Shown here: piece by piece, positions 1 to 64,000 of the stretch | Layout of the letters: the number at the start of each line of letters is the position of its first letter | Numbering within the stretch: position 1 is the first letter of the stretch | Assembly: GCA_050273025.1 (NCBI GenBank) | Contig: CP158635.1 | Coordinates: forward strand, 6,758,001-6,822,000 | Length of the DNA: 64,000 nucleotides | Source: Cenococcum geophilum | Taxonomy: Eukaryota | Direction of reading: 5' to 3' | The notes under the pieces: model-generated | The model's database searches: none | What the model was told of the DNA's origin: nothing | Seen by the model: only the letters and a program-made list of their open reading frames with translations | Translations under genes and position numbers: made by a program

Positions 1-1222
1 GCTTACTATCCGATATTAGAATAGTAGGGTTAAACCCAAGCTGCTCCTTATTTATCTAGAGAAATCCCAACATTACTAAGGTAAATTATAGTCCGTCTTT
101 ATTAATATTAAATAGTAATAATGCGATGCCTCCTACCTGGTTATACTCCTATAGCCGTATAATAGATCTATAGAGGGTAAAGCCTAGAACAAAGTGACGA
201 GTGTCCTAAGCGGCGAAGACTTCTCTTATATATTTTCCTAAATTAAACCATGCCTACAAAGCTATATTGGTGTTTAAATTACTTTTTAGCTCTTCTAGCA
301 TAAGTATATGCGACTAATAGCATTAAGAGCTTTTGCTAGCTATTAGATTATCTATAAAACCGATATCTAGCTTTCGCTTTGCTGTAGACCCTTATAAGGG
401 CTGCTCGGTATATACGATAAGCGTTCGTTATATCTTTAGGGCGGACCTATACTCCTCTATAAAGCCCAAAAATAATTTAATTAGGTTATTAAACCACTCT
501 AGGATATTAATCTGCTCTGCGCTTTTAGGCCAGTCACGCCAGCCGCCCTTAGCGTATAGTAGATTGTCCCCTTCCTTACATTTCTTAAAAACGGCGGCGC
601 TTACCTCTTTAAGACCTTTTACTTCCCTAAAGAATGCTTTATATAAGCCAGGAATCCCCATATAAAGAGAGCCTAGCTCCTCCTTTAGAATATAATCTAT
701 ATATTTCCTATATTTAGACGAGTTAGTAAAGCTGCTTATATTACGTAGATGTGGGGTTTATTAAATATAGAGTGGCAGCGGTTAGGGGGGAGGCGTGGAC
801 TCTATTATAGTGGTGATAGTATTACTCTAAACGTCCTTATCCGATTCGCGATTGATAACTATTTTTAAGAGAGGGGTGAACCGTTTGATATTAAAGTCAT
901 TAAAATTAACTAAAGGGAGGAGTTAGAGAAGGTTACTATAAAGAGTGCCGCGGCCAGCGCTAGACGGGAGTAGTTAAGCAGCGAGAAGGTTCTGTAATGC
1001 CAAAATAAGGTCGACTATAAGATTTTTAAGCCCTATGTGTGTTAGAGAGAACCTATAATAGATAAATTAACAATTACCTTTATAGCCTATCTGGCGTAAC
1101 AAGTCCGGAGAGCTAGGGATGCCTAGATCCTAATAAGTTAAGTTAAATAAATTATAAAAGCCATTCAGTCCTTCCCTAATAGGATTAGTTTTAATTATCT
1201 CTAATTTAGAGAGATTTGCTAT
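1..1222 (-). pseudogene. FunK1-type fungal protein kinase (Pkinase_fungal), N-terminal half, RIP-inactivated, runs off the window
   Basis: Minus-strand translation gives GIPGLYKAFF..GGWRDWPKSA..RKLDIGF..ELKSN..LGKYIREVFAA*DTRHFVLGFTL..GGIA..EQLGFNPTI, with multiple RIP stops. Confidence 0.85.
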
Positions 1223-2575
1223 TATAAGTAAACGCGTTAAAAGCTACGTTAGGAGGGCCAATATAGTAAGCAGGTAGGTAGGCAAGGGGGGATTAAAGAG
1301 ACTAGCATATAAGGATGGTATAATAGCAGAGAAGTAAATAAGTATAGGGAGATTAAATATATATCGGGCGCGTCTTAAAATAAGGGAATAGCAAGAGAGG
1401 AAAGTGTAAGGGAGAAAGTAAGGTATGAGCGGAATGTAAGGAGGATTTAAAGGTTAGGCGTAGAAAAGTTAAGCCAATCTAATATAGCTTAGACTAAGGC
1501 TTTACGGGGCTTAGTTAAATGCTAAACTATAATAACCTAAAGTGCAGGAACATCGTTTGCAGTCCTAGTTATATAGGTTAAAAATATAGTGCGTATATAG
1601 GGTTCTAGTATTATTAGAAAGTTACAGGCAGTATTTATTAGTAATTATAGTTATTAGCTTTTAGTTTATTCCATGACGCGTAAAGCTTAAATAGAGTAAG
1701 GCTCTAATATAGCGATGCTAAAAGGCGCTAGGTAAAGTATAGCTGGCGACAGTGGGTTAATTATTAGGTTGGTTATATAAGCACCTATAATCAATTACGT
1801 GGCTAGTCCTAAAACGAGTTAAACCTAATATACTAAATATAGATATAGCCAACCCTATTTCACAGCGTTTAATCAACCTATTTCCCGTAACTAGGATCTA
1901 ATTCTTAGAACCGGATCCTTTTTCGAAATCACGCCCTTTTTATAGTAGTTAATTAGTCTACTTTATAAACCCAAATCAGAATCTTGGTTTTAGAATTAGA
2001 TTCCGTTCCTAAAATTATAACTTAAGCTATAACTAAAAATAGCTCCTTTCTTCCAAGACCGTTAAACCGCTTAGCTTAACGCTATACCTTTTTAGCTATA
2101 TTTGGTACGTTTAGCTTAGAATTAGGATAGGATAGAGTCTTTAGAATTAGATCTAGTTCTTAAAATAAAATCCTATTTTTAGAGTTATAACTTAGGCCAA
2201 TATTAAGAGAGATATTCTATATTTATTCTTAATATTTCCACCTTATTAATATAAAATTTAGAGTTAACCTACACCCTAGTTACCTACAAAAACGCCAAAG
2301 ACTTTAACACCTTAACTTTAATTCTTTGCGGAGGACTAGTAAGTTATAGGGCGGCTGACTTATTACTACCAAGTATATAAAGGTGGAGGACTTTACTATA
2401 AGCGAGTTCTTAACTTTAATTTAATATATATATAAACGATAACGAGATACTCTTAATATAGAAGTAACTAGATAGAAAAATAATACCGAGCTAAAGAAAT
2501 CCTAATTAGCGCCTTAATTCTTAACGCTAGAAAATAAGAACGTAATTGCGAAAATCTTTTCTTATAAAAAATTTC

Positions 2576-3493
2576 TCATTTCTTTAGCTTCTTAGAGGCT
2601 CCATCTACGGTGCAATCCACCTTTCTTTTATGTGTCCCTCTCCTTAATAGATCTAAATAATTATCTGGCGCCTCTCCTGGTTGGTCTCTTTACTTATATA
2701 GTTTACCCTTTTAAGCTATCTCTATTATAACATCTTTAAGCGGTTTATATATTATAACATAACAACAGAGGTAACGTGGGTTCTTAGTATAGTATAATAT
2801 AAGTTTCTTATGCGGTATACCCGCGGGTAAAACCTAGGTAGGATACCAGTATACTACTACAATAGGACCATATATAGATATAACTGATCTATATCTAGGG
2901 TTTCGGAGACACTTTAAATCCTCTATTATATAGCAAGTTAGCAACCACGATAAGAGATACTTTAATTATCCGTCTAAAATTATAGCATTGGAAATTGTTA
3001 ATACTTTAGTTAGGGGAGATATATCTCTAAGGAAGTTTATATAATTAGCTAAACTATTCTCTGCTTAACTATTAGTATTGCTAAAAAATATATAGGTGTT
3101 TTATAAACATACCTAGAGGTACTGGTAAACCTTTAATATGGCCCTCTTTTAGTTAAGGTAAGTCTATTTTAGCCTCGCTACGGCCCTTTATTGGCTTAGG
3201 TAAGACTGTTTTAGTTTCGCTACGGCCTTCTAGGCTCTTAAGGTAATTAGTATACATTTCCGTATCCTCTTATATGTCACCCTCCGTATTATTATTAATT
3301 TTATAAGAGTTAACCTTATTAGGTGTTTAAGTAGGCGTATAAGGCATCTATTTCTATATAGGGTCGGAAAGCTATAATTATTTCTTCTCTCTACTGGCAG
3401 ATGCTATATCTTTATTGTTAATGCGATTCTAGGATAATTTAAGGTTTCCAGCAAGTTAATAAATAGGTATGTTATCTTCGGGGCGATAGCATA
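2576..3493 (-). pseudogene. Small orphan gene with chromo-like motifs, one intron
   Basis: Translation includes LKYLLSWL and VVVYWYPT*VLP and a basic C-terminus (HKRKVDCTVDGASKKLKK). A GTATGT..CTAAT..CAG intron lies near 3062-3111. Confidence 0.4.
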
Positions 3494-4009
3494 TTATAAT
3501 ATTTTTATAAGTACTAATTAAGGACCTATAGGTTATATTAGTAACATATCTAAGCTTAGTTAAGGTAATATATATAATGTCTAGTATTCTTATAGGGATA
3601 TTAAGAGATGTTAAGGGATGTATGGTCAAGAGGTTAAATTTAAAGGTAAGTTAAATTAATGGTATATAAAAACCAGGAGCACGATATTTATATTCTATTT
3701 CTCTCCTAAGGCGGAGTTAGGACAGAAGGTAGAAGGGAAAGGCGGAGTATACTAGCCGCCCTTTTCCACTTTATGTGGTATCTATAGTACAATATTTAGT
3801 AGCTATAATTACTCTTAGCTTACATATCGTCTGCGCCCGAGACTATAGGTGCCTAGAGTAATCCATAAGTAAGGCATTATTAGGGGTAGCCATTGGCTAA
3901 GCTGCTGCTAAACTTAAATAGCTGACGATCCCTAACGGACGCTGCATGCCTTAGCAGGGTTTAGAAGCGTTTATATAAAGTTATAAACTAGAATTAGAAG
4001 TTAACAATA

Positions 4010-7002
4010 ACCCCTAATAACGCCTCTTTTAGCAGGAATAGCATTATATAATCCACTTCCAACGCCTATCCTTCTTAGAGCAAGACACTGCCTAAGCAGT
4101 AGACTTATCCTAGCCAGTCAATCTTATATATTAACCCCCCATCTATAGTAAAGGAGCTATTGGTGCCTCTAGGGTGGTTTAGTTACTATTCTAGCTAAGC
4201 CCTTTATAAGCGCTCCGCCTTATATAGGCGGTAATTAACTCCTATTAATCTACCTTGCGTTAGGGGAGATCTTTTACTTAAGGTACTAAGCAGCTGGTAC
4301 TTAGAGGTCTATAGACATATTCTATATCCCAATAACATTAACCATAATTTCTCCTTAAGTAGTATCTGTAACCCCAAATACCTACAAGTATAGCGTCCCT
4401 AAATTATTAGCTAGTAAATAGGCGTTTATAGATAAAGAAACCAACTTTAGAAATAACGGTAATGTAGAGGCGTTAGCTAGTTAGGAAAGTAACTTTAGTA
4501 ATAAGGATTAAGAATAGGACGCAGAGACATTATATAACGGAGAAAATGGTTTTAGTACTAAAGATTAAGAAATAGGGGTAGATAGTAATAAAGAGATATC
4601 AAGCGACGAGGCTATATAGGCGACGGTTAGATACGGTGGCCTTAGCTTTATAGTCTTAAATCTATAAGTACAGGATATAAATATAAAGAAGATTTCTAAT
4701 AAAAGCTGGTAAAAGGGTTAAAACTTTAGCCACTTTTTATTTAGCCTATCGCGAAACAAAATAATATTTTATTATTCCTACCAGAGTCTCTGCCCGCTTG
4801 ACTTATAGCGAGCTATAAAGTATTCGCGATAATCTATGCTTTTACTCAGATGAATTTATTCACTACTTTAAAAGCGATAATAGAAGGAAAATCTATGCTA
4901 ATAACCTAGGATTTTTTAAATTTCTTATAGACCTAGGACACATGCCACCTTAGTAACTATTAGTCGTGTTTAAGACTATAGTACTTATAGATTTATATCT
5001 TAAGGATATAAACATATTTTTTTATAGTATTTTCTTTTTATTTAAATCATTTCTCTGCTTATAGTATACAGCGGTTATTTATCTATTCCGGTGTAGTAGG
5101 GAGGGGTAGTTAGGTTACGCGAGAGGGCTTAAACTTATAGCTATGCTTATAGGGCTATTTATATAGAAACTTCTCTAAGTATATATAAGGGGTCTTTATA
5201 TAGGAACTTCTTTAATATTTCTAGATCTAGGACTTATATATTTCTTTTTTTTATAGTTCTAGTATTTTCCTAACATTTACTTCCTATTTATATACTAGGC
5301 GTTAATAGAGGGCGCTAGGTCAGATCACCCTGCTTATACAATTACTCTACTTATATAATCACTCTATTTACACAATCGCCTAGCTTACACAATTACCTAG
5401 TTCGCACGATCACCCAGCTCGCACAATTACCCAGCTCGCACAATCACCTAGTTTATATAATCGCCCAGCTCGCACGATTACCTAGCTTATAGGATTACCT
5501 AGCTCCCACAAGCACTATACTCGCACGGTTACCTAGCTCGCACAATCACCTAGCTCGTAGAATCGGCTAGCTCCCACGAGTATCTAGCTCGCACGATCAC
5601 CCAGTTCGCACGATCGCCTAGCTCGCATGATTACCTAGCTCGTAGGATCGGCCAGCCCCTACAAGCATCCAGCTCGCATAATTAAAGCTAAAGTTATTAA
5701 ACCCATTAATACCCTATTTACACGCTAGGAATTAATTAAAGGGCGCTAGGTTAGACCACTCTACTTACACGATTACCTAGCTTATAGGATCCCCTAGCTC
5801 CCACGAGCCCCTAGCTTCCACAACCTCCTAGCTCACAGGACTAAAGCCGCAGCCACTAAATCTGTTAAGATCCTAGCTGCATATTTAGAGGACGCTACGC
5901 CTAACTACCTAGCTTACTATTTTTATAGAATTCCTTAATTAATCAACAGTGCCTATTCTGAAAATATCCCTTAATAACTTCCTATAATAGAAATTTCTTA
6001 TTACATAATTCTATAAGGAGATTCACTTCCTTAACTATCTATACTGGCTCTTTAGCGCGAAGGATATAGCTATAATAGCGCTAATATATACCCAGTGTTC
6101 TCCCCAATAGGGCTTTTATAATATTATCCTATAATAAAACTATAAGTAATACCTAGTAACCTAGCTCTATAAGGATTTAATCTTTATAGGGTATCTAATT
6201 TTAAGACTAGGGCTCCTACAAGGCTTTATTTGCAACAATAATCTTTAAAATATTAGCAAAGCTATTAGAAGTTGCATCTAAGAAAAGAAACTAACCGGCG
6301 ATATACGCCAAAACTCTATATCTAGGTTATAGGGTTATAAGAGATCCCACATATTACTTAACCTAGCAAACATAAATAACATATAGCCTCGGTAGGATAA
6401 GGTATAAGACGTATAGGATTAGGTATATCTCCAAAATTTAAGCTAGCGAATGCGGTACCTATTTGGCAATATTTATAAATAGAAACCTGTCCTGCCTTAA
6501 AAAGTATATAATAGCTTTTTCTTTATTTGTCCATTTACTACTTACTCCGGCATTAAGAAAAAGGCTATAATATTTTTACTTACAACCTGGTGTTGGTCTA
6601 TTAAGTTTAGACGAAATGCTACCCTAACCATTACTATCCTTAAAGGTTGTATTAATTAACTTAAATTGTTCCTTAACTAACTAAGACTTATATGCAGATG
6701 CTAAGGGCTTGTTGTTTATATAAGGGCTAGTTAAGTTATACTTTATAAAGTATTAGTGGAGTCTTACTAGGGAAAGGCCAATAGTGTAAACTAATAGTTT
6801 AGGTAGTTTTTAGAGAGCTAAGTTAATTAATATTAAGCGGGTAATTGGCGCTAGTAGCTCTAGATTAACTATTATTGGTAAAACCCTTACTAAACGCTGG
6901 ACTGGTTGCTCTTAACTTATCAGGAATATTTATAAAGTGAACTTTATTATCTAGATTAATAGATTTTATTAACGTTAAAAATGATAGTAATGGATTGCAT
7001 TA
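4010..7002 (-). pseudogene. Long cargo gene with a Myb/SANT-like motif and an internal 6-aa repeat tract
   Basis: KWTNKEKAIIYFLRQDRFLFINIAK*VPH near 6450-6540 is Myb-like. An 18-bp coding repeat occupies 5320-5860. The exact gene structure is unresolved. Confidence 0.4.
5320..5860. repeat. 18-bp tandem minisatellite (consensus ~CACGATCACCCAGCTCG-like; CELGDR-type 6-aa repeat on the minus strand)
   Basis: More than 20 degenerate copies are directly visible, in two blocks separated by a spacer. Confidence 0.9.
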
Positions 7003-8658
7003 CCAGAGTAATTAATTGAAGTGCATCTTGTATTAAAACTGCAAGAGGTATAGTAGGAGCGTTAGCAGTAATTAGGAGGACATTTAGCGGAATATATCCA
7101 TTTAATAACACTAGGCGGCTAATAAATACAATAACGCTACTAATATAACTCCCCCTTAATGCATAAGCGCTGCAATTTTAAGAATTTTAGACGCATATAC
7201 ATAAATTCACATTATAGTGTAAGCGGATTTATTTAAAGACTAGAGGATTAATTTTAATTATATACCAAAATCTTAACTCTAAGCTAGATATAAAAAACTA
7301 CTATTAAAGGTCCGTAATATTAACGAGTGGACGTGGCTTCTATAAGAGAGCACTATTTACACCTTTCTCTTTAATATAGTCCTGCAAGTCTTAGAGAATC
7401 GCCTAGATTATAGTCTCTAATTTAATTAGAATAGATACTATATAAAAGATATTAAATATACTTAGACTTATAATACGTTAGAGCGATTATATATTAACTT
7501 AGAGAAAGCAGATATATAGATAATATCCTATACTTTTTACTCTCTAGTTCTTTTATAAAGAACACTAAGGAAATCCCGTAGAGGCTTAGGGAACGAATAA
7601 ATTATTTTATAAGAGAGTATATCTATAGTCCTCTTATAAGTTAGAGTCTTATCTATTAGAGTCTTATCTAGGCAAGTGCTAAGAATTTCACTTAATATTA
7701 TATTATTAAGTGTTTGGGGTACTTGTCAGTATTATATATATACAGAATCTACCAGACCCCTAAATGCCCTTTACTAGTTACTTAGGCCCATAGTAATTTA
7801 ATTAAACAATAGACCGGTGCTAGGACGCTTAGAATTATCCAACTTAGAAGGTATTGTTTTCTCGCTTTACGAGCTCTCTGCAGGCCAACTAATCCCAGTA
7901 ATAAAAAACGCCTTTTCCAAATCCACCTTAACAGATCACGGGGTATTCGCTCGTTAATAAAGCTTAGTAATTAATGCACCGTATCTAGAATCTTAATCCT
8001 AACCATAAGCGGCTGTTAAAGTACCAATAATTAATATAAGAGGCAGCTAAATACAACGCTTTAAGAAACTAATAGTCGGCGTAATCTAGCGAGTTGTGGC
8101 TTTAATAAGCAAGCTAATAGTTAAATAAGCATCTATATTAAAAAGTAAAGAGCGGCCGTAAATAGTTAGCGGAAATAGGATAAGCTAGGGAATGGTTTAA
8201 AAGGAGCGGTAAAAATAGTAAAGTAGGGTAGTAATAAATAAAAGATATAGAAGACGCGTTAAGGCAACCGGTAGAGCGGGCGATAAAGGCAATTATATAT
8301 CCCTAGTATAACAGGGCGGAAATTAGCTCTATATATTAGGTATTTCTATATCCTTTCCTTTAGATAGCATCCTTGGATCTATTAAGGCGTCTTACTCTTT
8401 GGCTCCTTAAGGAAGAAATCGTTATAAATTATATATCCTACGCGTTAGTTAGAAAAGGAATCCTCTAATAGCATTAAGGCTTACGGCCTTTTGCGATAGA
8501 ATGAGCTGTATCACTAAATATTTCATATTGCACGCCTAATTAAGTTTGCGACTTATATCGCCTCCTATCTCAGCTAAAAAAGAGGTTTAATTTTTAACTA
8601 CGCATTATAAGTAAAAGCAAGGTTAATAATCGCTACTATATTAGCGCAGCTTTAATAA

Positions 8659-8733
8659 GGGCCTTACGCCAATTACATTGCTTTAATTAAGTACGCGATA
8701 CTTAATTAAAGCAATATAATTGGCGTAAGGCTC
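8659..8733. repeat. Near-perfect 35-bp-arm hairpin
   Basis: gggccttacgccaattacattgctttaattaagta, a 5-nt loop, then tacttaattaaagcaatataattggcgtaaggctc. Confidence 0.9.
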
Positions 8734-8843
8734 TTCTAAGTTTTGGGGGCGCTAGCGACCTGCTAGGGAATTAAGAGCGGAGGGGAACTGCACTTAACTA
8801 CTCTTTTATCTTAATATAAATTATATAACTTATAACCCACTAT

Positions 8844-10925
8844 TATAGACTTTAGTATTGCAGTAGCCTTAAATCTTATCCGCAATGCTTTTAATAAGTA
8901 GCTTTAACCTTATCTCCCTAATATTATATATACTATTTAAAGGCTCCAGAAGCTTCCTATTAATACCTTTTAATATTTACCGCCTCTCTTAGAGAATAAA
9001 CGCGGCCACTATAATTCGCTCTACGCTCCTCTAGGGAGTAAGGATATCTAGCCTTCTCTAGGGAATTAGGATGTTGTTTAGCCTTTTCTAGGGAATAAAG
9101 ATAATGCTATCTAGTCTTCTCTAAGGAGTATCTAGCCTTCTCTAGGGAATAAAGATGTTATTAAGCCTTCTCTAGAGAGTGAGGATGTTTAGCCTTTTCT
9201 AGGGAATAAGGATAATGTTATCTAGCCTTCTCTAGGGAGTGTCTAGCCTTCTTTAAGGAATAAGGTTGCTTCTCTACCTCCCCTTTTACTTAAATATGCG
9301 AACCTATTTAACGCATTATTGGTAAACCTCTCTAAGATTAAGACATTCGTTAATATATCTATAGGGAAAGATCTAAAGGCTATTATTGGCGAACCAAAGT
9401 GGTTAAACGAATATCCCCTTATTAAGGATCTTATTACTACTAATAGTAATTTATTAAATAACGCTATTTTTCAAAAACTTCTTAGCTAATAGACGCTTGC
9501 GGATTCTTTTAAGAAATGGCAACTAAAGTCTATAGGTGCGTTAAGGATTAAAAGTTTAGTTAAAAGTCAAGCCGCTTCCGTAAAGGGAGTTAGCTATATT
9601 ATATTATTTGTAAGAAGTATAGGATGTTATAACGTTACTAAAGCGGCTTTAGCTATTAGATATAGAATTAAGCTTTATATTATATAAAGGCTTAAAGGGG
9701 CAGGGCTATTAGTTCTCTTAGCCTTTACCTATAACGCCTGCTAGAGATTAAATTTACCTAATATTAACGATTTTCTTATGGCTTTACGGCACCGGTCTTA
9801 TTTTATAATATTTAAAATTATATAAAAATGTTTAGTTTAGATAGAACAGTGTTAAGAGCTTTATTCTAGTTAGATACTTTCTCTTAGACCAACATATCTT
9901 AGTACTACCAACCCGCCCTAGCCGAGCCCGAAAAAGCGAATTTCCTCCCCTTATAAACGCCCCTATGTAGAAGTTGCTAAACCTAGGGATCCTATATCAG
10001 TGTATAATTACTAACGCGCAAATCTAATAATATTGCACCCTCCTTAGCTACTAATAACGGCCTTAATGAATAGCATATAGATATATAAGAGTAGTTATGC
10101 TTCTAAATAGCAGTATCTCTAATTTATTATAGGCCATGGAATATCTTCTCTATGATTTATTAAATAATATCCTTAAGCCTCTAAGCCGGCGGGCGAATCC
10201 CTTATACCACGCCTTAGTTAAAAACGCTTGTTATAAGATTTCCCTACCCCTTTTAATACCCGCGGCAACCTTACGTAAAGATACCTAAATATAAATAGCA
10301 TAGCGTGTTTAAATGGAAACCCTAGCAGCTCTAGTTTTATAGACGTTAGTAATAATAGTGAATAAATAAGCTATAATAAGGCGCAATAGGTATATAAAGA
10401 CTAAATTAACGGTAATACGCCACCGGCAATTAGAAATAGCGAATAGATAAGCTATAATAAGGCGTAATAGATGTACGGAGACTAAATTAACGGTAATATA
10501 CTACTAGGAATTGGTAACAGCGAATAAATAGGCTATAATAAGGCGCAATAGGTGTATAGAGACCAAATCGGTGGTAATACGCTACTGGCGATTAGTAATA
10601 GTGAATAGATAAGCTATAGCTCCGCGCAATGGGTATATAATAAGTCCCTTAATAGTGCGGTTGCTATAAGTTCTGCTTACAGGTGTTAGTGAATTTCTTC
10701 TAAAACTCTTATATTGTTATATACCCCAGTTTTAGGTTTTTAACGTGGTATAATAATGGTTTAATAATATCCCTTATTAAGTAGAACTAGCAGTTTAAGC
10801 TTAGCTAATAATTAGCACCGTAATTATTACACTAACGCTACCTCTACTCCCGTTCTATTCTACCTATTATAAACTAGCCTAGTAATAGCCCTACCTACTT
10901 TCTAAATACGGGATAGTATAACTAA
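8844..10925 (+). pseudogene. Orphan cargo gene with QPSPGNED-like repeats and 27-aa (81-bp) repeats
   Basis: The frame is continuous once RIP changes are reversed (DFSIAVALNLIRNAF..., ...GEPKWLNEYPL...). Tandem repeats lie at 9030-9260 and 10360-10640, with a probable intron near 9870-9920. Confidence 0.5.
10360..10640. repeat. 81-bp tandem repeat, ~3.5 copies
   Basis: Units beginning gaata(a/g)ata start at 10360, 10441, 10522 and 10603. Confidence 0.9.
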
Positions 10926-13544
10926 GCGGGACCTAGGAGTCCTAATAAGGGCTAAAAGCTAATATGCACACCACTAAATCGTTTAGATATTACATTAAAA
11001 TACGTCGTCCTATAAAATAGACTATTAGGCCTATATATAAAGAGTTTATATTAACTGCTCTAACTCCTAACTTTAGTAGTATTTCTGATATCTTTAACTT
11101 AAATTCCTTATTTACGTTAGCTGCTAGAGTTACTATACTAAAGTAAACCACGTTAAATATACTATTTTCGCAAGCTTACGCGCTTTATTACTTTCCGTAG
11201 TATCCGTTAAGGCGATAGTAGGTATAGTTTTAGTTAGCGTAGTCTTCTAGATCTTCTATATCGCCTCCTCTAGGCTAGATTATGTGAGGTCTGCGTGCGA
11301 CTTGTTGATTATAAATACTATATATATCCTATTCTGGTAATCCTTCGTTAGAGTTTTATACTTACTTATTTTTTGCGTTACTATATCCAATTTTACGAGC
11401 TCGCTGCGAGTAAAATTGTCTAAGTAGTAGGGCAGTTTAGAGGGGTAGGCTTATTAGCCTATTTATATTTCGCGTGCTAGGTATACTAATTTGCTAACGT
11501 GTATAGATATTAAAATGCTTAGCATTTCAAATAAGCCTTAAATATTTAATACCTTAACACTTAGGCTTTACCATTTTTATTAATAAGGATTTAGTAGTAA
11601 TGTTTTTAATGCCTTAAATATACCGCTAAAATAAGATTAATATATATAATGGCCGCTGTGCGGGCCGCTATATATATTAAACGCTTGGCATCTTATCCCG
11701 CGTGGATGTATTTATAGTGCCCTTCCTACCCTTTAATATATCTAGTGGCCCAGACTTCTTACCTAGCTATAATAAGGCCTATAAATGGTATATAGCACGC
11801 ACTATAACCTCTTAACAATTTTTATTAATTACTGCCCCCGCTCCTATCCACGATTATATAGCTATGCTTTTAGAACTAATAAGTACCATATTTAACGCTT
11901 TTTTCTTTCTAAGTTAGACTGTTTAAGCCCTTAGGAGTAAGGATAAAGTGCACTTTAATTCACTACCCGCTAAAACGTTTACTAACTAACCCAGACCTTT
12001 TATATTATACTACTACCGAGAAAATACCTATTCTTGTTAAATATACCTAGAATAGAAGAGTATTATATACTCTTTAAAATGTCCGAAACTAGCTATAATA
12101 AAATAGCTGGAGTTTTTCCTAACGCTTAGGGAAAAGAACAGTTTAAATTTATTAAAGTAGGTTATAAATCTAGGTAATTTCTAATAAATCTTAAGCTTTA
12201 TAGGTTTTAAAATGGATCGGTTTCCGCTATAATCTACTTACTAAACCTAAGTACGCTTAAGTCCTAATATATTTTCGTATTAGTAGGATTAAAAAGCAGT
12301 TATATACTCTATTAGAAGCAGTAGGGCTAATATAAGGCGGGGAGCAAATTATAAAAAATATAAACGTGGTAAAATTAAAGGTTAAATAGTTAAAGTTGCT
12401 AGAGGGGTCTCTTAGTAACTTAGAAAAGAGTAACATAGAGGAGGGTTTACGTGCTCTAGGCTTTAAGATATAGTTTAACCGTATAGAATATCCATAGTAT
12501 ATGTTATATATTTGGGAAAACCTGCTATTTAGCTACTAGATTATTAATTCTCGTTTTAAATAGCATTAATTTCTCCTATTTTACTTTCTTCTTACTCCCT
12601 ATATTTTTAGAATTAAAGTCTACTATACCCCTACCTTATTAGTGCTGCTAGCTGTCCGCTATACTTTAGCCCGTTACTAATACTACAGTTAGAAAACCTT
12701 CTTTAGGGAATTTATTTACTAGGGGAATTTATTTACCAAGGGAATTATTACAAAGTTTTTACATTTTCGGGTGCAGTTAAGAAGATAAATAGTAGAAAAG
12801 AAATCCTGTAATAAATAGAGCGTAAGATATAGGATAATAGAAATTGTAATACGAGGTATAGTATAGAAGAGGACCGGGATAAAAATAGGGATGTGTATAA
12901 GGACGTATATAGGGAGGACATAGTCGCCGGGATTAAGGCTTTAGGGATTAATTTAAAGAAGAATATATCTCTTTACTAGCAACTGTTCCTTCCATAAATA
13001 GTATAGTAAAGGCTATTATATAACGTTTTCGTATTTCCACGTATAATTATAGCGTACCAATTTACACCTCCCCCTATACTACGTAATTACACTTATAGCT
13101 AGCCAAGCTAGGCTTCTCTACTTATAATAGGTTAGCCTCCTATATTCTACAAGCATACTCGGTTTTACCCTTTACTAATCTTTTACTACCTATAGCAAGG
13201 CTAGAACAGGCGTCTTCTTATATTTATACCGTCTAGTAAGTCGTATTTAGGCCTACCTTCGTGTATTTCATGCCGTTTATAGCCTAATTTAAATCTACGT
13301 ACTTCCTCGTTGCTCTAGTAAGAACTGCCACGCAATTTAACCTTACTAACACGTATATACTGCCTCTGCTAGGGTTTTACTAATTAATATATAAATAGGC
13401 CTCTAAGACCTCTATAGACCTCTAAAGGCCTCTAATAACCTCTAAAGACCGGCAATAACTTACCTACTAAGGCAAGCAGTATATAACCCGCCCCTTCTAT
13501 ATCTTTAGTAATCTAATCGCTACTCTTAGGTACCTATTGTTGTA

Positions 13545-14234
13545 ATGGATACGTCTAATAGAAGCCAAAAGTCAGCCTATTAGGTTCCAAAGTTAGGAGA
13601 AAAGATTTCTAAAGAGGATAAAAAACGAGATATTACCTTTATAGGATGGGAAGAAGGCGATTTACGTAAAGCAAAAGTAAGTAATTACCTATATTATAAG
13701 TAGCAGGTCCCTAATATCTTAAAGATTTATAAGATTATCGGCATTCTATATACTTAACCTAATATTCACCGGGCTATAGGTCCGATATATAATATAATTA
13801 TTTAAATAACTTTAGTTGTGCCACATTACCGTAGTGGCAGATTAGTTATAGCGGAAATTAATTATAATGGAACATTAATGAGGTCTAATTGCTTTTCCGG
13901 CGATATATAGTTTATAGAAGGTAGAAAGGAAGCTTTAGAATAATTGGATAAAGAGGTAAAGAAACTTAATAATGCCAACTAGACTACTGCGCCTCCCTTT
14001 TTGGTTAGATTGGCGTACTTTACTACCCTAATGCTTGCGATAGCTTTAGTACTTCCGTATAGGGAATAGTTAAGTTTATATAGAGGAACTACGCTGCTTA
14101 AATTGCTTAATTTCGTTTAAAGAATATAAGATCTTATACGGCTCACATAATGGTCTAGCAATTTGCTATTATTCTATAACTAAGCCCAAAGCCCTTATAC
14201 CTTCACGTTCGCCTATACTTACAACCCCCACTAA
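13545..14234 (+). pseudogene. Small orphan gene, one intron
   Basis: ATG MDTSNRSQK..TFIGWEEGDLRKAK, then a GTAAGT..CTAAT..AG intron (~13677-13724), then a long frame broken only by RIP-type stops. Confidence 0.5.
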
Positions 14235-14860
14235 AATTAAACCCCCCTCTCTATGCTCTCTTCTCCCGGCCTTACTAAAATACCTAGTATAAATATACTT
14301 CTTTCGTAACAAAGATAGAAAGGCTATATAGAAGTAGTCTTTTAAAACCCAATACTTAATTTTTATAAACTGTATAAGCATAGCTAATCTTACGAGCTAG
14401 GTGATCGTGCGGGCTATATTAGTACATAGTTAAGAAAAAAGTAGAATAGTGTAATTGGCGGGCCGGTATACAGGAATATAATACTATTTAACTTTATATA
14501 ATATGGCTTGGAGGAGTGCAGAGCCTTAACCTAAGCTATAGAAACACGTTCTCTAACTAAGCCTCTATTATATAACCACTAACTGCTTCTAGGCGCTGCG
14601 GCCGCCGCATACCCCGCCACTTACCCTTTTTAGAACTTTAGAAGTTATACTAGTCCTTAATTAAGCGACTAACGTTTAAAGCTCTAACTAACTAGCTAAA
14701 TCTGTCATAGATTAGATAAAGCTAACGATGACTTCTTAATATATATATAGAGGCTCTAGAGCTATGTTTAATAAAGCAGAGTTTTTATTCTTAATCGTCC
14801 TATTTAACACCAAATTACTCCCTTAAATATTGCTCAAGACGCAGTCGAAACTAGAGAAAC

Positions 14861-15862
14861 ATGCCATTCAAAAATATTCCGTTTGGCTTAGCGCAGCTTA
14901 TAGATAGTAAGAAATATAGCGACTTAAAACTTATATACTAGGGGCTAGAGTTTAAAGTCTATAAAGCGATTATATGCACCTAATTTCCTATACTTACAGC
15001 TACCTATAATAGAGGCTTTTAGGTAAAAGCTAACTAAATATCTAGTAGAATTAACCCTAACTAACCAACTAACGGGTAGGAGGCGGCGACTAACATTATA
15101 AATATTAACGAGTTCGATTCCGGCACCGTTAAGAGGATAATCCAATTTATATATAAGAGAAACTATAAGAATGGCAAGGAGGAGCAAGGATCTAATATTA
15201 ACGACACTAATACCTTATCGCCATCTAAACTAGATAATAGCGGTGGCGATAATAAAGATACAACGATACGGCCGACGACGGCCTATATTACACTTTATTA
15301 CGTCTATATTAATGCAATTGCCGATTACTATAATATACTATAGCTAAAAGAGCTTATAAATATAAAAATCTAATATATTCTAGGAACTAGCTAGTCCGTA
15401 AACGGGTTTCCTAATATTGTTAAGGATGTCTTTAGCCTAATAGGCAACTTAGTATTATATAATATAATCACCTTAATAGCGGCTAAGCATATTAAAGAGC
15501 TTGTTAAACTTAGGGACTTTATAGAGCTAGACATTATAAGCGATTTCGCTATTGGCATTATACGGACAGCGATTACCGCATCTAAGGATATAGAGGAAAA
15601 TTTTATACTAAAACTTTAAGCTGTCTAATCTCAGCTATAATAAATAGAATTACTGCTTTAATCCGCCGAGGCGAGGTATATCGCGGCTGAGCGCAAAAGC
15701 AAAAACATTAATAACTGTCTTAATACCCTCTACACGACCAAGACCTATTATAATATTGGTTGTAGAGCCGAGTTTATATATTATATTAAGGACAGCAGTC
15801 ATCTATCCGACCCTAATTACCCTTATATACTTCGTTGTAAAAGGTGCGAGCGTTATATATAA
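14861..15862 (+). pseudogene. BTB/POZ-domain protein
   Basis: SKKYSDLKLIY*GLEFKVYKAIICT*FPIL..RGF*, an intron at 15023-15079, then EAATNII..VKRIIQFIY..YVYINAIADYYNIL*LK and a C-terminal Cys cluster (YILRCKRC). Confidence 0.85.
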
Positions 15863-16004
15863 GTAAAGATACATAGCTTAGGAGATCGGCTTAGGTAGGA
15901 AGTCATTATATCGTTTAGGTTGATCTAAGAAATTCGAATATATATCTCGTCCATAGTCGATCCGTTAGATATTATATAGCAACTATATTATCCATTTCCC
16001 ATTA

Positions 16005-16115
16005 GCCTCCCCTTACCTTACCCCTTACCCCTTACCTCTTACCCCTCACCCCACCCTTCATCTCATCCTTTACCTCACCCTTACCTTTACCCTTACCTAT
16101 TACCCCTCGCCCCCT
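16005..16115. repeat. Degenerate (CCCCTYA/CCCTYA)n pyrimidine-rich microsatellite
   Basis: Directly visible in the sequence. Confidence 0.8.
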
Positions 16116-16139
16116 AGACGAATTACAAAATCCTAGTTA

Positions 16140-17184
16140 TTATATCGTTATTAAAGACTTGTGGCAGTACCTGGAGCGCGAGGAAGAAGGTAAACTACTG
16201 CGTAAGATGTCGGAGGAGGGAGTGGTTAACGTGGCTAGGTACTATTACTATGAGACTGTTCGCATAAATGGACAAAATAATAATATCTACAATATCTGTA
16301 AGGGGCTAGATATTATAAAAGCGATAAAATATAAGCCAGAAGGCTTAATAATGCCTCTAAGACCGGCTGGAGTGTAAATTAGTATAAGAAAAGGCCGAAG
16401 TTCTAGTAGAAAGAGATCTTCTAGCTATACTAATGTTCTATTACCGCCTAGCAAGCGTATATATTTGGGTTCTCTACCTAAAGGCGGAAAGCGCCTTATA
16501 ACCCTAAATTGAGTATATTAACGCGTTATTACTAGGGACTACGGAAAGCCTCTTTACAAGGCAAGCTCTTGGGCTGTAATGCTTACTGTATTAGAGGGTG
16601 GCATTAAAGGATATAAGTCTTTATATACGCGGGCTAGTATTATCTAATATAATATTTTAATAGGCAATCTTATAATAAACGAGGAAGACGACAATCCTTC
16701 TTGGCTAGTATTCTTAATCGACTTTAATCTTGCGATTAAGGAGTAGCGAGAAGGGCCTTTAGGAGCGCGGGGTAAGACCGGCATAAGAGCGTTTATAGCG
16801 ATTAGAGTGCTCCTAGGCGAGATATATTTAGCTTAGTATAATTTTAAGTTGTTTTTTTAGGTGCTATTCTGGATATATATTTACTATAATGGACCTAATA
16901 GGAAAGGTAACGTTGTTAATAGGTTTAATAAGTAGAATTCTATAGATATGGAAGAGCTAGCTAAGATAAAGAAAGGAGAAGTGGATGATAAAGGGGATTT
17001 TCTTAAGGGTGTAGGTGATAACTTTTTGCCGTACTATCAGCTACTAATCCCTTAGGTTAATAGATTGCGGAAGGTAGTATTTCTAGGCGGTGGGAGGCGA
17101 AAGGGAAATAATAAAAAACTTCCTTCTTAAATAAAGGAGGTGCTTTAGGAAGCAAGGAAGGATCTAAAGGTGTTAGTAGAGTAG
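16140..17184 (+). pseudogene. FunK1-type fungal protein kinase, C-terminal half only
   Basis: VIKDLWQYLEREEEGKLL..NVARYYY..RDYGKPLYKASS..LIDFNLAI..GARGKTGIRAFIAIRVLLGE..VNRLRKVVF. No N-terminal half is present upstream. Confidence 0.85.
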
Positions 17185-17187
17185 ATA

Positions 17188-17473
17188 GAATAATATTTTA
17201 TTGCTCTTCTACCGTATAAGTGAAGTTTTGCAGAGATTTGGGCGGCTAAGGCTAGGTAGCAGCCTTAGTTAAAACGTATGTGAAATAGCATAGGGTAAGT
17301 CGCCTGGGCTAAATAAACCCAGGAAAGAATAATATTTTATTTTCCTGTGTTCTTCTACCGCACGGGTTAAAGTTTTACGGGGATTTGGGCGGCTAAGGCT
17401 AGGCAGTAGCCTTGGTTAAAATATATATAAAATAGCATAGGGCGAGTTGCCTAGGCTGAATAAACCTAGGAAA
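17188..17473. repeat. ~140-bp direct tandem duplication with internal stem-loops
   Basis: Two copies of gaataatattttatt...gggcggctaaggctagg..agcctt..gcct(g/a)ggct..aaacc(c/t)aggaaa. Confidence 0.9.
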
Positions 17474-17809
17474 GCAGATAACCTAATTGTTTACGAAGAT
17501 TTAAAGGAGGACAAAGCGAATCTGCTATGGCCTTTATGTCTTTATAGCTAGAACTAAACTTATTAGCCTTCTTATTATAATAAAACGCTATTATTCTTAC
17601 TATAGATATGTAAAGCAGAACTAGAACGTGTAATAGTAGGACGCCTTACGCTTTAAATAGAGTATACTTCTTTTGTAATAAAGATAGAAATGCTATCTAA
17701 AATTAGTCTTTAAAACTTAATGCTTGATTTTATAAACTATCCGAGCATGGCTTTTAAAGTATAGAACGCTATTTAATATTATATGGCTTTCCTTGTACAC
17801 TGGATGGCT

Positions 17810-18200
17810 GTAGGGAATTTTTGCATCTAATAAGATAACGCCTAGTATAGCCCGCGATTTCACAATCTCTGCCCGCCTGAAGTTAATTATTATCGCCTGG
17901 CTAATCTTTATATTCTAAAGCATATTATAGGGTATCGCATCTTGGTGTAATACTCCTAGCTAATATACGGCCTAAATTAAGTGCTTAACCTGTTCAGTTA
18001 GGTATTGCCTATTATTGCCGTTAATACGTTAAGAGATAAACTTGCCCCTAAAACTAAGGAACCTTATATAAATAATCTTTATAATACCGTTATAGAAATA
18101 CGGACGGCTAAATTAATATTTCCTAGATGTACCGGTATATGGATCCCTTAAATTAGACGGAGGCGCTTGTAAATGGTGGCCTCCTGCTTTAGGTGGCTGG
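17810..18200 (-). pseudogene. Protein-kinase-like domain fragment of a fungal accessory kinase family
   Basis: HLKQEATIYKRLRLI*GIHIPVHLGNINL..YNGII..FLSF..LGVLHQDAIPYNML*N..IINFRRAEIV, with HxD-xxxxN and DF-like motifs. Confidence 0.7.
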
Positions 18201-18290
18201 GTAAGAAGAGGCGAGCTAGGTAATATCTGTAAACTTTAGGAATCTTGTTAGGAACGTAATTAAGAATATTGGACGGACAGTCCGTGGGTG

Positions 18291-20897
18291 TTAATGAGAT
18301 ACTCTATGTATATTATATGCATGTCTCTTAAAATGCATTATGCCCTCTATTTACGTGGAATATTTAAGATGGCAACATTTAAACTCTTTTTAATAGTTGG
18401 GTAGTCAAAAGTGGGTATCTATATGCTTCTTTAGGACGTCTTTTCGCGGTATATGGCGCATCCGTTTTTCGTATAAGAACTCGTTATTGCCTATATAAAT
18501 GAGGCATACTAGGTAGGGAAGCTCTATAGAATATAACTAAATAGTCTTAGCTTTAGCGGCATTTAAAGTGCTAAGCTCTTATTAAATAGTCCCGCAATCT
18601 TTATTATTTAGCGACTCTTTCTTTAGGGATATATGACCGGGAGTTTAGTAATTTAAGGTACTCTTAAGACTAATATCCTTTCGCTTTCGCACGTAAGATA
18701 TCTTCTTACCTTTAAAGATAATAAAGTCTATTTTCTTTTATTTTAAAGGTTTATATTAAGCCGTTTCTTATTAATGACGCAGTTAAGCTAGGTTTTTAAT
18801 GAACTTAACTTAGGCTTTTTTATTTTTAAAAGGTGTAAAGAGCATTCTAGTAATGGTAGCCCGCTCCTGAAGTTTAAATTCCACCCTTAGTAGTGTTAAT
18901 ACCTTAGTTAGGCCCTTCCTACTAAGCTACCTGGCTATCTCGATCGTGTTGATTAAGTTATGGAATTTGCAAATAGCGGTTATTAATTGTTCCCTCTGTA
19001 ATCTTTAATACGTTATGCCAATCTTCTGCTTGGTCTCTTTATATTACTGGTATAATTTAGTGCCTTTAGCCTTAGTAATGGGGTAGAGGCCTTCGCCGTA
19101 GATACAGTTCTTATATTCTTCTTGTTCGTTACGAAGTGCTTTAAGCTTAGGGTTGTTGCGGACTTCTTCTAGCTGGTCATTATTAAGCTCTATAGGCGCT
19201 CGTCGATCTTATAACAGCCCTATTCTCGCGATAGATTTAATAAGGAGATCTTATAAAGGACTTCCAAAATAGATGCTCTGGTAATTGCGTGCAATATGCG
19301 TTGGTATATAATACCTCTTATATATACTACTAAGATGGCCTATAGTCTGGTTCCGCTCTTTCGGAGTGACAGTATCTATCTATATAATTAATATATAACT
19401 AGGTCTAGAGGTAATTATTGAGCGGACTTACCGTTAATGTTTTTACCTAAAGCCCGTCGCAGCTGGTATAGCTCTAGTGCCTCCTTAAACCTAGTAACAA
19501 GCCCTAAGCGTACGAATATGTCACGGTATTTGGCGTATAGAAAGGCCTTTTCTTTTATAATATTGCCACCCCTAGTTATATAGCTGACGTCGCAGAAGAA
19601 TGGCTGATCTAGTACTTTATTCTTCTATTTAATATATAGCACGTCGCGGTGCGCTAGTATCTTAAGGTTGAAGATGTCTTAAACACTTATAAAGTTATCT
19701 AGGAATGCGTCTTAACTAATGCCGACGGCTAAGATATACAAAACAATATAGAATGTAGGAAGGTCTTTAAAACGGAAGGTAAATTTCTTTCTATAGATTT
19801 ATAGTTAGTAGGATATATTATTTATACACAGTATAAAGCTTACGGTTTACTATTCTTTTCTTTATTCTTAATGTGTTTTAGGTTTACATTTACTATAATT
19901 ATGCTCTTATTAGAGCGTTTCTTGCTACAAATAACTATAACGTTAATATTCTTAAACCAGACGGCTTTATTGCTGCCTTTAGCACTAGCGCTTTCCACTA
20001 GAGCGCCTGGTCTTATAGCTGTAGCTGCGCTAAGTAGGAAAAGAAGTAAAATTTGGACTCTAATAAAGCTATGGAGTGGCTTAGTATTGTTAATCCAGAG
20101 AGCGTGAAGGATAGTATAAAGGTCTTAGACGAATATAGCGTACTTTTCCTTTGCCGACTTATTAAGCCTAAGGCTTAGGATCTACTTCTACAGCTATTAG
20201 TCTGCCTTAAAGGAGGGGTGGGAACTTATATTGTAAACATTATTAAGGATATTACTGTCCATTTTATGGCGTATAAGGTCTATATAGTACATGCTAATTC
20301 GTTTCTAATAGCTCCGCATTACGCTTTCCTTCTTAATTTAAAAATGTTTCTTCTGCTAGCGGAGATATGCTTTAAATACCTTTAGGGCGTATTTACGCAG
20401 CTAGTTATCTAGGGTTTTTTAGGTTTTCTTTTTAATCTTTAGGCAGTACCTAGTTTGTAGTAATTAGAGGGTATAATAACGAGTTAGTGGGAATTTTATA
20501 ATTTACCTCTCCTAAATTTCGCCTTCCCTCTTTTATAGTTTCTTAGTATAAGGAGTATGGTTCGGTTTCGCGGGTCCCTCCTCTTCTAATTTAGTAATGT
20601 CTTTTAGTATTTCCTTAGCTTTAGAGTCCAATTTTATATCTAATCCCATATCTAACTCTATATCTAATTTCGCATCTAATTCCGCATCTAATTCTGTATC
20701 TGGTTCCGTGTCTAGTTCTCTAGAATCTAAATCTATACTATCTTTTAAACGAATATATGTATCTAGATTGGTGTCTGTGTTTGAGTCTGGACTTTAGAGT
20801 CGTAAATTTGAGTTTTAATAAACGGCGGCGGCGTAGGGCGCTCCTCTCCTCTCTGTCCTGTGGGCCGGAGCAGCTACTTCGATAGGTGTACTACTAT
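18291..20897 (-). pseudogene. DUF3435 tyrosine recombinase (Starship 'captain'), RIP-inactivated, ~4 introns
   Basis: An acidic N-terminus is followed by SAATAIRPGALVES (~19990-20030), LELYQLRRALGKNIN (~19435-19480), ERNQTIGHLSSIYKRYY (~19305-19360), LL*DRRAPIEL and a C-terminal Cys/His zinc-finger-like end. GT-AG introns include 20450-20506 and 19791-19843. The start ATG has been RIP-mutated to ATA. Confidence 0.9.
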
Positions 20898-21836
20898 TTT
20901 AGCGACAGCGAGTTTGCTAAATAGGTAAGGTGAGTATTATAGATGAGGATTAAATTGCCAGAGAGGAAGTGGACCGAGGATAGTAAAGGAAGAGAGAGAG
21001 GAAGTGGAATGAGGGTGGTAAAGGGAGATAGTGTAGGGACAGGGCGAGCAGGCTATTCCTTTAAGTAGACGCTGGCCTTTCCACCTGGGCTGTGCCGTTA
21101 TTGAATTAACGTAAGCGCTGACGAGCTTTGCTAAAGCTTGTGTCCCGTTTCTAACCCTCTAGGATAATAGGGCGGGACATGATAGGGATGGGAAGTGCTT
21201 AAGTGAATAGAGCTTCTTTAAAGCGGTGATGTGACAGGGTCTAAGTGAGGTAAGAACGCCGCCAAAAGCGGCGGCTAACAACCTCCAAAAACAGATGTAA
21301 TCCCACTACCACATGTATTTATATAGGGATAATAATATACTATAAGGAACAAAAGAATGTTTAATTAAGAGTTTTGCGTTTTATTATAATAACGCATACT
21401 AAGTTTATAAGGACGCTAAGTATAGCGCAAGTTATTAGCTATAAGAGCCTAAGTTAAAAGGACTTTAGGGTATAAAGAGCTAAATAAAGAACTAGATTAG
21501 GACTAAGACGGCATAGCTAGCCAATAGTTAGTGGAGAAGTTTCTTATACACTAGTTCTACTAAGCTATAGGATCTAAAGATTAAGATAATTAGACTATAA
21601 GTAGCGATAATAAGGTAATAAAGGCAGCTTACTAGAAGTATATAAACCTTAAGGACGTAATAATAGAGGTAGAGGTTAAATCCACTATAGAGAAAGGATT
21701 AATAATGGAGATTAAAACTCTATTAGATATAATGTTTATTGCTTTACAAGACATAAGAAAAGTAGGATAGTAAGCTACTTTAGCACTTAATAAAGGCGAA
21801 AGGCTAAAGGCTTAAGATTTTTAAGAAAAGATAAAA

Positions 21837-24800
21837 TGTAACGGAGCCTTGTAGTAAGAACTACGGTAAACTTATTAATAGGCTAGGTATATAGGTATTA
21901 CAAGTAAGTTAACAACGTAATAATAACTGGTAGAGTGGTTGCCTAACAGATTAACTCCAATTATATTCTAAGAATTGCTATAAGGAAGGAACTATCTAGG
22001 TAGGGACTAAGGGTCCTTAAATATACAACCGTGCTCTTATAAAATCCTCCTTATACGTAATATACGTAAGGTACGTAAGGTACGCAAGTTCCTCTTATTC
22101 CTTATGTTTAATACATAGCACGTCATATAACCTTAGTTACTATTCCTTATTATATAGTTCTATGGGTTTTATTTTAGACTGTGCTTATATTAACTAACTA
22201 GCTTCTTCTAACTTTTCTCTAAGTAGTTATAATATTATACTTAAAGCGTCCATAACACTATCTCCCTTCTCTTTATCTTTGTCCTTAAAGATACCTAGCA
22301 TCTCTAAGTCGTTTACTAGAGGTATAATATCCGTCTAATTAATTTAGTTAATATTATTACTTATAATACCTAAAGCACCTTCTTCTTCTTTATACGCGTA
22401 ACGTTATACCCATACTATTACTATAATATTATTGCTTAATAAAATAATGCTATCTCCATATTCTCGTTATTTAAAAGAGAGGTTAGTTTATATCGCGCTA
22501 GCGAGTCCTTTATCTTAATAACCTTCTTTTTATTTAGAGTGCACTAAAGTAAATATTTAATTGTCTTATAATGTTCGCTCTACTTCTAACGCTAAGTATA
22601 CGCGTCCTATAACCCTTAATAGTCTTTAAGTTCCCTAAGTAATTTATTATAGGGTTTTATATTTAATTTGCTGCTATAAAGCTTAATAGTAACCTAGTAT
22701 AGGCCCTTGCGAAGTTTAAGTGTTCTTAAGATGCGGAACAAAAGGCCCTAAATACTCGTATTGCGGCGTCTACCTATCTACTTCGTCTTAAGAAAGTTTG
22801 TAAAAAGGTCTGTTTTAAGGAGTAGAAGTTTATAAAATAAGGTCTATAGGAACTTAGTAATAAAAGAGCGGATCCTCTTTTAATAGAGAAGGAAATAACT
22901 CTAAGTAGTTCGGCAGTCGCTCTTCCTAGGTCCCCTTTAGGTAACTTATTCTTTGGCGATTCTTCTTTATTAATATTACCTAACCTTTTCTCTTCTAATA
23001 CTCCTATACCTTTCCTATAGCGTTTTTTAGGTTCTCTAGTAGTTCCTAGGTAGTCTTATTATAGCCTATCCACTTTACTTTGTACTATATTTTATTGTCT
23101 ATATCCTTATAACTAACGATCTTTAAAACTTGCTATTTATCTTCCTCTTATCCTCTATACATATCTACTTTATAAACTAGTGGCTTAATATTCCTATATA
23201 CTAGCTCTAGCATCGCGATGTGCTATATAGGGTAGATCTTTATCCTAGCTAGTAGGTTTAACTTATATATAACCAATAAAATTTTCTATATAATTTTAAA
23301 AGGTCCTAGTCTAATATGGTCTAACTTCTTACTTAGTTATTAACTCTTAAAATTTTTATATAGTAGCCATACTTTATCTCCCTCCTTAAGATCTAGTCCC
23401 TTAGATCTCTTAGCATTATAGTACTTTTTTATTCTTTACTATACCACTTTAGCTATTTCCATAAGGTCTATATAAAGATTTATTAAACTCTTTATTCTTT
23501 CTTTAGCTATACTACTTATCTTCTTTACTTAATATGGCGATAATAAGGTCCTTAGCTTATATCCATAATTCGCCTTAAATAGTAACGTGCCCATTCCTTC
23601 TTATAGTGTTATATTATATATAAACTATATAATTAGTAATAATAATACCTAATTATTCTATACATAATTAATATAATACCTTAGATATTATTCTAGTGTC
23701 TAGTTTAATCTTTCTATAGATAATATACGGTAGAAGTTACTGCTTAAACTCCTTACTCTACTAAAAATACTTCCTAGAATACTACTATAAATCTTAAATC
23801 TCTATCCAATATAATTTTACTTAGTACTTTATATCTTATAAACACTTCTTTAATATAAATTCTAGCAATATCTTCCGCTAATATTTCCTCTAAGCATGCT
23901 ATAAAGTATCCCCACTTTATAAGCTTATTTATTATTACTAAGATTATATTATAATCTTATCTGGTAATAGGGTCTCTTAACCTTAGCAACTTAATAATAA
24001 AATCCCATAATATAACCTCCTATAGTCTCTCTGGTATTTTAATAGGTTATAGCTCTCTATATGGCTTATACCTTATTAGTTTATTTCTTTAGCAATCTAA
24101 ATATTCTTTTATAACTTACCTAGCTAGTCCCTAGATTCTATTAATAATATACTTCTCTTAAAGTCTTAATACTAAGCCTATAGCTCTGTTATATCCTTAA
24201 GTTAGTCCTTTATAAAACAATTTAATAAACTCCTTTATAATAAATCTTAGTATATATATTACTTCTTAATTTTCATACTACTCTAAGTCTAGATCCTCTG
24301 TTTATATGTCTAAGATTTTTTATATTTAATTACTTTCTAATAATTTATAGATCTTCTCTTCTTATATTATTATAATCTTCGGATAATTATATCTAATCCT
24401 CCTATTTATATCCTTTTATAATAAAGCCCCTAATAGCTTTTTATTATTTTATAGTTTAGCTTTTCTACTTAGAGCGTCCGCTTGTATATTCTCTATACCC
24501 TTAGTATACTAAATCTTAAAATAGTATTCTATAAGCATCTCTGCCTATCTAACCTATCTTTAATTAAGTTCCTTTATTATTAGGAATCCTGTTAGGTTCT
24601 TATAATCTATCTTAACTATAAATAATTTCTTTATACCTTGTAAGAATGCTCTCTATTCCTTTAGTGCTGTAACTATACCTAATAACTCCTTATTATAGAT
24701 GTTATAGTTTAACTTTAGTAGTATTATCTTTTAACTATAATATGCCACTAGGTGCTATCTATCTTAATATTTTTATATAAAGTATGCCCCTAGTATATAG

Positions 24801-27800
24801 TCTAATGCATTTATTTCTATAACTGTTTCTAGTCATAGTTAATAAATCTTAAGAACTAGCTCCTAGGTGAATAATTCTTTAACCTTTTTAAATAGCTCTT
24901 ATTATTCCTTTCCCCATATCTATATTTTTTCTTTCTTTATTAATCGCGTAAATAGTTTAATATTCTTTAACCATTAAGCTATAAACCTTCTACAGTAATT
25001 ACAGAACCCTAGAAATAACCTTAACTGTGTTATATTTTCTAGTTCTTACCAATTTACTATAGCCTTAATCTTCTTTAAATCTATACTAAGTTGGCCTAGT
25101 TTAATAATAAATCTAACGAAATCTATCTTCCTAGTAAAGAATTCGTATTTCTTAATTGCTACTAGTATCTGTTCTTCTTATAGTCTCTTTAAAACCCATT
25201 TAACGTGTTCTCTATATTTTCCCTTACTTATTAAGTAAATAATAATAATATTAAGGTATACCATAACAAATTTATCCAAGTATTCTCTTAATATATTATT
25301 AATACGCTTCTAAAACGTTACTGGTGCGTTTATAAGCCCGAATTATATAACTAATAGTTTATATAGTCCTTCCTTTAACCTAAAGGCTGCCTTTTATTCG
25401 TTGCCTTCCTTAATTCTAATCTAATGGTACGCCTATCTTAGATCTATCTTTATAAAGATTTACGCATTACCTATTCTATCTTAGATTTCGCTAATTAAGG
25501 GTAAAGAATACCTATCCTTCCTAGTGATGCTGTTTAACTATCTATAGTTAATACACAGCCTTAGTTTTTCATTCTTCTTTAGTATAAACAGTACTAGATA
25601 TCCCGCTAATAACTGCAATAGTCTAATATATCCCTTTTATAAGTTTTCCTAGATAAACTCTTTTAATACTCTACCTTCTTCTTTAGTAAGCTTATAGATT
25701 AAAAAGAACCTTAGACTTATTCCTAGTTCTAATTCTATTTTATAGTTCTATGCTATATACTCTAATAGCTTTTTACTCTCTAGTAACTATAGTTTCTTAC
25801 CGTACTTATAGTATCTCTTTAGTATATAACTTAAGCCTTGCTTAGTCTCTTTATATATTACTCTAACCTAGTACTATACCAACTTAGTTTATTATCGCAT
25901 CTTACGTTATTATATATCTCTAATATCAACTTAACCAGTAATTTAATTAATCTTTGGATTGTATTCCTAATACTGCCTTATTATTCCCTAATAGTAATAT
26001 ATTAAAAGACATTTCAATTTATCTCCCTTTAATGGTTATCTAAATTAGTCCTGTTTTAAGATTAATAATACCTCCTCTATAGGCTATTGGATCTCCTAAG
26101 ATTGTTACTAATAGGTAAGAATACTCCTTCTATCTATATAGTAACCCTATTCTTTTAACTACTGCTAGCAAGATATAGTTCCTTATTACTCCACTATCTA
26201 TTAATGCCTTAAACTGTTAATCTTACCATTTAACTTATAAATTTAGGTATTGTCCTTAAATTCCTTTAAGGGTCTAAGACTCTACCACTAGCTCCCTCTG
26301 GTCCTATAGGCCTCTACTTTTCCTAACTAGTGGCTGCTAGATCCTGTTTATACTTAGTCTAACTTAGGCTAATACTTAGTTTATTTCTTTTCTTTAATAT
26401 GCTATAGATAAGTATTTTCTAGATATTCCCACCATTGTTATCTATCTAGGCATTCTTCCGTAAGGAATCTTCCTAGTTAAAGTATTAAGTCCCTTTATTC
26501 TTAAACTTCTATAGGGTGCTAACTATATATATATTTAGCGTTTCTATACTTTACCTTATCTGGCGCCTAATATATCCTTACTAAGTATTTCTAGTTCTTA
26601 TCTTTTAGTGCTCTATATATATTGCACGCGTTATCTATATATATAATCTATACTAACGTATAATGCGCCTAGTATCTTAGGTTAACTCTTGGCTTATCTT
26701 TGTTCTTAAGTTTAAACTTTTCTTGTATTAATCTAAGCGTTATAACTTCACTCGCAGGTACTAAGATTCGCCTCTTGCTTCTCTAGTCCTCTAATTGCTC
26801 CTTTAGATCTTTTAATGTTATAATTAAGGCTCCCTTAATGTGATTTATCGCCTTTTCCGTAATTAGGTAGTTTTAGATAACTCTTTTATCTAGCCATATA
26901 TAGAAATCTTCCCACTTATTATTGTGCCTTTATTTATACCACTTTTAATACAGCTACTGGAGTATATATAGCTTGTCCATAAGGAAGTATCTTTTTATTA
27001 CTATATTATAACAGCCCTTTATATGTTATTCCTCGAACCTAGTTAAAATCCCTAAATCCTCTTCGTTTTCTAGTTTAATAAGCTACTTAGCTTTTAGTGT
27101 GCCTATTCTCAGCCTATTAGTAATTCTCTATACTAGTGCTCTGTCCTTTATACGTCCTAATATACTAGATCTCTTATCTAGTTTCTGTTCTTGCTATGCG
27201 ATAATTTTTGCTCTAAACTCGTCTATAGTTTCTTTTAGTTTACGTCTTACGGATTAATCCTTAAAGTCTTTTTACTTCTTAATCTTAATATTAACTTTTT
27301 AATCTTTAGGCTAAATACTACGTTCCCCTAGTAAGTCTTCTAGGTCTATATACCTATCTCCTAGTTAAATTGCTATTTATGCTATAGATTCTCTAATCTA
27401 TAAAGAAGCCCCTTGCCTCTTACTTATGGGTGTCCTGATTCGTACCCCAAATTCTTAATCCCTTAGATTCTTTAATCCCGAGCTTGCTTCTAACTTAAGC
27501 TTAGCTCTAGCCTTAATCCAATTAGGCTTACTTAGTGTTCTTATCTTATCTTAAGAGTCTTAAATCTTACTTATCTTATCTTAAGAGTCTTATGCCTTTA
27601 GAAAACTTTGTCCTAAGCTTATTCGTATATTGCTAAACTAAGCTATTACTCTCTCTTATTGGTTCTTGTCCGTTGTGGGTCCTTAAGTATACCTTATCTC
27701 GTCTTAAAAATCTTAGTCGTCTTATATCTTATTTTAAGAATCTTAAGCCTTTGGCCTTTTGCCTTTATTACGTGGTAAGCTAGCACTAGCAGTTATTTGC

Positions 27801-29814
27801 TTGCTTAATTGTCTCTAAATATTACTCCTTCCGTCTTATAAAGCGATGGATGCCGTATCTAATAGTGTTATAATACCTATTACTAAACCTTGCTCTATAG
27901 CGGTCTTAGTCTTTACTTCTATTATATTATTAAGGTTTAGATACCCCTAGTTAGTTCCTTTACTATCCTTATTACTGTTAATTAATAAGTACTCTAACTC
28001 TATTGTTATTGTTGCTAATTATTATCCGTATATTACTATAATATCTTAATCTAGCTTACAGAGTCGATCTTATTCTTTATCTAACTCTTTAGTTTCTTTA
28101 AGTCCTTTTAACTTTAGCTCCTATAGCCAATAGCTTATACTATACTTAGCGTCTTTATAAATTTGGCATGCGTTATTATAACAAAATGTAAAACTTCTAA
28201 TTAAATATTCTTTTATTCCTTATAGCGTACTATTATCCCTCTATACGTATATATCGCATACTACTAGTCTAGTTCCCTTTACTATATAATAACTCTAACC
28301 ACTTCTATAGTCTCTAGTAAAATAACCCTATTTTCCGTAATTTATATAAGCTCTGTTTTTAAACCATTGCTTTTATTATAGAGTCCGCTTAAATATCTTC
28401 TGCTACTAAGATCCTTAGTTTAGCCTATGCTCCCTAGTCCTATAATTACTTAATCCTTAACCTCTAGGTTTCTATAGTTTCTTACTCCATCTCTTATAGG
28501 TTTCTTTAGTACCACTTAGGTCTATTAGCTTTGCGCCATACCATAGTTTCTAACTTAGCTTTAGTTATTACGTGCTCTACGTCTTATATAACTATAGAAC
28601 TTTATCCTAACCCTTCTTAGTCTATTCCCTTTAGTAGATCCTATTATTAATCTTTATCGCTTAATTTATTAGTTCCTTTAGGGTATCCGCATCTTCTATT
28701 AGAATAATTACGTCCTAGACTTTAGCCTTAAGTCCTTGCTTATACTATGCTATAAGCGCCCTATTATTCCACTTAACTTATATTACTAGCGTTTAGAACT
28801 ATATTATATACTTAATTGCTAAGGTTCGTTATATAATGTCTTAGAGTTTTTTTTTTACTATAGTCGTTACCTTTAAGTCTCTAAACATTTGTATAAGTCG
28901 TTCTACAAATCCGTTCTAGCTTAAAAACATAACCCGTACTTCTTGGTTTATTATTATTATTTTATTTACTTATATCTCTATAAGGTAAGGCTTAAACCAT
29001 TTAAGCGCTCTTCTTAATAAAAACAATCCTGCGTATGCTACTTAATCCATAGTTATTGCTAGCTTTACTCCCTCTTATATAACCTTAAAGTGCATTTGCG
29101 TAAGGAATCCTTTAAGCTTTAATCTCTCTCCTAAGAATCTTTTAATTGATAGTAGCTTAACCTTTACTACGCCTATTCCATTAATCCTATTTTTAAGTAC
29201 TATATTATCTCCTATTAACTAGTTAACTATTGCTTATAATTGTTTTACTGTCATAGGTTGTTATAAGTTAGTGTCTGCTATATTAGTATCGTTACCTAAT
29301 CTTAACATAGTTGCCGCCGTTAATGGCGTCGTAGTGGCTGCTTTTAGTGGCATGTTATTTAACTTATTAAAACTATAACCGTGGTAGTAATTGTATAACG
29401 GAGCCTTATAGTAAGAACTACGGTGGACTCGTTAATGGGCTAGGTATATAGGTATTACAAGTAAGTTAATAATATAATAATAACTGGTAGAGTGGTTGCC
29501 TAATAGATTAACTCTAATTATATTCTGAGAATTACTATAAGGAAGGAACTATCTAGGTAGGAACTAAGGGTCCTTAAATACACAACCGTGCTCCTATAAA
29601 ATCCTCCTTATACGTGATATACGTAAGGTACGTAAGGTACGCGAGTTCCTCTCGTTCCTTATATTTAATACGTAGCACGTTATATAACCTCGGTTACTAT
29701 TCCTCGTCATATGGTTCCACGGGTTCCATTCTGGACCGTGCTTGTATTAACCAACTAGCTTCTTCCAACTCTTCTCCAAGTAGTCGTAACATTGTACTTA
29801 AAGCGTCCGTAACA
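21837..29814 (-). mobile_element. Gypsy B: full-length Ty3/Gypsy chromovirus, 421-bp LTRs (21837-22257, 29394-29814), TSD TAAAA
   Basis: TG..CA LTRs with a 5-bp TSD and a PPT next to 22258. The gag ATG is at 29353. RT (PFGL, VYL[D]D-derived), RNase H, integrase and chromodomain occur in Gypsy order. Confidence 0.95.
22400..22990 (+). pseudogene. Antisense ORF in the Gypsy B 3' region with a Cys6 (Zn2Cys6-like) motif
   Basis: MLSPYSRYLKERLVYIALAS...SFYLECTKVNI*LSYNV de-RIPs to C-x2-C-x6-C-x12-C-x2-C-x7-C. A homologous antisense ORF lies in Gypsy A at ~50160-50680. Confidence 0.6.
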
Positions 29815-31107
29815 TAAAAGAAGCTTAAGATTCCTAAAACGAGATAAGATAAGCTTAAGGACCTATAATAAATAAAAATTAATAGAGTAGAGTAACGGCT
29901 TAGTTTAAAGATAAATTAATAAGTATAGGATAAAGGTTTTTAGGGTACTAAGATTCTTAAGACAAGATAAGGGCACTATAAATACCTAAATAGACCAAGG
30001 CAGGAGCGTAACTTAAGAAAGAAGTAAGCTTAGGATTAGAAGCACCTATACTAGGTAAATAAAATATTTAGCTTTAGAGTTAAATAGTTAATACTAGAAT
30101 TACAAAATTTAAGAATTTAAAGGATTTAATAGCTAGATATAAACTAGGAGAAGACTAAAAAAGAGTTAAGAATTAAATTAAAGCGTGGTAAAAACAGTAA
30201 GGATATTACAGACCAATAATACTAGGTAAGCTAAAAATAGCCTTAAGGAAGGTTATTAATAGGCCTAAGGTAGGCACGCTAAGAGTAAAATAGCTTAAAA
30301 AACTAGAATAAGAAGAGAACTTAGGAGTTTTAACTAGATTTAAAGAATAGTATATAAAGGGCTATTATAAAGCAGTAATAATAAGATATTTCCTTATAGA
30401 TAGATTATATACGCTTATAGAGCTATACTAAAAGTAGTATAGGCAGCGATATAATAATAGTTAGGAAGATTTTTACTTATAGCTAAACTAAAGAGTTATC
30501 TAAGACTAAGCAATTATAGAAAGGCGTATAAGTTATATTAAGGGAGCATTAATTATAACATTTAAAAACCTAGAAGAAAGATTAGAGGACTAAAGTTAAG
30601 AAAGATAGATTTTAGTACCTATAAATAAGAGATTAACGTTTAGATTAGCTAGATAAAGGTTTAAACTTAAAAGTAAAAATAAGCTAAGAGTTAACCTAAA
30701 ATACCTAGCATATTATATATTAGCATAGATTATATATATAGATAATATATATAATATACACAAAAGCCTATTAAAAAAAGTACCTAATTAGGATATATTA
30801 GGCGCTAAATAAGCAATAATATAGGAATACTAAGTATATATATAGCTAGTATTTAATAGAAGTTTAAAAGTTAGATAACTTAATACTTTAACTAAAAAGA
30901 TTCCTTATAAAAGAATATTTAAATAGATAATAGTAGTAAAAGTGCCTAAAGAATATATATCTATAGTATATTAAGGATAAGAAGCGAACTAGGTATTAGC
31001 TAAAGAATAAGCTAAGTATATAAGGATTAAGTAGCTAATAGTTAGGAAAAGTAAAGGCCTATAAAACTAGAGGGAGCTAATAATAGAGTATTAAACCCTT
31101 AAAGGAA

Positions 31108-34100
31108 TGTCGGGAATGAGGCAAGTTGCCGTCACGTGATGGCAAGTTGCCATCACGTGTTGCCGCGGCACTAGCGTGGCGAGGAGCCTTACGTTCCTCG
31201 CCCTTCCTCATTCTAAATTAATAAGCTTTATTAACTAATATCACTATAACCCTACTTAAGTAGTTATTATTGGTGAGTTACCCTATATAACCAACACTAA
31301 TTAGTGGTTAAATATATAGTTAACTATAGAGCAGCTAGGTTTTTAAATAGAAGAGATAGTCTTATATAGGGGTGCTATATATACTTATATAGAATGGATC
31401 CTGGCGATACTATACTACCTTAGACTTACGGAAAACTAGTAATAAAAGTATTACTAAGTACTAGGAGATACTAAGTTGCGTCTATTATATAGAACAACCG
31501 CGTTTATAAAGATTTAGTTAAGTACTTTAGGTTAGGAGTGTTACTAAACCTAGGGTCCTAAGTTAACGTCCAAAACGCGTTAAACAACATCTTAAATTGC
31601 TTACCTCTTAATAGCAAACCTATAAGATCCTATAAAACCGAAAATCCTACCTACCTTTAACGTATAATACCCCGTTAATTCTATACCTACTATAGCGTTA
31701 ACCTACCCAAAGAAGTATAAGGAAGATATTAACCTAAAAACATAGAATAAAGCTATAATTAACCTTGTAAACGCTAATAAATAAGACTTAAATGGATTTT
31801 TATTATACCGTATGGCATATTGTAAGGACAGTAAATATAATAATACCGCGCTATAGGAATGTATAAAGGAGGACTTTATTAGATAAATAAAGAAAATATA
31901 GGCCCCTATAAATAAGGATATTATATAGGACTTCTATAACTTCCTTTAGGAGAATAGAGTATTTGTCCCTAAGGACGGGGGTACTATTAGAGATAATATT
32001 TAGGAGCAGGTTATTAACGTAAAAGAAGAGCATAAATAGACTTTATAAGAGATTAAGCACCAACTACGCACTATAAGGAAGCTTAACTTATAATGGAACC
32101 TAAGTAATATACCTTTAGAGACGAACCTACCTCCGCCTTTAACTCCTCTATATCTAATTTAACCCGTAACCTTAATGTTAGATACTATACCCTAATAAAA
32201 GTAGGCACAGGATCCCATTACTTCGCGATTTAACGACCTTTAGACTCCACTAACTAGACCTACGTCCCTACTACAGCCTGTAATACAACCCCTACCTCCT
32301 CTATTTTAATCTTAAATTAGAGGTAGTTTAAAATTGCTTACAGAGCTTGCAAAGCTCTATTTAAATTAGGAGAAGAAGTTTAGTAGGGAATTATATAATA
32401 TTCTTAATTTAAAACTATATATCTTCTATAACTATTACTAGAAGGTAGGAATAGAGTCTAATTAATATCACAACGCCTATTCCGTTATGCTTAAGGGCCA
32501 AGCTAGTACCTTTTATTATAATTATTTGGCAGGAAAAGGATATAATTTTAACCGTATAATATATAAGTTAAGATATTACTTTAAAATAGAAGAGAATAAG
32601 TAGCAGTATATGTTAGAATGGAGAGAAACTACCTTCCTAAGGATCATTGCTATAAACCCAGGTATCCCTCGGCTTAATTATCTTTAAAAGCTCTTTAATT
32701 AACTTTAGACGATTTAGTATAGATTATCCGAATTATATTAAAAGGACTTTAGCCTATATAATTAAGTCATTAGCATATGCTAAGGTGTTAAAGAATGTAA
32801 CCTTACTCTCTTTAATCCTGTAAATATTTATAAAGGAGTGTATACTTAATTAAGATCTTCTATTAGCACCGCTCTACGCTCTTAAAAAGTATAGTAATTT
32901 AACACCTAACTCTAACCTACTTTAATTAACCCGCCTAACTAATATAATTATAACTGGATTGATTAAATATATGGTGGCCGGGGTAGGTAATATAGTAGAG
33001 GGTATAATTAACAACTACGAGGTAAAGGTGGAGGCCCTTATAGAGGTTTATTTTAAAGTAATTATTAAAAAAAGTGCTATGTTTATAAGAAACCGAATTA
33101 CTAGTTAACTAGGCATTCTCTTAATAAGCGAAAGGAGGCATATAATAAGTTTCGCTAAAGTATAAGAAATGTTAGAAATTATAAGGTTACTACAGCCTAC
33201 TTTTAAAGCTTCCTAGTTTAATATAAAGGCGTAGAAGATCTTAAGGGTAAGGTTAATAAGGCTAAACAGCTCCTTATAGATATGGAAATTAAGAAGTACT
33301 TACCTGACTAATACTTTACTAAGTATAGTAAGGTAGATGGCATATAAACCGTTACTATTCTTAATAACTAATCTACGCTCTATTTTACTATAAAGTTAAA
33401 TATCTTTAATAAGTTAAGGGAGAGTTCCGCGTTTTCCTTTAATAATAGATACTCGGCGAACGTCTTCTATAGTATTATACTAGATACTAGAGCCGTAGGA
33501 GTATCTATAATAGGAGAACCTTAAGTTTAAGCCCTTTAGCAGCTTAATAGCTCTATTTAGATTAACTATTTAACGGTAGGCTAATACACGATTTGTTTTA
33601 GTAAGGGTACTGCGATTTCTTTTAGCATAATTAGGGTCTAAACCCCCTTAGGGTATATTACCTTTTACGTTATTTCTATAAACACCCTATTTCTATTTTA
33701 TATTAGAGATATAAATAAATTAGGCGTTAAGCTTAATAACCTTAAGGATATACTTATTTAGGGAGATAATTAGGTGCCCGTTATGCGCAAGTAGGGTTAC
33801 CCTTAGTTACTCCTTTATTAACTAGAAAAGAGTGTTACTTAGAGCCACCTAACTAAGTTAGAGTTACGTTAACTATACCGTCGTTTTAGCCACCTATCCG
33901 TTTATTAATTACTTAGGGTTCTTTAGCGAGCAGGCTATAAAGTTAAGGTTAAGGCAATTAAGCATCTTATAAAGTACTGCTATTACTACTAAATAAACTA
34001 AAAGTCCCCTGGCCGATTTAAGTTTACCCTTAAAGATAACTATAACTTTAACTTCTGTATTATTATTAACGTTATATATTTTAGCGGCAAGCTAGTACTC

Positions 34101-37100
34101 TAAGTTATTAACTTCTTAACCTCCTTCTAAGCCGTACAATTCTTAAAGGATATATTAGCTAAGAATATATAGGATACCCTTTAATTATACTAAATTAATG
34201 TTTACCTAGGACCCCCTAATTAAATTGTCTATAATATAGGAAAGAACTTCTTATCTATAGAGTTTTAATAATAGATAAAGGTAATAGTAATTAAGGTTAA
34301 GGAAGTCCCTATTAAGGTATATAATAGCGTTAGAAAAGTAGAGTAATATTATACGCTATTATACCGCGTATATAAGATTATCTCTTTAAAACTAGAGGAC
34401 GCTAGTAAAGAATTTACCTTATAAATAGCTGTTAAAGCTATTAATAATTCCGCTGGCCCGGATAGACTTATACCTATATTACTAGTCTTTAGCGCCTACC
34501 CTTAAATAACTAACAATTCTTTACTATCTCCCTCCGTTATATAATAAGCTAAGGCTATTTATAAGGCAACGAAGGAGGTATAACGTCTCTACGCTATACG
34601 CTAGGTTAATAACGCACTAGGAATAAGAAATGGCCTAAATACCTTAACTACGCTTAATCTGCCACTTTAGTCTAAGGTAAACATATAGTGTAAAAAGGGA
34701 GGGTGGTTAGGCCTATATTAACTTATTATAATTAATAGTTAAACTTATACTATTTAGATGCCTTATAGACCCACTTAATTCCGTTTAACTGTTATTAAGC
34801 CTTGCTGTGGGGGTAGTAGTTCTAAGCCTTTATAGGATGCCCTAAAAGAGGCCCTAAAGGAGAACTATAATTAACGTACTCTAGAAGGCGACTATAATTC
34901 TAATATAATTATAGTAGATACGCCGCAACTATAACGCGGTAGAGGTCGCCTAAAGGGATTATAAAATTACTAATATCTTATTAATTTTAAAGAGCAATTC
35001 GTTGCCGCTATTAAGAATAGAGCTAAGCTATTAATGGCCTTTATAACAGCTAAGGAGAAGGCTAACTTTAAACTTGCAAAATAGCTCTAAAAGGAAGGTC
35101 GTATTATAACTCTAGGAGCTCCTTTTTAAGCATTTAATAAGTAGGAAATTAATAGTCTTATTATAAGAGGAGTCTTTAAATTTAAGAAGTATAACCCTAC
35201 TAAGTTTAATGAAGTTCGTATCTTTAAGTTAAGGATAGTTAATAAGATTAAGGGTAAAGCTATTAACGCCCCATTTAAGAAATTAAGGCTTATTATTTAA
35301 GGTTATAATAATAATAGTAAAGAGATAATTTTTATATAATCTTCTACGATTTAACAAGCTAGTCAGCGAGTTATTATTATATTAGCTCCCTCCTTAATAA
35401 AGAATAGAATGGCGGTTTATTTATAAGATATTACTTAAGCCTATACCTAATTAGAGACGCACCTTTAGCGCTTAATATTAGTATACCTTCCGGAGCAAAT
35501 TTGCTACCAGTATCCTAAAGATATAATTATAGTTATACTTAAGCCATTATATAAAATTATAGAGGTAGGAACTTACTAGTGGGCTACCTATAGCAAGTAC
35601 TATAAAGAGAAGCTTTTAATAACTACTTCTATATTTAATCCCTGCTTCCTTATTATAACTATAGGAACCCTATTTAGAATTATTAGTATATAAACTAATA
35701 ATATAATTATCTTAGGAGACGACTAATTCTTAGCTCTTAAAGAGGATAAGCTAGTAAAGGTAAATCTTATAGTAAAGCTAAAGAAAAAGCTTAATTTAAT
35801 AATACCATTACTTTTTAATAGATGTATCCTCTCCCTAAATAAGGATTCTATTGCTTTGCGCCAGAAGGGTTAAAGTAAAAAGATTAACGTTATTAATGTT
35901 GATTCCCTAAAGTAAGGATATGTGGAGTAACGCGCTTGTAGAGCTTATATTACTTTTATCTATTAACCTAAGGCTTTATTTAATCTCTCTATTGCCGCCT
36001 AATACTAGAAACTAACTAAGGACGATATTCTTGCCCTAAATAAACGTCTTTCCTAGTAAATGAACCATCTTAATTGGGGACTACTCTATATACCTATTAA
36101 TCTTCCTACTGCTAAGCTCTTTATATTTATTAATAGATCGTTTGTAAATAATAAAGATTTTAGCTCCTAGTTAGGATATAAGATTATTATTATAAATAAA
36201 TTTATAGGAGAGAATAACTTTATAATCTATGGCAATCTTATCTATTAGAGCTTAACTAAGAGCAAGCGCATTACTTAAAGTGTTTTGGTGTTAGAGATAT
36301 ATAGAATAGTTAGCGGAGTTAATATAGTAATTGCAATTGGAACTACCTTAAAAATAATTATAGATTAACTTAAACTTTCCGTTATCCCTATAATTATATA
36401 CACTAACTTATATTCCCTCTATAAGTATTTAGTTAAGCTTAGTACTATAAAGGAGAAGCGCCTTATAATTAATATTATAGCACTTTAGTAATCCTATAAG
36501 CGTTAAGAACTCTTTAAAATTTAATAAATTAATAGCTAAGATAACCTAGTAGATATAATAATAAAGGCGAACCTAAATAAGGTACTAAAGATATTTGTTA
36601 ATATAAATACTTTACGTATATAAGTTAAAGGTTAGGTTAAAAGGGAGTCCTTAGAAATTTCTTAGTTATATAAGGTCTTAAGATATCTAGGAACTTTAAC
36701 CGGCGGTTAAAGTTATCTAATTAGTTAGATTCTCTTGCTAAGACTTTTTAGGAGGGGGGATTTTATAAACCCTAACTTAACCTAGCCAATTAGGATTTTC
36801 TATCCCTAGGATAGAAAATCGCTATTAGCTCGCTTACTACTAGCGCCTTAGCGGCCCTTTAAATAAAATATCTACCTACGACTTCTAAGTAAGAGAGCTA
36901 CGTGCTAAAAGGCAAATTTTAGGACAGTAAGACTTATATTATAATAGCAATAGTAAGTAAGGAGGATTTATATTTGTTATAATAGTTAAGCAGTATTTAT
37001 CTATAGATGGTAACTATAAAAGAAGAGTTGCTAGTGTCGGGAATGAGGCAAGTTGCCGTCACGTACGGCAAACTGCCGTCACGTAATGGCAAGTTGCCAT

Positions 37101-37243
37101 CACGTGTCGCCACGGCACTAGCGTGGCGAGGAGCCTTACGTTCCTTGCCCTTCCTCATTCCAAATTAATAAGCTTTATTAACCAACACCACTATAACCCT
37201 ACTCGAGTAGTCGTTATTGGTGAGTCACTCTGTATAACCAACA
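31108..37243 (+). mobile_element. Copia 1: full-length Ty1/Copia LTR retrotransposon, LTRs 31108-31296 and 37035-37243, TSD AGGAA
   Basis: TG..CA LTRs with a 5-bp TSD. The order is gag, protease, integrase (ELR*LYRRFSHLS, KSPGRFKFTL), RT (KLRLII*GY, DIT*AYT*, KPLY) and RNase H (FINRSFVNNKDFSS*LGY). Confidence 0.95.
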
Positions 37244-40200
37244 AGGAATTTAAAAACAATACCTAAATCTATAAGTTAATTAGTAAGATTAATAGTTTAA
37301 AGTATTAATAGATAGTGGAGTAATAAGGAACTATATTTTACTAATAATAGTAAAAAGAATAGGGCTACCGTATAGGTAAAAGAGGTACCCTTATCCGTTA
37401 GTTATAATTTTAGGAGATTTAATAGCCTATAGAGGAGGTATTATAAATATTAAAATAGGACTAATTTAGTTAACTATTAAAAGAAGATAAATTAAGATAT
37501 CTTTTAATATCCTACTATTAGGACAAGATAAGGCAGTATTAAAAATGCTTTAGTTACAGAAATATAATCTAAAGATTAATTAGGTTATAGATTAAGTTAA
37601 TATTAAAGATACTTAATAACACAAGAGGCGTATAGCAACTAAGTTAGTATAGTACTAATTTAGAGTAATATATAAGGAAACCAAGAAAGGGTTATCCTAT
37701 ATACTAAAAAGATACTATAAGTATAGTAAAAAGCTATAAAGCCTAAAAAGTAAAAAGCTGTAAAAATATATAGTATAGGACTATAAGATAGAATTAGAAC
37801 TAGGAATAAGTCTAAAGTTCTTTTTAATCTATAAACTAACTAAAGAAGAGTTAAGAGTACTTAAGGAGTTTATTTAAAAGAACCTTCAAAAGGGATATAT
37901 TAAATTATTATAGTTATTAGTAGGATATCTAGTACTATTTATATTAAGGAAAAATAGGAAACTTAGGCTATATATTAACTATAGATAGTTAAATAGCATT
38001 ACTAGGAAGAATAGATATTTTTTACCCTTAACTAGTAAGATTTAAGATCGGATAAGTAATATATAAATCTTTATAAAAATAGATCTAAAATAGGTATACC
38101 ATTAAATTAGGATTAAGAAGGGCAATAAATAAATATTAGGTAAAACCTAAGTAGATAGTTATATAGCCGTAAGGTATAGGCGACCCTAGGGCAACCTAGG
38201 GGTGACTTACCTATAAGGTACGTGCTCTGCACGTGCCTAGGAAAAACCCTTCCTACCTTATATACAGACTCCTCCTTTTCCCTTAAGGATTTGTCTCTGT
38301 CTATATAATATACCTATTATTCTATTATTAGACTCCCTATCTATATTCTTACCTTATATTTAAATCCTTACTAATCCCCTTAGGAGGATAGCCGGTTTAA
38401 TTTTTCTATAATGCCTCTAAAAAGAAAACTAACGCCTATATCTAATGGTAATACGCTAGCAATATAACTATAAAACGCCTTAGGATCTAGTATAGACGAA
38501 ACCGCTAAAAGTATACTAGTAGCATCTAAGCCACCTTCTAAACCTTAAAACGATTAGATATCTATAAACGTTAAAAACTAGTTTAACTTATATACCTAGG
38601 CTTAATAGAAGCTTAGTAAGGTTATTAGCGTCCTACCTAATACCGCTAATATAAAGGAGCTAGATAAGCTAGCTAAGAAAATAGCTAACTTATAGAGTAT
38701 TATCAATTTAATAAAGCCCTCCCGTCGCCTTTTTAGTAAAGAGTATAAGTTATGTAGCGAACGCATACGCCGATTAAATCTCAACGCCCTAGTTAAGAAG
38801 TTACTACCTAATATTAGCGGTATTACTTAACAGCATTTTAATTGGTGGATTGCCGCAGTTAAGAACTAATTTAAGGTTAATAACGCTAACTATAACTATA
38901 AGCGATGCACGCGCTAGGCCATTAAAGGTCTTATAAAAGAAAAGATAATCGCCTAACTAGTTTATTGCCGGTTAGGTACTAAGGATAAGGGTCCTTTACT
39001 ATAGGATAAGTTTAAGACTATAGTCTAAGACTAGATTAGGAACCCTATAGTAAGACGCTTTAATAACGCTATAATATACTATACGGCTATTATAAAGGAG
39101 AACTGGAGGTTTAACGTCTTCCTAGCCTATATATATAGCTTAGAGGACCTCTTCTCTTATACCCCTTTTATTAATCCTAAATAATAGGTAGACTTTTAGT
39201 TCTTATATTTCCTAGCCTATCTATAAGCAGAGCTCTTTTGCCAGAACTTCGCCTAATAGGTAAGAATTACTAAAGACCTCTTTAACAAAATTCACTGTGT
39301 AGAGTAATTACTTAATACCATAAAGCTTACAGAAGATTGCGTAAGTAGTAGCGGTAAATTATTATATAAAAAGCGCGGTTGCAGTATAGGCTTTATAGAC
39401 TTAGGCTTAGGGAATGGAACCTAAAAAGGGCGACGCTTTTCTAAGTAAACTTCTATGGAGATTACCTAAAAGCCAGATAGCTTAGGGGACCCCCTAAATG
39501 CTAGTGCTACGTAGGTAAGTTAAAGGACTGCAGGCGGCCACTATAAGAAATACTAGAAGTAGGCTAATAAAGAAAAATCAGCTCGGCCTTTAGAAAACCT
39601 AAAGCCCTAGTAGCGTATCTCTCTTAACTGTAACTAGGGCCTAATATAGAGGGAAAGAAGAAACGTATTATAGTATATATTGCGATAGATACGCCCTAGG
39701 GTAAAATCCGCCTACGTGCTTTATATAATAATAGGTACCAAATTAACCTTATTAATTAAGGCGTTATCTATAGGTTTAACCTACCTATACACTACGCGCT
39801 ACGTTTACGTAAACCTATTATATATTTCCTTAATAGCAACTAGATAATAATCTGGGATACTTATAATCTAATAGTTACCACTAGCGACTTCTAGGGTACC
39901 TCTCGCACTATCGGCCCGTAGACCTTTTAAGGCGGCTTATTTAATAGTTATAATATAGTTCTTAAATAGGATTAGCTCGCAAAAGTAGGTTTATTAATTA
40001 GCTTCCGTTCTAGATAGTTTATCTAGGGTACTTTAGACCCTAGACGCCTTTAAATAGTTACCCTTAACGCTCTCCTAGCAGATATTAAGGCTAGTAAAAT
40101 AGTCTATTTACTATAGCTAAAAGACTCCTTTTTTATACCGGTTATAAATATAATAAAGGACCTATTGTTATTAGTAGCGAGTACCTATACAAACTCTCCG

Positions 40201-42278
40201 GACGTAGAGATACCAGTTATAAATATAGTAGAGGACCTACCGTTACTGGTAGTAAGTACCTATAGAGACCCTCTAGTGCTAGCGCAGATTACCTATATAT
40301 AAGGGGGAGGTAATTAAAACCCTAAAACTATTAAGTATACTACAGCAGAGCTATATATACTCTTAGTATAAGCATACCTACAAAACACATATCGGCTGCA
40401 CCCTTTTCTTTACTAGCTCCCGGAAGCACACTACTATATAATAGTTACTTTAACCTCTATAGCCCCTAGCCTACTAGATATATATAAGGAGGAAATTAAT
40501 ATCTTTTCTAATAAGCTAGCAAGTATGCTACCGTAGAACTCTAAGTACAACTATAATCAACTTAAAAGAAGGCAAGACGCCACCGTAAATGCCCCTCTAT
40601 AACCTCTTATAGAAAGAGTTACAGATCTTATAAAAGTACCTAGACAGTGCTCTTAAAAAGGGCTAGATTAGGCCTAGTAAGTCGCCTACTAGAGCACCTA
40701 TCCTCTTTATACCGAAAGCACACGGTATAATACGACTATACGTTGACTATAAACGCCTAAATAAGATCACAATTAAAAATCGGTACCCCCTACCGCTAGT
40801 TAGCGAACTCTTTAATAGGCTTAGCTATATAAAGATATTTATAAAGCTAGATCTTTATAATACGTACTATAGGATTTGCATTAAAAAAGGAGATAAATAG
40901 AAGACCGTATTTAAGACACGCTACGGTCACTTTAAGTACCTAGTAATGCCCTTTAGTCTTACTAACGCCCCTATAACTTTCTAGAGCTATATTTATAAAG
41001 CTCTAGAAACCCTAGTAGATACTATCTATATAGTCTACCTAGATAATATTCTTATCTACTTAAATAATAAGAATAAGCACGTTAAGCACGTTAAGTAGGT
41101 ACTACGACAGCTTTGTACTTAGGGCCTATACGCCAAACTATTAAAATGTATTTTTTATACTAAAAACGTTAAGCTCCTAGGCTTTATTATTACCCCTAGG
41201 GGTATTGTAATAGACCCTAACTATATAAAAGCTATTAAGGAATGGCCTAAGCCTAAGTCTTATAGGGACATCTAGGTCTTCCTTAACTTTACTAACTTCT
41301 ATAGGCGATTTATCTAGAACTACTTAGATATCGTATACCCCCTACATATATATCTTATATAGGCATATTATAACCTAACGTTAAATAGGAAGAAAAAGTA
41401 GAAGCGTAAGTTAAAAGGGCCTACTAAATAGTATTAACCTTAGTCCTAGCCTAATAACGCGCAGTAGGCGTTTTATAAGCTACGCGCTATATTTATATAG
41501 GCTCCTCTACTTCGCCACTTTAACCCTAATCTACCCCTAATAGTAATTACTAACGCTTCTAATTATACCTATAGCGGTATACTTCTATAGCCTTTAGGGT
41601 AAGGAGATTAACTTTACTAGTACCCAATTACTTATTATAGTTAAAAGCTTACTAGCCTAGAAGTATGGTATAATACATATAATAAAGAACTACTCGCTAT
41701 AGTATAATGCTTTAAGACGTAGCGCTATTACCTTAAACACGCCGCGTAAATAACGCGTATACTCTATAATTATAATAATCTTAAGTACTTTATAACCACT
41801 AAGAGCTTATCTACTTGCTAGGCCCGATACGCTAAGAAACTAACTAAGTTTAATTTTAAGATTAAATATAAGCTAGGTAAAGTAAATCCCGTTAATATAC
41901 TATTCTAGCGCCCGGATTATGCTAAAGGCTTTAAAGATAGTAGTAAGAGGATAATCCTTAATGTTATACTACCTATATTATAGCAAAAGTTGCAGGTTAT
42001 AGGCCTTGTGGGCAGCCTTAGTGCTACTATACTAAACTAGCGAGTAGCATGCGTGTAGTATATAAGCGACCCTTGCGAACTTAGCGCCGGCGAACTAAAG
42101 CGTCCTACTATTCTCTTTAAGACTACTTTAACTGGCCTAATAGCGCTTAACCCTAGGGAAGACCCCTTAGCCTAGGCTATAGTCCCCCGCGATAACCTAG
42201 TAAGTCACCTATATATTATATATTACTTTACTAGCACTAACTTTATATAGAGTCTTATGCCATAGCAGGAGGTAATAG

Positions 42279-42540
42279 TGTGGGAGGGTACGACCACTCT
42301 CAGATAGGAAAGTCACAGTGCTGTCTGTCTGTCGGTCGGTCGGTCGGTCGGTCAGTCGGTCGGTCGGTCAGTCAGTCGTAATCAATCAGTAGGAAAGCAG
42401 TCAGTAAGAAGAAAGGAAAGAATGTATTCCCGGTCGGTCGTGATATGTATATAATAGAGGGAAGAAGGAAGGAAGCCGAAGGCTCTATAAATATAGGGAA
42501 ATGCCAAGACAGTAGGCGACGTCCAATCTACACCACGACA
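42279..42540. mobile_element. Solo LTR-like insertion (262 bp, TG...CA), TSD ATAG, nearly free of RIP, with a (GTCG/GTCA)n tract
   Basis: atag|tgtgggaggg...caccacgaca|atag. Removing it restores the Gypsy C pol frame (QEVIVATLAET). Confidence 0.85.
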
Positions 42541-45010
42541 ATAGTAGCTACTTTAGCCGAAACGACGTTTATGGAACACCCCCCTAAGTCACTAGTTAAT
42601 TTTATTTATAGAGTATAAAAAAGGGACGCCTTTATACGCTCTATATATAATTAGTTAACCTAAAAATAAGTTCCTACTAGTAATAAGGACTATACCCTTA
42701 ATAATTAAGGACTTCTAAGGTAAAATAATAAGGTCTAGGTACTAAATTATATACTATTATAATAGGAGATCCTTAAGCGGAATCATGACGATCCTATAGG
42801 CGGCCACTATAGTTTTAACAGTACTTTTAAGGTAATTATATAGAAGTATACTTAGAACGGCCTTACCTAGAACCTCCGCAAATACCTAGATAATTATAAT
42901 ACCTACTAACACTCTAAATCGCGCCGCTATAAACCCTATAGTAAGCTGCAGCCTCTTTAGATCCCTACCCAAGCCTAGCAGCATTATTTACTTAACTTTA
43001 TTATAGATTTCCCAGAGTCTAAGACTTCTAATAGCGTAGAGTATAACTCTATCCTTATCCTTATAGACCGTTTTATAAAGCTAGTACGCTACTATTTAGT
43101 GCGTAAGATAATTAATGCTATATAACTTGTAGAACTCTTATTTAGAGTCTTTACGTAAATAGGGCTTTTAGATAATATTATTTTTAATAGGGGTAGTATA
43201 TTTATAAGCGAGTACTAGAGCACTATATACTACTATCTCCGCGTTTAACATAAACTTAGTACCGCATTCCACCTATAGATAAATAGTTAGATGGAGCATT
43301 AGAACTAGGAGCTTAAGGTATACCTACGCATATTTACAAACTAGGAATAGTCTAATTAGGCCTCCCTACTTAAAGAAGCGGCCTTTACCTACAACTCTAA
43401 GGTCCATACTATAACGAAGCGTTCCCCTATTAAGCTCGCCTATAGCTAACTACTAAACATCCCAGACAGAGTCCTAAATGGCGTCTAAGATGCCTAATAA
43501 GGTAAGGAGGAGTCTAAGTTAATAAATATTAAACTTATAGAGACGCATCTATAACGCCTGCGCCTTATATATAAGGTAGCGGCGGCATCGATAATATACG
43601 CCTAATAGCTTTAGGTAAAATACTAGAATCGTCACTATCTGGCCAAGCATTTCGCCGTTAGTAAACGAGTCCTGCTCTCCTCCAAGAATATCCACACAAA
43701 ACGTCCCTATAAAAAGCTTAACTATAAGTTTATAGGACCGTTTTAGATCCTAAAGCGTATAGGGCAGTAAGTATATAAGCTAGAGCTCCCACCTACTATA
43801 GCACGGCTCCACCTAGTCTTTTATATCTCCCTACTAAAGCCTTATAGGTCACGCCCTAGGTTTTAACCCCCGGTAGTAAAAGAGCTTAAGGAAGGCAGCT
43901 GGGAAATAAAAGCAATTACCGCCCACTAGAATTATGCTAGATAACCATAGTACCTTATTAAATAGCTAGGATAGCTAAATAAGTATAATAAATAGAAATA
44001 TAAGATAGAACTTAAGAATTGTTAATAACTACTGGATAAGTACCGTAAGTAGAATACCCTAGCCTTATAGCCGAAGCGTAGGCGAAAAGTAAGCGCCGCT
44101 ATTAAAATATAACCTATATTAAAGCGGAGCAGAGGACGTCCTAAGGGATTAAAGAACAAGTAATAATTGCTATAAGAACTGCGGCGTATATACAGGATAA
44201 ACTTTTAATTTATTAATATCCTATATAAGCCACACTCTAACGTAACCTAGTAATACTAGTGACTTATAGGTAAGGCTATAGCGTATACTAGCAATAAAGC
44301 TTAATTTAAAAAGCACTCTTTCTAAACCTAGTCTATTACTCTATACTAGTTAAGCAGATTATTTATATATTAAAAAATAGGCCTATTTATAACTGGGGTC
44401 TATTTAACTGGGGTCTATAACCTACTAGTAACCCGCTAGTAGTAACCTGTACTAAGAACTTATACTATTCCACGTATATGCTATATAAATAACGCGTAAG
44501 GCTAAAGTATAGGTTAGCGGCGGATTTAATAGGTATATAGCCTCACCATCTATAAATCTGGCTATATATAAATAACCTACAACTAACCTACGAGGTACTA
44601 ACGACCTACCTATATAAGTAAGCTTTTAGAATATTTCTAGTCTACCAAATTTAGGCAATAGTATTAAGCTCCACTAGCTCTACCTATTAAATGGACTAAT
44701 TAGGATTTTCTATACTAGGTATATAAAATCGCTACTAGCTTAGTTAAATGCGGGGGAGTCTTAGTAAGGTAAATTTAACTAATTAGATAACTTTAACCGC
44801 TGGTCAAAGTTCCTTAACATCTTCGCGCCACGTATGTATACTACCTATCTCTCTATACACAAAATTAAGACGCTCTTTCCCCTCTAAATTTTTTCCTTAC
44901 TAAGGTTTTTTATGGGGTTTTATTAAGGCTTAAGTATATAAAGAATTGGGGACGACCATTTTTAAAGGGGGGGGGGCATTATTAGGTAAAACCTAAGTAG
45001 ATAATTATAT

Positions 45011-45309
45011 CCCATGCAACGCTGCTTCGCGTCCAACGGTTATCGATAAGGATCAGCTAATCAAATCGTTAGGATCAATGAGCCGTAATAAGATATTTAA
45101 GGCTTTTGATATATATATAAAACGCTATAAGAGCTTAATTTTTGGTGGAGAGTTGTGTAATATGTGAGCCCTAGCACTCGTCCTTCCTACAGAATGGAAT
45201 TCTATAGACGCTACAGCCAAACAAGGTTCTTCCACAGACGCGTCTGCGAACATTTGAAAATGGTGTTCGCGCACGGACCAACTCTCGTTGGACGCCAGCG
45301 TTGCATGGG
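45011..45309. mobile_element. Non-autonomous TIR element (MITE), CCC...GGG termini, ~24-bp TIRs, 2-bp AT TSD
   Basis: cccatgcaacgctg(cttc)gcgtccaacg ... cgttggacgccagcgttgcatggg. The empty site is visible in the 5' LTR (ttatatagcc at ~38159). Confidence 0.9.
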
Positions 45310-47968
45310 ATAGCCATAAGGTACGGGCGACCCTAGGGCAACCTAGGGGTAACTTGCCCATAAAGCACGTGCTCTGCATATACCTAGGGAAAACCCTTGC
45401 TACCTCGCATACAGACTCCTCCTTTTCCCTTAAGGATTCGTCTCTATCTATATAATATACCTATTGTTCTATTATTAGACTCCTTATCTACATCCTCACC
45501 TCATAATAAAAGGCAGCCTTTAGGTTAAAGGAAGGACTATATAAACTATTAGTTATATAATTCGGACTTATAAATACACTAGTAATGTTCTAAAAGCGAA
45601 TTAATAATATATTAGGAGAATACTTAGATAAGTTTATTATAGTATACCTTAATAATAATAATATCTACTTAATAACTAAGGAAAAATACGGAGAATACGT
45701 TAGATAGGTTTTAAAAAGACTATAAAAAGAATAGATGCTAGTAGCAATTAAGAAATACGAGTTCTTTATAAGGAAGACAGATTTCGTTAAATTTATTATT
45801 AAATTAGGCTATATTAGTATAGACCTAAAGAAAATAGAAGCAATAGTAAGTTAGTAGGAACTAGAGAATATAATATAATTAAGGTTATTCTTAGGGGTTT
45901 GCAACTACTATAGAAGGTTTATAGTATAATAGTTAAAGAATATTAAACTATTTATAAGGCTTATAAAGAAAGAAGAACTATAGATATAGGGAGATAAGTA
46001 AAGAAAGTTGTTTAGGGAACTTAAGGAGTTATTTACCTAGGAACTAATCCTTAAAATTTACTAATTAGGGTTAGAAATAATTATGGAAATAGGTAAATTA
46101 GACTTTATACTATAAGTATATTTATTATAGAAGTATAAGAATATATAGCATCTAGTAACATACTATAATAGAAAGATAACACTATTAGAGTTAAACCATA
46201 ATATCTATAATAAGGAGTTATTAAGTATAGTTATAGTAGTTTAAAAAAATAAAGAGCATTCTTATAAGGTATAGAGAAACTATTTATAGTTAAAACGGAT
46301 TATAAAAACCTAATAGGATTCCTAATAATAAAAAGAACTTAATTAGAGATAGGTTAAATAGGTAAATATACTTATAGAATACTATTTTAAGATTTAGTAT
46401 ACTAAAGGGATAGAGAATACGAGGGCTAATATATTAAGTAGGAAAGCTAAACTATAAAACAATAAGAAACTATTAGGGGCGATACTATATAAAGACGAAG
46501 ATAGATTAATTAGGTATAACTATTTAAAGATTACTATAACCTTAGAATATAATTTACTAGAAAGTAATTAGGTAAAAAAAATATAAGAAATATAAAAGGA
46601 GGATTTAAACTTAGAGTAGTATAGGAATAAGGAAGTAACGTATATACTAAGAAGTATTATAAAAGAATTTATTAGAGAGTTCTATAGAGGAATAATATAG
46701 GGATATAATAGGGCCTAAGGTCTAGTATTAAGACTCTAAAAAGAGTATATTATTAATAGAATTTAAGGCTTAGTAAGAGAAGTTATAAAGGAATGCTTAG
46801 ATTGCTAAAGAAATAAGCTAATAAGGTATAAGCTATATAGGAAGCTATAGCCTATTAAAACACCAGAAAGACTATAGGAGGTTATATTATAAGACTTTAT
46901 TATAAAGTTGCTAAAATTAGAAAACCCTATTACTAAATAGGAGTATAATATAATCCTTATAATAGTAAACAAGTTAACTAAATAGGGCTACTTTATAGTA
47001 TATACAGAAGAAATCTTAGCAGAGAATATCGCTAGAATTTATATTAAAGAAGTGTTTATAAAATACGGAGTATTAAGTAAGATTATATTAGATAGAGATC
47101 TAAGATTTATAGCAGTATTTTAGGAGGTATTCTTAACGGAATAAGGGGTTTATATAGTAATATTAATAGTATACCGCCTATAGATAGACAGTTAAACGGA
47201 AAAATTATATTAGACGCTAGAATAGTATCTAAGACATTATATTAATTACGCGGAGAATAATTAGGTATTATTATTACTAGTTATATAGTTTATATATAAT
47301 GCGATACTATAGGAAGGCATAAAAATATTACTATTTTAGGCAAATTACAGGTATAAGCTTAGAATATTATTATTACTGTAATGGGCGAAGAAAATAAGTA
47401 GTATAACTAAGTAAAGGATAGAGATACTAATAAATCTTTATAAGGACCTCTATAGCACAGCCAACTTAGTATAAAAAAAGGATAAAAAGGTACTATAATG
47501 CTAAGAGACCTAAGGGACCAGATTTAAAGGAGGGGGATAAAGTGTAACTACTATATAATTTTTTTAAAAGCTAACAACTAAGTAAAAAAAATTAGACTAC
47601 GTTAGACTAGGACTATTTAAAATCGTAGCTAAGATTTTAGAAGTTATATATAGACTTAACTTACTAGTAAAAAAAAAAAATTCTATATAGTATATTATAA
47701 TACTAGAACTAGTATATGGAAATATTAAGCTACTAATTTATAAAGCAGACATATATAGAGAATAAGAGGAAGATAAATAGTAAGTTTTAAAGATTATTAG
47801 TTATAAGGATATTAATAATAAAATATAGTATAAAGTAAAGCAAATAGGCTATAACAAGACTACCTAGAAACTACTATAAAATCTAAAGAACGCTATAGAA
47901 AAGGTATAGAAGTATTAGAAGAGAACTGGTTAGGTAGTATTAAAAAGAAGCTAAAGATAAAAGGATTA

Positions 47969-50142
47969 AAACCTTTACCGGACATGCAACCTTACCAAAA
48001 GGTAGCGCAACACTTCAAAACTTACGCATACCCATCTTACCATCAAAAACAATTGATTTTTTAACTTTTAAGACTTAATTCCTACTGCCTAGCGAGCTAG
48101 AGGTGGATTTATTTGTCGTTTTACCCCCTTTCCCCCAACAGAAAATTCTTCTTAGGGGTGGTCCTAGCTTGTAAGCAAGGCACGGATAGGAACACCAAAA
48201 CTAAATACTAAAACCACGAAATATAGAGGCTAGATTTTCTACTACCTTTTAGCCTAATCTCCCTAGAAATCTTCTAGTAGGATTAGTAAGGAGAAAGGGT
48301 ATAAGGATAGTAAAAACTAGGAACCCTTATATAAGATACAAAATACTAAGGCCTAATAGGTCTAAAAAAAAAACCTCCTATAGAAATAAGTAATAAAGGT
48401 TCTACATCTACTTATTCTCCCCCTTCTCCTTCTCCTAGCCCAATTAAGGCAGGAGAAAAAAGAAGACATCCTTAGTCTTCTCCTAAAAAAGAAAACCAAA
48501 AACCTATAAAAAAGACAACAAAACCAATAACTACTACGGATAGTATAGATAATATACCCTCCTATTCCTTTTCTCTAGAACAACATCTAAGCTTCGCTTT
48601 GGAAAGCCTAACCTAGGCCTATAAAGGGCTAGAAGAAGAAGAAGAAGAAAGAGAAGAAATAAAAGAACAAGTTAAATAGCTAGTGTACTATACACAAAGT
48701 ATCCTATTAGGAGAAAATCCCTTTACACAAGAAAAAGAAGAAGAAAAAGAAAAAAAAAGAAAAAGAGAAGACAAACGATGTCCTAAAAGGACTAGTAGAA
48801 GAAGTAAGAGCTCTCCGTAAGGAGGTGGCTCCTATTAAAGAAACTTATACAAAGAGGCTAAAAAAGGACCTCCCTTCTTTATCCTCTATACCTTCCTTAT
48901 TATCGTCTACCCCTCCTTCTTCTAGTAGGGTAACTAGTAGCACGCCTAGCTCTAGCTCTACCTCTACTAGAAGTAAAAAAAAGCAGCTATAAAAAAGGAA
49001 GCTAGTCCTAATTACAGATAAAAAGGACTAATTCCTAGATATTCTTTATACGAAACAAAGTCAATTAACTATTTACATTAAAACTGCAAGTAAAAAAGCC
49101 AGTACTAGCGTCTATAGCTAGAACTAAAGGAAAATAAAAGATTCTCCTTATAACTATAGAAGAGTATAATACAGATTTCCTAGTTAAATATAAGGAGATC
49201 TGGCATAACTGCTTTACCTTTTAAAGAGAACAAAAATTAGAACTATGGGTTTAAATTATAGCCTATAGGGTTCCTACCCTACCTTTCCTAGGAGAAGGAG
49301 GCTCTAAGCTTCTAAAAGAAGAAATTAAGACCTTTAATCCTATAAGGATATAAGGACTACCTAGATAGATCTTATCTAGCGAAAAAAGATATAATCTACA
49401 GACCAGATTTGGCTCTATAGTTTTTATTATAAAGAATAAAGAAAAAAGACAAGAAATCCTTAAGTAAAAAGAGATATTAATTGCAGGTACAGCTACTAAG
49501 GTAGTAAAATACCTCAAAGTCTCTCCTACTACACAATATACTAGCTACTAAAAATTTAGCCATATAGGAGATAGATGCTCTACTAGAGCCTGTAGATTTT
49601 GTACAGCTATATATTTATCTAAAGACCACTCCTGTTCTACCTATATAATAATAGGCAAGCCCTATAAGCATACTACCCCTCTTTGCATTAACTGTAAAGA
49701 AAACCACTTTATAAATAGTAAAGATTACAAGGTTCTAAAAGTAGCTAAGCTAGTAGATAATACTAGCTTAGAAGGTTCTATAGAAGAATAAAACAAAATA
49801 AATAGGATTTTAGAAGGAGGTAACTCCTACTAGGCTTTTAGTAAAAAGATATTAGAGAGCAAAAGGATAGAAATAAATTGCAAAAGGACAGGGATAGGTG
49901 TTAGGATTTCCTATAGTTTTTCCTACCGTTTTCTTATTCCCTAGTAGTCGCAGTACCTTAGTGTTTTATTAAGGAACTATAAACCCTTAGGGGTTTATAA
50001 ACTACTAGGACATAGCTACTAGTACATATTAAGCTGTTTAGAAAGGATTTATGTATATAGAACTATAGCGCCATAGCCTAGAGGCTGCATGCGCAGTATT
50101 ATACGTAGTATAATACAATCGGATATAAAAAATATAAAAAAA
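47969..50142 (+). mobile_element. Non-autonomous LINE derivative encoding only a Tad1-like ORF1 (~48223-49791), A-rich tail, 12-bp TSD ATAAAAGGATTA
   Basis: The TSD copies are at 47957-47968 and 50143-50154. ORF1 ends in CCHC knuckles (..KFSHIGDRC..ACRFC..LCINCKENHF..). No endonuclease or RT lies between the ORF1 stop and the tail. Confidence 0.85.
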
Positions 50143-50892
50143 ATAAAAGGATTAGTTAAAGGTAATAGATAAGCCGGATAATTTAAGAAATCCACCACTA
50201 GCGTATAAGTTATTTCCGCCTCTTCTTAATTAGAATCCTTTTTAGCCTTTTTAGCAAGTTTCTATTCCTTTAAGCGTACCTTTTTACAAACTTTCTTAAG
50301 ACGGGTTAGTTAAGTATAAGCGATCTATTAAGCCTTAAATATCCTCTGCTCTTTAGTATAGATCTACTCCCTATTACTTTAGAGCTTTTATACCTTAGCT
50401 AAGGCTAAGGCTAGCTTACCCTTAAGGTAGGACGCCTTAGATTAAACATAAAACCCTATACTAAATTAGATAAGGTATTAGAGAATTATAAAGAATTATA
50501 AGACGCGTATACTTAGCGTTAAAGATAAATTAAATGTTATAGAATAACTATATATTCGCTTGCGTATACTTAGTATAGAAAAAAGGTTAATAACTAGATA
50601 GAGCCGTAATTATAATATATACTAGCTTCTTCTTCATATAATAAAAATAGGACGGTATAACTTTACTAAATAAAAAAAACCATAGTTACTAGCTAATTAT
50701 AATAATTAGATATAGAGAATCTAATAGAAGGTATTAAAAATAATAAAGGTTATTAAATTAAGAATGGGAATACTATACCTCTAATAAACAACTTAGAGAT
50801 AGGAGAAATCTTTAAGGACAAAGATAAAGTGGAAGGGGGTAGTGTTATAGACCTTATATTAGCAGTAATAGTACTATTAAGGAGAGATATAA

Positions 50893-51906
50893 TAATAATA
50901 ATTCTTCTTTAATTAACGTCTGATACAGATACTATCTAGCCCCACGCAGACTACTCCGTATATAAGGGAAAAGTAATATTAATAGGAAAAAACCCTTGCT
51001 GCTAGGGGGAAGGAAAAACCCTATAAGCCACCTTAGTAGGATAAAAAACCCCGTTTGCTATATCCGCACATAGCAGCGGCCCTATAGGCCTACAGCTATG
51101 TCCTATCCTCTTTAGATATTTAAACTCCTTAGAAACCACTGCTTCCTTCTTTAGCTTATCCAAGCTAGGGTTTACTACGTCCCAGCTAGGCCTTACCACT
51201 TAATTGCTGTGTCTTGCTATTGTCTCCTATATCTTAGCCATCCCTTATATGCTATCTCTTATTTAACTATTGCCATATACGCCATACCTCCCCCCCCCTA
51301 GGGCCTATTAAAGGCGTAAGGGGGATTTATTTGTTCTAACTACCATAATACTAATAAGTAAGCGGGATATTGTATATTTAGGTATCTTTTATACCTAGGC
51401 CCCAGCTAGGCCCTTTCTAAGGGTTACCACTCCGTTAAAAGAAGATAGGGAAAACCGTAGGTTGCAATCTAGGCTGCTAGGTAGTATTTGGTAGAAAAAA
51501 CAGCGAATAACCGCATGCTCCGCGGGCGATCGCCCTGGGGGTTAGGAGGGGCCGTATATTTGCTCGTTGCTCGTTCACTCGCAATCGCTCGTCTATCAAT
51601 ATAAGAGGTCGTTAATGCTTTCTATTAGGGGTCGGGGGATGCTATCAAATGCCGTTTATCCACGTTGGATCGTATAGGTGCCTTAATAGGAGAATAGCGT
51701 AGCTAAATTGTAGAGGGCCACAGTAGTGGTTTTTAAGATCTCACTATCTGAAAATTTTTCACCACCGCCTATAACGCTCACAACCACGACCACTAGGTCC
51801 TATCGCACGCTATATAACGTCTCTGCGTTAGCTCTAAGTCTAAACTTTAAAGACCTAGGTTCGTAGCCGTCACCATATATAGGTGCAGAGTCCGTTTTCG
51901 ACGGCC
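50893..51906 (-). mobile_element. ~1.0-kb non-autonomous non-LTR retroposon (SINE-like) with a 5' ribozyme, an (ATT)n tail and a 15-bp TSD TAAGGAGAGATATAA
   Basis: The TSD copies are at 50878-50892 and 51907-51921. The 3' end reads ggagtagtctgcgtgggg..gacgttaa..gaattattattatt. It is inserted in the Gypsy A 3' LTR. Confidence 0.9.
51821..51906 (-). ncRNA. HDV-like self-cleaving ribozyme (partly RIP-damaged)
   Basis: P1 GGCCGTC/GACGGCT with a G1-U wobble, P2 CTCTGC/GCAGAG, P3 ACC/GGT with a 7-nt L3, P4 CTAGGTCT/AGACTTAG, and J4/2 GCTAAC with the catalytic-position C at 51831. It begins exactly at the element's 5' end. Confidence 0.8.
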
Positions 51907-53012
51907 TAAGGAGAGATATAAATGGGTTAGTTAAGATAGTATAAAAGGTACTAAAAGCGATTAAGCTATAAAATAAGGGGTAGTTAAGTTATACAGCTAG
52001 TTATATTATAGGTTTAGAATGTAAAAATATAGGAACGTAGGAATATAAGACGTACTAATATACTTAGTACATTTCTTAGGCGCAGTATTGTATATTTAAA
52101 GGACCTCAGTCTCTACCTAAATAGTTCTCTTCTTTATAGTAAATCTTAGACTATAATTAGAGTTAATCTATTAGGTAACCTACTCTACTAGTTATATTTA
52201 TATTATTAATTTAACCTATGCCTATATACCTAGCCCATTAACAAGTCTATCGTAGTATTTCCTATAAGGCTTCGTTATAAAGAGATATCTTCTATACTAT
52301 TTTTAATGTAAAAGTAAACCAGAAATATAATGGAAAGAAAGCTATTAGGCGCTACTATTAGGAACTAGACCTAATAGGCCTACTATATAGATATAATAAG
52401 GTTTAGGTGCTATAAGAAGTAAATATAATAGAAGATTTTTATAAAGAATTATAATAATCCTCTAGGCGGCTACTATAGTTAAGCTAAGATAGTAAAATTA
52501 ATTTAGTGTAAATACTATTGGCTAAAGCTTAAATAGGAAGTAAAGGAGTATATTAGCTATTACGAGAAGTGTTAAGTATATAAAATCTATAGGCAAAAGC
52601 CATAGGGTCTTCTTAAATTAGTTCCCTCTATTAGCAAGCTATAGCGATATTACGCTATAGACTTTATTATAGATCCCCCGCTATCTAAAGATGGCTAAGG
52701 ATAAATATATAATTTAGTCCTTATACTTACTAATAGGGCTTTAAAGTGCGTCTAATACCTTTTTATTAATAAGACAATTAATATATAAGCGCTTACTAAC
52801 ATAATTAAGGAGAAATGCTTTCTTAAAGTAAACTAACCGCACTCTATTATTACTAATAAGGGCAGCGTCTTTATAAGCTAGTACTAGTTAGATTTATACT
52901 TTTATTTAAAAATAGACTACTATTATAGTATAGCCTTTTATCTATAAATAGACGAGTAAATAAAATGTTAAAACTAGGAACTGAAGTTTTACCTATAAAT
53001 ATATTTAAACTA

Positions 53013-53226
53013 CGGAGGTGCGTTTTAAAAGTGTTTGCCGGCCCTGCCTAGGTTAAGCCTAAAGAGCCTATATATAGCCAAAAACTAGGCGCATTTTAAG
53101 CCGGTTCTGGGGGACCTTAGGCGCTATTAGGCGGCTTTTAGCCCGTTGCCCTACTAACCTTAAGGCAGCTACCGCCTATAAGACCGCCTAATAAAGGGCG
53201 GTAAAGACTTTTGAAACGTACCTCCG
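53013..53226. mobile_element. Tc1/mariner-type MITE, 20-bp TIRs, TA TSD
   Basis: TA|cggaggtgcgttttaaaagt...acttttgaaacgtacctccg|TA. Removing it restores the integrase frame LNY*QDN. Confidence 0.9.
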
Positions 53227-53499
53227 TACTAGCAAGATAATTAGTATAGGCTACTTCTATACGTAGAGTACGCTTATAATTTAAAGTAATATATATTATA
53301 TAAGTATATACTAATCTAGATTACCTATAGCGTCTAACTATTTAGGTTTAATAGTATACCTAGTAATTACTAGCTAAGGCCGTATAATTAATTATAGGAT
53401 CTTACTAGGAAGTTTAAAGATATCTATTAAAGAGTATAAGGATACCTCTAGGAATAGGAGGAGTAATAAAAGTATATAAAGTAGAGCCTATAAGATGCC

Positions 53500-56400
53500 T
53501 ATCACGGCACTAACCTAACGCGTTATTATAGCTTGTATACGCGTATGCATAGGCACGGACCTAACCCCTATATTAGCGACTTAGTCAATTAAGGCATAAG
53601 CACGGCAAGAGGAACGCGTAAGCCTATACGATTAGTAGTCTATAATCGAAGATCTAAAGCTAAAAAAAGGAAAGGAGACGGAGGGCGGCGCCGCTTAACA
53701 TTATATACGATCCTCTAGTTACGTAATAGTAACTGTCTAGAACTATATAAAACTATCTACGACTATTTATAACTATCTGTAACTATTTACAACTATCTGC
53801 TATAATCTACTAATATCTATTAGCCACAATCCACCAGTTTCCACTAGTGCCGTAATATTACCCCCCCCTCTAAAAAAGCCTGCCCTTAGGCTTTATACGT
53901 CCGTATTATATCTATAGGGTATTCTTATTTTTATACTTAATAGGCAGCTTATTATCTTTGCTATTTTAGCACTTTATCTACTTATTAAGGTACTTTAGGA
54001 GTCTGGGTTTATTAGGATAATAACTATAAAATTCCTAAAGCTTATAGGGGCTACCTATAAAGTTCTATATAGGGTACTAAGTAGGGTCTAGGTTGTACCC
54101 TTTCTAACTAATATAATATTTTAACGTTCCCCTTATAAGCTTATAGGTTAGTATTTCTTTAATTTCCTATTTATTGTCGCCGTTGGCTTAGATCGGTAGG
54201 GGAAGTTTATTCTTTTATCTAGGTAATAGGTTATTTATAGCTTTCCGTGGTTTATCCAAAGAGAAAATAGGGTAAACTTTAATTAAATCTGGGAGCTTTA
54301 CTTTATATGCGTTACTTATCTTTTTAAAAACCTTATACGGTCCTACTATCTAATAGTCTAGCTTACGGCTAAGTTATTCCGTCTTTTAGTTCTTTATTAT
54401 AACCTAGACTATATCTCCTATAGCAAAGTCAGGCTCTTGCCTATACTTATTTGCTTACTATTTATTAATTTCTAGGCCTTTTCTAGATTTATATAGGCTA
54501 CCGTTTAGGCTTTTTTTAAGCGCTTAGCGTACTACTAGGCTTCCTTATAAGATAGTTTTTTGCGTATAGTCCAGGGTCCTTCTAGTCTTTCCTAGTTAAA
54601 GCTTATATAGGGTAAATAGCCCATTTCTAGCTGGATAGGGGCAAATCCTATAAAGTTATAAGGTAGGGTCGCTTAGGTGTAGTCTATTAGGGGTAGCAGT
54701 TTAACCTAGTTATCTTAGAAGTAGTTAATAAAGGGCCGAAGTATCTAGTCTAAGTATTAATTTATAATTTCCGTCTAACCATCTATTTAGAGGTAGTATA
54801 CTATAGAAAGCTTTAGCTTAATGCCTAAGATCTAGGTAAACTTATTCTAAAAAGCTAAAATAAATTACGGCCCGTAATCGGATATAATAGTATCTAGTAG
54901 TCCGTAAATTTGGTAAATATAGTAGATATATAGTTAGGCCGCCTCTTTAGTATTAATATTCTTATAACAGGGGATTAAGAACGGGCGCTTACTAAAGCGG
55001 TTAACTAGGATTATAACTATATCGTATCCGTTACGGTCTGTAGGTTGTTTATAAAAGTCTATAGAGATATACTACTAGGGGCGTTCTGGTATTAGGAGTA
55101 GTTTTAATAGTCCTAGGGTTTTATCTTATAGAATTATAAATCTATAGCAGTTAATATAGTTCCGTATATAGCAGTTAATATTTATAGCTATTTTAGGCCA
55201 GTAGTAGCGGTTGCCAATAATCTTACAGGTCTTATTTTTTCTAGGGTAGGCCGTAGAGACCTAGGTATAAGCTTTAGTAATAAGCCGGGTCCGTAAGTTC
55301 TGTTTCTTAGCTACTACTAGCAGTTCCTAATGCTTAAGTAGTCCGTTTTAAGGGACTATAGGCTAATAATATTCTTTATCTTTTTGCGGTACTCTTATAG
55401 AGAGGGGGTCGTTTAGTTAGCCTATAGTAGTTTATTAATAAGGTTAAGTTTAAAGAAGTTAATAGAATATATCTTGGCGCATAAGAAGTCTATACTTAGT
55501 TCTGCCCATATTTAGGGGTTAAGGTATTCTGGTTATAGTAGCGTCTAAGTCTATAATAAGATCTTTACAGCCGTCTAATTATCTAGGTCTTACTTACGCC
55601 TTATAAGAGCGTCCGCACGGTTTATAGCGCCTAGTCTATATATAATTAAGAAGTTAAATTAAGATAGGGTATCCGCCTAGCGTGCCTACTGGGCCGTAAG
55701 GGCCTTATAATCTAAAACTACCTTAATTAGCTTAGGGGTCCCCTCTAGCTATATATACTAGTGCTAGAAGCTAGAGATAATAGCTAGTATTTCTTTATTA
55801 TAGATATAGTAGTTTAGCTTAGCATCTATTATAGTCTTTAAATAGTATATAATAGGGTGCTACTCTCTATCCGGTTACTTCTAGGAAAAAACACTAGCTA
55901 TTGCGCCGTTTAAGGTATTAGTTTCTAGTATTAAGGGCCGTTCTAGGTTAAAATAGATAAGTAGGGGAGCCGATACTAGCCGTTTCTTAAGCTTATTAAA
56001 GGCCTACCTATATATAGCGTTAAAGTAAAAGGGCTGGTCTTTTTTAGTAAGACGGTTAAAAGGCTAAGTAATCCTACTATAGTTCTTAATAAAGCGTTAG
56101 TAGAAGTTACAAAAACCTAAAAATAATTGCACCCCCTTTATGGTCCGTAGGGGTGCTCACTAGTTAATTACGGCCGTTTTCTCTAGATTGGTTTTAATTT
56201 TATTTATACTAATAATAAAACCTAGGTACTTTATACGCTTAATACTAAACTCTAACTTCTTAATATTAACCTAGAGGTTAGCCTCGTAGAGCTATTATAG
56301 GACTTTATAGACGTGCTCCTTATATTCTAGCTTATTCTTAGAGTAGATTATAATATTATCTAAATAGGCCGTATAGAAGTCGTTAAGGTAGTTAAAGAGT

Positions 56401-59400
56401 ATATCGTTTATATACCGCTAGTACGTAGCTAGTCCGTTAGTTAGTCTAAAAGGGAGTACCTTATATTTATACGTTCCGTAATAGGTCTAAAATATAGTAA
56501 GATCTTTAAACCTAGGGTTTATCCTAATTTGGTAAAAGGCCTAGTGGATATTAAGCTTTATAAAGACCTTAGCTTTACTTATTTAGGCTAGAGTCTTATT
56601 AAGTAGGGGCAGCGGATAGCGGTTCTTGCGGGTTATATTATTTAGCTTATAGTAGTTAATACAGAAGCGGAATCCTTTATTTAGCTTTTTAATAAAGAGA
56701 ATAGGCGAGGTAAGGGGGGCTTAGCTAGGCTTAATAAAGCCCTTATTTAGGTTATTAATAAAATACTACTTTATAGCCTATAATTTAGTAATAGACTGCT
56801 TATAGAGGGGGCTAAAGCTAAGGGTATTTTCCTTACCCTGCTTAATTTTAATCTTATAGTTATATAGTTAGTAAGGTAGAAATATATTAGACGCTGCTTT
56901 AAAGAATACGTCCTTAAATTTCTAGTATTAATAGGGCAGCTTTTATTCTACTAGTTCCTTATCCGTAAGCTTACTTCCCTTTTCCTTAATTATTTGATTA
57001 ATTTTATATAAGCTTATTATAAAGGTGACGGTATTAGGCTAAACTAAGTTCTGGTGGAATTCTACGGCACTAATATAGCAGATATTAACTAGTAGGAGGT
57101 CTACTAGTTTCCTTATAGCTATTTTCCGGACCGTATTTTATAGTCTAGGGTTTGTAATCTTTCTTAGCTCCTATTTTATTTTCTATAGATTATCCCTTTA
57201 ATTTATTAGTTTAGTATAACGTCTAACGTTTCTTATTATTCTTTATAGCTATATAGGGCCTAAGCTCTCTGTAGGGGGATTTTTTAGGTCACTACTAACT
57301 TTCTAGGTCTTTAATGCGGGTAGCGTAATATAGGTAGTCTAGGGGTAATATAGTATATAGATCTGTTGCGAATTAAGCTATATATCTTTCTTAAAGGCCT
57401 AATCCCTACGTATAGTATTAGCCTAGTAAATAGTATTAATCTAGGGCTATATAAGGTTTTCTATTATAATACTAATTTCTTTTATAAAGGAAGGGGTTAA
57501 GGGTAGGGTTTTAGGCCAGATAAGCCGTCTACTCTATATATTAAGCTATAAGCCTAAATAGGCTAGCTATTTTCGCCCTAAGATTATATTATAGCTACCT
57601 AGGTCTATAATAAGGAAGGGGATATTATACTACCTTTGTTTATTAACACGGAGGTAAATTCATAAAATAGTTATAATAGGTGGCCCTATCCGCCCGTTAT
57701 ACCTACGAATAGGAATTAGTTTAGGTAGTTCTTTAGTAGGTATATTTAGAAAGTTAGCCAGCTTTACGGTATACTGGGTATCTATTAAGGTAAAGGCATT
57801 TACTTTAAAGTTAGCTAAAGTAGAGGTTAAAACTTAGTATTTATTACGGAATAAAGTATAAGGGATAGTGTAGCTTTTTCTACTAACTAGCCGACCTAGA
57901 TTAATATCTAATATATTAATCCCTTTTAACCCTAGAGAGGAGCCTTCCTTTAGGGTTCCTCTTTTTTTAATTCCGCGTTATTCTTCTAGATTAATAAAAC
58001 CTTGTCTATTTTTACGCCTATTAGGTAATCCTTTATATAGTAACCTTTTTAACCATAAAAGAAGTAAGCTCCTTAATTACTAAGGGCCTATATATAGGGG
58101 TTACTATATATAGGCTAAGCATTCGCCGGACCTATAGTAGGACTAGCCGTATAGCTAGCTGCTAAATTAGCAGTAGGCTATATAGGTGGTACTATAGGGG
58201 TTACTAATCGTGCTAGGGTATTACGGGCTGTTCTTATATTATTTATAGTCTAATTTAAAGGGTTTCTAGCTTTATACCGTTTGGCGTATACCTTAATTCG
58301 GCAGAGGCCTTAGTTAATAGCTAAGCACTAATCCGTAAGTTCCTTTAGCGTCTATATAGTAGTAAAAACTAGCAGTATAGCTTACTATAGGTCTAGGGTA
58401 AGCTTATTAAATAGGTCTAGTATTAGATCTTTCTAGGGAATTTAAGCTTGGCTAGCTAGGTGCAGAAAGTGGGTTTAAAAGGCTAAGAAGGTCTCTATCG
58501 TTTTTATATTTAGGCTTTTATAATTAAGTTAGGCGTTTTATACTTTAAAGGGGTCCTTATAAATAGAAGACAGGTAGATAATTATCTCTTCTTTAGAGAG
58601 GAAGGGATCTGCTAAGTCCTATACGTACTAAGGACGTAGGTGCGTCTATATATCTCTACCGGTACGGCTAAAAACGTAGGCCATTTTAGCCTAAGTAGTA
58701 GGGAAGTAGTCCGCATTAACTTTAAGCTTATCCTATAATTAAAGCTTCTAATTATTAAATATAGGGTTAGTTCCATCTATAAGCAATAAAGAGTCTATAA
58801 CCTTTACGGACCGCAATAATATTAATACTATATATTGGGCTAGAGCCTTAAGGACTATAGTAAGTCTCTAGGTATAGGGGGTTCTCTAGCTTTAAGTAGC
58901 TCTTAAAGTTATTTAATTTCGGTATTAGCTACTATAAGCCCTACCTAGGAGTTTAAGTTAGTTGCTATTTTACTATTAGAGGTATTTAAGGGTCCTATGG
59001 CTGCTTTACCGGCTACTGTATTTCTTAGCATCGTAATATAGTTATTAAGGTAACTTTTAGTAGGATTCTATAGGGGTTCTAGTCTATACGTGTTCTATAG
59101 ATCTTATTATTCTTTTTTATTCTTTTAGTTTTGTTTTATTTTTTAAGTTTTAGTAATTGTTTTTAGGTCTACTTCTATGTTCTATTCTTATTTATAGTCT
59201 ATAAATATTTTTAAGTTCCTTTTTAGGAAGAAGAGGTAGTTAAGCTTTAGATAATATTAGCGACTTAGTTAATTAAGGCACGAGTATAGTAAGAGGGACA
59301 CGTAAGCCTATATAATTGGTAGTCTATAAATAAAGATCTAAAGCTAGAGAAAGAAAAGGAGACGGAAGGCGGCGCCGCTTAACGTTATATACGATCCTCT

Positions 59401-59662
59401 AGTTACGTAACGGTAACTGTCTAGAACTGTATAAAACTATCTATAACTATCTGCGACTATCTACGACTATCTATAACTGTCTGCTATAATTTACTAATAT
59501 TTATTAGCTACAATCTACCAGTTTCTACTAGTGCTATAATACCCTAACCGACACGTATATATACCGCCTTACCTCCTACATAGCTCCTCACACGACATCG
59601 TTTATTAATAATATACAGTCACCTTATACATTATACCTTAATAGCCGGCACATACTATAACA
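53500..59662. mobile_element. Solo LTR (~187 bp: 53500-53570 plus 59547-59662), TSD ATGCC, split by Gypsy D
   Basis: atgcc|tatcacggcac ... catactataaca|atgcc. Confidence 0.8.
53571..59541 (-). mobile_element. Gypsy D: full-length Ty3/Gypsy chromovirus, 287-bp LTRs (53571-53857, 59255-59541), TSD CCCTA
   Basis: Direct LTRs, TSD and a PPT (C-run at ~53861) are present. The gag starts at ~59031. RT (YKVLPFRLTNGL, AYLDNIIIYS), RNase H, integrase and chromodomain follow. Confidence 0.95.
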
Positions 59663-60406
59663 ATGCCTAAGAGTAGTAAAGACTCTAGTATAACTATAAA
59701 CACTAAAATAAGTATTTTAGAGTAGGCGATAAGGTTATATTACGTTTAACAAATATTAAAACCTATTAACTATTAAGCTAGCCTACTATCTCTAGCTACC
59801 CTATCTATAGCCTATATATATCTAGTATTTTATATAAACCTACTAAAGCTATAGTATAGACTACCGCTAAAAAAGAACTTCCGTTTAGGCCTAATTAAAT
59901 ACCCTAAAGTAGTAGGTAAGTAGTATAAGGTTAAAGCTATACTATACTATAAATCTATTAAGAATAAGCTTTACTATAAAGTTAAATAGCTAGACTAGCC
60001 TATTAAGGACTTTATATAGGAACTAGAGGATTACCTTAATTATTATAAAGATATTTTAAAAGAATATTAGGACTACGGTCTATAATCCATAAATTATAAA
60101 AAGCGCTCTAATACTATAGTGTTATTACAACCTATAAAGAAAGCTTGTAGTAGGCCATAAAGAGGCTTTAAAGAGTAAGAAATAGGCTAAATCGGATATA
60201 AAATGGATAGGCTTTAGAAACTATTGGGATAGGGCTATAGCCTTTATATATATAGTATAGAATTAATAGGGCATTTTGCTATAATTGTATTTCTATTAAT
60301 TAATTTATACCAAGAATATTATTCCTAGGGCTCCTAAGCCCTTTTTAAAAGCCTTTTAAGGCCTTCTTAAGTACCTAATTAAGGTCTTTAATTACTACTA
60401 TATATA

Positions 60407-60588
60407 GAGCACCATAGGCGACTCGCAGGCGCTAAGCAGGCGAGTCCCAAAAGGCGGGGAGATAGATCGCGGGGTTTTCTCATTTTTCTTAAATAGAGTT
60501 TTCTCCCCACATGTAAATAAGGAGTAGTCCGCGTGGGCCCAATAGGGATCCGAATCGGACGTTAAGCAATGAATTATTATTATTATTA
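60407..60588 (+). mobile_element. 5'-truncated LINE/SINE 3' end (182 bp), (ATT)n tail, 18-bp TSD TAATTACTACTATATATA
   Basis: The TSD copies are at 60389-60406 and 60589-60606. The last ~80 nt resemble the 3' end of the 50893-51906 element. Confidence 0.85.
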
Positions 60589-60639
60589 TAATTACTACTA
60601 TATATAAGAATAAATCCCAAATACCTAATCTAAAAAGCC

Positions 60640-61552
60640 ACTATGCCTTATCCTTAGGAGTAGGATTAGTATCTATTAGCCCTTTAAGGGATAGCTAATA
60701 AGAATAAGATCTAGACCCCTTAATAGGGGTATAAGTAGGCATAAAAACAGGGGTAGGATAATAAGATGTAGCAGAAGTAGAGATTCTTAAACGCTTAGCA
60801 CTAATATTAGGTCTAAACTAATACTAATAAAGCTCTGAGGGCGTTAGCCTATAGTTAATAAAGATATATTTAAGCCTAAAATAAATAGAGATATTAGCTG
60901 GCTAGTATAGTCTAGAACCACTAAGACCTTACTATAGTAACTATTAGTTACCTATCCGCTAGGTACCTAAAAAGTAACCTACCTAATAACGTATTATATT
61001 ATGCTCTTTAAAACTTAATATATATACGTAAACTTCTTTCTATAGTAGATGGCAACCTTCTTCTTATTACCCCTATTCTTTACCCTATCCTTAATATACT
61101 AGCCTTACTTTTATATTAGGCGTTATTAGCTAGCTTGCTAGAAATTATAGGTAGTATAAATAGCTGTAATATAGTCTTAAATTTAACTAAGTTATTTAGT
61201 ATTTACGCTAAAATAAGAGAGAGTCTAGGCAATATAATAGTTAAGAATATTAAAGGAACGTTGCTACTTAGGCCCAGGTTATTAAAGCTTAAAGTTAGTA
61301 ATAAAAATCTATTAAAATTAGAAAAGCTTACCTTAATATAACTACTGCTTTTAGTACGCATATATCAATTATAAGGACTGAAGGTATTAGATTTTTACGT
61401 AATACGTCTTATTATAAGCCTCTAGAATCCTTTTATTAGATTTCTAGTCTTTTAAAAGCGTATAGGTAAAATTATTTAGGTAGGATTAGCACCAGTTATA
61501 GGTTAGCGAAGGTTAGGGTTCTATATATAAAGGTAGGGCTAAAATACGCTAT
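60640..61552 (-). pseudogene. Unknown intron-containing ORF, probably an antisense accessory ORF of Gypsy E
   Basis: A long frame with only RIP-type stops (AYFSPTF..KKVAIYYRKKFTY) and a GTAGGT..CTAAT..TAG intron near 60932-60982. Confidence 0.4.
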
Positions 61553-61906
61553 TAAATTTACTTAGAAGAGCAGTTAGTAGAAAATTAAAGAGGTATATTA
61601 AATTAATAATAAAAAGAAGAAAATCTTAATAATATATTAAAGATACGTCTAAATTAGATAAAGGTTAATAATAGGAAGTAAGGTATTAAGGAAAAGGATT
61701 AAGCTTAATAAGTAAGGTATCTTTATACTTTACTTTCTAATACCCTTTTAGTAAATAGCTGTAACCTTACTAATATAACTCCGTTATAATAGCGTTATTT
61801 AAAAGGAAGGAAATACAAGTATATATTACCTAACTATTATCTCCTTATAAAAAAACTAATTACGTAACTAGGGGAAGGCAACTAAAACGTTAATTAAAGA
61901 CGCATA

Positions 61907-62333
61907 ATGTGTTTTATAAGCGAGCTGCCACCCTAAGCGAGCCGCCACCCTTAAAACCCCACCAAAAACCCAAAAATCCACACCTTAATATCTTAACAAC
62001 CACTTAATAATAAATTCTAATAATTTAGATTTAGACTTTTATATATACTTTATAGCTTCTATTAAAGTTCTATAGTAAATAGTTAAGTAGTTTTTAAGAT
62101 ATATTGATTTGGCCTTAATTTAGCCCCTAAATTAGGCCAAATTAATATATCTTAAAAATTACCTAACTATCTACTATAGAACTTTAACAGAAGCTATAAA
62201 GTATATATAAAAGTCTAAATCTAAATTATTAGAATTTATTATTAAGTGGTTGTTAAGATATTAAGGTGTGGATTTGTGGGTTTTTAGTGGGGTTTTAAGG
62301 GTAGCGGCTTGCTTAGGGTGGTAGCTCGCTTAT
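61907..62333. mobile_element. Fold-back element made of two head-to-head Fot1/Pot2(pogo)-like termini; the right TIR is interrupted by Copia 2
   Basis: A ~210-bp-arm palindrome centred at ~62125. The ends carry taagcgagctgccaccctaagcgagccgccaccc and are preceded by TA. Confidence 0.8.
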
Positions 62334-64000
62334 TGTTGGGAATACAGGTAAGTTGCTATTACGTAAGGCAAGTTGCCGTCACGTATCGCCGCGGCACTAG
62401 CGTAGCGAGGAGCCTTAAGCTCCTCGCCCTTCCTTAAGTAGAAGGGATATAGAATAATAATTATTATACTACCTACAACTTATAGATACGTAATATTACC
62501 TTATATTACTAATACTAATTAGTAGTTAACTTTACTATTATACTATAGAATAGCTAGGTATTCTACTAAGAAGAAATAAGCTACTATACCAGTGCTACTT
62601 ATACTAGAGGAAGCTGTCTTTTAAGGTTAGAACTGGTCCTAAACCTTAAATAGAACTCTTTTACAAATTTAAGGATCTAAAAGGCCAGAACTGGTCCTAA
62701 GCCTTTCCCAGATTATAGATTCTTGTGTTTATTACGCAGAATAATATACCTTATAAGTCTTCGCGATTTAAGGCTAGAACTAGTCCTAAGCCCTATAATT
62801 ATAGATTTTTATTACAAACGCGTACTAAACAAGAATCCCTATACTAATAATACTTCCCTTTCTTTGAAAATATGGCTACTCTAAACAACTAGAAAGACTT
62901 TTTACTACTAGGGGTAGCTATATACGCGAAACTTATTAATAAAGATTAGGACGAATTTGCCTTTAATATAATAACTTATACCGCAAAACAAGTTAATAGT
63001 TTTCTCCTGCACTATATTCTATTTTACTAAGATAAATACTACGCCGATTTATAACTGTGGGAATATTTTAGGGAGGATTTTATAGGATAGACCGCCGATA
63101 CCTAGGCACTTGGAAATATTAATATTATTTAAGATTTCTAAGACTTCCTTTATAGGAATGGGGTATACGTTACTAAGAACGGTAACCCAGTTACTAGTAA
63201 TATTTAGGCCGTTATTATTAGCATAGAAGAACCGGTATAGATAAAAGCTAAGATTATATATTAACTACAGAAACCTAAAACTAACCCATATTCTTTAAAA
63301 GGTAACTTTAATTTGTATTAAAACCCCTAAAACGCTAATCTTCTACCTAGAGGTACTCTCTTACCTAGAGGTGCTCTCCTACCTAGAGGTACTCTTCCCC
63401 TACCTCCGCCGCCTCTAACTTCTCTACTTTAGCTAACCGGTAAGCCTTTACTATAAGAAGTCACGAATCTAATAAAGGTATATTTGGACGAAGAGAAGGA
63501 GTTTAGAGAAGAACTATATAACATACTCGGAATAAAACTATAGGTCTTTTATAACTATTGCAGTAAGGTTAAAATCTAATGCTACTAGTTTTATTATGCT
63601 TTCTTAGTTATATTAAAGGGACGGGCAGCGATATTTTATTACGACTATATTACGGGTAGAAACTATAGCTTTAACGTAATGCTTTAGCTTATTAGAGCCT
63701 ACTTTAAGACTAATAAAAACTGTTAACTTTATATATCTAAATAGCGGGAGACTATATTCTAAAGAGTTATCGCTTTTAACTTAATAAAGACTTATTTAGA
63801 GTGCCTTTAACTACTTTTTAATAAACTTTAGAAAATCCAATGTGGCCTTACTAAAACTTACTAAAATAAGAACAGTCTAAGGGACTAGGTTATTTTAGCC
63901 TGCCGTGGCGTTCCTAAGTGTAATTTAGCGCTATATAAACCTATAGATATATTTAAAGGAGTATATACCAAGCTACGCTCCGCTGTAGGTACTGCGATAT
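62334..64000 (+). mobile_element. Copia 2: 5' LTR (62334-62514) and gag of a relative of Copia 1, runs off the window
   Basis: The LTR shares ggcaagttgccgtcacgt..gcggcactagcgt..aggagcc with Copia 1 and has the same post-LTR ctaattagt(a/g)gtt. The gag is homologous (GELYNIL..KL*VFYNYC, MLKG..A..FYY). Confidence 0.9.

Follow-up and report, generated by a model that had tools for sequence, protein, structure and literature searches.

A RIP-inactivated Starship-type captain gene, most similar to the Serenity family, at the shared end of a multi-copy element in Cenococcum geophilum

Starships carry large gene blocks, virulence genes such as ToxA included, within and between fungi. According to PMC9156397, their DUF3435 captains form a clade apart from the Crypton recombinases, and TIRs are often present in these elements but not required; CryptonF is the outgroup in PMC11162782. 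Sanctuary from Bipolaris sorokiniana has a 6-bp direct repeat, ATWHCT on the 5′ side and ATACCT on the 3′ side (PMC12506042). For the Serenity family, clean insertions are too few to say where or how the elements insert, and members are hidden in transposon islands (PMC11162782; PMC12257634). Phoenix and Prometheus Starships are reported to insert mostly in AT-rich sequence, often in transposons of both classes (PMC11162782). Among the catalogued YRs, the median identity is 35% within families versus 26% between families (PMC11162782). Here, we describe a captain gene from C. geophilum together with ten further copies from metagenomes, which gives 11 base-exact 5′ junctions and is of modest value for a family that is said to lack them.

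The window analyzed in this work is a stretch of 64,000 nucleotides (contig CP158635.1), in which an initial annotation had read a multi-intron captain with RPGAL, YQLRR, and GH..Y..YY motifs, interrupted by stops that RIP had introduced. When the captain frames were translated with stops as X, a Pfam search yielded three collinear matches to DUF3435 (PF11917) on the minus strand, together covering profile positions 2–394 of 418 (Table 1). The gene is thereby real at the position given by that annotation, and all of the motifs were found, AIRPGALVES (RPGAL), LELYQLRRALGKNIN, and IGHLSSIYKRYYIP being read directly. In tblastn, residues 85–815 of the intact relative P0016 (815 aa) aligned to 20793..19852, 19789..19433, and 19370..18294, whereby both proteins share the terminal “...VSH-stop”; the predicted introns are two in number and canonical. 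Scored against P0016, the captain contains 35 in-frame stops. The true start is probably located at 20.8–20.9 kb, where the ATG of six other copies reads ATA in the window. Two Cys2-His2-like spacings are found at the C-terminus and are present in the relatives, too. The gene is a Starship-type DUF3435 captain that has been inactivated by RIP; it is transcribed inward and is the first gene behind the element end that is common to 11 copies.

Table 1. Features of the captain locus and its surroundings (positions in the window).
Feature	Position	Strand	Basis
Element 5′ terminus: last nine bases common to 11/11 copies, ATGTATTTA on the + strand	21313..21321	-	
Target-side flank: three semi-conserved bases, then hexamer 21325-21330, ATCCCT on the element strand	21322..21331	-	alignment of 11 flanks
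GC-rich hairpin of the 5′ leader, GCCGCC-AAAAGC-GGCGGC	21258..21275	.	read from alignments; mostly kept in other copies
Retained 5′ module: terminus, ~0.5 kb leader, captain pseudogene, ~0.8 kb downstream (element positions 1 to ~3869)	17487..21324	-	blastn of 10 copies
Captain (DUF3435 tyrosine recombinase) pseudogene	18291..20793	-	Pfam, tblastn with P0016-P0018, stop count
Captain exons	~20793..19844, 19790..19432, 19379..18294; stop codon 18293..18291	-	
Captain intron 1, 53 nt, GTAAGC...CTAAC...TAG	19791..19843	-	tblastn frame change and splice signals
Captain intron 2, 52 nt, GTAAGT...TAG	19380..19431	-	tblastn frame change and splice signals
DUF3435 match 1, profile 2-114	~20127..19738	-	Pfam E 7e-7
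DUF3435 match 2, profile 107-210	19738..19430	-	Pfam E 4e-10
DUF3435 match 3, profile 213-394	19373..18834	-	Pfam E 5e-21
High-copy repeat block directly adjoining the element where it is truncated, with FunK1 relic 16141-16875	14386..17486	+	Pfam Pkinase_fungal E 1e-41
Stray 92-bp fragment (element positions 3604-3693) beyond the kinase block as seen from the element	14294..14385	-	sequence comparison
Gypsy B, first surviving piece (LTR retrotransposon cut by the element)	21322..21836	+	blastn with Gypsy A as query; junction alignment
Further Gypsy B pieces	29810-31108, 37243-38133, 45505-47950, 50260-50852; 3′ LTR 52071-52279		blastn of Gypsy A against the window
Gypsy A, complete RIP-mutated Ty3/Gypsy nested in Gypsy B	21839..29814	-	

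The three closest intact relatives (P0016–P0018) are 756–815 aa in length and, in tblastn, collinear with the captain at 41–60% identity despite RIP; P0018 spans this range of identity over its residues 5–756. For two of the three, P0017 and P0018, Table S4 of PMC11162782 gives fam04 (Serenity) as the Starship YR family. By similarity to these two catalogued proteins, the captain appears to be most like Serenity (family 4, clade 1). In Table S13 of Gluck-Thaler et al. 2022 (PMC9156397), Pyrenochaeta sp. DS3sAY3a has a Starship-like region, “pyrsp.2|candidate|h29”, with P0018 as its end gene and with DUF3723, PLP (patatin-like), and FRE (ferric-reductase) genes in ~33 kb. In the 2022 tree listing, the captain relatives adjoin the Phoenix and Defiant captains. 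A Crypton identity was rejected because of the strong DUF3435 match and because the catalogue assigns the nearest relatives to the Starship YRs, in line with the clade separation given in PMC9156397.

Observed RIP signatures extend over the entire window, as TpA/ApT is 1.47–2.0 and (CA+TG)/(AC+GT) is 0.21–0.68 in every 2-kb bin, and together with the in-frame stops they bear out the RIP inactivation that had been read from the letters. Among the copies, 982 alignment columns differ by transitions only versus 48 with a transversion. Compared to the window, the single copies show 318–387 transitions versus 2–8 transversions (31 transversions in L009); there are ~50–120 transitions per transversion. 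An A follows the C/T sites in 271 of 499 cases, and the ten copies that are long enough to be scored contain 27–46 stops per captain. Due to this transition-only divergence, the CpA-to-TpA bias, the high TpA/ApT, and the low (CA+TG)/(AC+GT), the copies of the captain family are RIP-mutated repeats.

A scan of metagenomes with a RIP-tolerant pattern led to the identification of ten loci, whereas a pattern fixing all A and T gave none; including the window, the family thus occupies at least 11 insertion sites. All 11 copies are alike up to ...ATGTATTTA, and from there on the flanks differ in 11 of 11. This junction lies at 21321 (±3), ~420–530 bp upstream of the likely captain start, and so agrees with the sharp junction that had been noted at ~400 bp from the gene. 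It is a true element end, located at 21321–21324. The terminal nine bases also align to an uninterrupted Gypsy copy (ATATACGTA), so that the crossover can be placed only to within a few bases. At the junction, Gypsy B is interrupted exactly, while its paralogue Gypsy A (LTRs at 21839-22257 and 29396-29814, 419 bp, 89% identical; Pfam RVT_1, RT_RNaseH, and SH3_Tf2-1 at ~25585..23205) runs through, and contig loose ends at 21320 in run X6 continue as Gypsy sequence; both serve only as proxies of the uninterrupted site, Gypsy A being a paralogue, and no orthologous empty site was observed. The element is inserted into a RIP-mutated Gypsy retrotransposon. In three of the ten metagenome loci (L001, L002, L005), the flank begins directly in LTR-retroelement sequence that is also present in the window, in agreement with a published comment that places Serenity elements in TE islands (PMC11162782).

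The 11 flanks carry a common motif, with A at +4 (11/11), G at +5 (10/11), A at +8 (11/11), and T at +9 (9/11), compared to a background composition of 13.5% G and 27% GC. Read by eye, the flank hexamer matches the Sanctuary repeat ATWHCT exactly in six of 11 copies, with one mismatch in four (the window included) and with two mismatches in one, and ATACCT itself is present in three of the 11, all on the 5′ side, which is the side that was compared. The hexamer sits three bases from the shared end, which counts against the reading preferred below, since in Sanctuary it is described as lying immediately upstream (PMC12506042). When the 5′ part of the element was scanned, allowing for transitions, for the terminal 24–40 nt in inverted form, only the termini themselves and chance-level matches were returned. 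One TIR candidate, a purine/pyrimidine match of 16 bases within the element (window 17625-17640), was likewise rejected as being at chance level.

By blastn against the window, seven of the ten copies align from 21321–21339 to 17487/17489 with 89–90% identity; L003 aligns only as far as 18181 and L009 to 18292. The window copy matches its relatives over 3.87 kb only. Beyond this common module, seven of the ten copies share another continuation for at least 2.2 kb, which is absent from the window, and at 6.06 kb from the end these seven are still alike with no boundary reached (~6 kb were compared per locus). In three runs from cultured strains, the captain is covered by numerous diverged contigs. 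In run X1, the summed contig depth over the captain is 400–940 compared to ~37–56 for exact single contigs, which suggests ~10–20 captain copies; depth does not equal copy number, so the count used here is that of the 11 sites. Run X21, with 409 contigs and almost no cover of the region, says nothing on absence.

The initial annotation had also placed ~18 kb of accessory genes behind the captain. In window 1–18 kb, neither open frames nor Pfam domains were detected besides two fungal-kinase relics, and a low-stop frame at ~800–3400 (minus strand) contains nothing recognisable in its translation read by eye. A six-frame read-through Pfam search of window 1–29.7 kb for the companion genes by which Starship-like regions are recognised (DUF3723, FRE, PLP, and NLR) gave none, the matches being limited to Pkinase_fungal (twice) and Gypsy domains, and the same search over 3 kb following the L004 captain detected no protein domain. 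The window sequence behind the captain is present in none of the ten other copies, so that its assignment as element cargo was not upheld. The left part of the window is made up of other RIP-mutated repeats, the two kinase relics among them. What stands of the proposed Starship architecture is the captain as first inward gene inside a true end; the accessory cargo is not supported. Direct repeats of ~110 bp at 14269-14385 and 17643-17752 had made the kinase block a candidate LTR-like unit, but this signal is too weak for an interpretation, and in all copies the right-hand repeat belongs to the element itself. One run X1 contig joins 14251 to 17663 (side 27 nt), which is also too weak to interpret.

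We consider it probable that a Starship-superfamily transposon with a Serenity-like captain left its 5′ module in the window as a dead copy, degraded by RIP in a transposon graveyard. An active element would be moved by its own captain, whereby the DUF3435 tyrosine recombinase would excise it and reinsert it by site-specific recombination beside an ATWHCT-like hexamer in AT-rich, often transposon-derived DNA; we infer this mechanism from published work on the Hephaestus and Sanctuary captains, and the order of events likewise. The window copy would have landed in a Gypsy retrotransposon with its end at 21321–21324, and the family has reached at least 11 insertion sites as near-identical copies; every one of them is riddled with RIP changes (C-to-T, G-to-A), which would have come afterwards. 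At 17487, the window copy may either be broken or pass into a different interior, and other RIP-mutated repeats follow beyond. That the position at ~21.3 kb is no element end at all, but a breakpoint left by chance deletion or recombination among dead transposons, with the gene as a stray fragment, is highly improbable: the entire window does consist of nested, rearranged, RIP-mutated repeats, but ten other copies stop at the same base in front of ten different flanks with a common motif. It also seems rather unlikely that the architecture originally proposed holds in full, with the element running leftward through window 1–17.4 kb and beyond and having its own differing interior (cargo). Sanctuary size variants share only their first 3.8 kb (captain included) and last 3.1 kb (PMC12506042), which resembles the 3.87 kb shared here, and Gypsy B is missing ~1.57 kb at its start, comprising the 5′ LTR and the leader, which blastn did not find in window 1–21.3 kb, as expected if the insertion exceeded 21 kb. 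An interior of this kind is, however, shared with no other copy and has no recognisable gene besides the kinase relics, and the kinase block reaches a summed depth of 3080–5760 in run X1, several-fold above the captain, and also occurs outside the element in L010. Moreover, the stray 92-bp element piece beyond this block points to a rearrangement, and the break points of two other copies differ again (~3.0 and ~3.2 kb).

The preferred reading of a Starship-superfamily module has to face the copy number, since at least 11 copies are many for a Starship and would be better matched by a small conventional transposon, as well as the missing companion genes in window 1–29.7 kb and in the 3 kb behind the L004 captain. 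Both would be accounted for by a compact element of ~6–15 kb with a captain and little else, which multiplied like an ordinary transposon and combined a Crypton-style habit with a Starship enzyme. We regard this as a tentative possibility. Copies at 11 or more sites that differ almost only by RIP transitions would fit a burst of near-identical copies, and so would the many diverged captain contigs in the cultured strains; yet the seven copies still alike at 6.06 kb have no boundary in sight, the close relative P0018 heads a region of ~33 kb with companion genes in Table S13 (PMC9156397), and known Serenity elements measure 47–196 kb (PMC12506042). It is conceivable, though we would not expect it, that a Serenity-type captain multiplied in a burst to 11 or more near-identical copies (read depth may point to more), each beside an ATWHCT-like hexamer in a ~10-base motif within RIP-mutated transposon DNA, as a “mini-Starship” with little or no cargo. 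If so, the flanks would provide Serenity with its first target-site logo, and Starship recombinases could drive high-copy small elements and thereby help to build AT-rich isochores. Irrespective of this, the agreement of the flank motif with the Sanctuary direct repeat makes a target preference of Serenity testable. The copy in the window has become a fossil and today does no more than contribute to a region that is AT-rich and RIP-mutated.

Among the known systems, CryptonF elements are comparable as small, multi-copy tyrosine-recombinase elements, which accords with the copy number observed here. Phoenix and Prometheus share the AT-rich, transposon-type insertion sites, whereas the nearest catalogued relatives of the window captain belong to fam04 and not to fam01 or fam05, and the Phoenix direct repeat, TTTACA or TTTAC in PMC12257634 and PMC9156397, does not match the window flank motif. 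The Pyrenochaeta region resembles the locus by its captain P0018, which is 41–60% identical to the window gene and likewise an end gene, but differs by the DUF3723, patatin-like, and ferric-reductase genes given for it, none of which was found in window 1–29.7 kb. In contrast to Sanctuary, which was compared by its published description, the window copy is RIP-dead, belongs to at least 11 insertions compared to a few per genome as reported for Sanctuary, has its hexamer three bases off, and shows no ToxA-type or recognisable cargo in the window. In common with Sanctuary and Serenity, it has a DUF3435 captain as first gene in inward orientation, a 5′ hexamer that resembles ATWHCT/ATACCT, and TE-rich, AT-rich surroundings, and with Sanctuary it shares a conserved front module of ~3.8 kb (PMC12506042).

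Pfam analysis of the minus strand at 18.0-21.5 kb, with stops read as X, yielded three collinear DUF3435 matches, which were reproduced in a second run. To find relatives, the best captain piece was used as query in a word-indexed search against 5.8 billion proteins. Three proteins were returned (P0016-P0018), all of them from Dothideomycetes and all with PF11917, whereby DUF3435 is their sole Pfam domain. In tblastn, these proteins aligned over nearly their full length to 20793..19852, 19789..19433, and 19370..18294 with an identity of 41-60%. Each of the two frame changes between these segments is a canonical intron (53 and 52 nt, respectively). The C-terminal residues and the stop are the same as in P0016, and direct reading of the C-terminus showed that both Cys2-His2-like spacings of the relatives are kept. 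Thus, the DUF3435 captain gene proposed in the initial annotation is real and lies on the minus strand; its multi-intron structure and the named motifs (RPGAL, YQLRR, and GH..Y..YY) were likewise recovered. An acidic repeat, ELDTEPDTELDAELDAKLD..., makes up the N-terminal region of the captain (20538-20763, minus strand), as it does in the relatives.

Features of the window and relatives of the captain
Feature	Position	Strand	Remarks
DUF3435 match 1	profile 2-114 of 418	minus	E 7e-7
DUF3435 match 2	profile 107-210 of 418	minus	E 4e-10
DUF3435 match 3	profile 213-394 of 418	minus	E 5e-21
Fungal-kinase relic 1, RIP-mutated (Pkinase_fungal/FunK1)	16141-16875	plus	Pfam E 1e-41
Fungal-kinase relic 2, RIP-mutated (Pkinase_fungal/FunK1)	8-370	minus	Pfam E 1e-19
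Gypsy A	21839-29814	minus	419-bp LTRs, 89% identical
P0016, Zopfia rhizophila			815 aa
P0017, Dendryphion nanum			800 aa
P0018, Pyrenochaeta sp. DS3sAY3a			756 aa

For the analysis of the element end, metagenome contigs were scanned with a RIP-tolerant pattern from window 21264-21306. Ten loci matched, nine of which come from one metagenome; a stricter pattern gave no loci. Together with the window, all 11 copies have sequence in common up to ...ATGTATTTA (window 21321), beyond which lie 11 unrelated flanks. These flanks share a motif, with A at +4 (11/11), G at +5 (10/11), A at +8 (11/11), and T at +9 (9/11), whereas G makes up 13.5% of these flanks. On the element strand, the motif appears as a hexamer that lies upstream of the shared end at a distance of three bases; its sequence is ATACCT in three of the 11 flanks and ATCCCT in the window. 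From the common terminus, the unrelated flanks, and the shared motif it follows that the junction at ~21321, noted initially as a sharp sequence break beside the captain, is a genuine, site-specific end of the element, from which the captain is the first gene inward. Of the metagenome flanks, three out of ten (L001, L002, and L005) start directly with LTR-retroelement sequence that is also present in the window. About 50 bp inside the end there is a GC-rich hairpin (GCCGCC-AAAAGC-GGCGGC, 21258-21275), which is largely kept in the other copies despite RIP and could serve as a protein-binding site.

The window is AT-rich throughout its 64 kb (GC 24-43% per kb) and carries a RIP signature in every 2-kb bin (TpA/ApT 1.47-2.0; (CA+TG)/(AC+GT) 0.21-0.68), and a long open reading frame was found nowhere in it. 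The alignment of ten copies contains 982 variable columns with transitions only versus 48 with a transversion. Between the window and each of the other copies there are 318-387 transitions and 2-8 transversions (31 transversions for L009), and A follows the C/T-variable site in 271 of 499 cases. The element copies must have been nearly identical before RIP. The window captain contains 35 in-frame stops, with 27-46 per copy among the ten copies long enough for scoring. The window reads ATA where six other copies have ATG; the first exon is 36 bp shorter in the window and L003 than in the other copies. On window 6000-22300, thousands of diverged contigs were found in X1, X5, and X6, with differences that are almost all transitions, and only 409 in X21. 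Since summed depth does not give a copy number, the multi-copy claim is based on the 11 separate insertion sites.

For seven of the ten loci, the match to the window starts at the element end and stops at 17487/17489; among themselves, these seven are about 90% alike across the full 6.06 kb compared. Of their continuation past 17487, the window contains only a 92-bp piece (14294-14385). L003 breaks at about 3.1-3.2 kb and L009 at 3.0 kb; L002 was too short for scoring. DUF3723, FRE, PLP, and NLR genes were found by Pfam neither left of 17487 nor in the 3-kb stretch that follows the L004 captain, and further left of the kinase block the second kinase relic was the only Pfam match at E up to 5. 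The ~18 kb of accessory genes suggested to follow the captain are therefore unsupported. It may be that the element continues in the window left of 17487, since variants of Sanctuary have no more in common than the first 3.8 kb and the last 3.1 kb (PMC12506042), and the part that Gypsy B has lost (see below) was not found in window 1-21.3 kb. A compact, high-copy captain element is a tentative and less probable reading.

Left of 17487, kinase relic 1 lies inside a ~3.1-kb block (14386-17486). The summed depth of the block in X1 exceeds that of everything else in the non-Gypsy part (3080-5760 versus 400-1640 around it) and is several-fold above that of the captain. The block is present in the flank of L010 as well, where it lies outside the element. 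A kinase gene within a high-copy repeat is odd. Direct repeats of about 110 bp, about 80% alike, flank the block (14269-14385 and 17643-17752). All copies have the right one as a native piece of the captain element (element positions ~3570-3693); the left one is therefore either a piece strayed from another copy or what a rearrangement left behind. A tandem array of about 30 17-bp units (5283-5840, 63-77% identity) lies where the left part is richest in GC, and the L010 flank has a 186-bp match to it. Short tandem repeats at 9020-9268 (period about 111 bp) and 10350-10640 (about 81 bp) lie in sequence without a recognisable protein.

Right of the captain, Ty3/Gypsy elements are nested. Gypsy A (RT, RNase H, and Tf2-type SH3 domains) is enclosed by Gypsy B, a diverged copy in opposite orientation whose pieces run from 21320 to 52279 with further LTR elements between. 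Gypsy B is without its first ~1.57 kb, and its homology to Gypsy A starts at 21313. X6 contigs that match right of 21320 run on leftward as Gypsy sequence. Three more long direct-repeat pairs (31120-37243, 38163-45511, and 53570-59541; spacings of 5947, 7147, and 5684 bp; 85-90% identity) look like LTR pairs of additional retroelements nested within Gypsy B or next to it. At 61916-62333 there is an almost perfect inverted repeat of 205 nt (94% complementary, 8-nt spacer); it is adjoined by a 40-68-nt GC-rich motif, GGCAAGTTGCC..., by which the LTR-like repeats at 31120 and 37067 are marked as well.

The anatomy, exact end, flank motif, multi-copy state, and RIP are direct observations. By analogy with published work on Starship captains, the captain recombinase would have excised and integrated the element, with recombination at a short core beside the hexamer. 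The copy in the window is a fossil. P0016 (zoprhi1_547808) and P0018 (pyrsp.2_639770) are both in the DUF3435 tree of Gluck-Thaler et al. (2022, PMC9156397, supplement), where their neighbours are Dothideomycete sequences, several of them tagged as Starship-like candidates. P0018 is the end gene of the region 'pyrsp.2|candidate|h29', in which genes of the DUF3723, patatin-like, and ferric-reductase types lie within about 33 kb (Table S13 therein). Furthermore, pyrsp.1_639770 and P0017 (dennan1_543970) are filed as fam04 (Gluck-Thaler and Vogan, 2024, PMC11162782, Table S4), which is the Serenity family (Table 1 therein). Similarity to these catalogued proteins thus suggests an assignment of the captain to Serenity, and this copy is a new, dead member of an already known kind. 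The Serenity family is said to lack clean insertion sites (PMC11162782; PMC12257634), and 11 of them are given here for a Serenity-type family. For Sanctuary, which belongs to Serenity according to PMC12257634, the published direct repeat is the consensus ATWHCT at the 5' end and ATACCT at the 3' end (PMC12506042). The flank hexamer of the present element resembles this 5' consensus, with an exact fit in six of the 11 flanks, one mismatch in four, and two mismatches in one.

What the first reader, a model, noticed from the sequence alone, without database searches (positions are those of the whole stretch)
51821..51906. HDV-like ribozyme capping a 1-kb non-coding retroposon
Seen: the minus strand from 51906 reads GGCCGTC-GAAAACGGA-CTCTGC-ACC-TATATAT-GGT-GACGGCT-ACGAAC-CTAGGTCT-(9 nt)-AGACTTAG-AGCTAAC-GCAGAG. 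This gives the HDV double-pseudoknot order: a 7-bp P1 with a G1-U wobble, P2, a 3-bp P3, P4 and a C-N-A-A J4/2. G1 is the first base inside the 15-bp TSD, so the predicted cleavage site coincides with the element's 5' end. Known: HDV-like ribozymes process the 5' ends of several non-LTR retrotransposon clades such as R2, RTE and L1Tc. Inference: L3 TATATAT and ACGAA are RIP products of TGCACRT and GCGAA, which would restore the 2-bp P1.1.
Basis: partly seen in the sequence, partly recalled or inferred. Interest (0 to 1): 0.9.

Follow-up and report, generated by a model that had tools for sequence, protein, structure and literature searches.

The report
Self-cutting RNA heading a fungal retroposon
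The first 86 bases of a 1-kb non-coding jumping element, present in hundreds of copies in what is probably a fungus, fold like the hepatitis-delta self-cutting RNA, with the predicted cut exactly at the element's first base; this copy is a mutated relic.

Summary
A 15-bp target-site duplication flanks a 1014-bp ORF-free element (51906..50893), and G1 is its first base.

In this copy alone the fold is not beyond chance. A relaxed descriptor hits 3 times in the window, with about 1.2 expected.

The family settles it. One metagenome scan returned at least 121 copies with unrelated flanks, and similarity starts exactly at G1. Of 48 copies with an exact duplication of 11 bp or more, 44 have it abutting G1. 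The majority sequence restores L3 to UGUAUGU. That gives a 2-bp P1.1 (G27-C44, U28-A43) at the HDV positions and the L3 U...G pair. A strict descriptor hits 20 times in 493 kb of these loci, all in this family. In random sequence it hits 1-2 times per 4 Mb.

Transversions are at least 15-fold rarer in nt 43-86 than in the rest of the element. P4 length variants keep the hairpin. RNA-seq shows sense-strand transcripts that carry G27 and G31.

No Rfam family matches, P1.1 is non-canonical, and cleavage is untested.

Verdict: a new member of the HDV-like retroposon ribozymes, closest in design to L1Tc/NARTc. The window copy is a RIP-damaged, probably inactive relic.

The parts
50893..51906 (-). 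Whole retroposon copy, 1014 bp, non-coding and RIP-mutated
   Evidence: The 15-bp TSD bounds it. Of 68 relatives with at least 1150 nt held downstream, 60 align to it through position 990 or beyond. Their lengths are 982-1032 bp and identity is 73-83%. The consensus has no ORF. Paralogous empty sites appear in DNA contigs as joints 50880->51916/51918.
51907..51921 (-). Upstream copy of the target-site duplication (TTATATCTCTCCTTA on the minus strand)
50878..50892 (-). Downstream copy of the target-site duplication
51821..51906 (-). HDV-like ribozyme module, nt 1-86 of the element. In this copy it is damaged at A27, A31, U58 and U77.
51900..51906 (-). P1 5' strand (nt 1-7). The predicted cleavage is 5' of G1, which is 51906.
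   Evidence: G1-U42 is G-U in 106 of 117 distinct copies. The similarity boundary lies at +1.
51891..51899 (-). J1/2 (nt 8-16)
   Evidence: Unpaired. It holds the A/T/C polymorphism at nt 12 that is shared between subfamilies.
51885..51890 (-). P2 5' strand (nt 17-22)
   Evidence: Pairs with nt 81-86; 97.4% of cells are paired.
51882..51884 (-). P3 5' strand (nt 23-25)
51875..51881 (-). L3 (nt 26-32). It reads UAUAUAU here and UGUAUGU in the family majority.
   Evidence: At 51880 and 51876 the change T>C is read in 1323/1327 and 1325/1327 RNA reads whose first mate lies on the + strand, and in most DNA contig depth. See also the alignment.
51872..51874 (-). P3 3' strand (nt 33-35)
51865..51871 (-). 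P1 3' strand (nt 36-42)
51863..51864 (-). P1.1 3' partners A43 and C44
   Evidence: U28-A43 pairs in 117 of 117 copies. For pair 27-44 the counts are G-C 40, A-U 13, G-U 5 and unpaired 59 of 117.
51834..51858 (-). P4 hairpin (nt 49-73)
   Evidence: 8 bp. Natural deletion and insertion variants keep a hairpin.
51827..51833 (-). J4/2 (nt 74-80). The candidate catalytic C76 is position 51831.
   Evidence: The consensus is AGCCAAC. C76 is at least 90% conserved.
51821..51826 (-). P2 3' strand (nt 81-86)
50893..50964 (-). 3' module: a stem-loop plus a trinucleotide-repeat tail. It is the presumed recognition site for the partner reverse transcriptase.
   Evidence: It is shared at 78% identity with the short element at 60407-60589 and with many loci. 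Tails are (TAC)n, (TTA)n or (AAT)n.

Best explanation
The 86 nt at 51906-51821 (minus strand) are a RIP-damaged copy of a self-cleaving ribozyme with the HDV-like nested double-pseudoknot fold. This ribozyme forms the 5' terminus of a roughly 1-kb non-coding, non-autonomous non-LTR retroposon family. The family has hundreds of copies in what is probably a filamentous fungus. In intact copies the element is transcribed as part of longer read-through transcripts (inferred). The ribozyme then cuts just 5' of G1 and releases an RNA that starts exactly at G1 (inferred). That RNA is copied into new sites by target-primed reverse transcription. The reverse transcriptase would be borrowed from an unidentified LINE and recruited through the shared 3' stem-loop and (TAC)n/(TTA)n tail (inferred). 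Because the ribozyme lies downstream of its own cut, every new copy inherits it. What is shown: the fold in the family majority, the exact 5' boundary, the TSDs, sense-strand transcription, conservation of the module, and the RIP-type decay of the window copy. What is not shown: the cleavage itself.
For: 1. Family and boundary. At least 121 copies were found. The majority-letter frequency is 0.58 or less at -30..-1 and 0.90-0.98 at +1..+6. Only 2 pairs of 122 share flanks.
2. TSDs. Of 69 copies with enough flank, 56 have an exact repeat of 7 bp or more. Of the 48 with 11 bp or more, 44 abut G1 with no extra base and 4 have one extra base, which is not consistently G.
3. Fold. 93.8% of cells are paired, against 28-45% when the 3' partners are slid. 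The majority L3 is UGUAUGU. This gives P1.1 (G27-C44, U28-A43) at the same positions as HDV C21/C22-G39/G38. It also gives U26...G31 at the places of HDV U20...G25, and C76-C-A-A in J4/2 (features from PMC6326823).
4. Specificity. My strict descriptor matches 19 of 120 aligned copies at G1. It gives 20 hits, all in the family, over 493 kb of loci counting both strands. It gives 1 and 2 hits in two 4-Mb random sets.
5. Constraint. The transversion rate in nt 43-86, which lie outside my search pattern, is 0.0017. In the 86-nt bins of the rest of the element it is 0.026-0.074. Non-RIP variants carried by 3 or more of the 68 copies occur at G1 (3 T, 1 C; two of the T copies are one insertion sampled twice), J1/2 nt 12, the 1-nt P4 indel and L4 nt 63. 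P4 deletion and insertion variants still form hairpins (L032/L041/L103, L054, L041:594-672).
6. Expression. Stranded RNA reads come almost entirely from the element's sense strand (for example 5491 against 55 mean depth). Depth falls from 1272 to 44 across the 5' boundary, and 317 of about 1168 molecules end at nt 10. G27 and G31 are read in 99.7% and 99.8% of RNA reads.
7. Not a Pol III SINE. No tRNA was found and there was no Rfam hit. T5 runs sit in the consensus and in 67 of 68 copies.
8. Precedent. L1Tc/NARTc and R2 carry HDV-like ribozymes that cut at +1 (PMC3185411, PMC3774820; passages).
Against: No cleavage assay or 5'-OH mapping exists. The RNA pile-up is at nt 10, not nt 1, and RNA-seq cannot tell a transcription start from a cut. 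No Rfam HDV-like model matches at E<=10, either on the window copy or on six little-mutated copies.

P1.1 is non-canonical: the G is in L3 and the C follows P1, and the second pair is U-A. The L3 position matching HDV C24 is U in the majority. C appears there only in the 2 copies found independently of my pattern.

The nested MFE fold is not unusual (z = -1.79 and -0.89). It prefers two 4-bp alternative helices (nt 3-6/12-15 and 39-42/74-77) over P1. My rough sum for the pseudoknot (-28.9 kcal/mol) barely beats the MFE (-26.7 kcal/mol).

Base-pair covariation is dominated by RIP and is not evidence. Pairs with a change on both sides number 6, against 5.8 in shuffles. My scan pattern fixed nt 17-42, so variation there is under-sampled. 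The descriptor is my own implementation.
Confidence: 0.7

Rival explanations
1. The conserved 5' module is not catalytic. It serves as an internal promoter or initiator that starts transcription at G1, or as a binding site for the partner LINE's proteins, and the HDV-like drawing is a coincidence or a dead relic of a ribozyme.
For: Exact 5' ends and strong conservation are also what an internal promoter predicts. L1Tc's first 77 nt are both promoter and ribozyme (PMC3185411). There is no Rfam match. P1.1 and L3 are non-canonical. The MFE z-scores are unremarkable. No cleavage data exist.
Against: The strict HDV descriptor is matched at the exact first base. Its chance rate is about 2.5-5e-7 per position, and it has no hit elsewhere in 493 kb of the same loci. 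P4 length variants keep a hairpin, which a DNA promoter has no reason to do. A promoter role would not exclude cleavage as well.
Confidence: 0.22
2. Chance: an AT-rich stretch that happens to draw as P1-P4, next to a chance 15-bp repeat.
For: The relaxed descriptor occurs about 1.2 times per window by chance, and 3 hits are seen. The window copy lacks P1.1 and the L3 guanine. The MFE z-score is -1.79.
Against: At least 121 copies share the module, and it starts at G1 in all but a few. TSDs occur in 56 of 69 copies. The majority sequence completes the motif.
Confidence: 0.02
3. A Pol III SINE head derived from tRNA, 5S or 7SL, with internal A and B boxes that set the 5' end.
For: The element is short, non-coding and highly repeated, and shares a LINE-like 3' module, as SINEs do.
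Against: ARAGORN finds no tRNA in 5 loci. There is no Rfam hit at E<=10 in 6 loci. The element is 1 kb long, and T5 runs sit in the consensus and in 67 of 68 copies, which would stop Pol III.
Confidence: 0.04

Closest known systems
L1TcRz / Pr77 of L1Tc and its non-coding derivative NARTc (trypanosomatid ingi clade; PMC3185411, passages; PMC4035085 and PMC3383444, listing only)
   Same: An HDV-like ribozyme occupies the first 77-86 nt of a non-site-specific non-LTR element and cuts at +1. It is also carried by a non-coding, non-autonomous element. P1.1 is weak or non-canonical (a single pair in L1Tc).
   Different: The host is probably a fungus, not a kinetoplastid. There is no detectable sequence similarity and no Rfam hit. 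P1.1 here is 2 bp, with G in L3. The tail is a trinucleotide repeat, not poly(A). The autonomous partner and any promoter function are unknown here.
R2 (and R4/Dong) 5' ribozymes (PMC3774820, passages)
   Same: The double-pseudoknot fold cuts the element RNA out of a co-transcript at or near the 5' junction. The L3 G matters for activity. P4 is variable or absent.
   Different: R2 is autonomous and specific for rDNA, with very long J1/2 loops and often variable 5' junctions. Here the element is dispersed and non-coding, has a 9-nt J1/2, and has uniform junctions (44 of the 48 TSDs of 11 bp or more abut G1).
HDV genomic/antigenomic and CPEB3 ribozymes, and the descriptor built from them (PMC6326823, passages; Webb et al. 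2009 was not held and is recalled)
   Same: The order of strands, the 7-bp P1 with G1-U, the 3-bp P3 abutting P1', the 2-bp P1.1 from L3 positions 2-3, the L3 U...G, and C-N-A-A in J4/2.
   Different: P1.1 is G-C/U-A with reversed polarity instead of two C-G pairs. The majority has U where HDV has C24. Two extra nt (A74, G75) precede the candidate catalytic C, and one (C80) follows the AA.
RTE and Baggins HDV-like ribozymes, and ribozyme-bearing SINEs of metazoans (review PMC6765202, passages; Ruminski et al. 2011 was not held)
   Same: Promoter-less retroposons are freed from read-through transcripts by a 5' ribozyme. Many copies share downstream sequence and have differing upstream sequence.
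   Different: The review describes these in metazoans. I found no fungal case in four full-text searches.

Membership tests
HDV-like self-cleaving ribozyme (nested double pseudoknot) | Strand order P1-J1/2-P2-P3-L3-P3'-P1'-P1.1-P4-J4/2-P2' | tested here: met
   93.8% of 2992 cells are paired, against 28-45% when the partners are slid.
HDV-like self-cleaving ribozyme (nested double pseudoknot) | 7-bp P1 whose first pair is G1-U or G1-C at the cleavage site | tested here: met
   G-U in 106, A-U in 7 and other in 4 of 117 distinct copies. P1 is 96.0% paired. The window copy has it.
HDV-like self-cleaving ribozyme (nested double pseudoknot) | 3-bp P3 directly abutting the 3' strand of P1, closing a 6-8-nt L3 | tested here: met
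   ACC/GGU with a 7-nt L3. Nt 17-42 were fixed by my scan pattern, so the conservation there is partly by construction.
HDV-like self-cleaving ribozyme (nested double pseudoknot) | 2-bp P1.1 between L3 positions 2-3 and the two nt after P1' | tested here: met
   Met in the family majority: G27-C44 and U28-A43 (U-A in 117 of 117; pair 27-44 is standard in 58 of 117). G27 is read in 1323 of 1327 RNA reads. It is not met in the window copy (A27). The composition is non-canonical, with G on the L3 side.
HDV-like self-cleaving ribozyme (nested double pseudoknot) | Conserved L3 letters U...C-G (HDV U20, C24, G25) | tested here: inconclusive
   U26 and G31 are present in the majority. The C position is U in all pattern-selected copies and in the RNA reads. 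It is C only in L009:2479-2568 and L041:594-672. The window copy has A31.
HDV-like self-cleaving ribozyme (nested double pseudoknot) | Catalytic C in J4/2 followed by N-R-A | tested here: met
   C76-C77-A78-A79 in the consensus and C-U-A-A in the window. Two unpaired nt lie between P4 and C76.
HDV-like self-cleaving ribozyme (nested double pseudoknot) | Mg2+-dependent self-cleavage 5' of G1 giving a 5'-OH product, lost when the catalytic C is changed | not testable with these tools
   No assay was possible. RNA-seq shows only a drop in depth at the boundary and ends at nt 10.
Curated Rfam HDV-like families (HDV, CPEB3, drz-Agam and others; names recalled) | Score at or above the gathering threshold of a family model | tested here: not met
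   No hit at gathering on the window. No HDV-type hit at E<=10 on 50800-52000 or on six little-mutated loci.
Non-LTR (TPRT) retroposon, non-autonomous | Target-site duplications, a 3' repeat tail, unrelated flanks, no ORF | tested here: met
   Paralogous empty sites appear in DNA contigs.
Non-LTR (TPRT) retroposon, non-autonomous | A partner LINE with the same 3' module | tested here: inconclusive
   The 3' module is shared with a 183-bp element family. No LINE carrying it lies in the DNA I hold. The only RT fragment found (L059:1744-2343, RVT_1, E=1.5e-12) is not linked to it.
Pol III SINE | Head derived from tRNA, 5S or 7SL; no internal T-run terminators | tested here: not met

The most novel reading that the evidence does not exclude
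This is an active, abundantly transcribed HDV-like ribozyme family in a fungus, a kingdom for which I found no report of such ribozymes in retroposons. Its P1.1 has reversed polarity (G in L3, C after P1, plus a U-A pair). It heads a purely non-coding 1-kb element, which would therefore need no promoter of its own and could keep spreading from read-through transcripts inside RIP-degraded nests of repeats.
Probability: 0.55. Interest if true: 0.62.

Novelty: new member of a known kind. Interest (0 to 1): 0.55.

Why it matters
HDV-like ribozymes are known to free R2, RTE, Baggins and L1Tc/NARTc RNAs from co-transcripts. The cases I could read about are in animals and trypanosomatids. A fungal family would widen that distribution. 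It would add a natural core variant: a reversed-polarity G-C/U-A P1.1, and U at the position matching HDV C24. It would also give fungal genome annotators a marker for the 5' end of a very abundant, uncatalogued retroposon. The family further offers a natural mutagenesis series. Hundreds of RIP-mutated copies, the window copy among them, carry single and double transitions in every helix and could be assayed in bulk.

Tried and rejected
1. Rfam scans found nothing relevant. I ran the gathering threshold on the window and E<=10 on 50800-52000, on six little-mutated loci and on 60380-60620. The only hits were weak, unrelated ones.
2. Nested MFE z-scores are not significant (-1.79 and -0.89). The energy model cannot score pseudoknots, and my additive estimate is rough.
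3. I rejected the covariation counts as evidence. Double-sided changes are G-C to A-U by RIP on both strands, and the number of pairs with such changes equals the shuffles (6 against 5.8).
4. No whole genome is held for the window, and the metagenome records could not be extended. As a result the autonomous partner and the context of L098 stay unknown.
5. Truncated copies (L065, L048, L037, L009, L043) were checked as possible LINE 5' ends. Their downstream parts are other repeats nested into them.
6. The other relaxed-descriptor hits, at 1737+ and 44743+, are AT-rich helices within the chance expectation.
7. The CM R1 hit at window 63418-63480 (E = 0.52) is treated as noise.
8. The RNA 5' end could not be refined.
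9. Earlier notes of this scan hold nothing on this genome or sequence.
10. Webb et al. 2009, Webb and Luptak 2011, and Ruminski et al. 2011 are not held. Their supplements may list fungal hits that I could not see.

Full report
**Observation.**
- P1 is GGCCGUC (nt 1-7) with GACGGCU (36-42), and the first pair is G1-U42.
- J1/2 is GAAAACGGA.
- P2 is CUCUGC (17-22) with GCAGAG (81-86).
- P3 is ACC/GGU around a 7-nt L3 (UAUAUAU).
- ACGAAC follows.
- P4 is 8 bp (49-56 with 66-73) with a 9-nt loop.
- J4/2 is AGCUAAC.

The 15-bp repeat TTATATCTCTCCTTA lies at 51921-51907 and at 50892-50878. The element is therefore 51906..50893, 1014 bp, and G1 is its first base. It ends in an (ATT)n run. The ORF listing gives one ORF inside the element, 65 aa at 51002-51199 on the minus strand, and one other in 48000-55000 (84 aa).

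**Is this copy's fold beyond chance?** I wrote a descriptor from the features named in PMC6326823 (passages). These are G1-Y, a 7-bp P1, P2 of at least 5 bp, a 3-bp P3 abutting P1', a 6-8-nt L3, P4 of at least 4 bp, and C-N-R-A in J4/2. A strict form adds L3 U...G and a Watson-Crick P1.1.
- The relaxed form hits 3 sites in the window's two strands: 51906-, 1737+ and 44743+.
- Random first-order Markov sequence of window composition gives 36 hits per 4 Mb, about 1.2 per window.
- The MFE z-score is -1.79.
- No Rfam family matches at gathering or at E<=10.

Taken alone, this copy's fold is not remarkable. What is unlikely is that it starts at the first base inside a TSD, which has odds of about 1e-5.

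**The family in sequencing runs.** No genome is held for the window, so I went to public reads and metagenomes. Laying two DNA runs, one RNA run and one metatranscriptome at 80% likeness gave the following.
- 6814 and 5708 DNA contigs were laid, so the element is highly repeated.
- Paralogous copies of the flanking repeat lack the insertion (joints 50880->51916/51918, and loose ends at 50892 that continue into the right flank).
- RNA comes almost only from the element's sense strand (for example 5491 against 55 mean depth).
- RNA depth falls from 1272 to 44 across the 5' boundary and is 0 in the next two bins (51950-52057), though beyond that point the flank is specific to each copy.
- 317 of about 1168 molecules end at 51897 (nt 10).
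- The differences from the window are mostly A>G and T>C. Inside the ribozyme, nt 27 and nt 31 read G in 1323/1327 and 1325/1327 RNA reads, and in most DNA depth.

- Similarity begins at G1. The majority-letter frequency is 0.58 or less at -30..-1 and 0.90-0.98 at +1..+6.
- The first 7 nt equal GGCCGTC in 74 of 122 copies, differ once in 35, twice in 9, and more in 4.
- Only 2 pairs of the 122 share flanks.
- Of 68 copies with at least 1150 nt held downstream, 60 align to the window element through position 990 or beyond. Lengths are 982-1032 bp. The other 8 are interrupted by other repeats.
- Of 69 copies with enough flank, 56 have an exact flanking repeat of 7 bp or more, and 48 have one of 11-18 bp. 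Of those 48, 44 abut G1 directly and 4 have one extra base (t, t, g, c). Thirteen have no exact repeat.
- Tails are (TAC)n, (TTA)n or (AAT)n.
- A majority consensus and a RIP-corrected consensus, computed inside a script, have no ORF longer than 53 aa from a Met.
- Transitions show a RIP-type bias. C>T occurs at 45% of CpA and 28% of CpG sites, against 11-13% elsewhere. There are 4240 C>T and 4218 G>A changes, against 550 and 559 reverse changes.

**The fold in the family.** The majority sequence of 120 aligned copies, together with the reads, gives L3 = UGUAUGU.
- G27-C44 and U28-A43 then pair L3 positions 2 and 3 with the two bases right after P1'. HDV's C21/C22-G39/G38 do the same.
- U26 and G31 sit where HDV has the U20-G25 reverse wobble.
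- 93.8% of cells are paired, against 28-45% with slid partners.
- The strict descriptor matches 19 of 120 copies at G1; the rest fail through transitions. It gives 20 hits, all in the family, over 493 kb of loci counting both strands. It gives 2 and 1 hits in 4 Mb of random sequence of window-like and ribozyme-like composition.
- A covariance model built from the alignment found two copies that my pattern had missed, L009:2479-2568 and L041:594-672. Their L3 reads UGUACGU and UAUACGU, so they carry the C that matches HDV C24.

**Constraint.** RIP transitions are decay after insertion and say nothing about function. I therefore do not count the small excess of double-sided changes. Transversions mostly mark differences between propagating lineages.
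- Their rate in nt 43-86, which lie outside my pattern, is 0.0017. In the rest of the element it is 0.026-0.074.
- Non-RIP variants carried by 3 or more of the 68 copies lie at G1 (3 T, 1 C), J1/2 nt 12, the 1-nt P4 indel and L4 nt 63. Two of the G1-to-T copies are one insertion sampled twice.
- P4 occurs in at least four forms that all close as hairpins: the 8-bp form; a 1-nt deletion with a bulge; a 9-nt deletion giving CUGAGU/ACUCAG (three separate insertions); and an insertion adding a C-G pair (L054). L041:594-672 has a further short form.

A peripheral P4 of variable length fits what is reported for R2 ribozymes (PMC3774820).

**Mechanism.**
- Shown: a transcribed, TSD-flanked, non-coding retroposon family whose conserved first 86 nt fit the HDV-like motif, with the predicted cut at the family's 5' terminus.
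- Inferred: the RNA is made as part of longer transcripts, cuts itself 5' of G1, and is copied by a LINE enzyme recruited through the 3' stem-loop and repeat tail.

The 3' module is shared with a separate 183-bp element (window 60407-60589, with a 17-bp TSD; also in L061 and L010).

A Pol III origin is unlikely. There is no tRNA and no Rfam hit, and T5 runs sit in the consensus and in 67 of 68 copies.

The window copy has A27 (P1.1 lost), A31 (L3 G lost), U58 and U77. R2 work reports that a G-to-A change in L3 goes with loss of activity (PMC3774820). I therefore expect this copy to be inactive (inference).

**Against the ribozyme reading.**
- Cleavage is untested.
- RNA ends pile up at nt 10 rather than nt 1.
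- An internal promoter starting at G1 would also explain exact ends and conservation, as in L1Tc, where promoter and ribozyme coexist.
- P1.1 has reversed polarity and one U-A pair.
- U replaces the C24 equivalent in the majority.
- The nested MFE prefers two 4-bp alternative helices (3-6/12-15 and 39-42/74-77) that compete with P1 and cover C76.
- No Rfam model matches.
- My pattern fixed nt 17-42.
- The descriptor is my own.

**Comparison with known systems.** The closest design is L1Tc/NARTc. Next come R2, and then the RTE, Baggins and SINE ribozymes described in metazoans (PMC6765202, passages). Four full-text searches found no report of an HDV-like ribozyme in a fungal retroposon. The key primary papers (Webb 2009; Ruminski 2011) and their supplements are not held, so I cannot exclude an earlier listing. 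I file this as a new member of a known kind.

Noticed in passing
window 60407-60589 (+), TSD 60390-60406 and 60590-60606: A 183-bp element with a 17-bp target-site duplication. It shares only the last ~70 nt (stem-loop plus (ATT)n tail) with the 1-kb family. Copies of the same length occur in L061:2133-2312 and L010:1227-1405. It is probably a second non-autonomous family that uses the same LINE. No Rfam hit.
   Followed up: partly
L098:285-374 (+): The ribozyme core (nt ~11-93) sits in a GC-rich, non-RIPed context with different sequence on both sides. P1 is reduced to 5 bp, and an upstream GGTGC...GCACC hairpin overlaps it. It could be a chimera, a 5'-truncated insertion, or a different host element. 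The record could not be extended.
   Followed up: partly
L022:2878-2994 (-): A weak CM hit (22 bits, E=0.006). It is a heavily RIPed 117-nt stretch whose 3' end resembles J4/2 and P2' of the family, while its 5' strand and its partner differ (GGTTTCG...TAGAGCC). It may be a relative with a covarying P1 and a longer P4. Only one copy lies in the DNA held.
   Followed up: partly
window 51865-51868 with 51830-51833, and 51892-51895 with 51901-51904 (minus strand nt 39-42/74-77 and 3-6/12-15): Two 4-bp alternative helices appear in the MFE fold. They compete with P1, and one covers the candidate catalytic C. The 3-6/12-15 hairpin is weakened in the subfamily with U12. It could be a folding trap or simply noise.
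   Followed up: no
window 51769-51857: 171 RNA reads (18 start places) in run X21 join 51769 to 51857, skipping 87 nt. That is nt 51-137 of the element, which includes P4, J4/2 and P2'. It is either a deletion subfamily or an alignment break.
   Followed up: no
window 52112-52165 and the flanks 50600-50890 and 51920-52200: The DNA into which the element inserted is itself a very abundant repeat (summed contig depth up to about 694,000 in run X1). Copies of that repeat without the insertion exist in the same runs.
   Followed up: partly
window 1737 (+) and 44743 (+): Two other matches to the relaxed HDV descriptor. Both are built from AT-rich helices and are within the chance expectation of about 1.2 per window.
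   Followed up: partly
L059:1744-2343 (+): A 200-aa open frame matches Pfam RVT_1 (E=1.5e-12). It lies 200 bp upstream of a family copy, in the opposite orientation. It belongs to another retroelement and is not shown to be the partner.
   Followed up: partly
whole window: GC is 25-39% throughout, and only 5 stop-to-stop frames reach 100 aa. The window is a nest of RIP-type mutated repeats with no evident gene.
   Followed up: partly

Follow-up and report, generated by a model that had tools for sequence, protein, structure and literature searches.

A probable non-coding retroposon family with a predicted HDV-like ribozyme head and a LINE-borrowed tail, seen from a locus of Cenococcum geophilum

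The closest described systems to the element that is the subject of this article are the R2/R1 hybrid SIDEs and R2 SIDEs of Drosophila, non-coding, non-autonomous non-LTR elements whose 5' end is placed precisely by an HDV-type ribozyme located there (Eickbush and Eickbush 2012, PMC3414825). As that paper describes them, SIDEs owe their 3' end to an autonomous element, by whose protein it is recognised (the "stringent" type) and, in the hybrids, head and tail come from different elements; they occupy fixed sites in rRNA genes, are excised from the rRNA co-transcript, are rare, and derive from their partner by internal deletion. NARTc of Trypanosoma cruzi is the dispersed non-autonomous partner of an APE-type LINE, L1Tc (PMC3185411, PMC3383444, PMC4035085). 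Its first 77 nt are described as an HDV-like ribozyme cut at +1, with P1, P2, P4, a 3-bp P3 and a P1.1 of 1-2 bp (PMC3185411); this ribozyme and promoter head is shared with L1Tc, and the trypanosome elements are freed from polycistronic transcripts. R2, RTE and baggins are autonomous non-LTR elements with HDV-like ribozymes at their 5' ends, encoding their own reverse transcriptase (PMC6765202). The stringent LINE-tailed SINEs have a conserved 3' stem-loop in a tail that is copied from a partner LINE and needed for recognition (PMC5786205, PMC3747384). PMC6765202 lists such ribozymes for metazoans and trypanosomes, PMC13725137 (2026) speaks of "plant and metazoan genomes", and in the literature we searched we found no ribozyme-headed retroposon from a fungus.

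Our element lies in a 64,000-nucleotide stretch of C. geophilum DNA (contig CP158635.1 of assembly GCA_050273025.1, positions 6,758,001 to 6,822,000 of the forward strand), which we call the window. In our judgement it is probably a decayed copy of a family of non-autonomous, non-coding retroposons of ~1 kb, with a predicted HDV-like ribozyme at the head and a tail borrowed from a LINE. The family thus combines what SIDEs and NARTc combine: absence of coding, a 5' ribozyme (here predicted) and a 3' end supplied by an autonomous LINE. As in SIDEs, that 3' end comes from the element whose protein would recognise it, and as in the hybrids head and tail have different origins; the predicted head has the same helices and the same +1 cleavage site as the NARTc head of PMC3185411. 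With the R2, RTE and baggins ribozymes of PMC6765202 it shares the predicted fold class, the proposed freeing of RNA from a co-transcript, and the signature of many ribozyme copies conserved downstream and differing upstream, but it encodes no reverse transcriptase. Unlike SIDEs, the family is dispersed in AT-rich repeat DNA of a fungal host, has variable target-site duplications and at least 120 copies in metagenome contigs, and its body of ~850 nt has no detectable relative among the LINE copies examined. Nor is it an internal deletion of its partner with both ends in common; because only the last 54-73 nt are shared and the two elements start differently, it resembles the hybrid SIDEs and not the simple ones. 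It departs from NARTc in that the LINE sharing its tail has another 5' end with no P1, and the release from polycistronic transcripts is a feature of the trypanosome elements. Like the LINE-tailed SINEs (PMC5786205, PMC3747384) it is non-coding, with a LINE-derived 3' tail and target-site duplications; unlike them it is 1 kb long, has internal T runs, and lacks the canonical head derived from a Pol III small RNA with its internal promoter.

The insertion and its dispersed family

Table 1. Coordinates of the features in the window (strand "." where none applies)
Feature	Position	Strand	Detail
Complete retroposon copy, non-coding, RIP-mutated	50893..51906	-	1014 bp; sense on minus strand
Target-site duplication, element's 3' side, TAAGGAGAGATATAA	50878..50892	.	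identical 15-mer at 51907-51921
Target-site duplication, element's 5' side, TAAGGAGAGATATAA	51907..51921	.	identical 15-mer at 50878-50892
LINE-type 3' tail: conserved motif, stem-loop, GACGTTAA, (ATT)n microsatellite	50893..50964	-	LINE 3'-end identity
HDV-like ribozyme fold (predicted), 90 nt	51817..51906	-	predicted cleavage 5' of G at 51906, the element's first base
P1 5' strand GGCCGTC	51900..51906	-	partner 51865-51871; 7 bp, G.U at cleavage site
P1 3' strand GACGGCT, then AC at 51863-51864 (P1.1 partner)	51865..51871	-	fixed by search pattern
P3 ACC/GGT, 3 bp, around 7-nt loop L3	51872..51884	-	L3 TATATAT here, TGTACGT in family
P2 5' strand CTCTGC	51885..51890	-	partner GCAGAG, 51821-51826
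P4 hairpin, peripheral helix	51834..51858	-	length and sequence variable among copies, always a hairpin
J4/2 AGCTAAC here, AGCCAAC in family	51827..51833	-	contains candidate catalytic C
Partner LINE, 5'-truncated 183-bp copy	60407..60589	+	17-bp duplication AATTACTACTATATATA at 60390-60406 and 60590-60606

The sequence-only reading had seen at this place a complete element with a target-site duplication, no reverse transcriptase or endonuclease, and a LINE-type tail. Each part of that description stood: the ends are exact, the duplication is 15 bp, and a Pfam search of all six frames of the element at E<=1 returned 0 families. None of the ORFs that reach 70 aa overlaps the element, and in its least mutated relatives open frames fall in differing frames, without a credible domain. 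The bases immediately beyond the two 15-bp repeats are not alike. The element is absent from paralogous copies of the host repeat around it; DNA contigs of these empty sites join 50883 to 51913, with 1029 bases missing (1014 + 15), and loose ends at 50892 and 51906 run on into the opposite flank. Given these empty paralogous sites and loose ends, the window element is a real insertion and no chance repeat. It stands out in composition (GC 0.434 in 51001-52000 vs 0.24-0.41 in every other 1-kb bin of the window), and it has decayed: its identity to the column majority, taken over 46 complete relatives among the matches listed, is 86.9%, C>T or G>A making up 81 of its 129 differences from that majority, and its GC is 44% where the least mutated relatives have 50-53%.

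A scan of metagenome contigs, possibly of other species, found at least 121 loci of the element family, a figure for these contigs and not for the window's own genome. Among the matches listed, the 30 nt before the element are unrelated from copy to copy in all 120 heads open to judgement, no two of these flanks coming within 8 mismatches of 30, and every copy starts at one common G, which we call G1; column conservation in the family heads is at most 0.59 at position -1 and at least 0.95 at +1. Head and tail are both present in 46 listed copies, 936-1031 bp long, with the tail motif 875-995 nt from G1 in all 46, and each listed insertion closes with a common tail of ~60-70 nt and a short microsatellite. 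Exact, mutually different duplications of 11-18 bp flank 35 of the 46 complete copies among the matches listed, and in those 35 they directly abut G1, without extra untemplated bases. The family comprises well over a hundred independent insertions. Many copies of ~1 kb with one junction and differing duplications are what the sequence-only reading had called for as a check, 35 of the 46 complete copies listed having a duplication of their own; together with the LINE that shares the 3' tail, they bear out its view of the element as a non-autonomous retroposon.

Some loci looked different at first sight. At L049 and L055, where the sequence shared with the element stops after its first 184 and 118 nt, a ribozyme-headed LINE was suspected, but Pfam was empty across the 3.3-3.5 kb downstream; the partial sharing at L075, L079 and L095 is that of copies split by later insertions. 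In viral contigs the head pattern had 0 matches and the tail pattern 18, all of them unrelated phage DNA without the remainder of the tail.

The tail and the LINE it came from

In the window copy the tail reads GGAGTAGTC.GCGTGGG ... GACGTTAA ... (ATT)4 at 50893-50957, with GACGTTAA at 50913-50920 and a stem-loop that pairs GTCTG (50947-50951) with CAGAC (50918-50922). This tail is the 3' end of a LINE of ~5.5 kb that codes for a reverse transcriptase and an endonuclease of the apurinic type: aligned with LINE 3' ends, the element's tail shows 81% identity across 73 nt at L076 and 79% across 70 nt at L051, and upstream of the shared tail Pfam identified RVT_1 (E 1.2e-9, 2.1e-14) and Exo_endo_phos_2 (E 2.6e-4) in two RIP-mutated copies. 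In the Tad1 clade, to which the sequence-only reading had likened the LINE, an RNase H domain follows the reverse transcriptase; Pfam detected none in these two mutated copies. The sequence-only reading had expected an autonomous LINE sharing both ends of the element, and half of that expectation held. The 3' tail is indeed carried by the Exo_endo_phos_2/RVT_1 LINE, but the 5' end is not shared, since the five full-length LINE copies start unlike the element, have no P1 partner within 200 nt and cannot form the fold.

The window itself holds a 5'-truncated copy of this LINE 8.5 kb from the element (Table 1); across 184 nt it is 87% identical to the full-length LINE of L051 at its 3' end. Truncation is usual in LINE insertions, and such a neighbour might suggest that our element, too, is a lone copy of a full-length LINE that has lost its 5' part or an internal segment. 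We find this hardly conceivable: at least 120 independent copies have both ends in common, collinearity with the LINE is limited to the last 54-73 nt, and the LINE's own 5' end is a different one in 5 of 5 copies. The single internally deleted LINE that the sequence-only reading had set against its own proposal is excluded on the same grounds, the family being multicopy and only its end LINE-like.

A body unrelated to the LINE, with the tail alone in common, is also what a MINE-type chimera would show, in which template switching during each retrotransposition fuses a LINE fragment to some cellular or parasitic RNA. BLAST found no relatives of the element body beside LINE genes. Yet the junction is fixed, the LINE part being always the last ~60-70 nt in 46 of the 46 complete copies among the matches listed, and no listed copy has a longer LINE fragment. 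The tail, moreover, has a stem variant specific to the family: at one pair of the consensus stem 50 tails have U-A and 9 have C-G, and by inspection the C-G tails are of the LINE type. A fresh fusion at every event is accordingly very improbable, and we keep to a family that is copied with its tail in place.

The head and its predicted fold

The head belongs to no Pol III class that we could recognise, as the sequence-only reading had said of tRNA and 5S. ARAGORN found 0 genes in the element, the 4 Rfam matches at E<=10 in 50000-53000 include no tRNA, 5S or 7SL, and in the 1.1-kb stretch around a little-mutated copy tRNA, 5S, 7SL and U6 are absent at the same threshold. An ordinary Pol III SINE whose small-RNA-derived head has diverged beyond recognition would still be non-coding with a LINE-derived tail, as this SINE-like element is, and the TTCGAA in the loop of P4 bears, by eye, a faint likeness to the B-box consensus. 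Against such an origin stand these empty searches, the length of 1 kb, and a run of five or more T on the sense strand ahead of the tail in 47 of 47 copies among the matches listed; the conserved T runs sit near positions 850 and 880 of family copies and would halt Pol III before the part needed by the reverse transcriptase. We rate a disguised Pol III SINE as a very slight chance.

What the head does appear to form is an HDV-like double pseudoknot, with P1, P2, P3, P1.1 and a length-variable P4, whose predicted cut falls at G1 of every copy. The "structured 5' end" and "ribozyme head" of the sequence-only reading can thus be given, as a model, a definite fold in register with the first base. 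It has P1 at the cleavage site with G.U, the double pseudoknot of P3 and P1.1, and P2 with a variable P4. P3 lies directly 5' of the P1 3' strand and P1.1 links L3 to the bases that follow P1, their sizes being those given in PMC3185411, 3 bp for P3 and 1-2 bp for P1.1.

How far does the family respect this fold? The search pattern itself dictated P3 entirely and P1 and P2 by half, which leaves these parts without a covariation signal; the constancy of the P1 3' strand is for that reason uninformative, as is ACC/GGT of P3 in 108 of 108 copies among the matches listed. Over the 108 distinct heads among the matches listed, 97.5% of cells are paired, against 25-49% with the partners slid. P1 is paired in 99.3% of cells, with the base pair G.U in 102 of these 108 heads and A-U in 5, and P2 in 99.0%; in P1.1 the G-C pair is present in 79 of the 108 listed copies and the U-A pair in all of them. 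Non-RIP substitutions number 0 in 280 cells of the P2 3' strand, which the search left free, and 0 in 329 cells of J4/2. Taken over the 32 unfixed core positions there are 2 in 1502 cells (0.13%) where the body has 6.2-7.0%, and non-RIP variants common to at least 3 copies occur in 0 of these 32 columns vs 188 of 827 body columns (23%). P4 is the opposite case. The hairpin comes in at least five length forms, with insertions matched on both strands (L055 and L091; L039, L046 and L101) and short forms in L020, L045 and L123. Double changes occur in P4 only, at 3 pairs going from G-C to A-U, a kind that RIP can make on both strands without selection.

A covariance model built from 101 family heads scored 112 bits at 51817-51906, its sole match in the window, and over 896 kb it found only the element family and no diverged heads. 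A strict descriptor, composed after the sequence had been seen, fits 70 of 117 family heads at the first base among the matches listed; ~30 other matches in ~1.84 million scanned positions put its chance rate at ~1.6e-5 per position. The window has one further match of this kind, at 25628 (minus strand); it lies in AT-rich sequence, and we judge it to be chance. In the 1.1-kb stretch around the little-mutated copy, the sole Rfam match at E<=10 is HDV-F-prausnitzii (RF02682), aligned at full length from G1, with 14.6 bits against a gathering score of 44 and E = 8.4, so that the head falls below the curated model's own threshold. J4/2 aligns, in this sub-threshold alignment, with GCUAA of the Rfam consensus. 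There was no Rfam HDV match for the window copy, nor in 20 short loci searched together. HDV-like ribozymes have little sequence in common, and because of this the low score lowers the support for membership by sequence and not that for the fold.

The same LINE-tailed family could have a head with no working ribozyme at all, G1 being a fixed Pol II-type start, or the head serving RNA stability or protein binding, and the HDV-like threading fortuitous or a relic. A common first base and a conserved head would likewise follow from an internal promoter that starts transcription at one site, and a promoter role is plausible here given that the 77 nt of L1Tc and NARTc are described as promoter and ribozyme at once (PMC3383444). 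The Rfam support is below threshold, the core helices, in part fixed by the search, give no covariation signal, and in a nested MFE calculation the head beats shuffled sequences by a small margin only (z = -1.63). What inclines us to a ribozyme is that every building block of the HDV fold is found in register with the element's first base; that the chance rate of the descriptor is so low; that P4 behaves like a dispensable peripheral helix where J4/2, the P2 3' strand and the P1 5' strand have no non-RIP change; that the lone Rfam match is to an HDV family; and that the duplications abut G1 so cleanly. A head of the promoter or protein-binding kind, with nothing catalytic in it, seems to us unlikely.

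The predicted ribozyme of the window copy itself is another matter. All 7 P1 pairs are retained, but the first P1.1 pair has become A.C through a RIP-type change and two more positions of L3 are RIP-type changed; the copy misses the strict descriptor, which requires P1.1, and is found once that requirement is dropped. With RIP-type changes in P1.1 and L3, this ribozyme is probably catalytically dead.

Transcription, a proposed mechanism and its meaning

The element is represented in public RNA runs. Raw read depth reaches 4500 within it and is 0 in the flanks, which are high-copy in DNA runs. The signal is strongly one-stranded, its assignment to the sense strand presuming a dUTP-type library, and 428 RNA fragments end at 51896-51897, 9-10 nt inside G1. 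Loose ends in the RNA were considered as a separate RNA sharing the head; the loose-end consensus at 51707 resembles the L065 copy by eye, and we read it as subfamily divergence.

From the predicted fold we infer self-cleavage at G1 and release from read-through transcripts. The first ~90 nt of the RNA would fold into the HDV-like double-pseudoknot ribozyme and cut just 5' of G1, so that transcripts reading in from upstream would be trimmed to one 5'-hydroxyl end without a Pol III promoter. The LINE protein would then recognise the shared 3' stem-loop, and the element RNA would be copied into new sites by target-primed reverse transcription.

We have also entertained a bolder possibility, to which we give a small chance: that the HDV-like head is in this fungus a free-standing, exchangeable 5' module, a self-cleaving end-maker and internal promoter in one like the trypanosome Pr77, which was captured by an unrelated non-coding RNA of ~850 nt that then gained the LINE 3' stem-loop. 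If that were true, the family would be an actively transcribed parasite outnumbering a LINE partner that uses no ribozyme.

Retroposons with a ribozyme at the head are on record for insects, other metazoans and trypanosomes, with none from fungi in the literature searched. The present family is abundant, transcribed and short, and its LINE partner is identified and has no ribozyme; it therefore makes two questions testable in a fungus, whether an HDV-type ribozyme alone suffices to set the 5' end of a retroposon's RNA, and whether a 3' stem-loop of ~60 nt is the recognition signal of a fungal LINE. It may also serve as a diagnostic for a class of repeats that escapes SINE finders built on Pol III heads.

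The insertion and its surroundings

On its sense strand the retroposon ends in GGAGTAGTCTGCGTGGG ... GACGTTAA ... (ATT)4, and GC content stands at 0.434 in 51001–52000, against 0.24–0.41 in the remaining window. No ORF in the element reaches 70 aa. Pfam found no family in it (six frames read through stops, E ≤ 1), ARAGORN found no tRNA-like gene, and Rfam returned four weak matches in 50000–53000 at E ≤ 10, none of them to a tRNA, 5S, 7SL or ribozyme family. The sequence-only reading had described a complete element with a target-site duplication, a structured 5′ end, GC-rich hairpins and a LINE-type tail, lacking reverse transcriptase (RT), endonuclease and a tRNA or 5S head; the sequence, Pfam, ARAGORN and Rfam bear out every part of that description.

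We compared public runs with 50693–52106 at 85% likeness. Each flank is itself a repeat, present at high copy number in the DNA runs. Several DNA contigs connect left flank to right (for example, from 50883 to 51913, skipping 1029 bases, the 1014 of the element plus 15), and loose contig ends at 50892 and 51906 run on into opposite-flank sequence. The flank-to-flank contigs represent paralogous copies of the host repeat that lack the insert (empty sites), and 50893–51906 is a true insertion.

The public contigs have G where the window copy has A at 67 listed places and C where it has T at 46, as RIP damage to the window copy would produce. That copy shares 86.9% identity with the majority base of each column in 46 complete copies, and C>T or G>A changes account for 81 of the 129 differences. 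The whole 64-kb window has no ORF of at least 150 aa and a GC content mostly of 0.25–0.40. Composition and lack of long ORFs fit fungal repeat DNA degraded by RIP, and the window has the appearance of a graveyard for repeats mutated by RIP. One 77-aa open frame, at 40667–40900, looks by eye like a candidate fragment of an LTR-retrotransposon reverse transcriptase.

Features of the window, the predicted head fold (counted from the first G) and the family copies
Feature	Position	Strand	Remarks
Retroposon insertion, 1014 bp	50893–51906	minus (sense)	between identical 15-bp repeats
Target-site repeats, 15 bp	50878–50892 and 51907–51921		TAAGGAGAGATATAA; identical; bases beyond them differ
Truncated LINE copy, 183 bp	60407–60589	plus	5′-truncated; 87% identity over 184 nt
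Duplication of truncated LINE copy, 17 bp	60390–60406 and 60590–60606		
Predicted P1	1–7 with 36–42		G1·U42 at predicted cut site
Predicted P2	17–22 with 81–86		
Predicted P3	23–25 with 33–35		
Predicted L3			7 nt
Predicted P1.1			L3 positions 2–3 with the two bases after P1
Predicted P4 hairpin	49–73		
Predicted J4/2			7 nt; conserved C, C, A, A
Stop-free stretch, locus L076	7987–8469		frames differ between copies
Stop-free stretch, locus L085	7804–8238		frames differ between copies
Stop-free stretch, locus L086	7985–8350		frames differ between copies

Copies, ends and target sites

A scan of metagenome contigs with a 21-base head pattern, its loop left free, gave at least 121 loci, and flanking sequence of up to 8 kb accompanied 80 of them. 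The 120 heads with 30 nt of upstream sequence all have different flanks; among the matches listed, no pair comes within 8 mismatches per 30. Column conservation in the heads listed is at most 0.59 at −30 to −1 against at least 0.95 at +1 to +7. The tail motif lies 800–1100 nt 3′ of the head in 46 loci among the matches listed. Exact direct repeats of 11–18 bp bound 35 of these 46 copies, all 35 different, one repeat adjoining the first G directly and the other coming after the microsatellite; element lengths are then 936–1031 bp. As for the 11 copies with no exact repeat, three run into the end of a contig, and a repeat with one mismatch can be made out by eye in at least two. Of nine heads that seemed to be tail-less, four belong to full copies bearing many mutations and three to copies that later insertions have divided; the other two match the first 118–184 nt only. 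A covariance-model search found seven further copies in locus flanks. The many copies of about 1 kb with different duplications, which had been proposed as the mark of a family, are thus there, and they exclude the alternative that the window holds a single, internally deleted LINE.

Some features of the copies deserve mention in their own right. Later insertions of 1.6–2.9 kb split L075, L079 and L095 at positions ~132, 339 and 220. The terminal microsatellite varies within the family between (TAC)n and (TTA)n/(ATT)n (loci L019–L098; window 50893–50905), and LINE copies also have (AAT)n. These differences between copies are not RIP-type changes, and the microsatellite may be remade at each insertion. 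TA starts 28 of the 35 exact duplications, and the window's too, and a weak T/A-rich signal lies 9–15 nt 5′ of the element (−15 to −9 in the aligned heads), which points to a nicking preference within AT-rich (RIP-mutated) DNA. In the copies with the fewest mutations, stop-free stretches of 122–161 codons run from the very 5′ end. The sole Pfam match, YpM (E = 0.14), was discounted as weak, and we read the stretches as non-coding.

The head and its RNA

The first 90 nt thread onto a predicted HDV-like double pseudoknot, compared here with the architecture that PMC3185411 describes for L1Tc. Standard pairs fill 97.5% of pair cells in 108 distinct heads; shifting the 3′ partners by 1–3 columns leaves 25–49%. 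P4 comes in several lengths, from 5–6 bp with a 4–5-nt loop up to ~10 bp, some forms having matched insertions on both strands, and the hairpin is kept in all. A strict descriptor of the architecture matches 70 of the 117 family heads, in register with the first base, and has about 30 matches in ~1.84 million positions elsewhere, most of them AT-rich; it was composed after the sequence had been seen, which bears on these counts. The window copy, whose P1.1 G is mutated to A and whose loop differs at two further positions, fails the descriptor and is found once the P1.1 requirement is dropped. Outside the family, a GC-rich stretch in locus L077 (oriented position 7376, plus strand) also satisfies it and, unlike the AT-rich chance matches, might be another ribozyme.

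Rfam, run on 1.1 kb around a little-mutated copy at E ≤ 10, gave a sole match, to the Faecalibacterium prausnitzii HDV ribozyme family. This match is full length, begins at the first G and is nearly identical in the P3/L3 stretch; its 14.6 bits fall short of the gathering score, 44 (E = 8.4), and it is lost when more sequence is searched. The nested minimum-free-energy fold of the head is weakly better than shuffles (z = −1.63).

Constraint on the head was scored in 47 aligned copies. The search pattern had fixed positions 17–25 and 33–44, where constancy is uninformative, and the scored core comprised the 5′ strand of P1, 13–16, 45–48, J4/2, the 3′ strand of P2 and 87–90. This core has 2 non-RIP substitutions in 1502 cells (0.13%), against 6.2–7.0% in the body, 8.5% in J1/2 and 1.6% plus indels in P4. 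Non-RIP variants common to at least three copies occupy none of 32 core columns but 188 of 827 body columns (P of none in 32 at the body rate, ~3 × 10⁻⁴), so the head is more strongly constrained than the remainder of the element. The parts that vary, J1/2 and P4, are ones that tolerate change in HDV-like ribozymes. No compensatory changes were seen in P1, P2 or P3 of the aligned family heads, one strand each of P1 and P2 and both strands of P3 being fixed by the search pattern. In P4, double changes convert G-C to A-U, which RIP brings about on both stem strands.

RNA from the element is present in public runs. In X21, a raw-read RNA run, depth climbs from 0 in either flank to as much as 4500 within the element; in X15, a metatranscriptome, coverage is limited to the element, with none in the flanks. 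In DNA runs the flanks equal the element in abundance, so carry-over of DNA does not account for the RNA signal. First mates in X21 favor the plus over the minus strand ~10–100-fold across most of the element, less near the 3′ end, so the RNA would be the sense strand, given a standard dUTP library. A pile-up of 428 fragments ends at 51896–51897, 9–10 nt inside the first G. We attribute the pile-up to library construction: dUTP libraries miss roughly the first ten nucleotides of an RNA, and if that loss applies, the true RNA end would be at or near G1. The pile-up may instead mark an alternative 5′ end. A Pol III origin seems unlikely, since sense-strand runs of at least five T precede the tail in 47 of 47 copies, with conserved runs near 850 and 880.

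The tail, its partner LINE and known relatives

Twenty further tails in the fetched loci stand without a preceding head, most reading GGAGTAGTCCGCGTGGGCC.AATAGGGATC.GAATCGGACGTTAAGCAATGAAT, then (ATT)n or (AAT)n. Upstream of tails like these lie RIP-mutated elements of ~5.5 kb with Pfam matches to RVT_1 (E = 1.2e-9 in L076, 2.1e-14 in L051) and Exo_endo_phos_2 (E = 2.6e-4 in L076). Five full-length copies of this LINE start at the same base, with unrelated flanks. The 1-kb element matches it in the last 54–73 nt only, at 79–87% identity, and its body has no relatives in ~0.9 Mb of fetched sequence besides other family copies. Among the 63 tails behind a consensus structure, 50 have U-A and 9 have C-G at one stem pair, the C-G tails being LINE-type by inspection; the exchange fits a conserved 3′ stem-loop and may be a single evolutionary event.

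A LINE sharing both ends of the element had been envisaged. The 3′ tail is indeed shared; the 5′ end is not. None of the five full-length copies has a partner for a 6–7-bp P1 within 200 nt of its 5′ end, and a covariance model of the family heads finds no match there; by this sequence comparison, therefore, head and tail have different origins. A 5′-truncated LINE copy 8.5 kb from the retroposon, the longest in the 64-kb window, places the LINE family in the retroposon's genome.

The element would work like a putative ribozyme-headed non-autonomous non-LTR element. Nearest in kind are the R2/R1 hybrid SIDEs of Drosophila, in which head and tail likewise differ in origin (PMC3414825), NARTc of Trypanosoma cruzi, and the autonomous R2, RTE and baggins elements, which bear HDV-like heads (reviewed in PMC6765202). 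The genomic signature given in that review, many ribozyme copies with conserved downstream and differing upstream sequence, is that of the 1-kb family. The review places ribozyme-bearing LINEs and SINEs in metazoans, and PMC13725137 (2026) speaks of 'plant and metazoan genomes'. In the literature searched, no retroposon from a fungus is described with an HDV-like ribozyme. The kind of element is already known; what is new, as far as that literature goes, is the kingdom.
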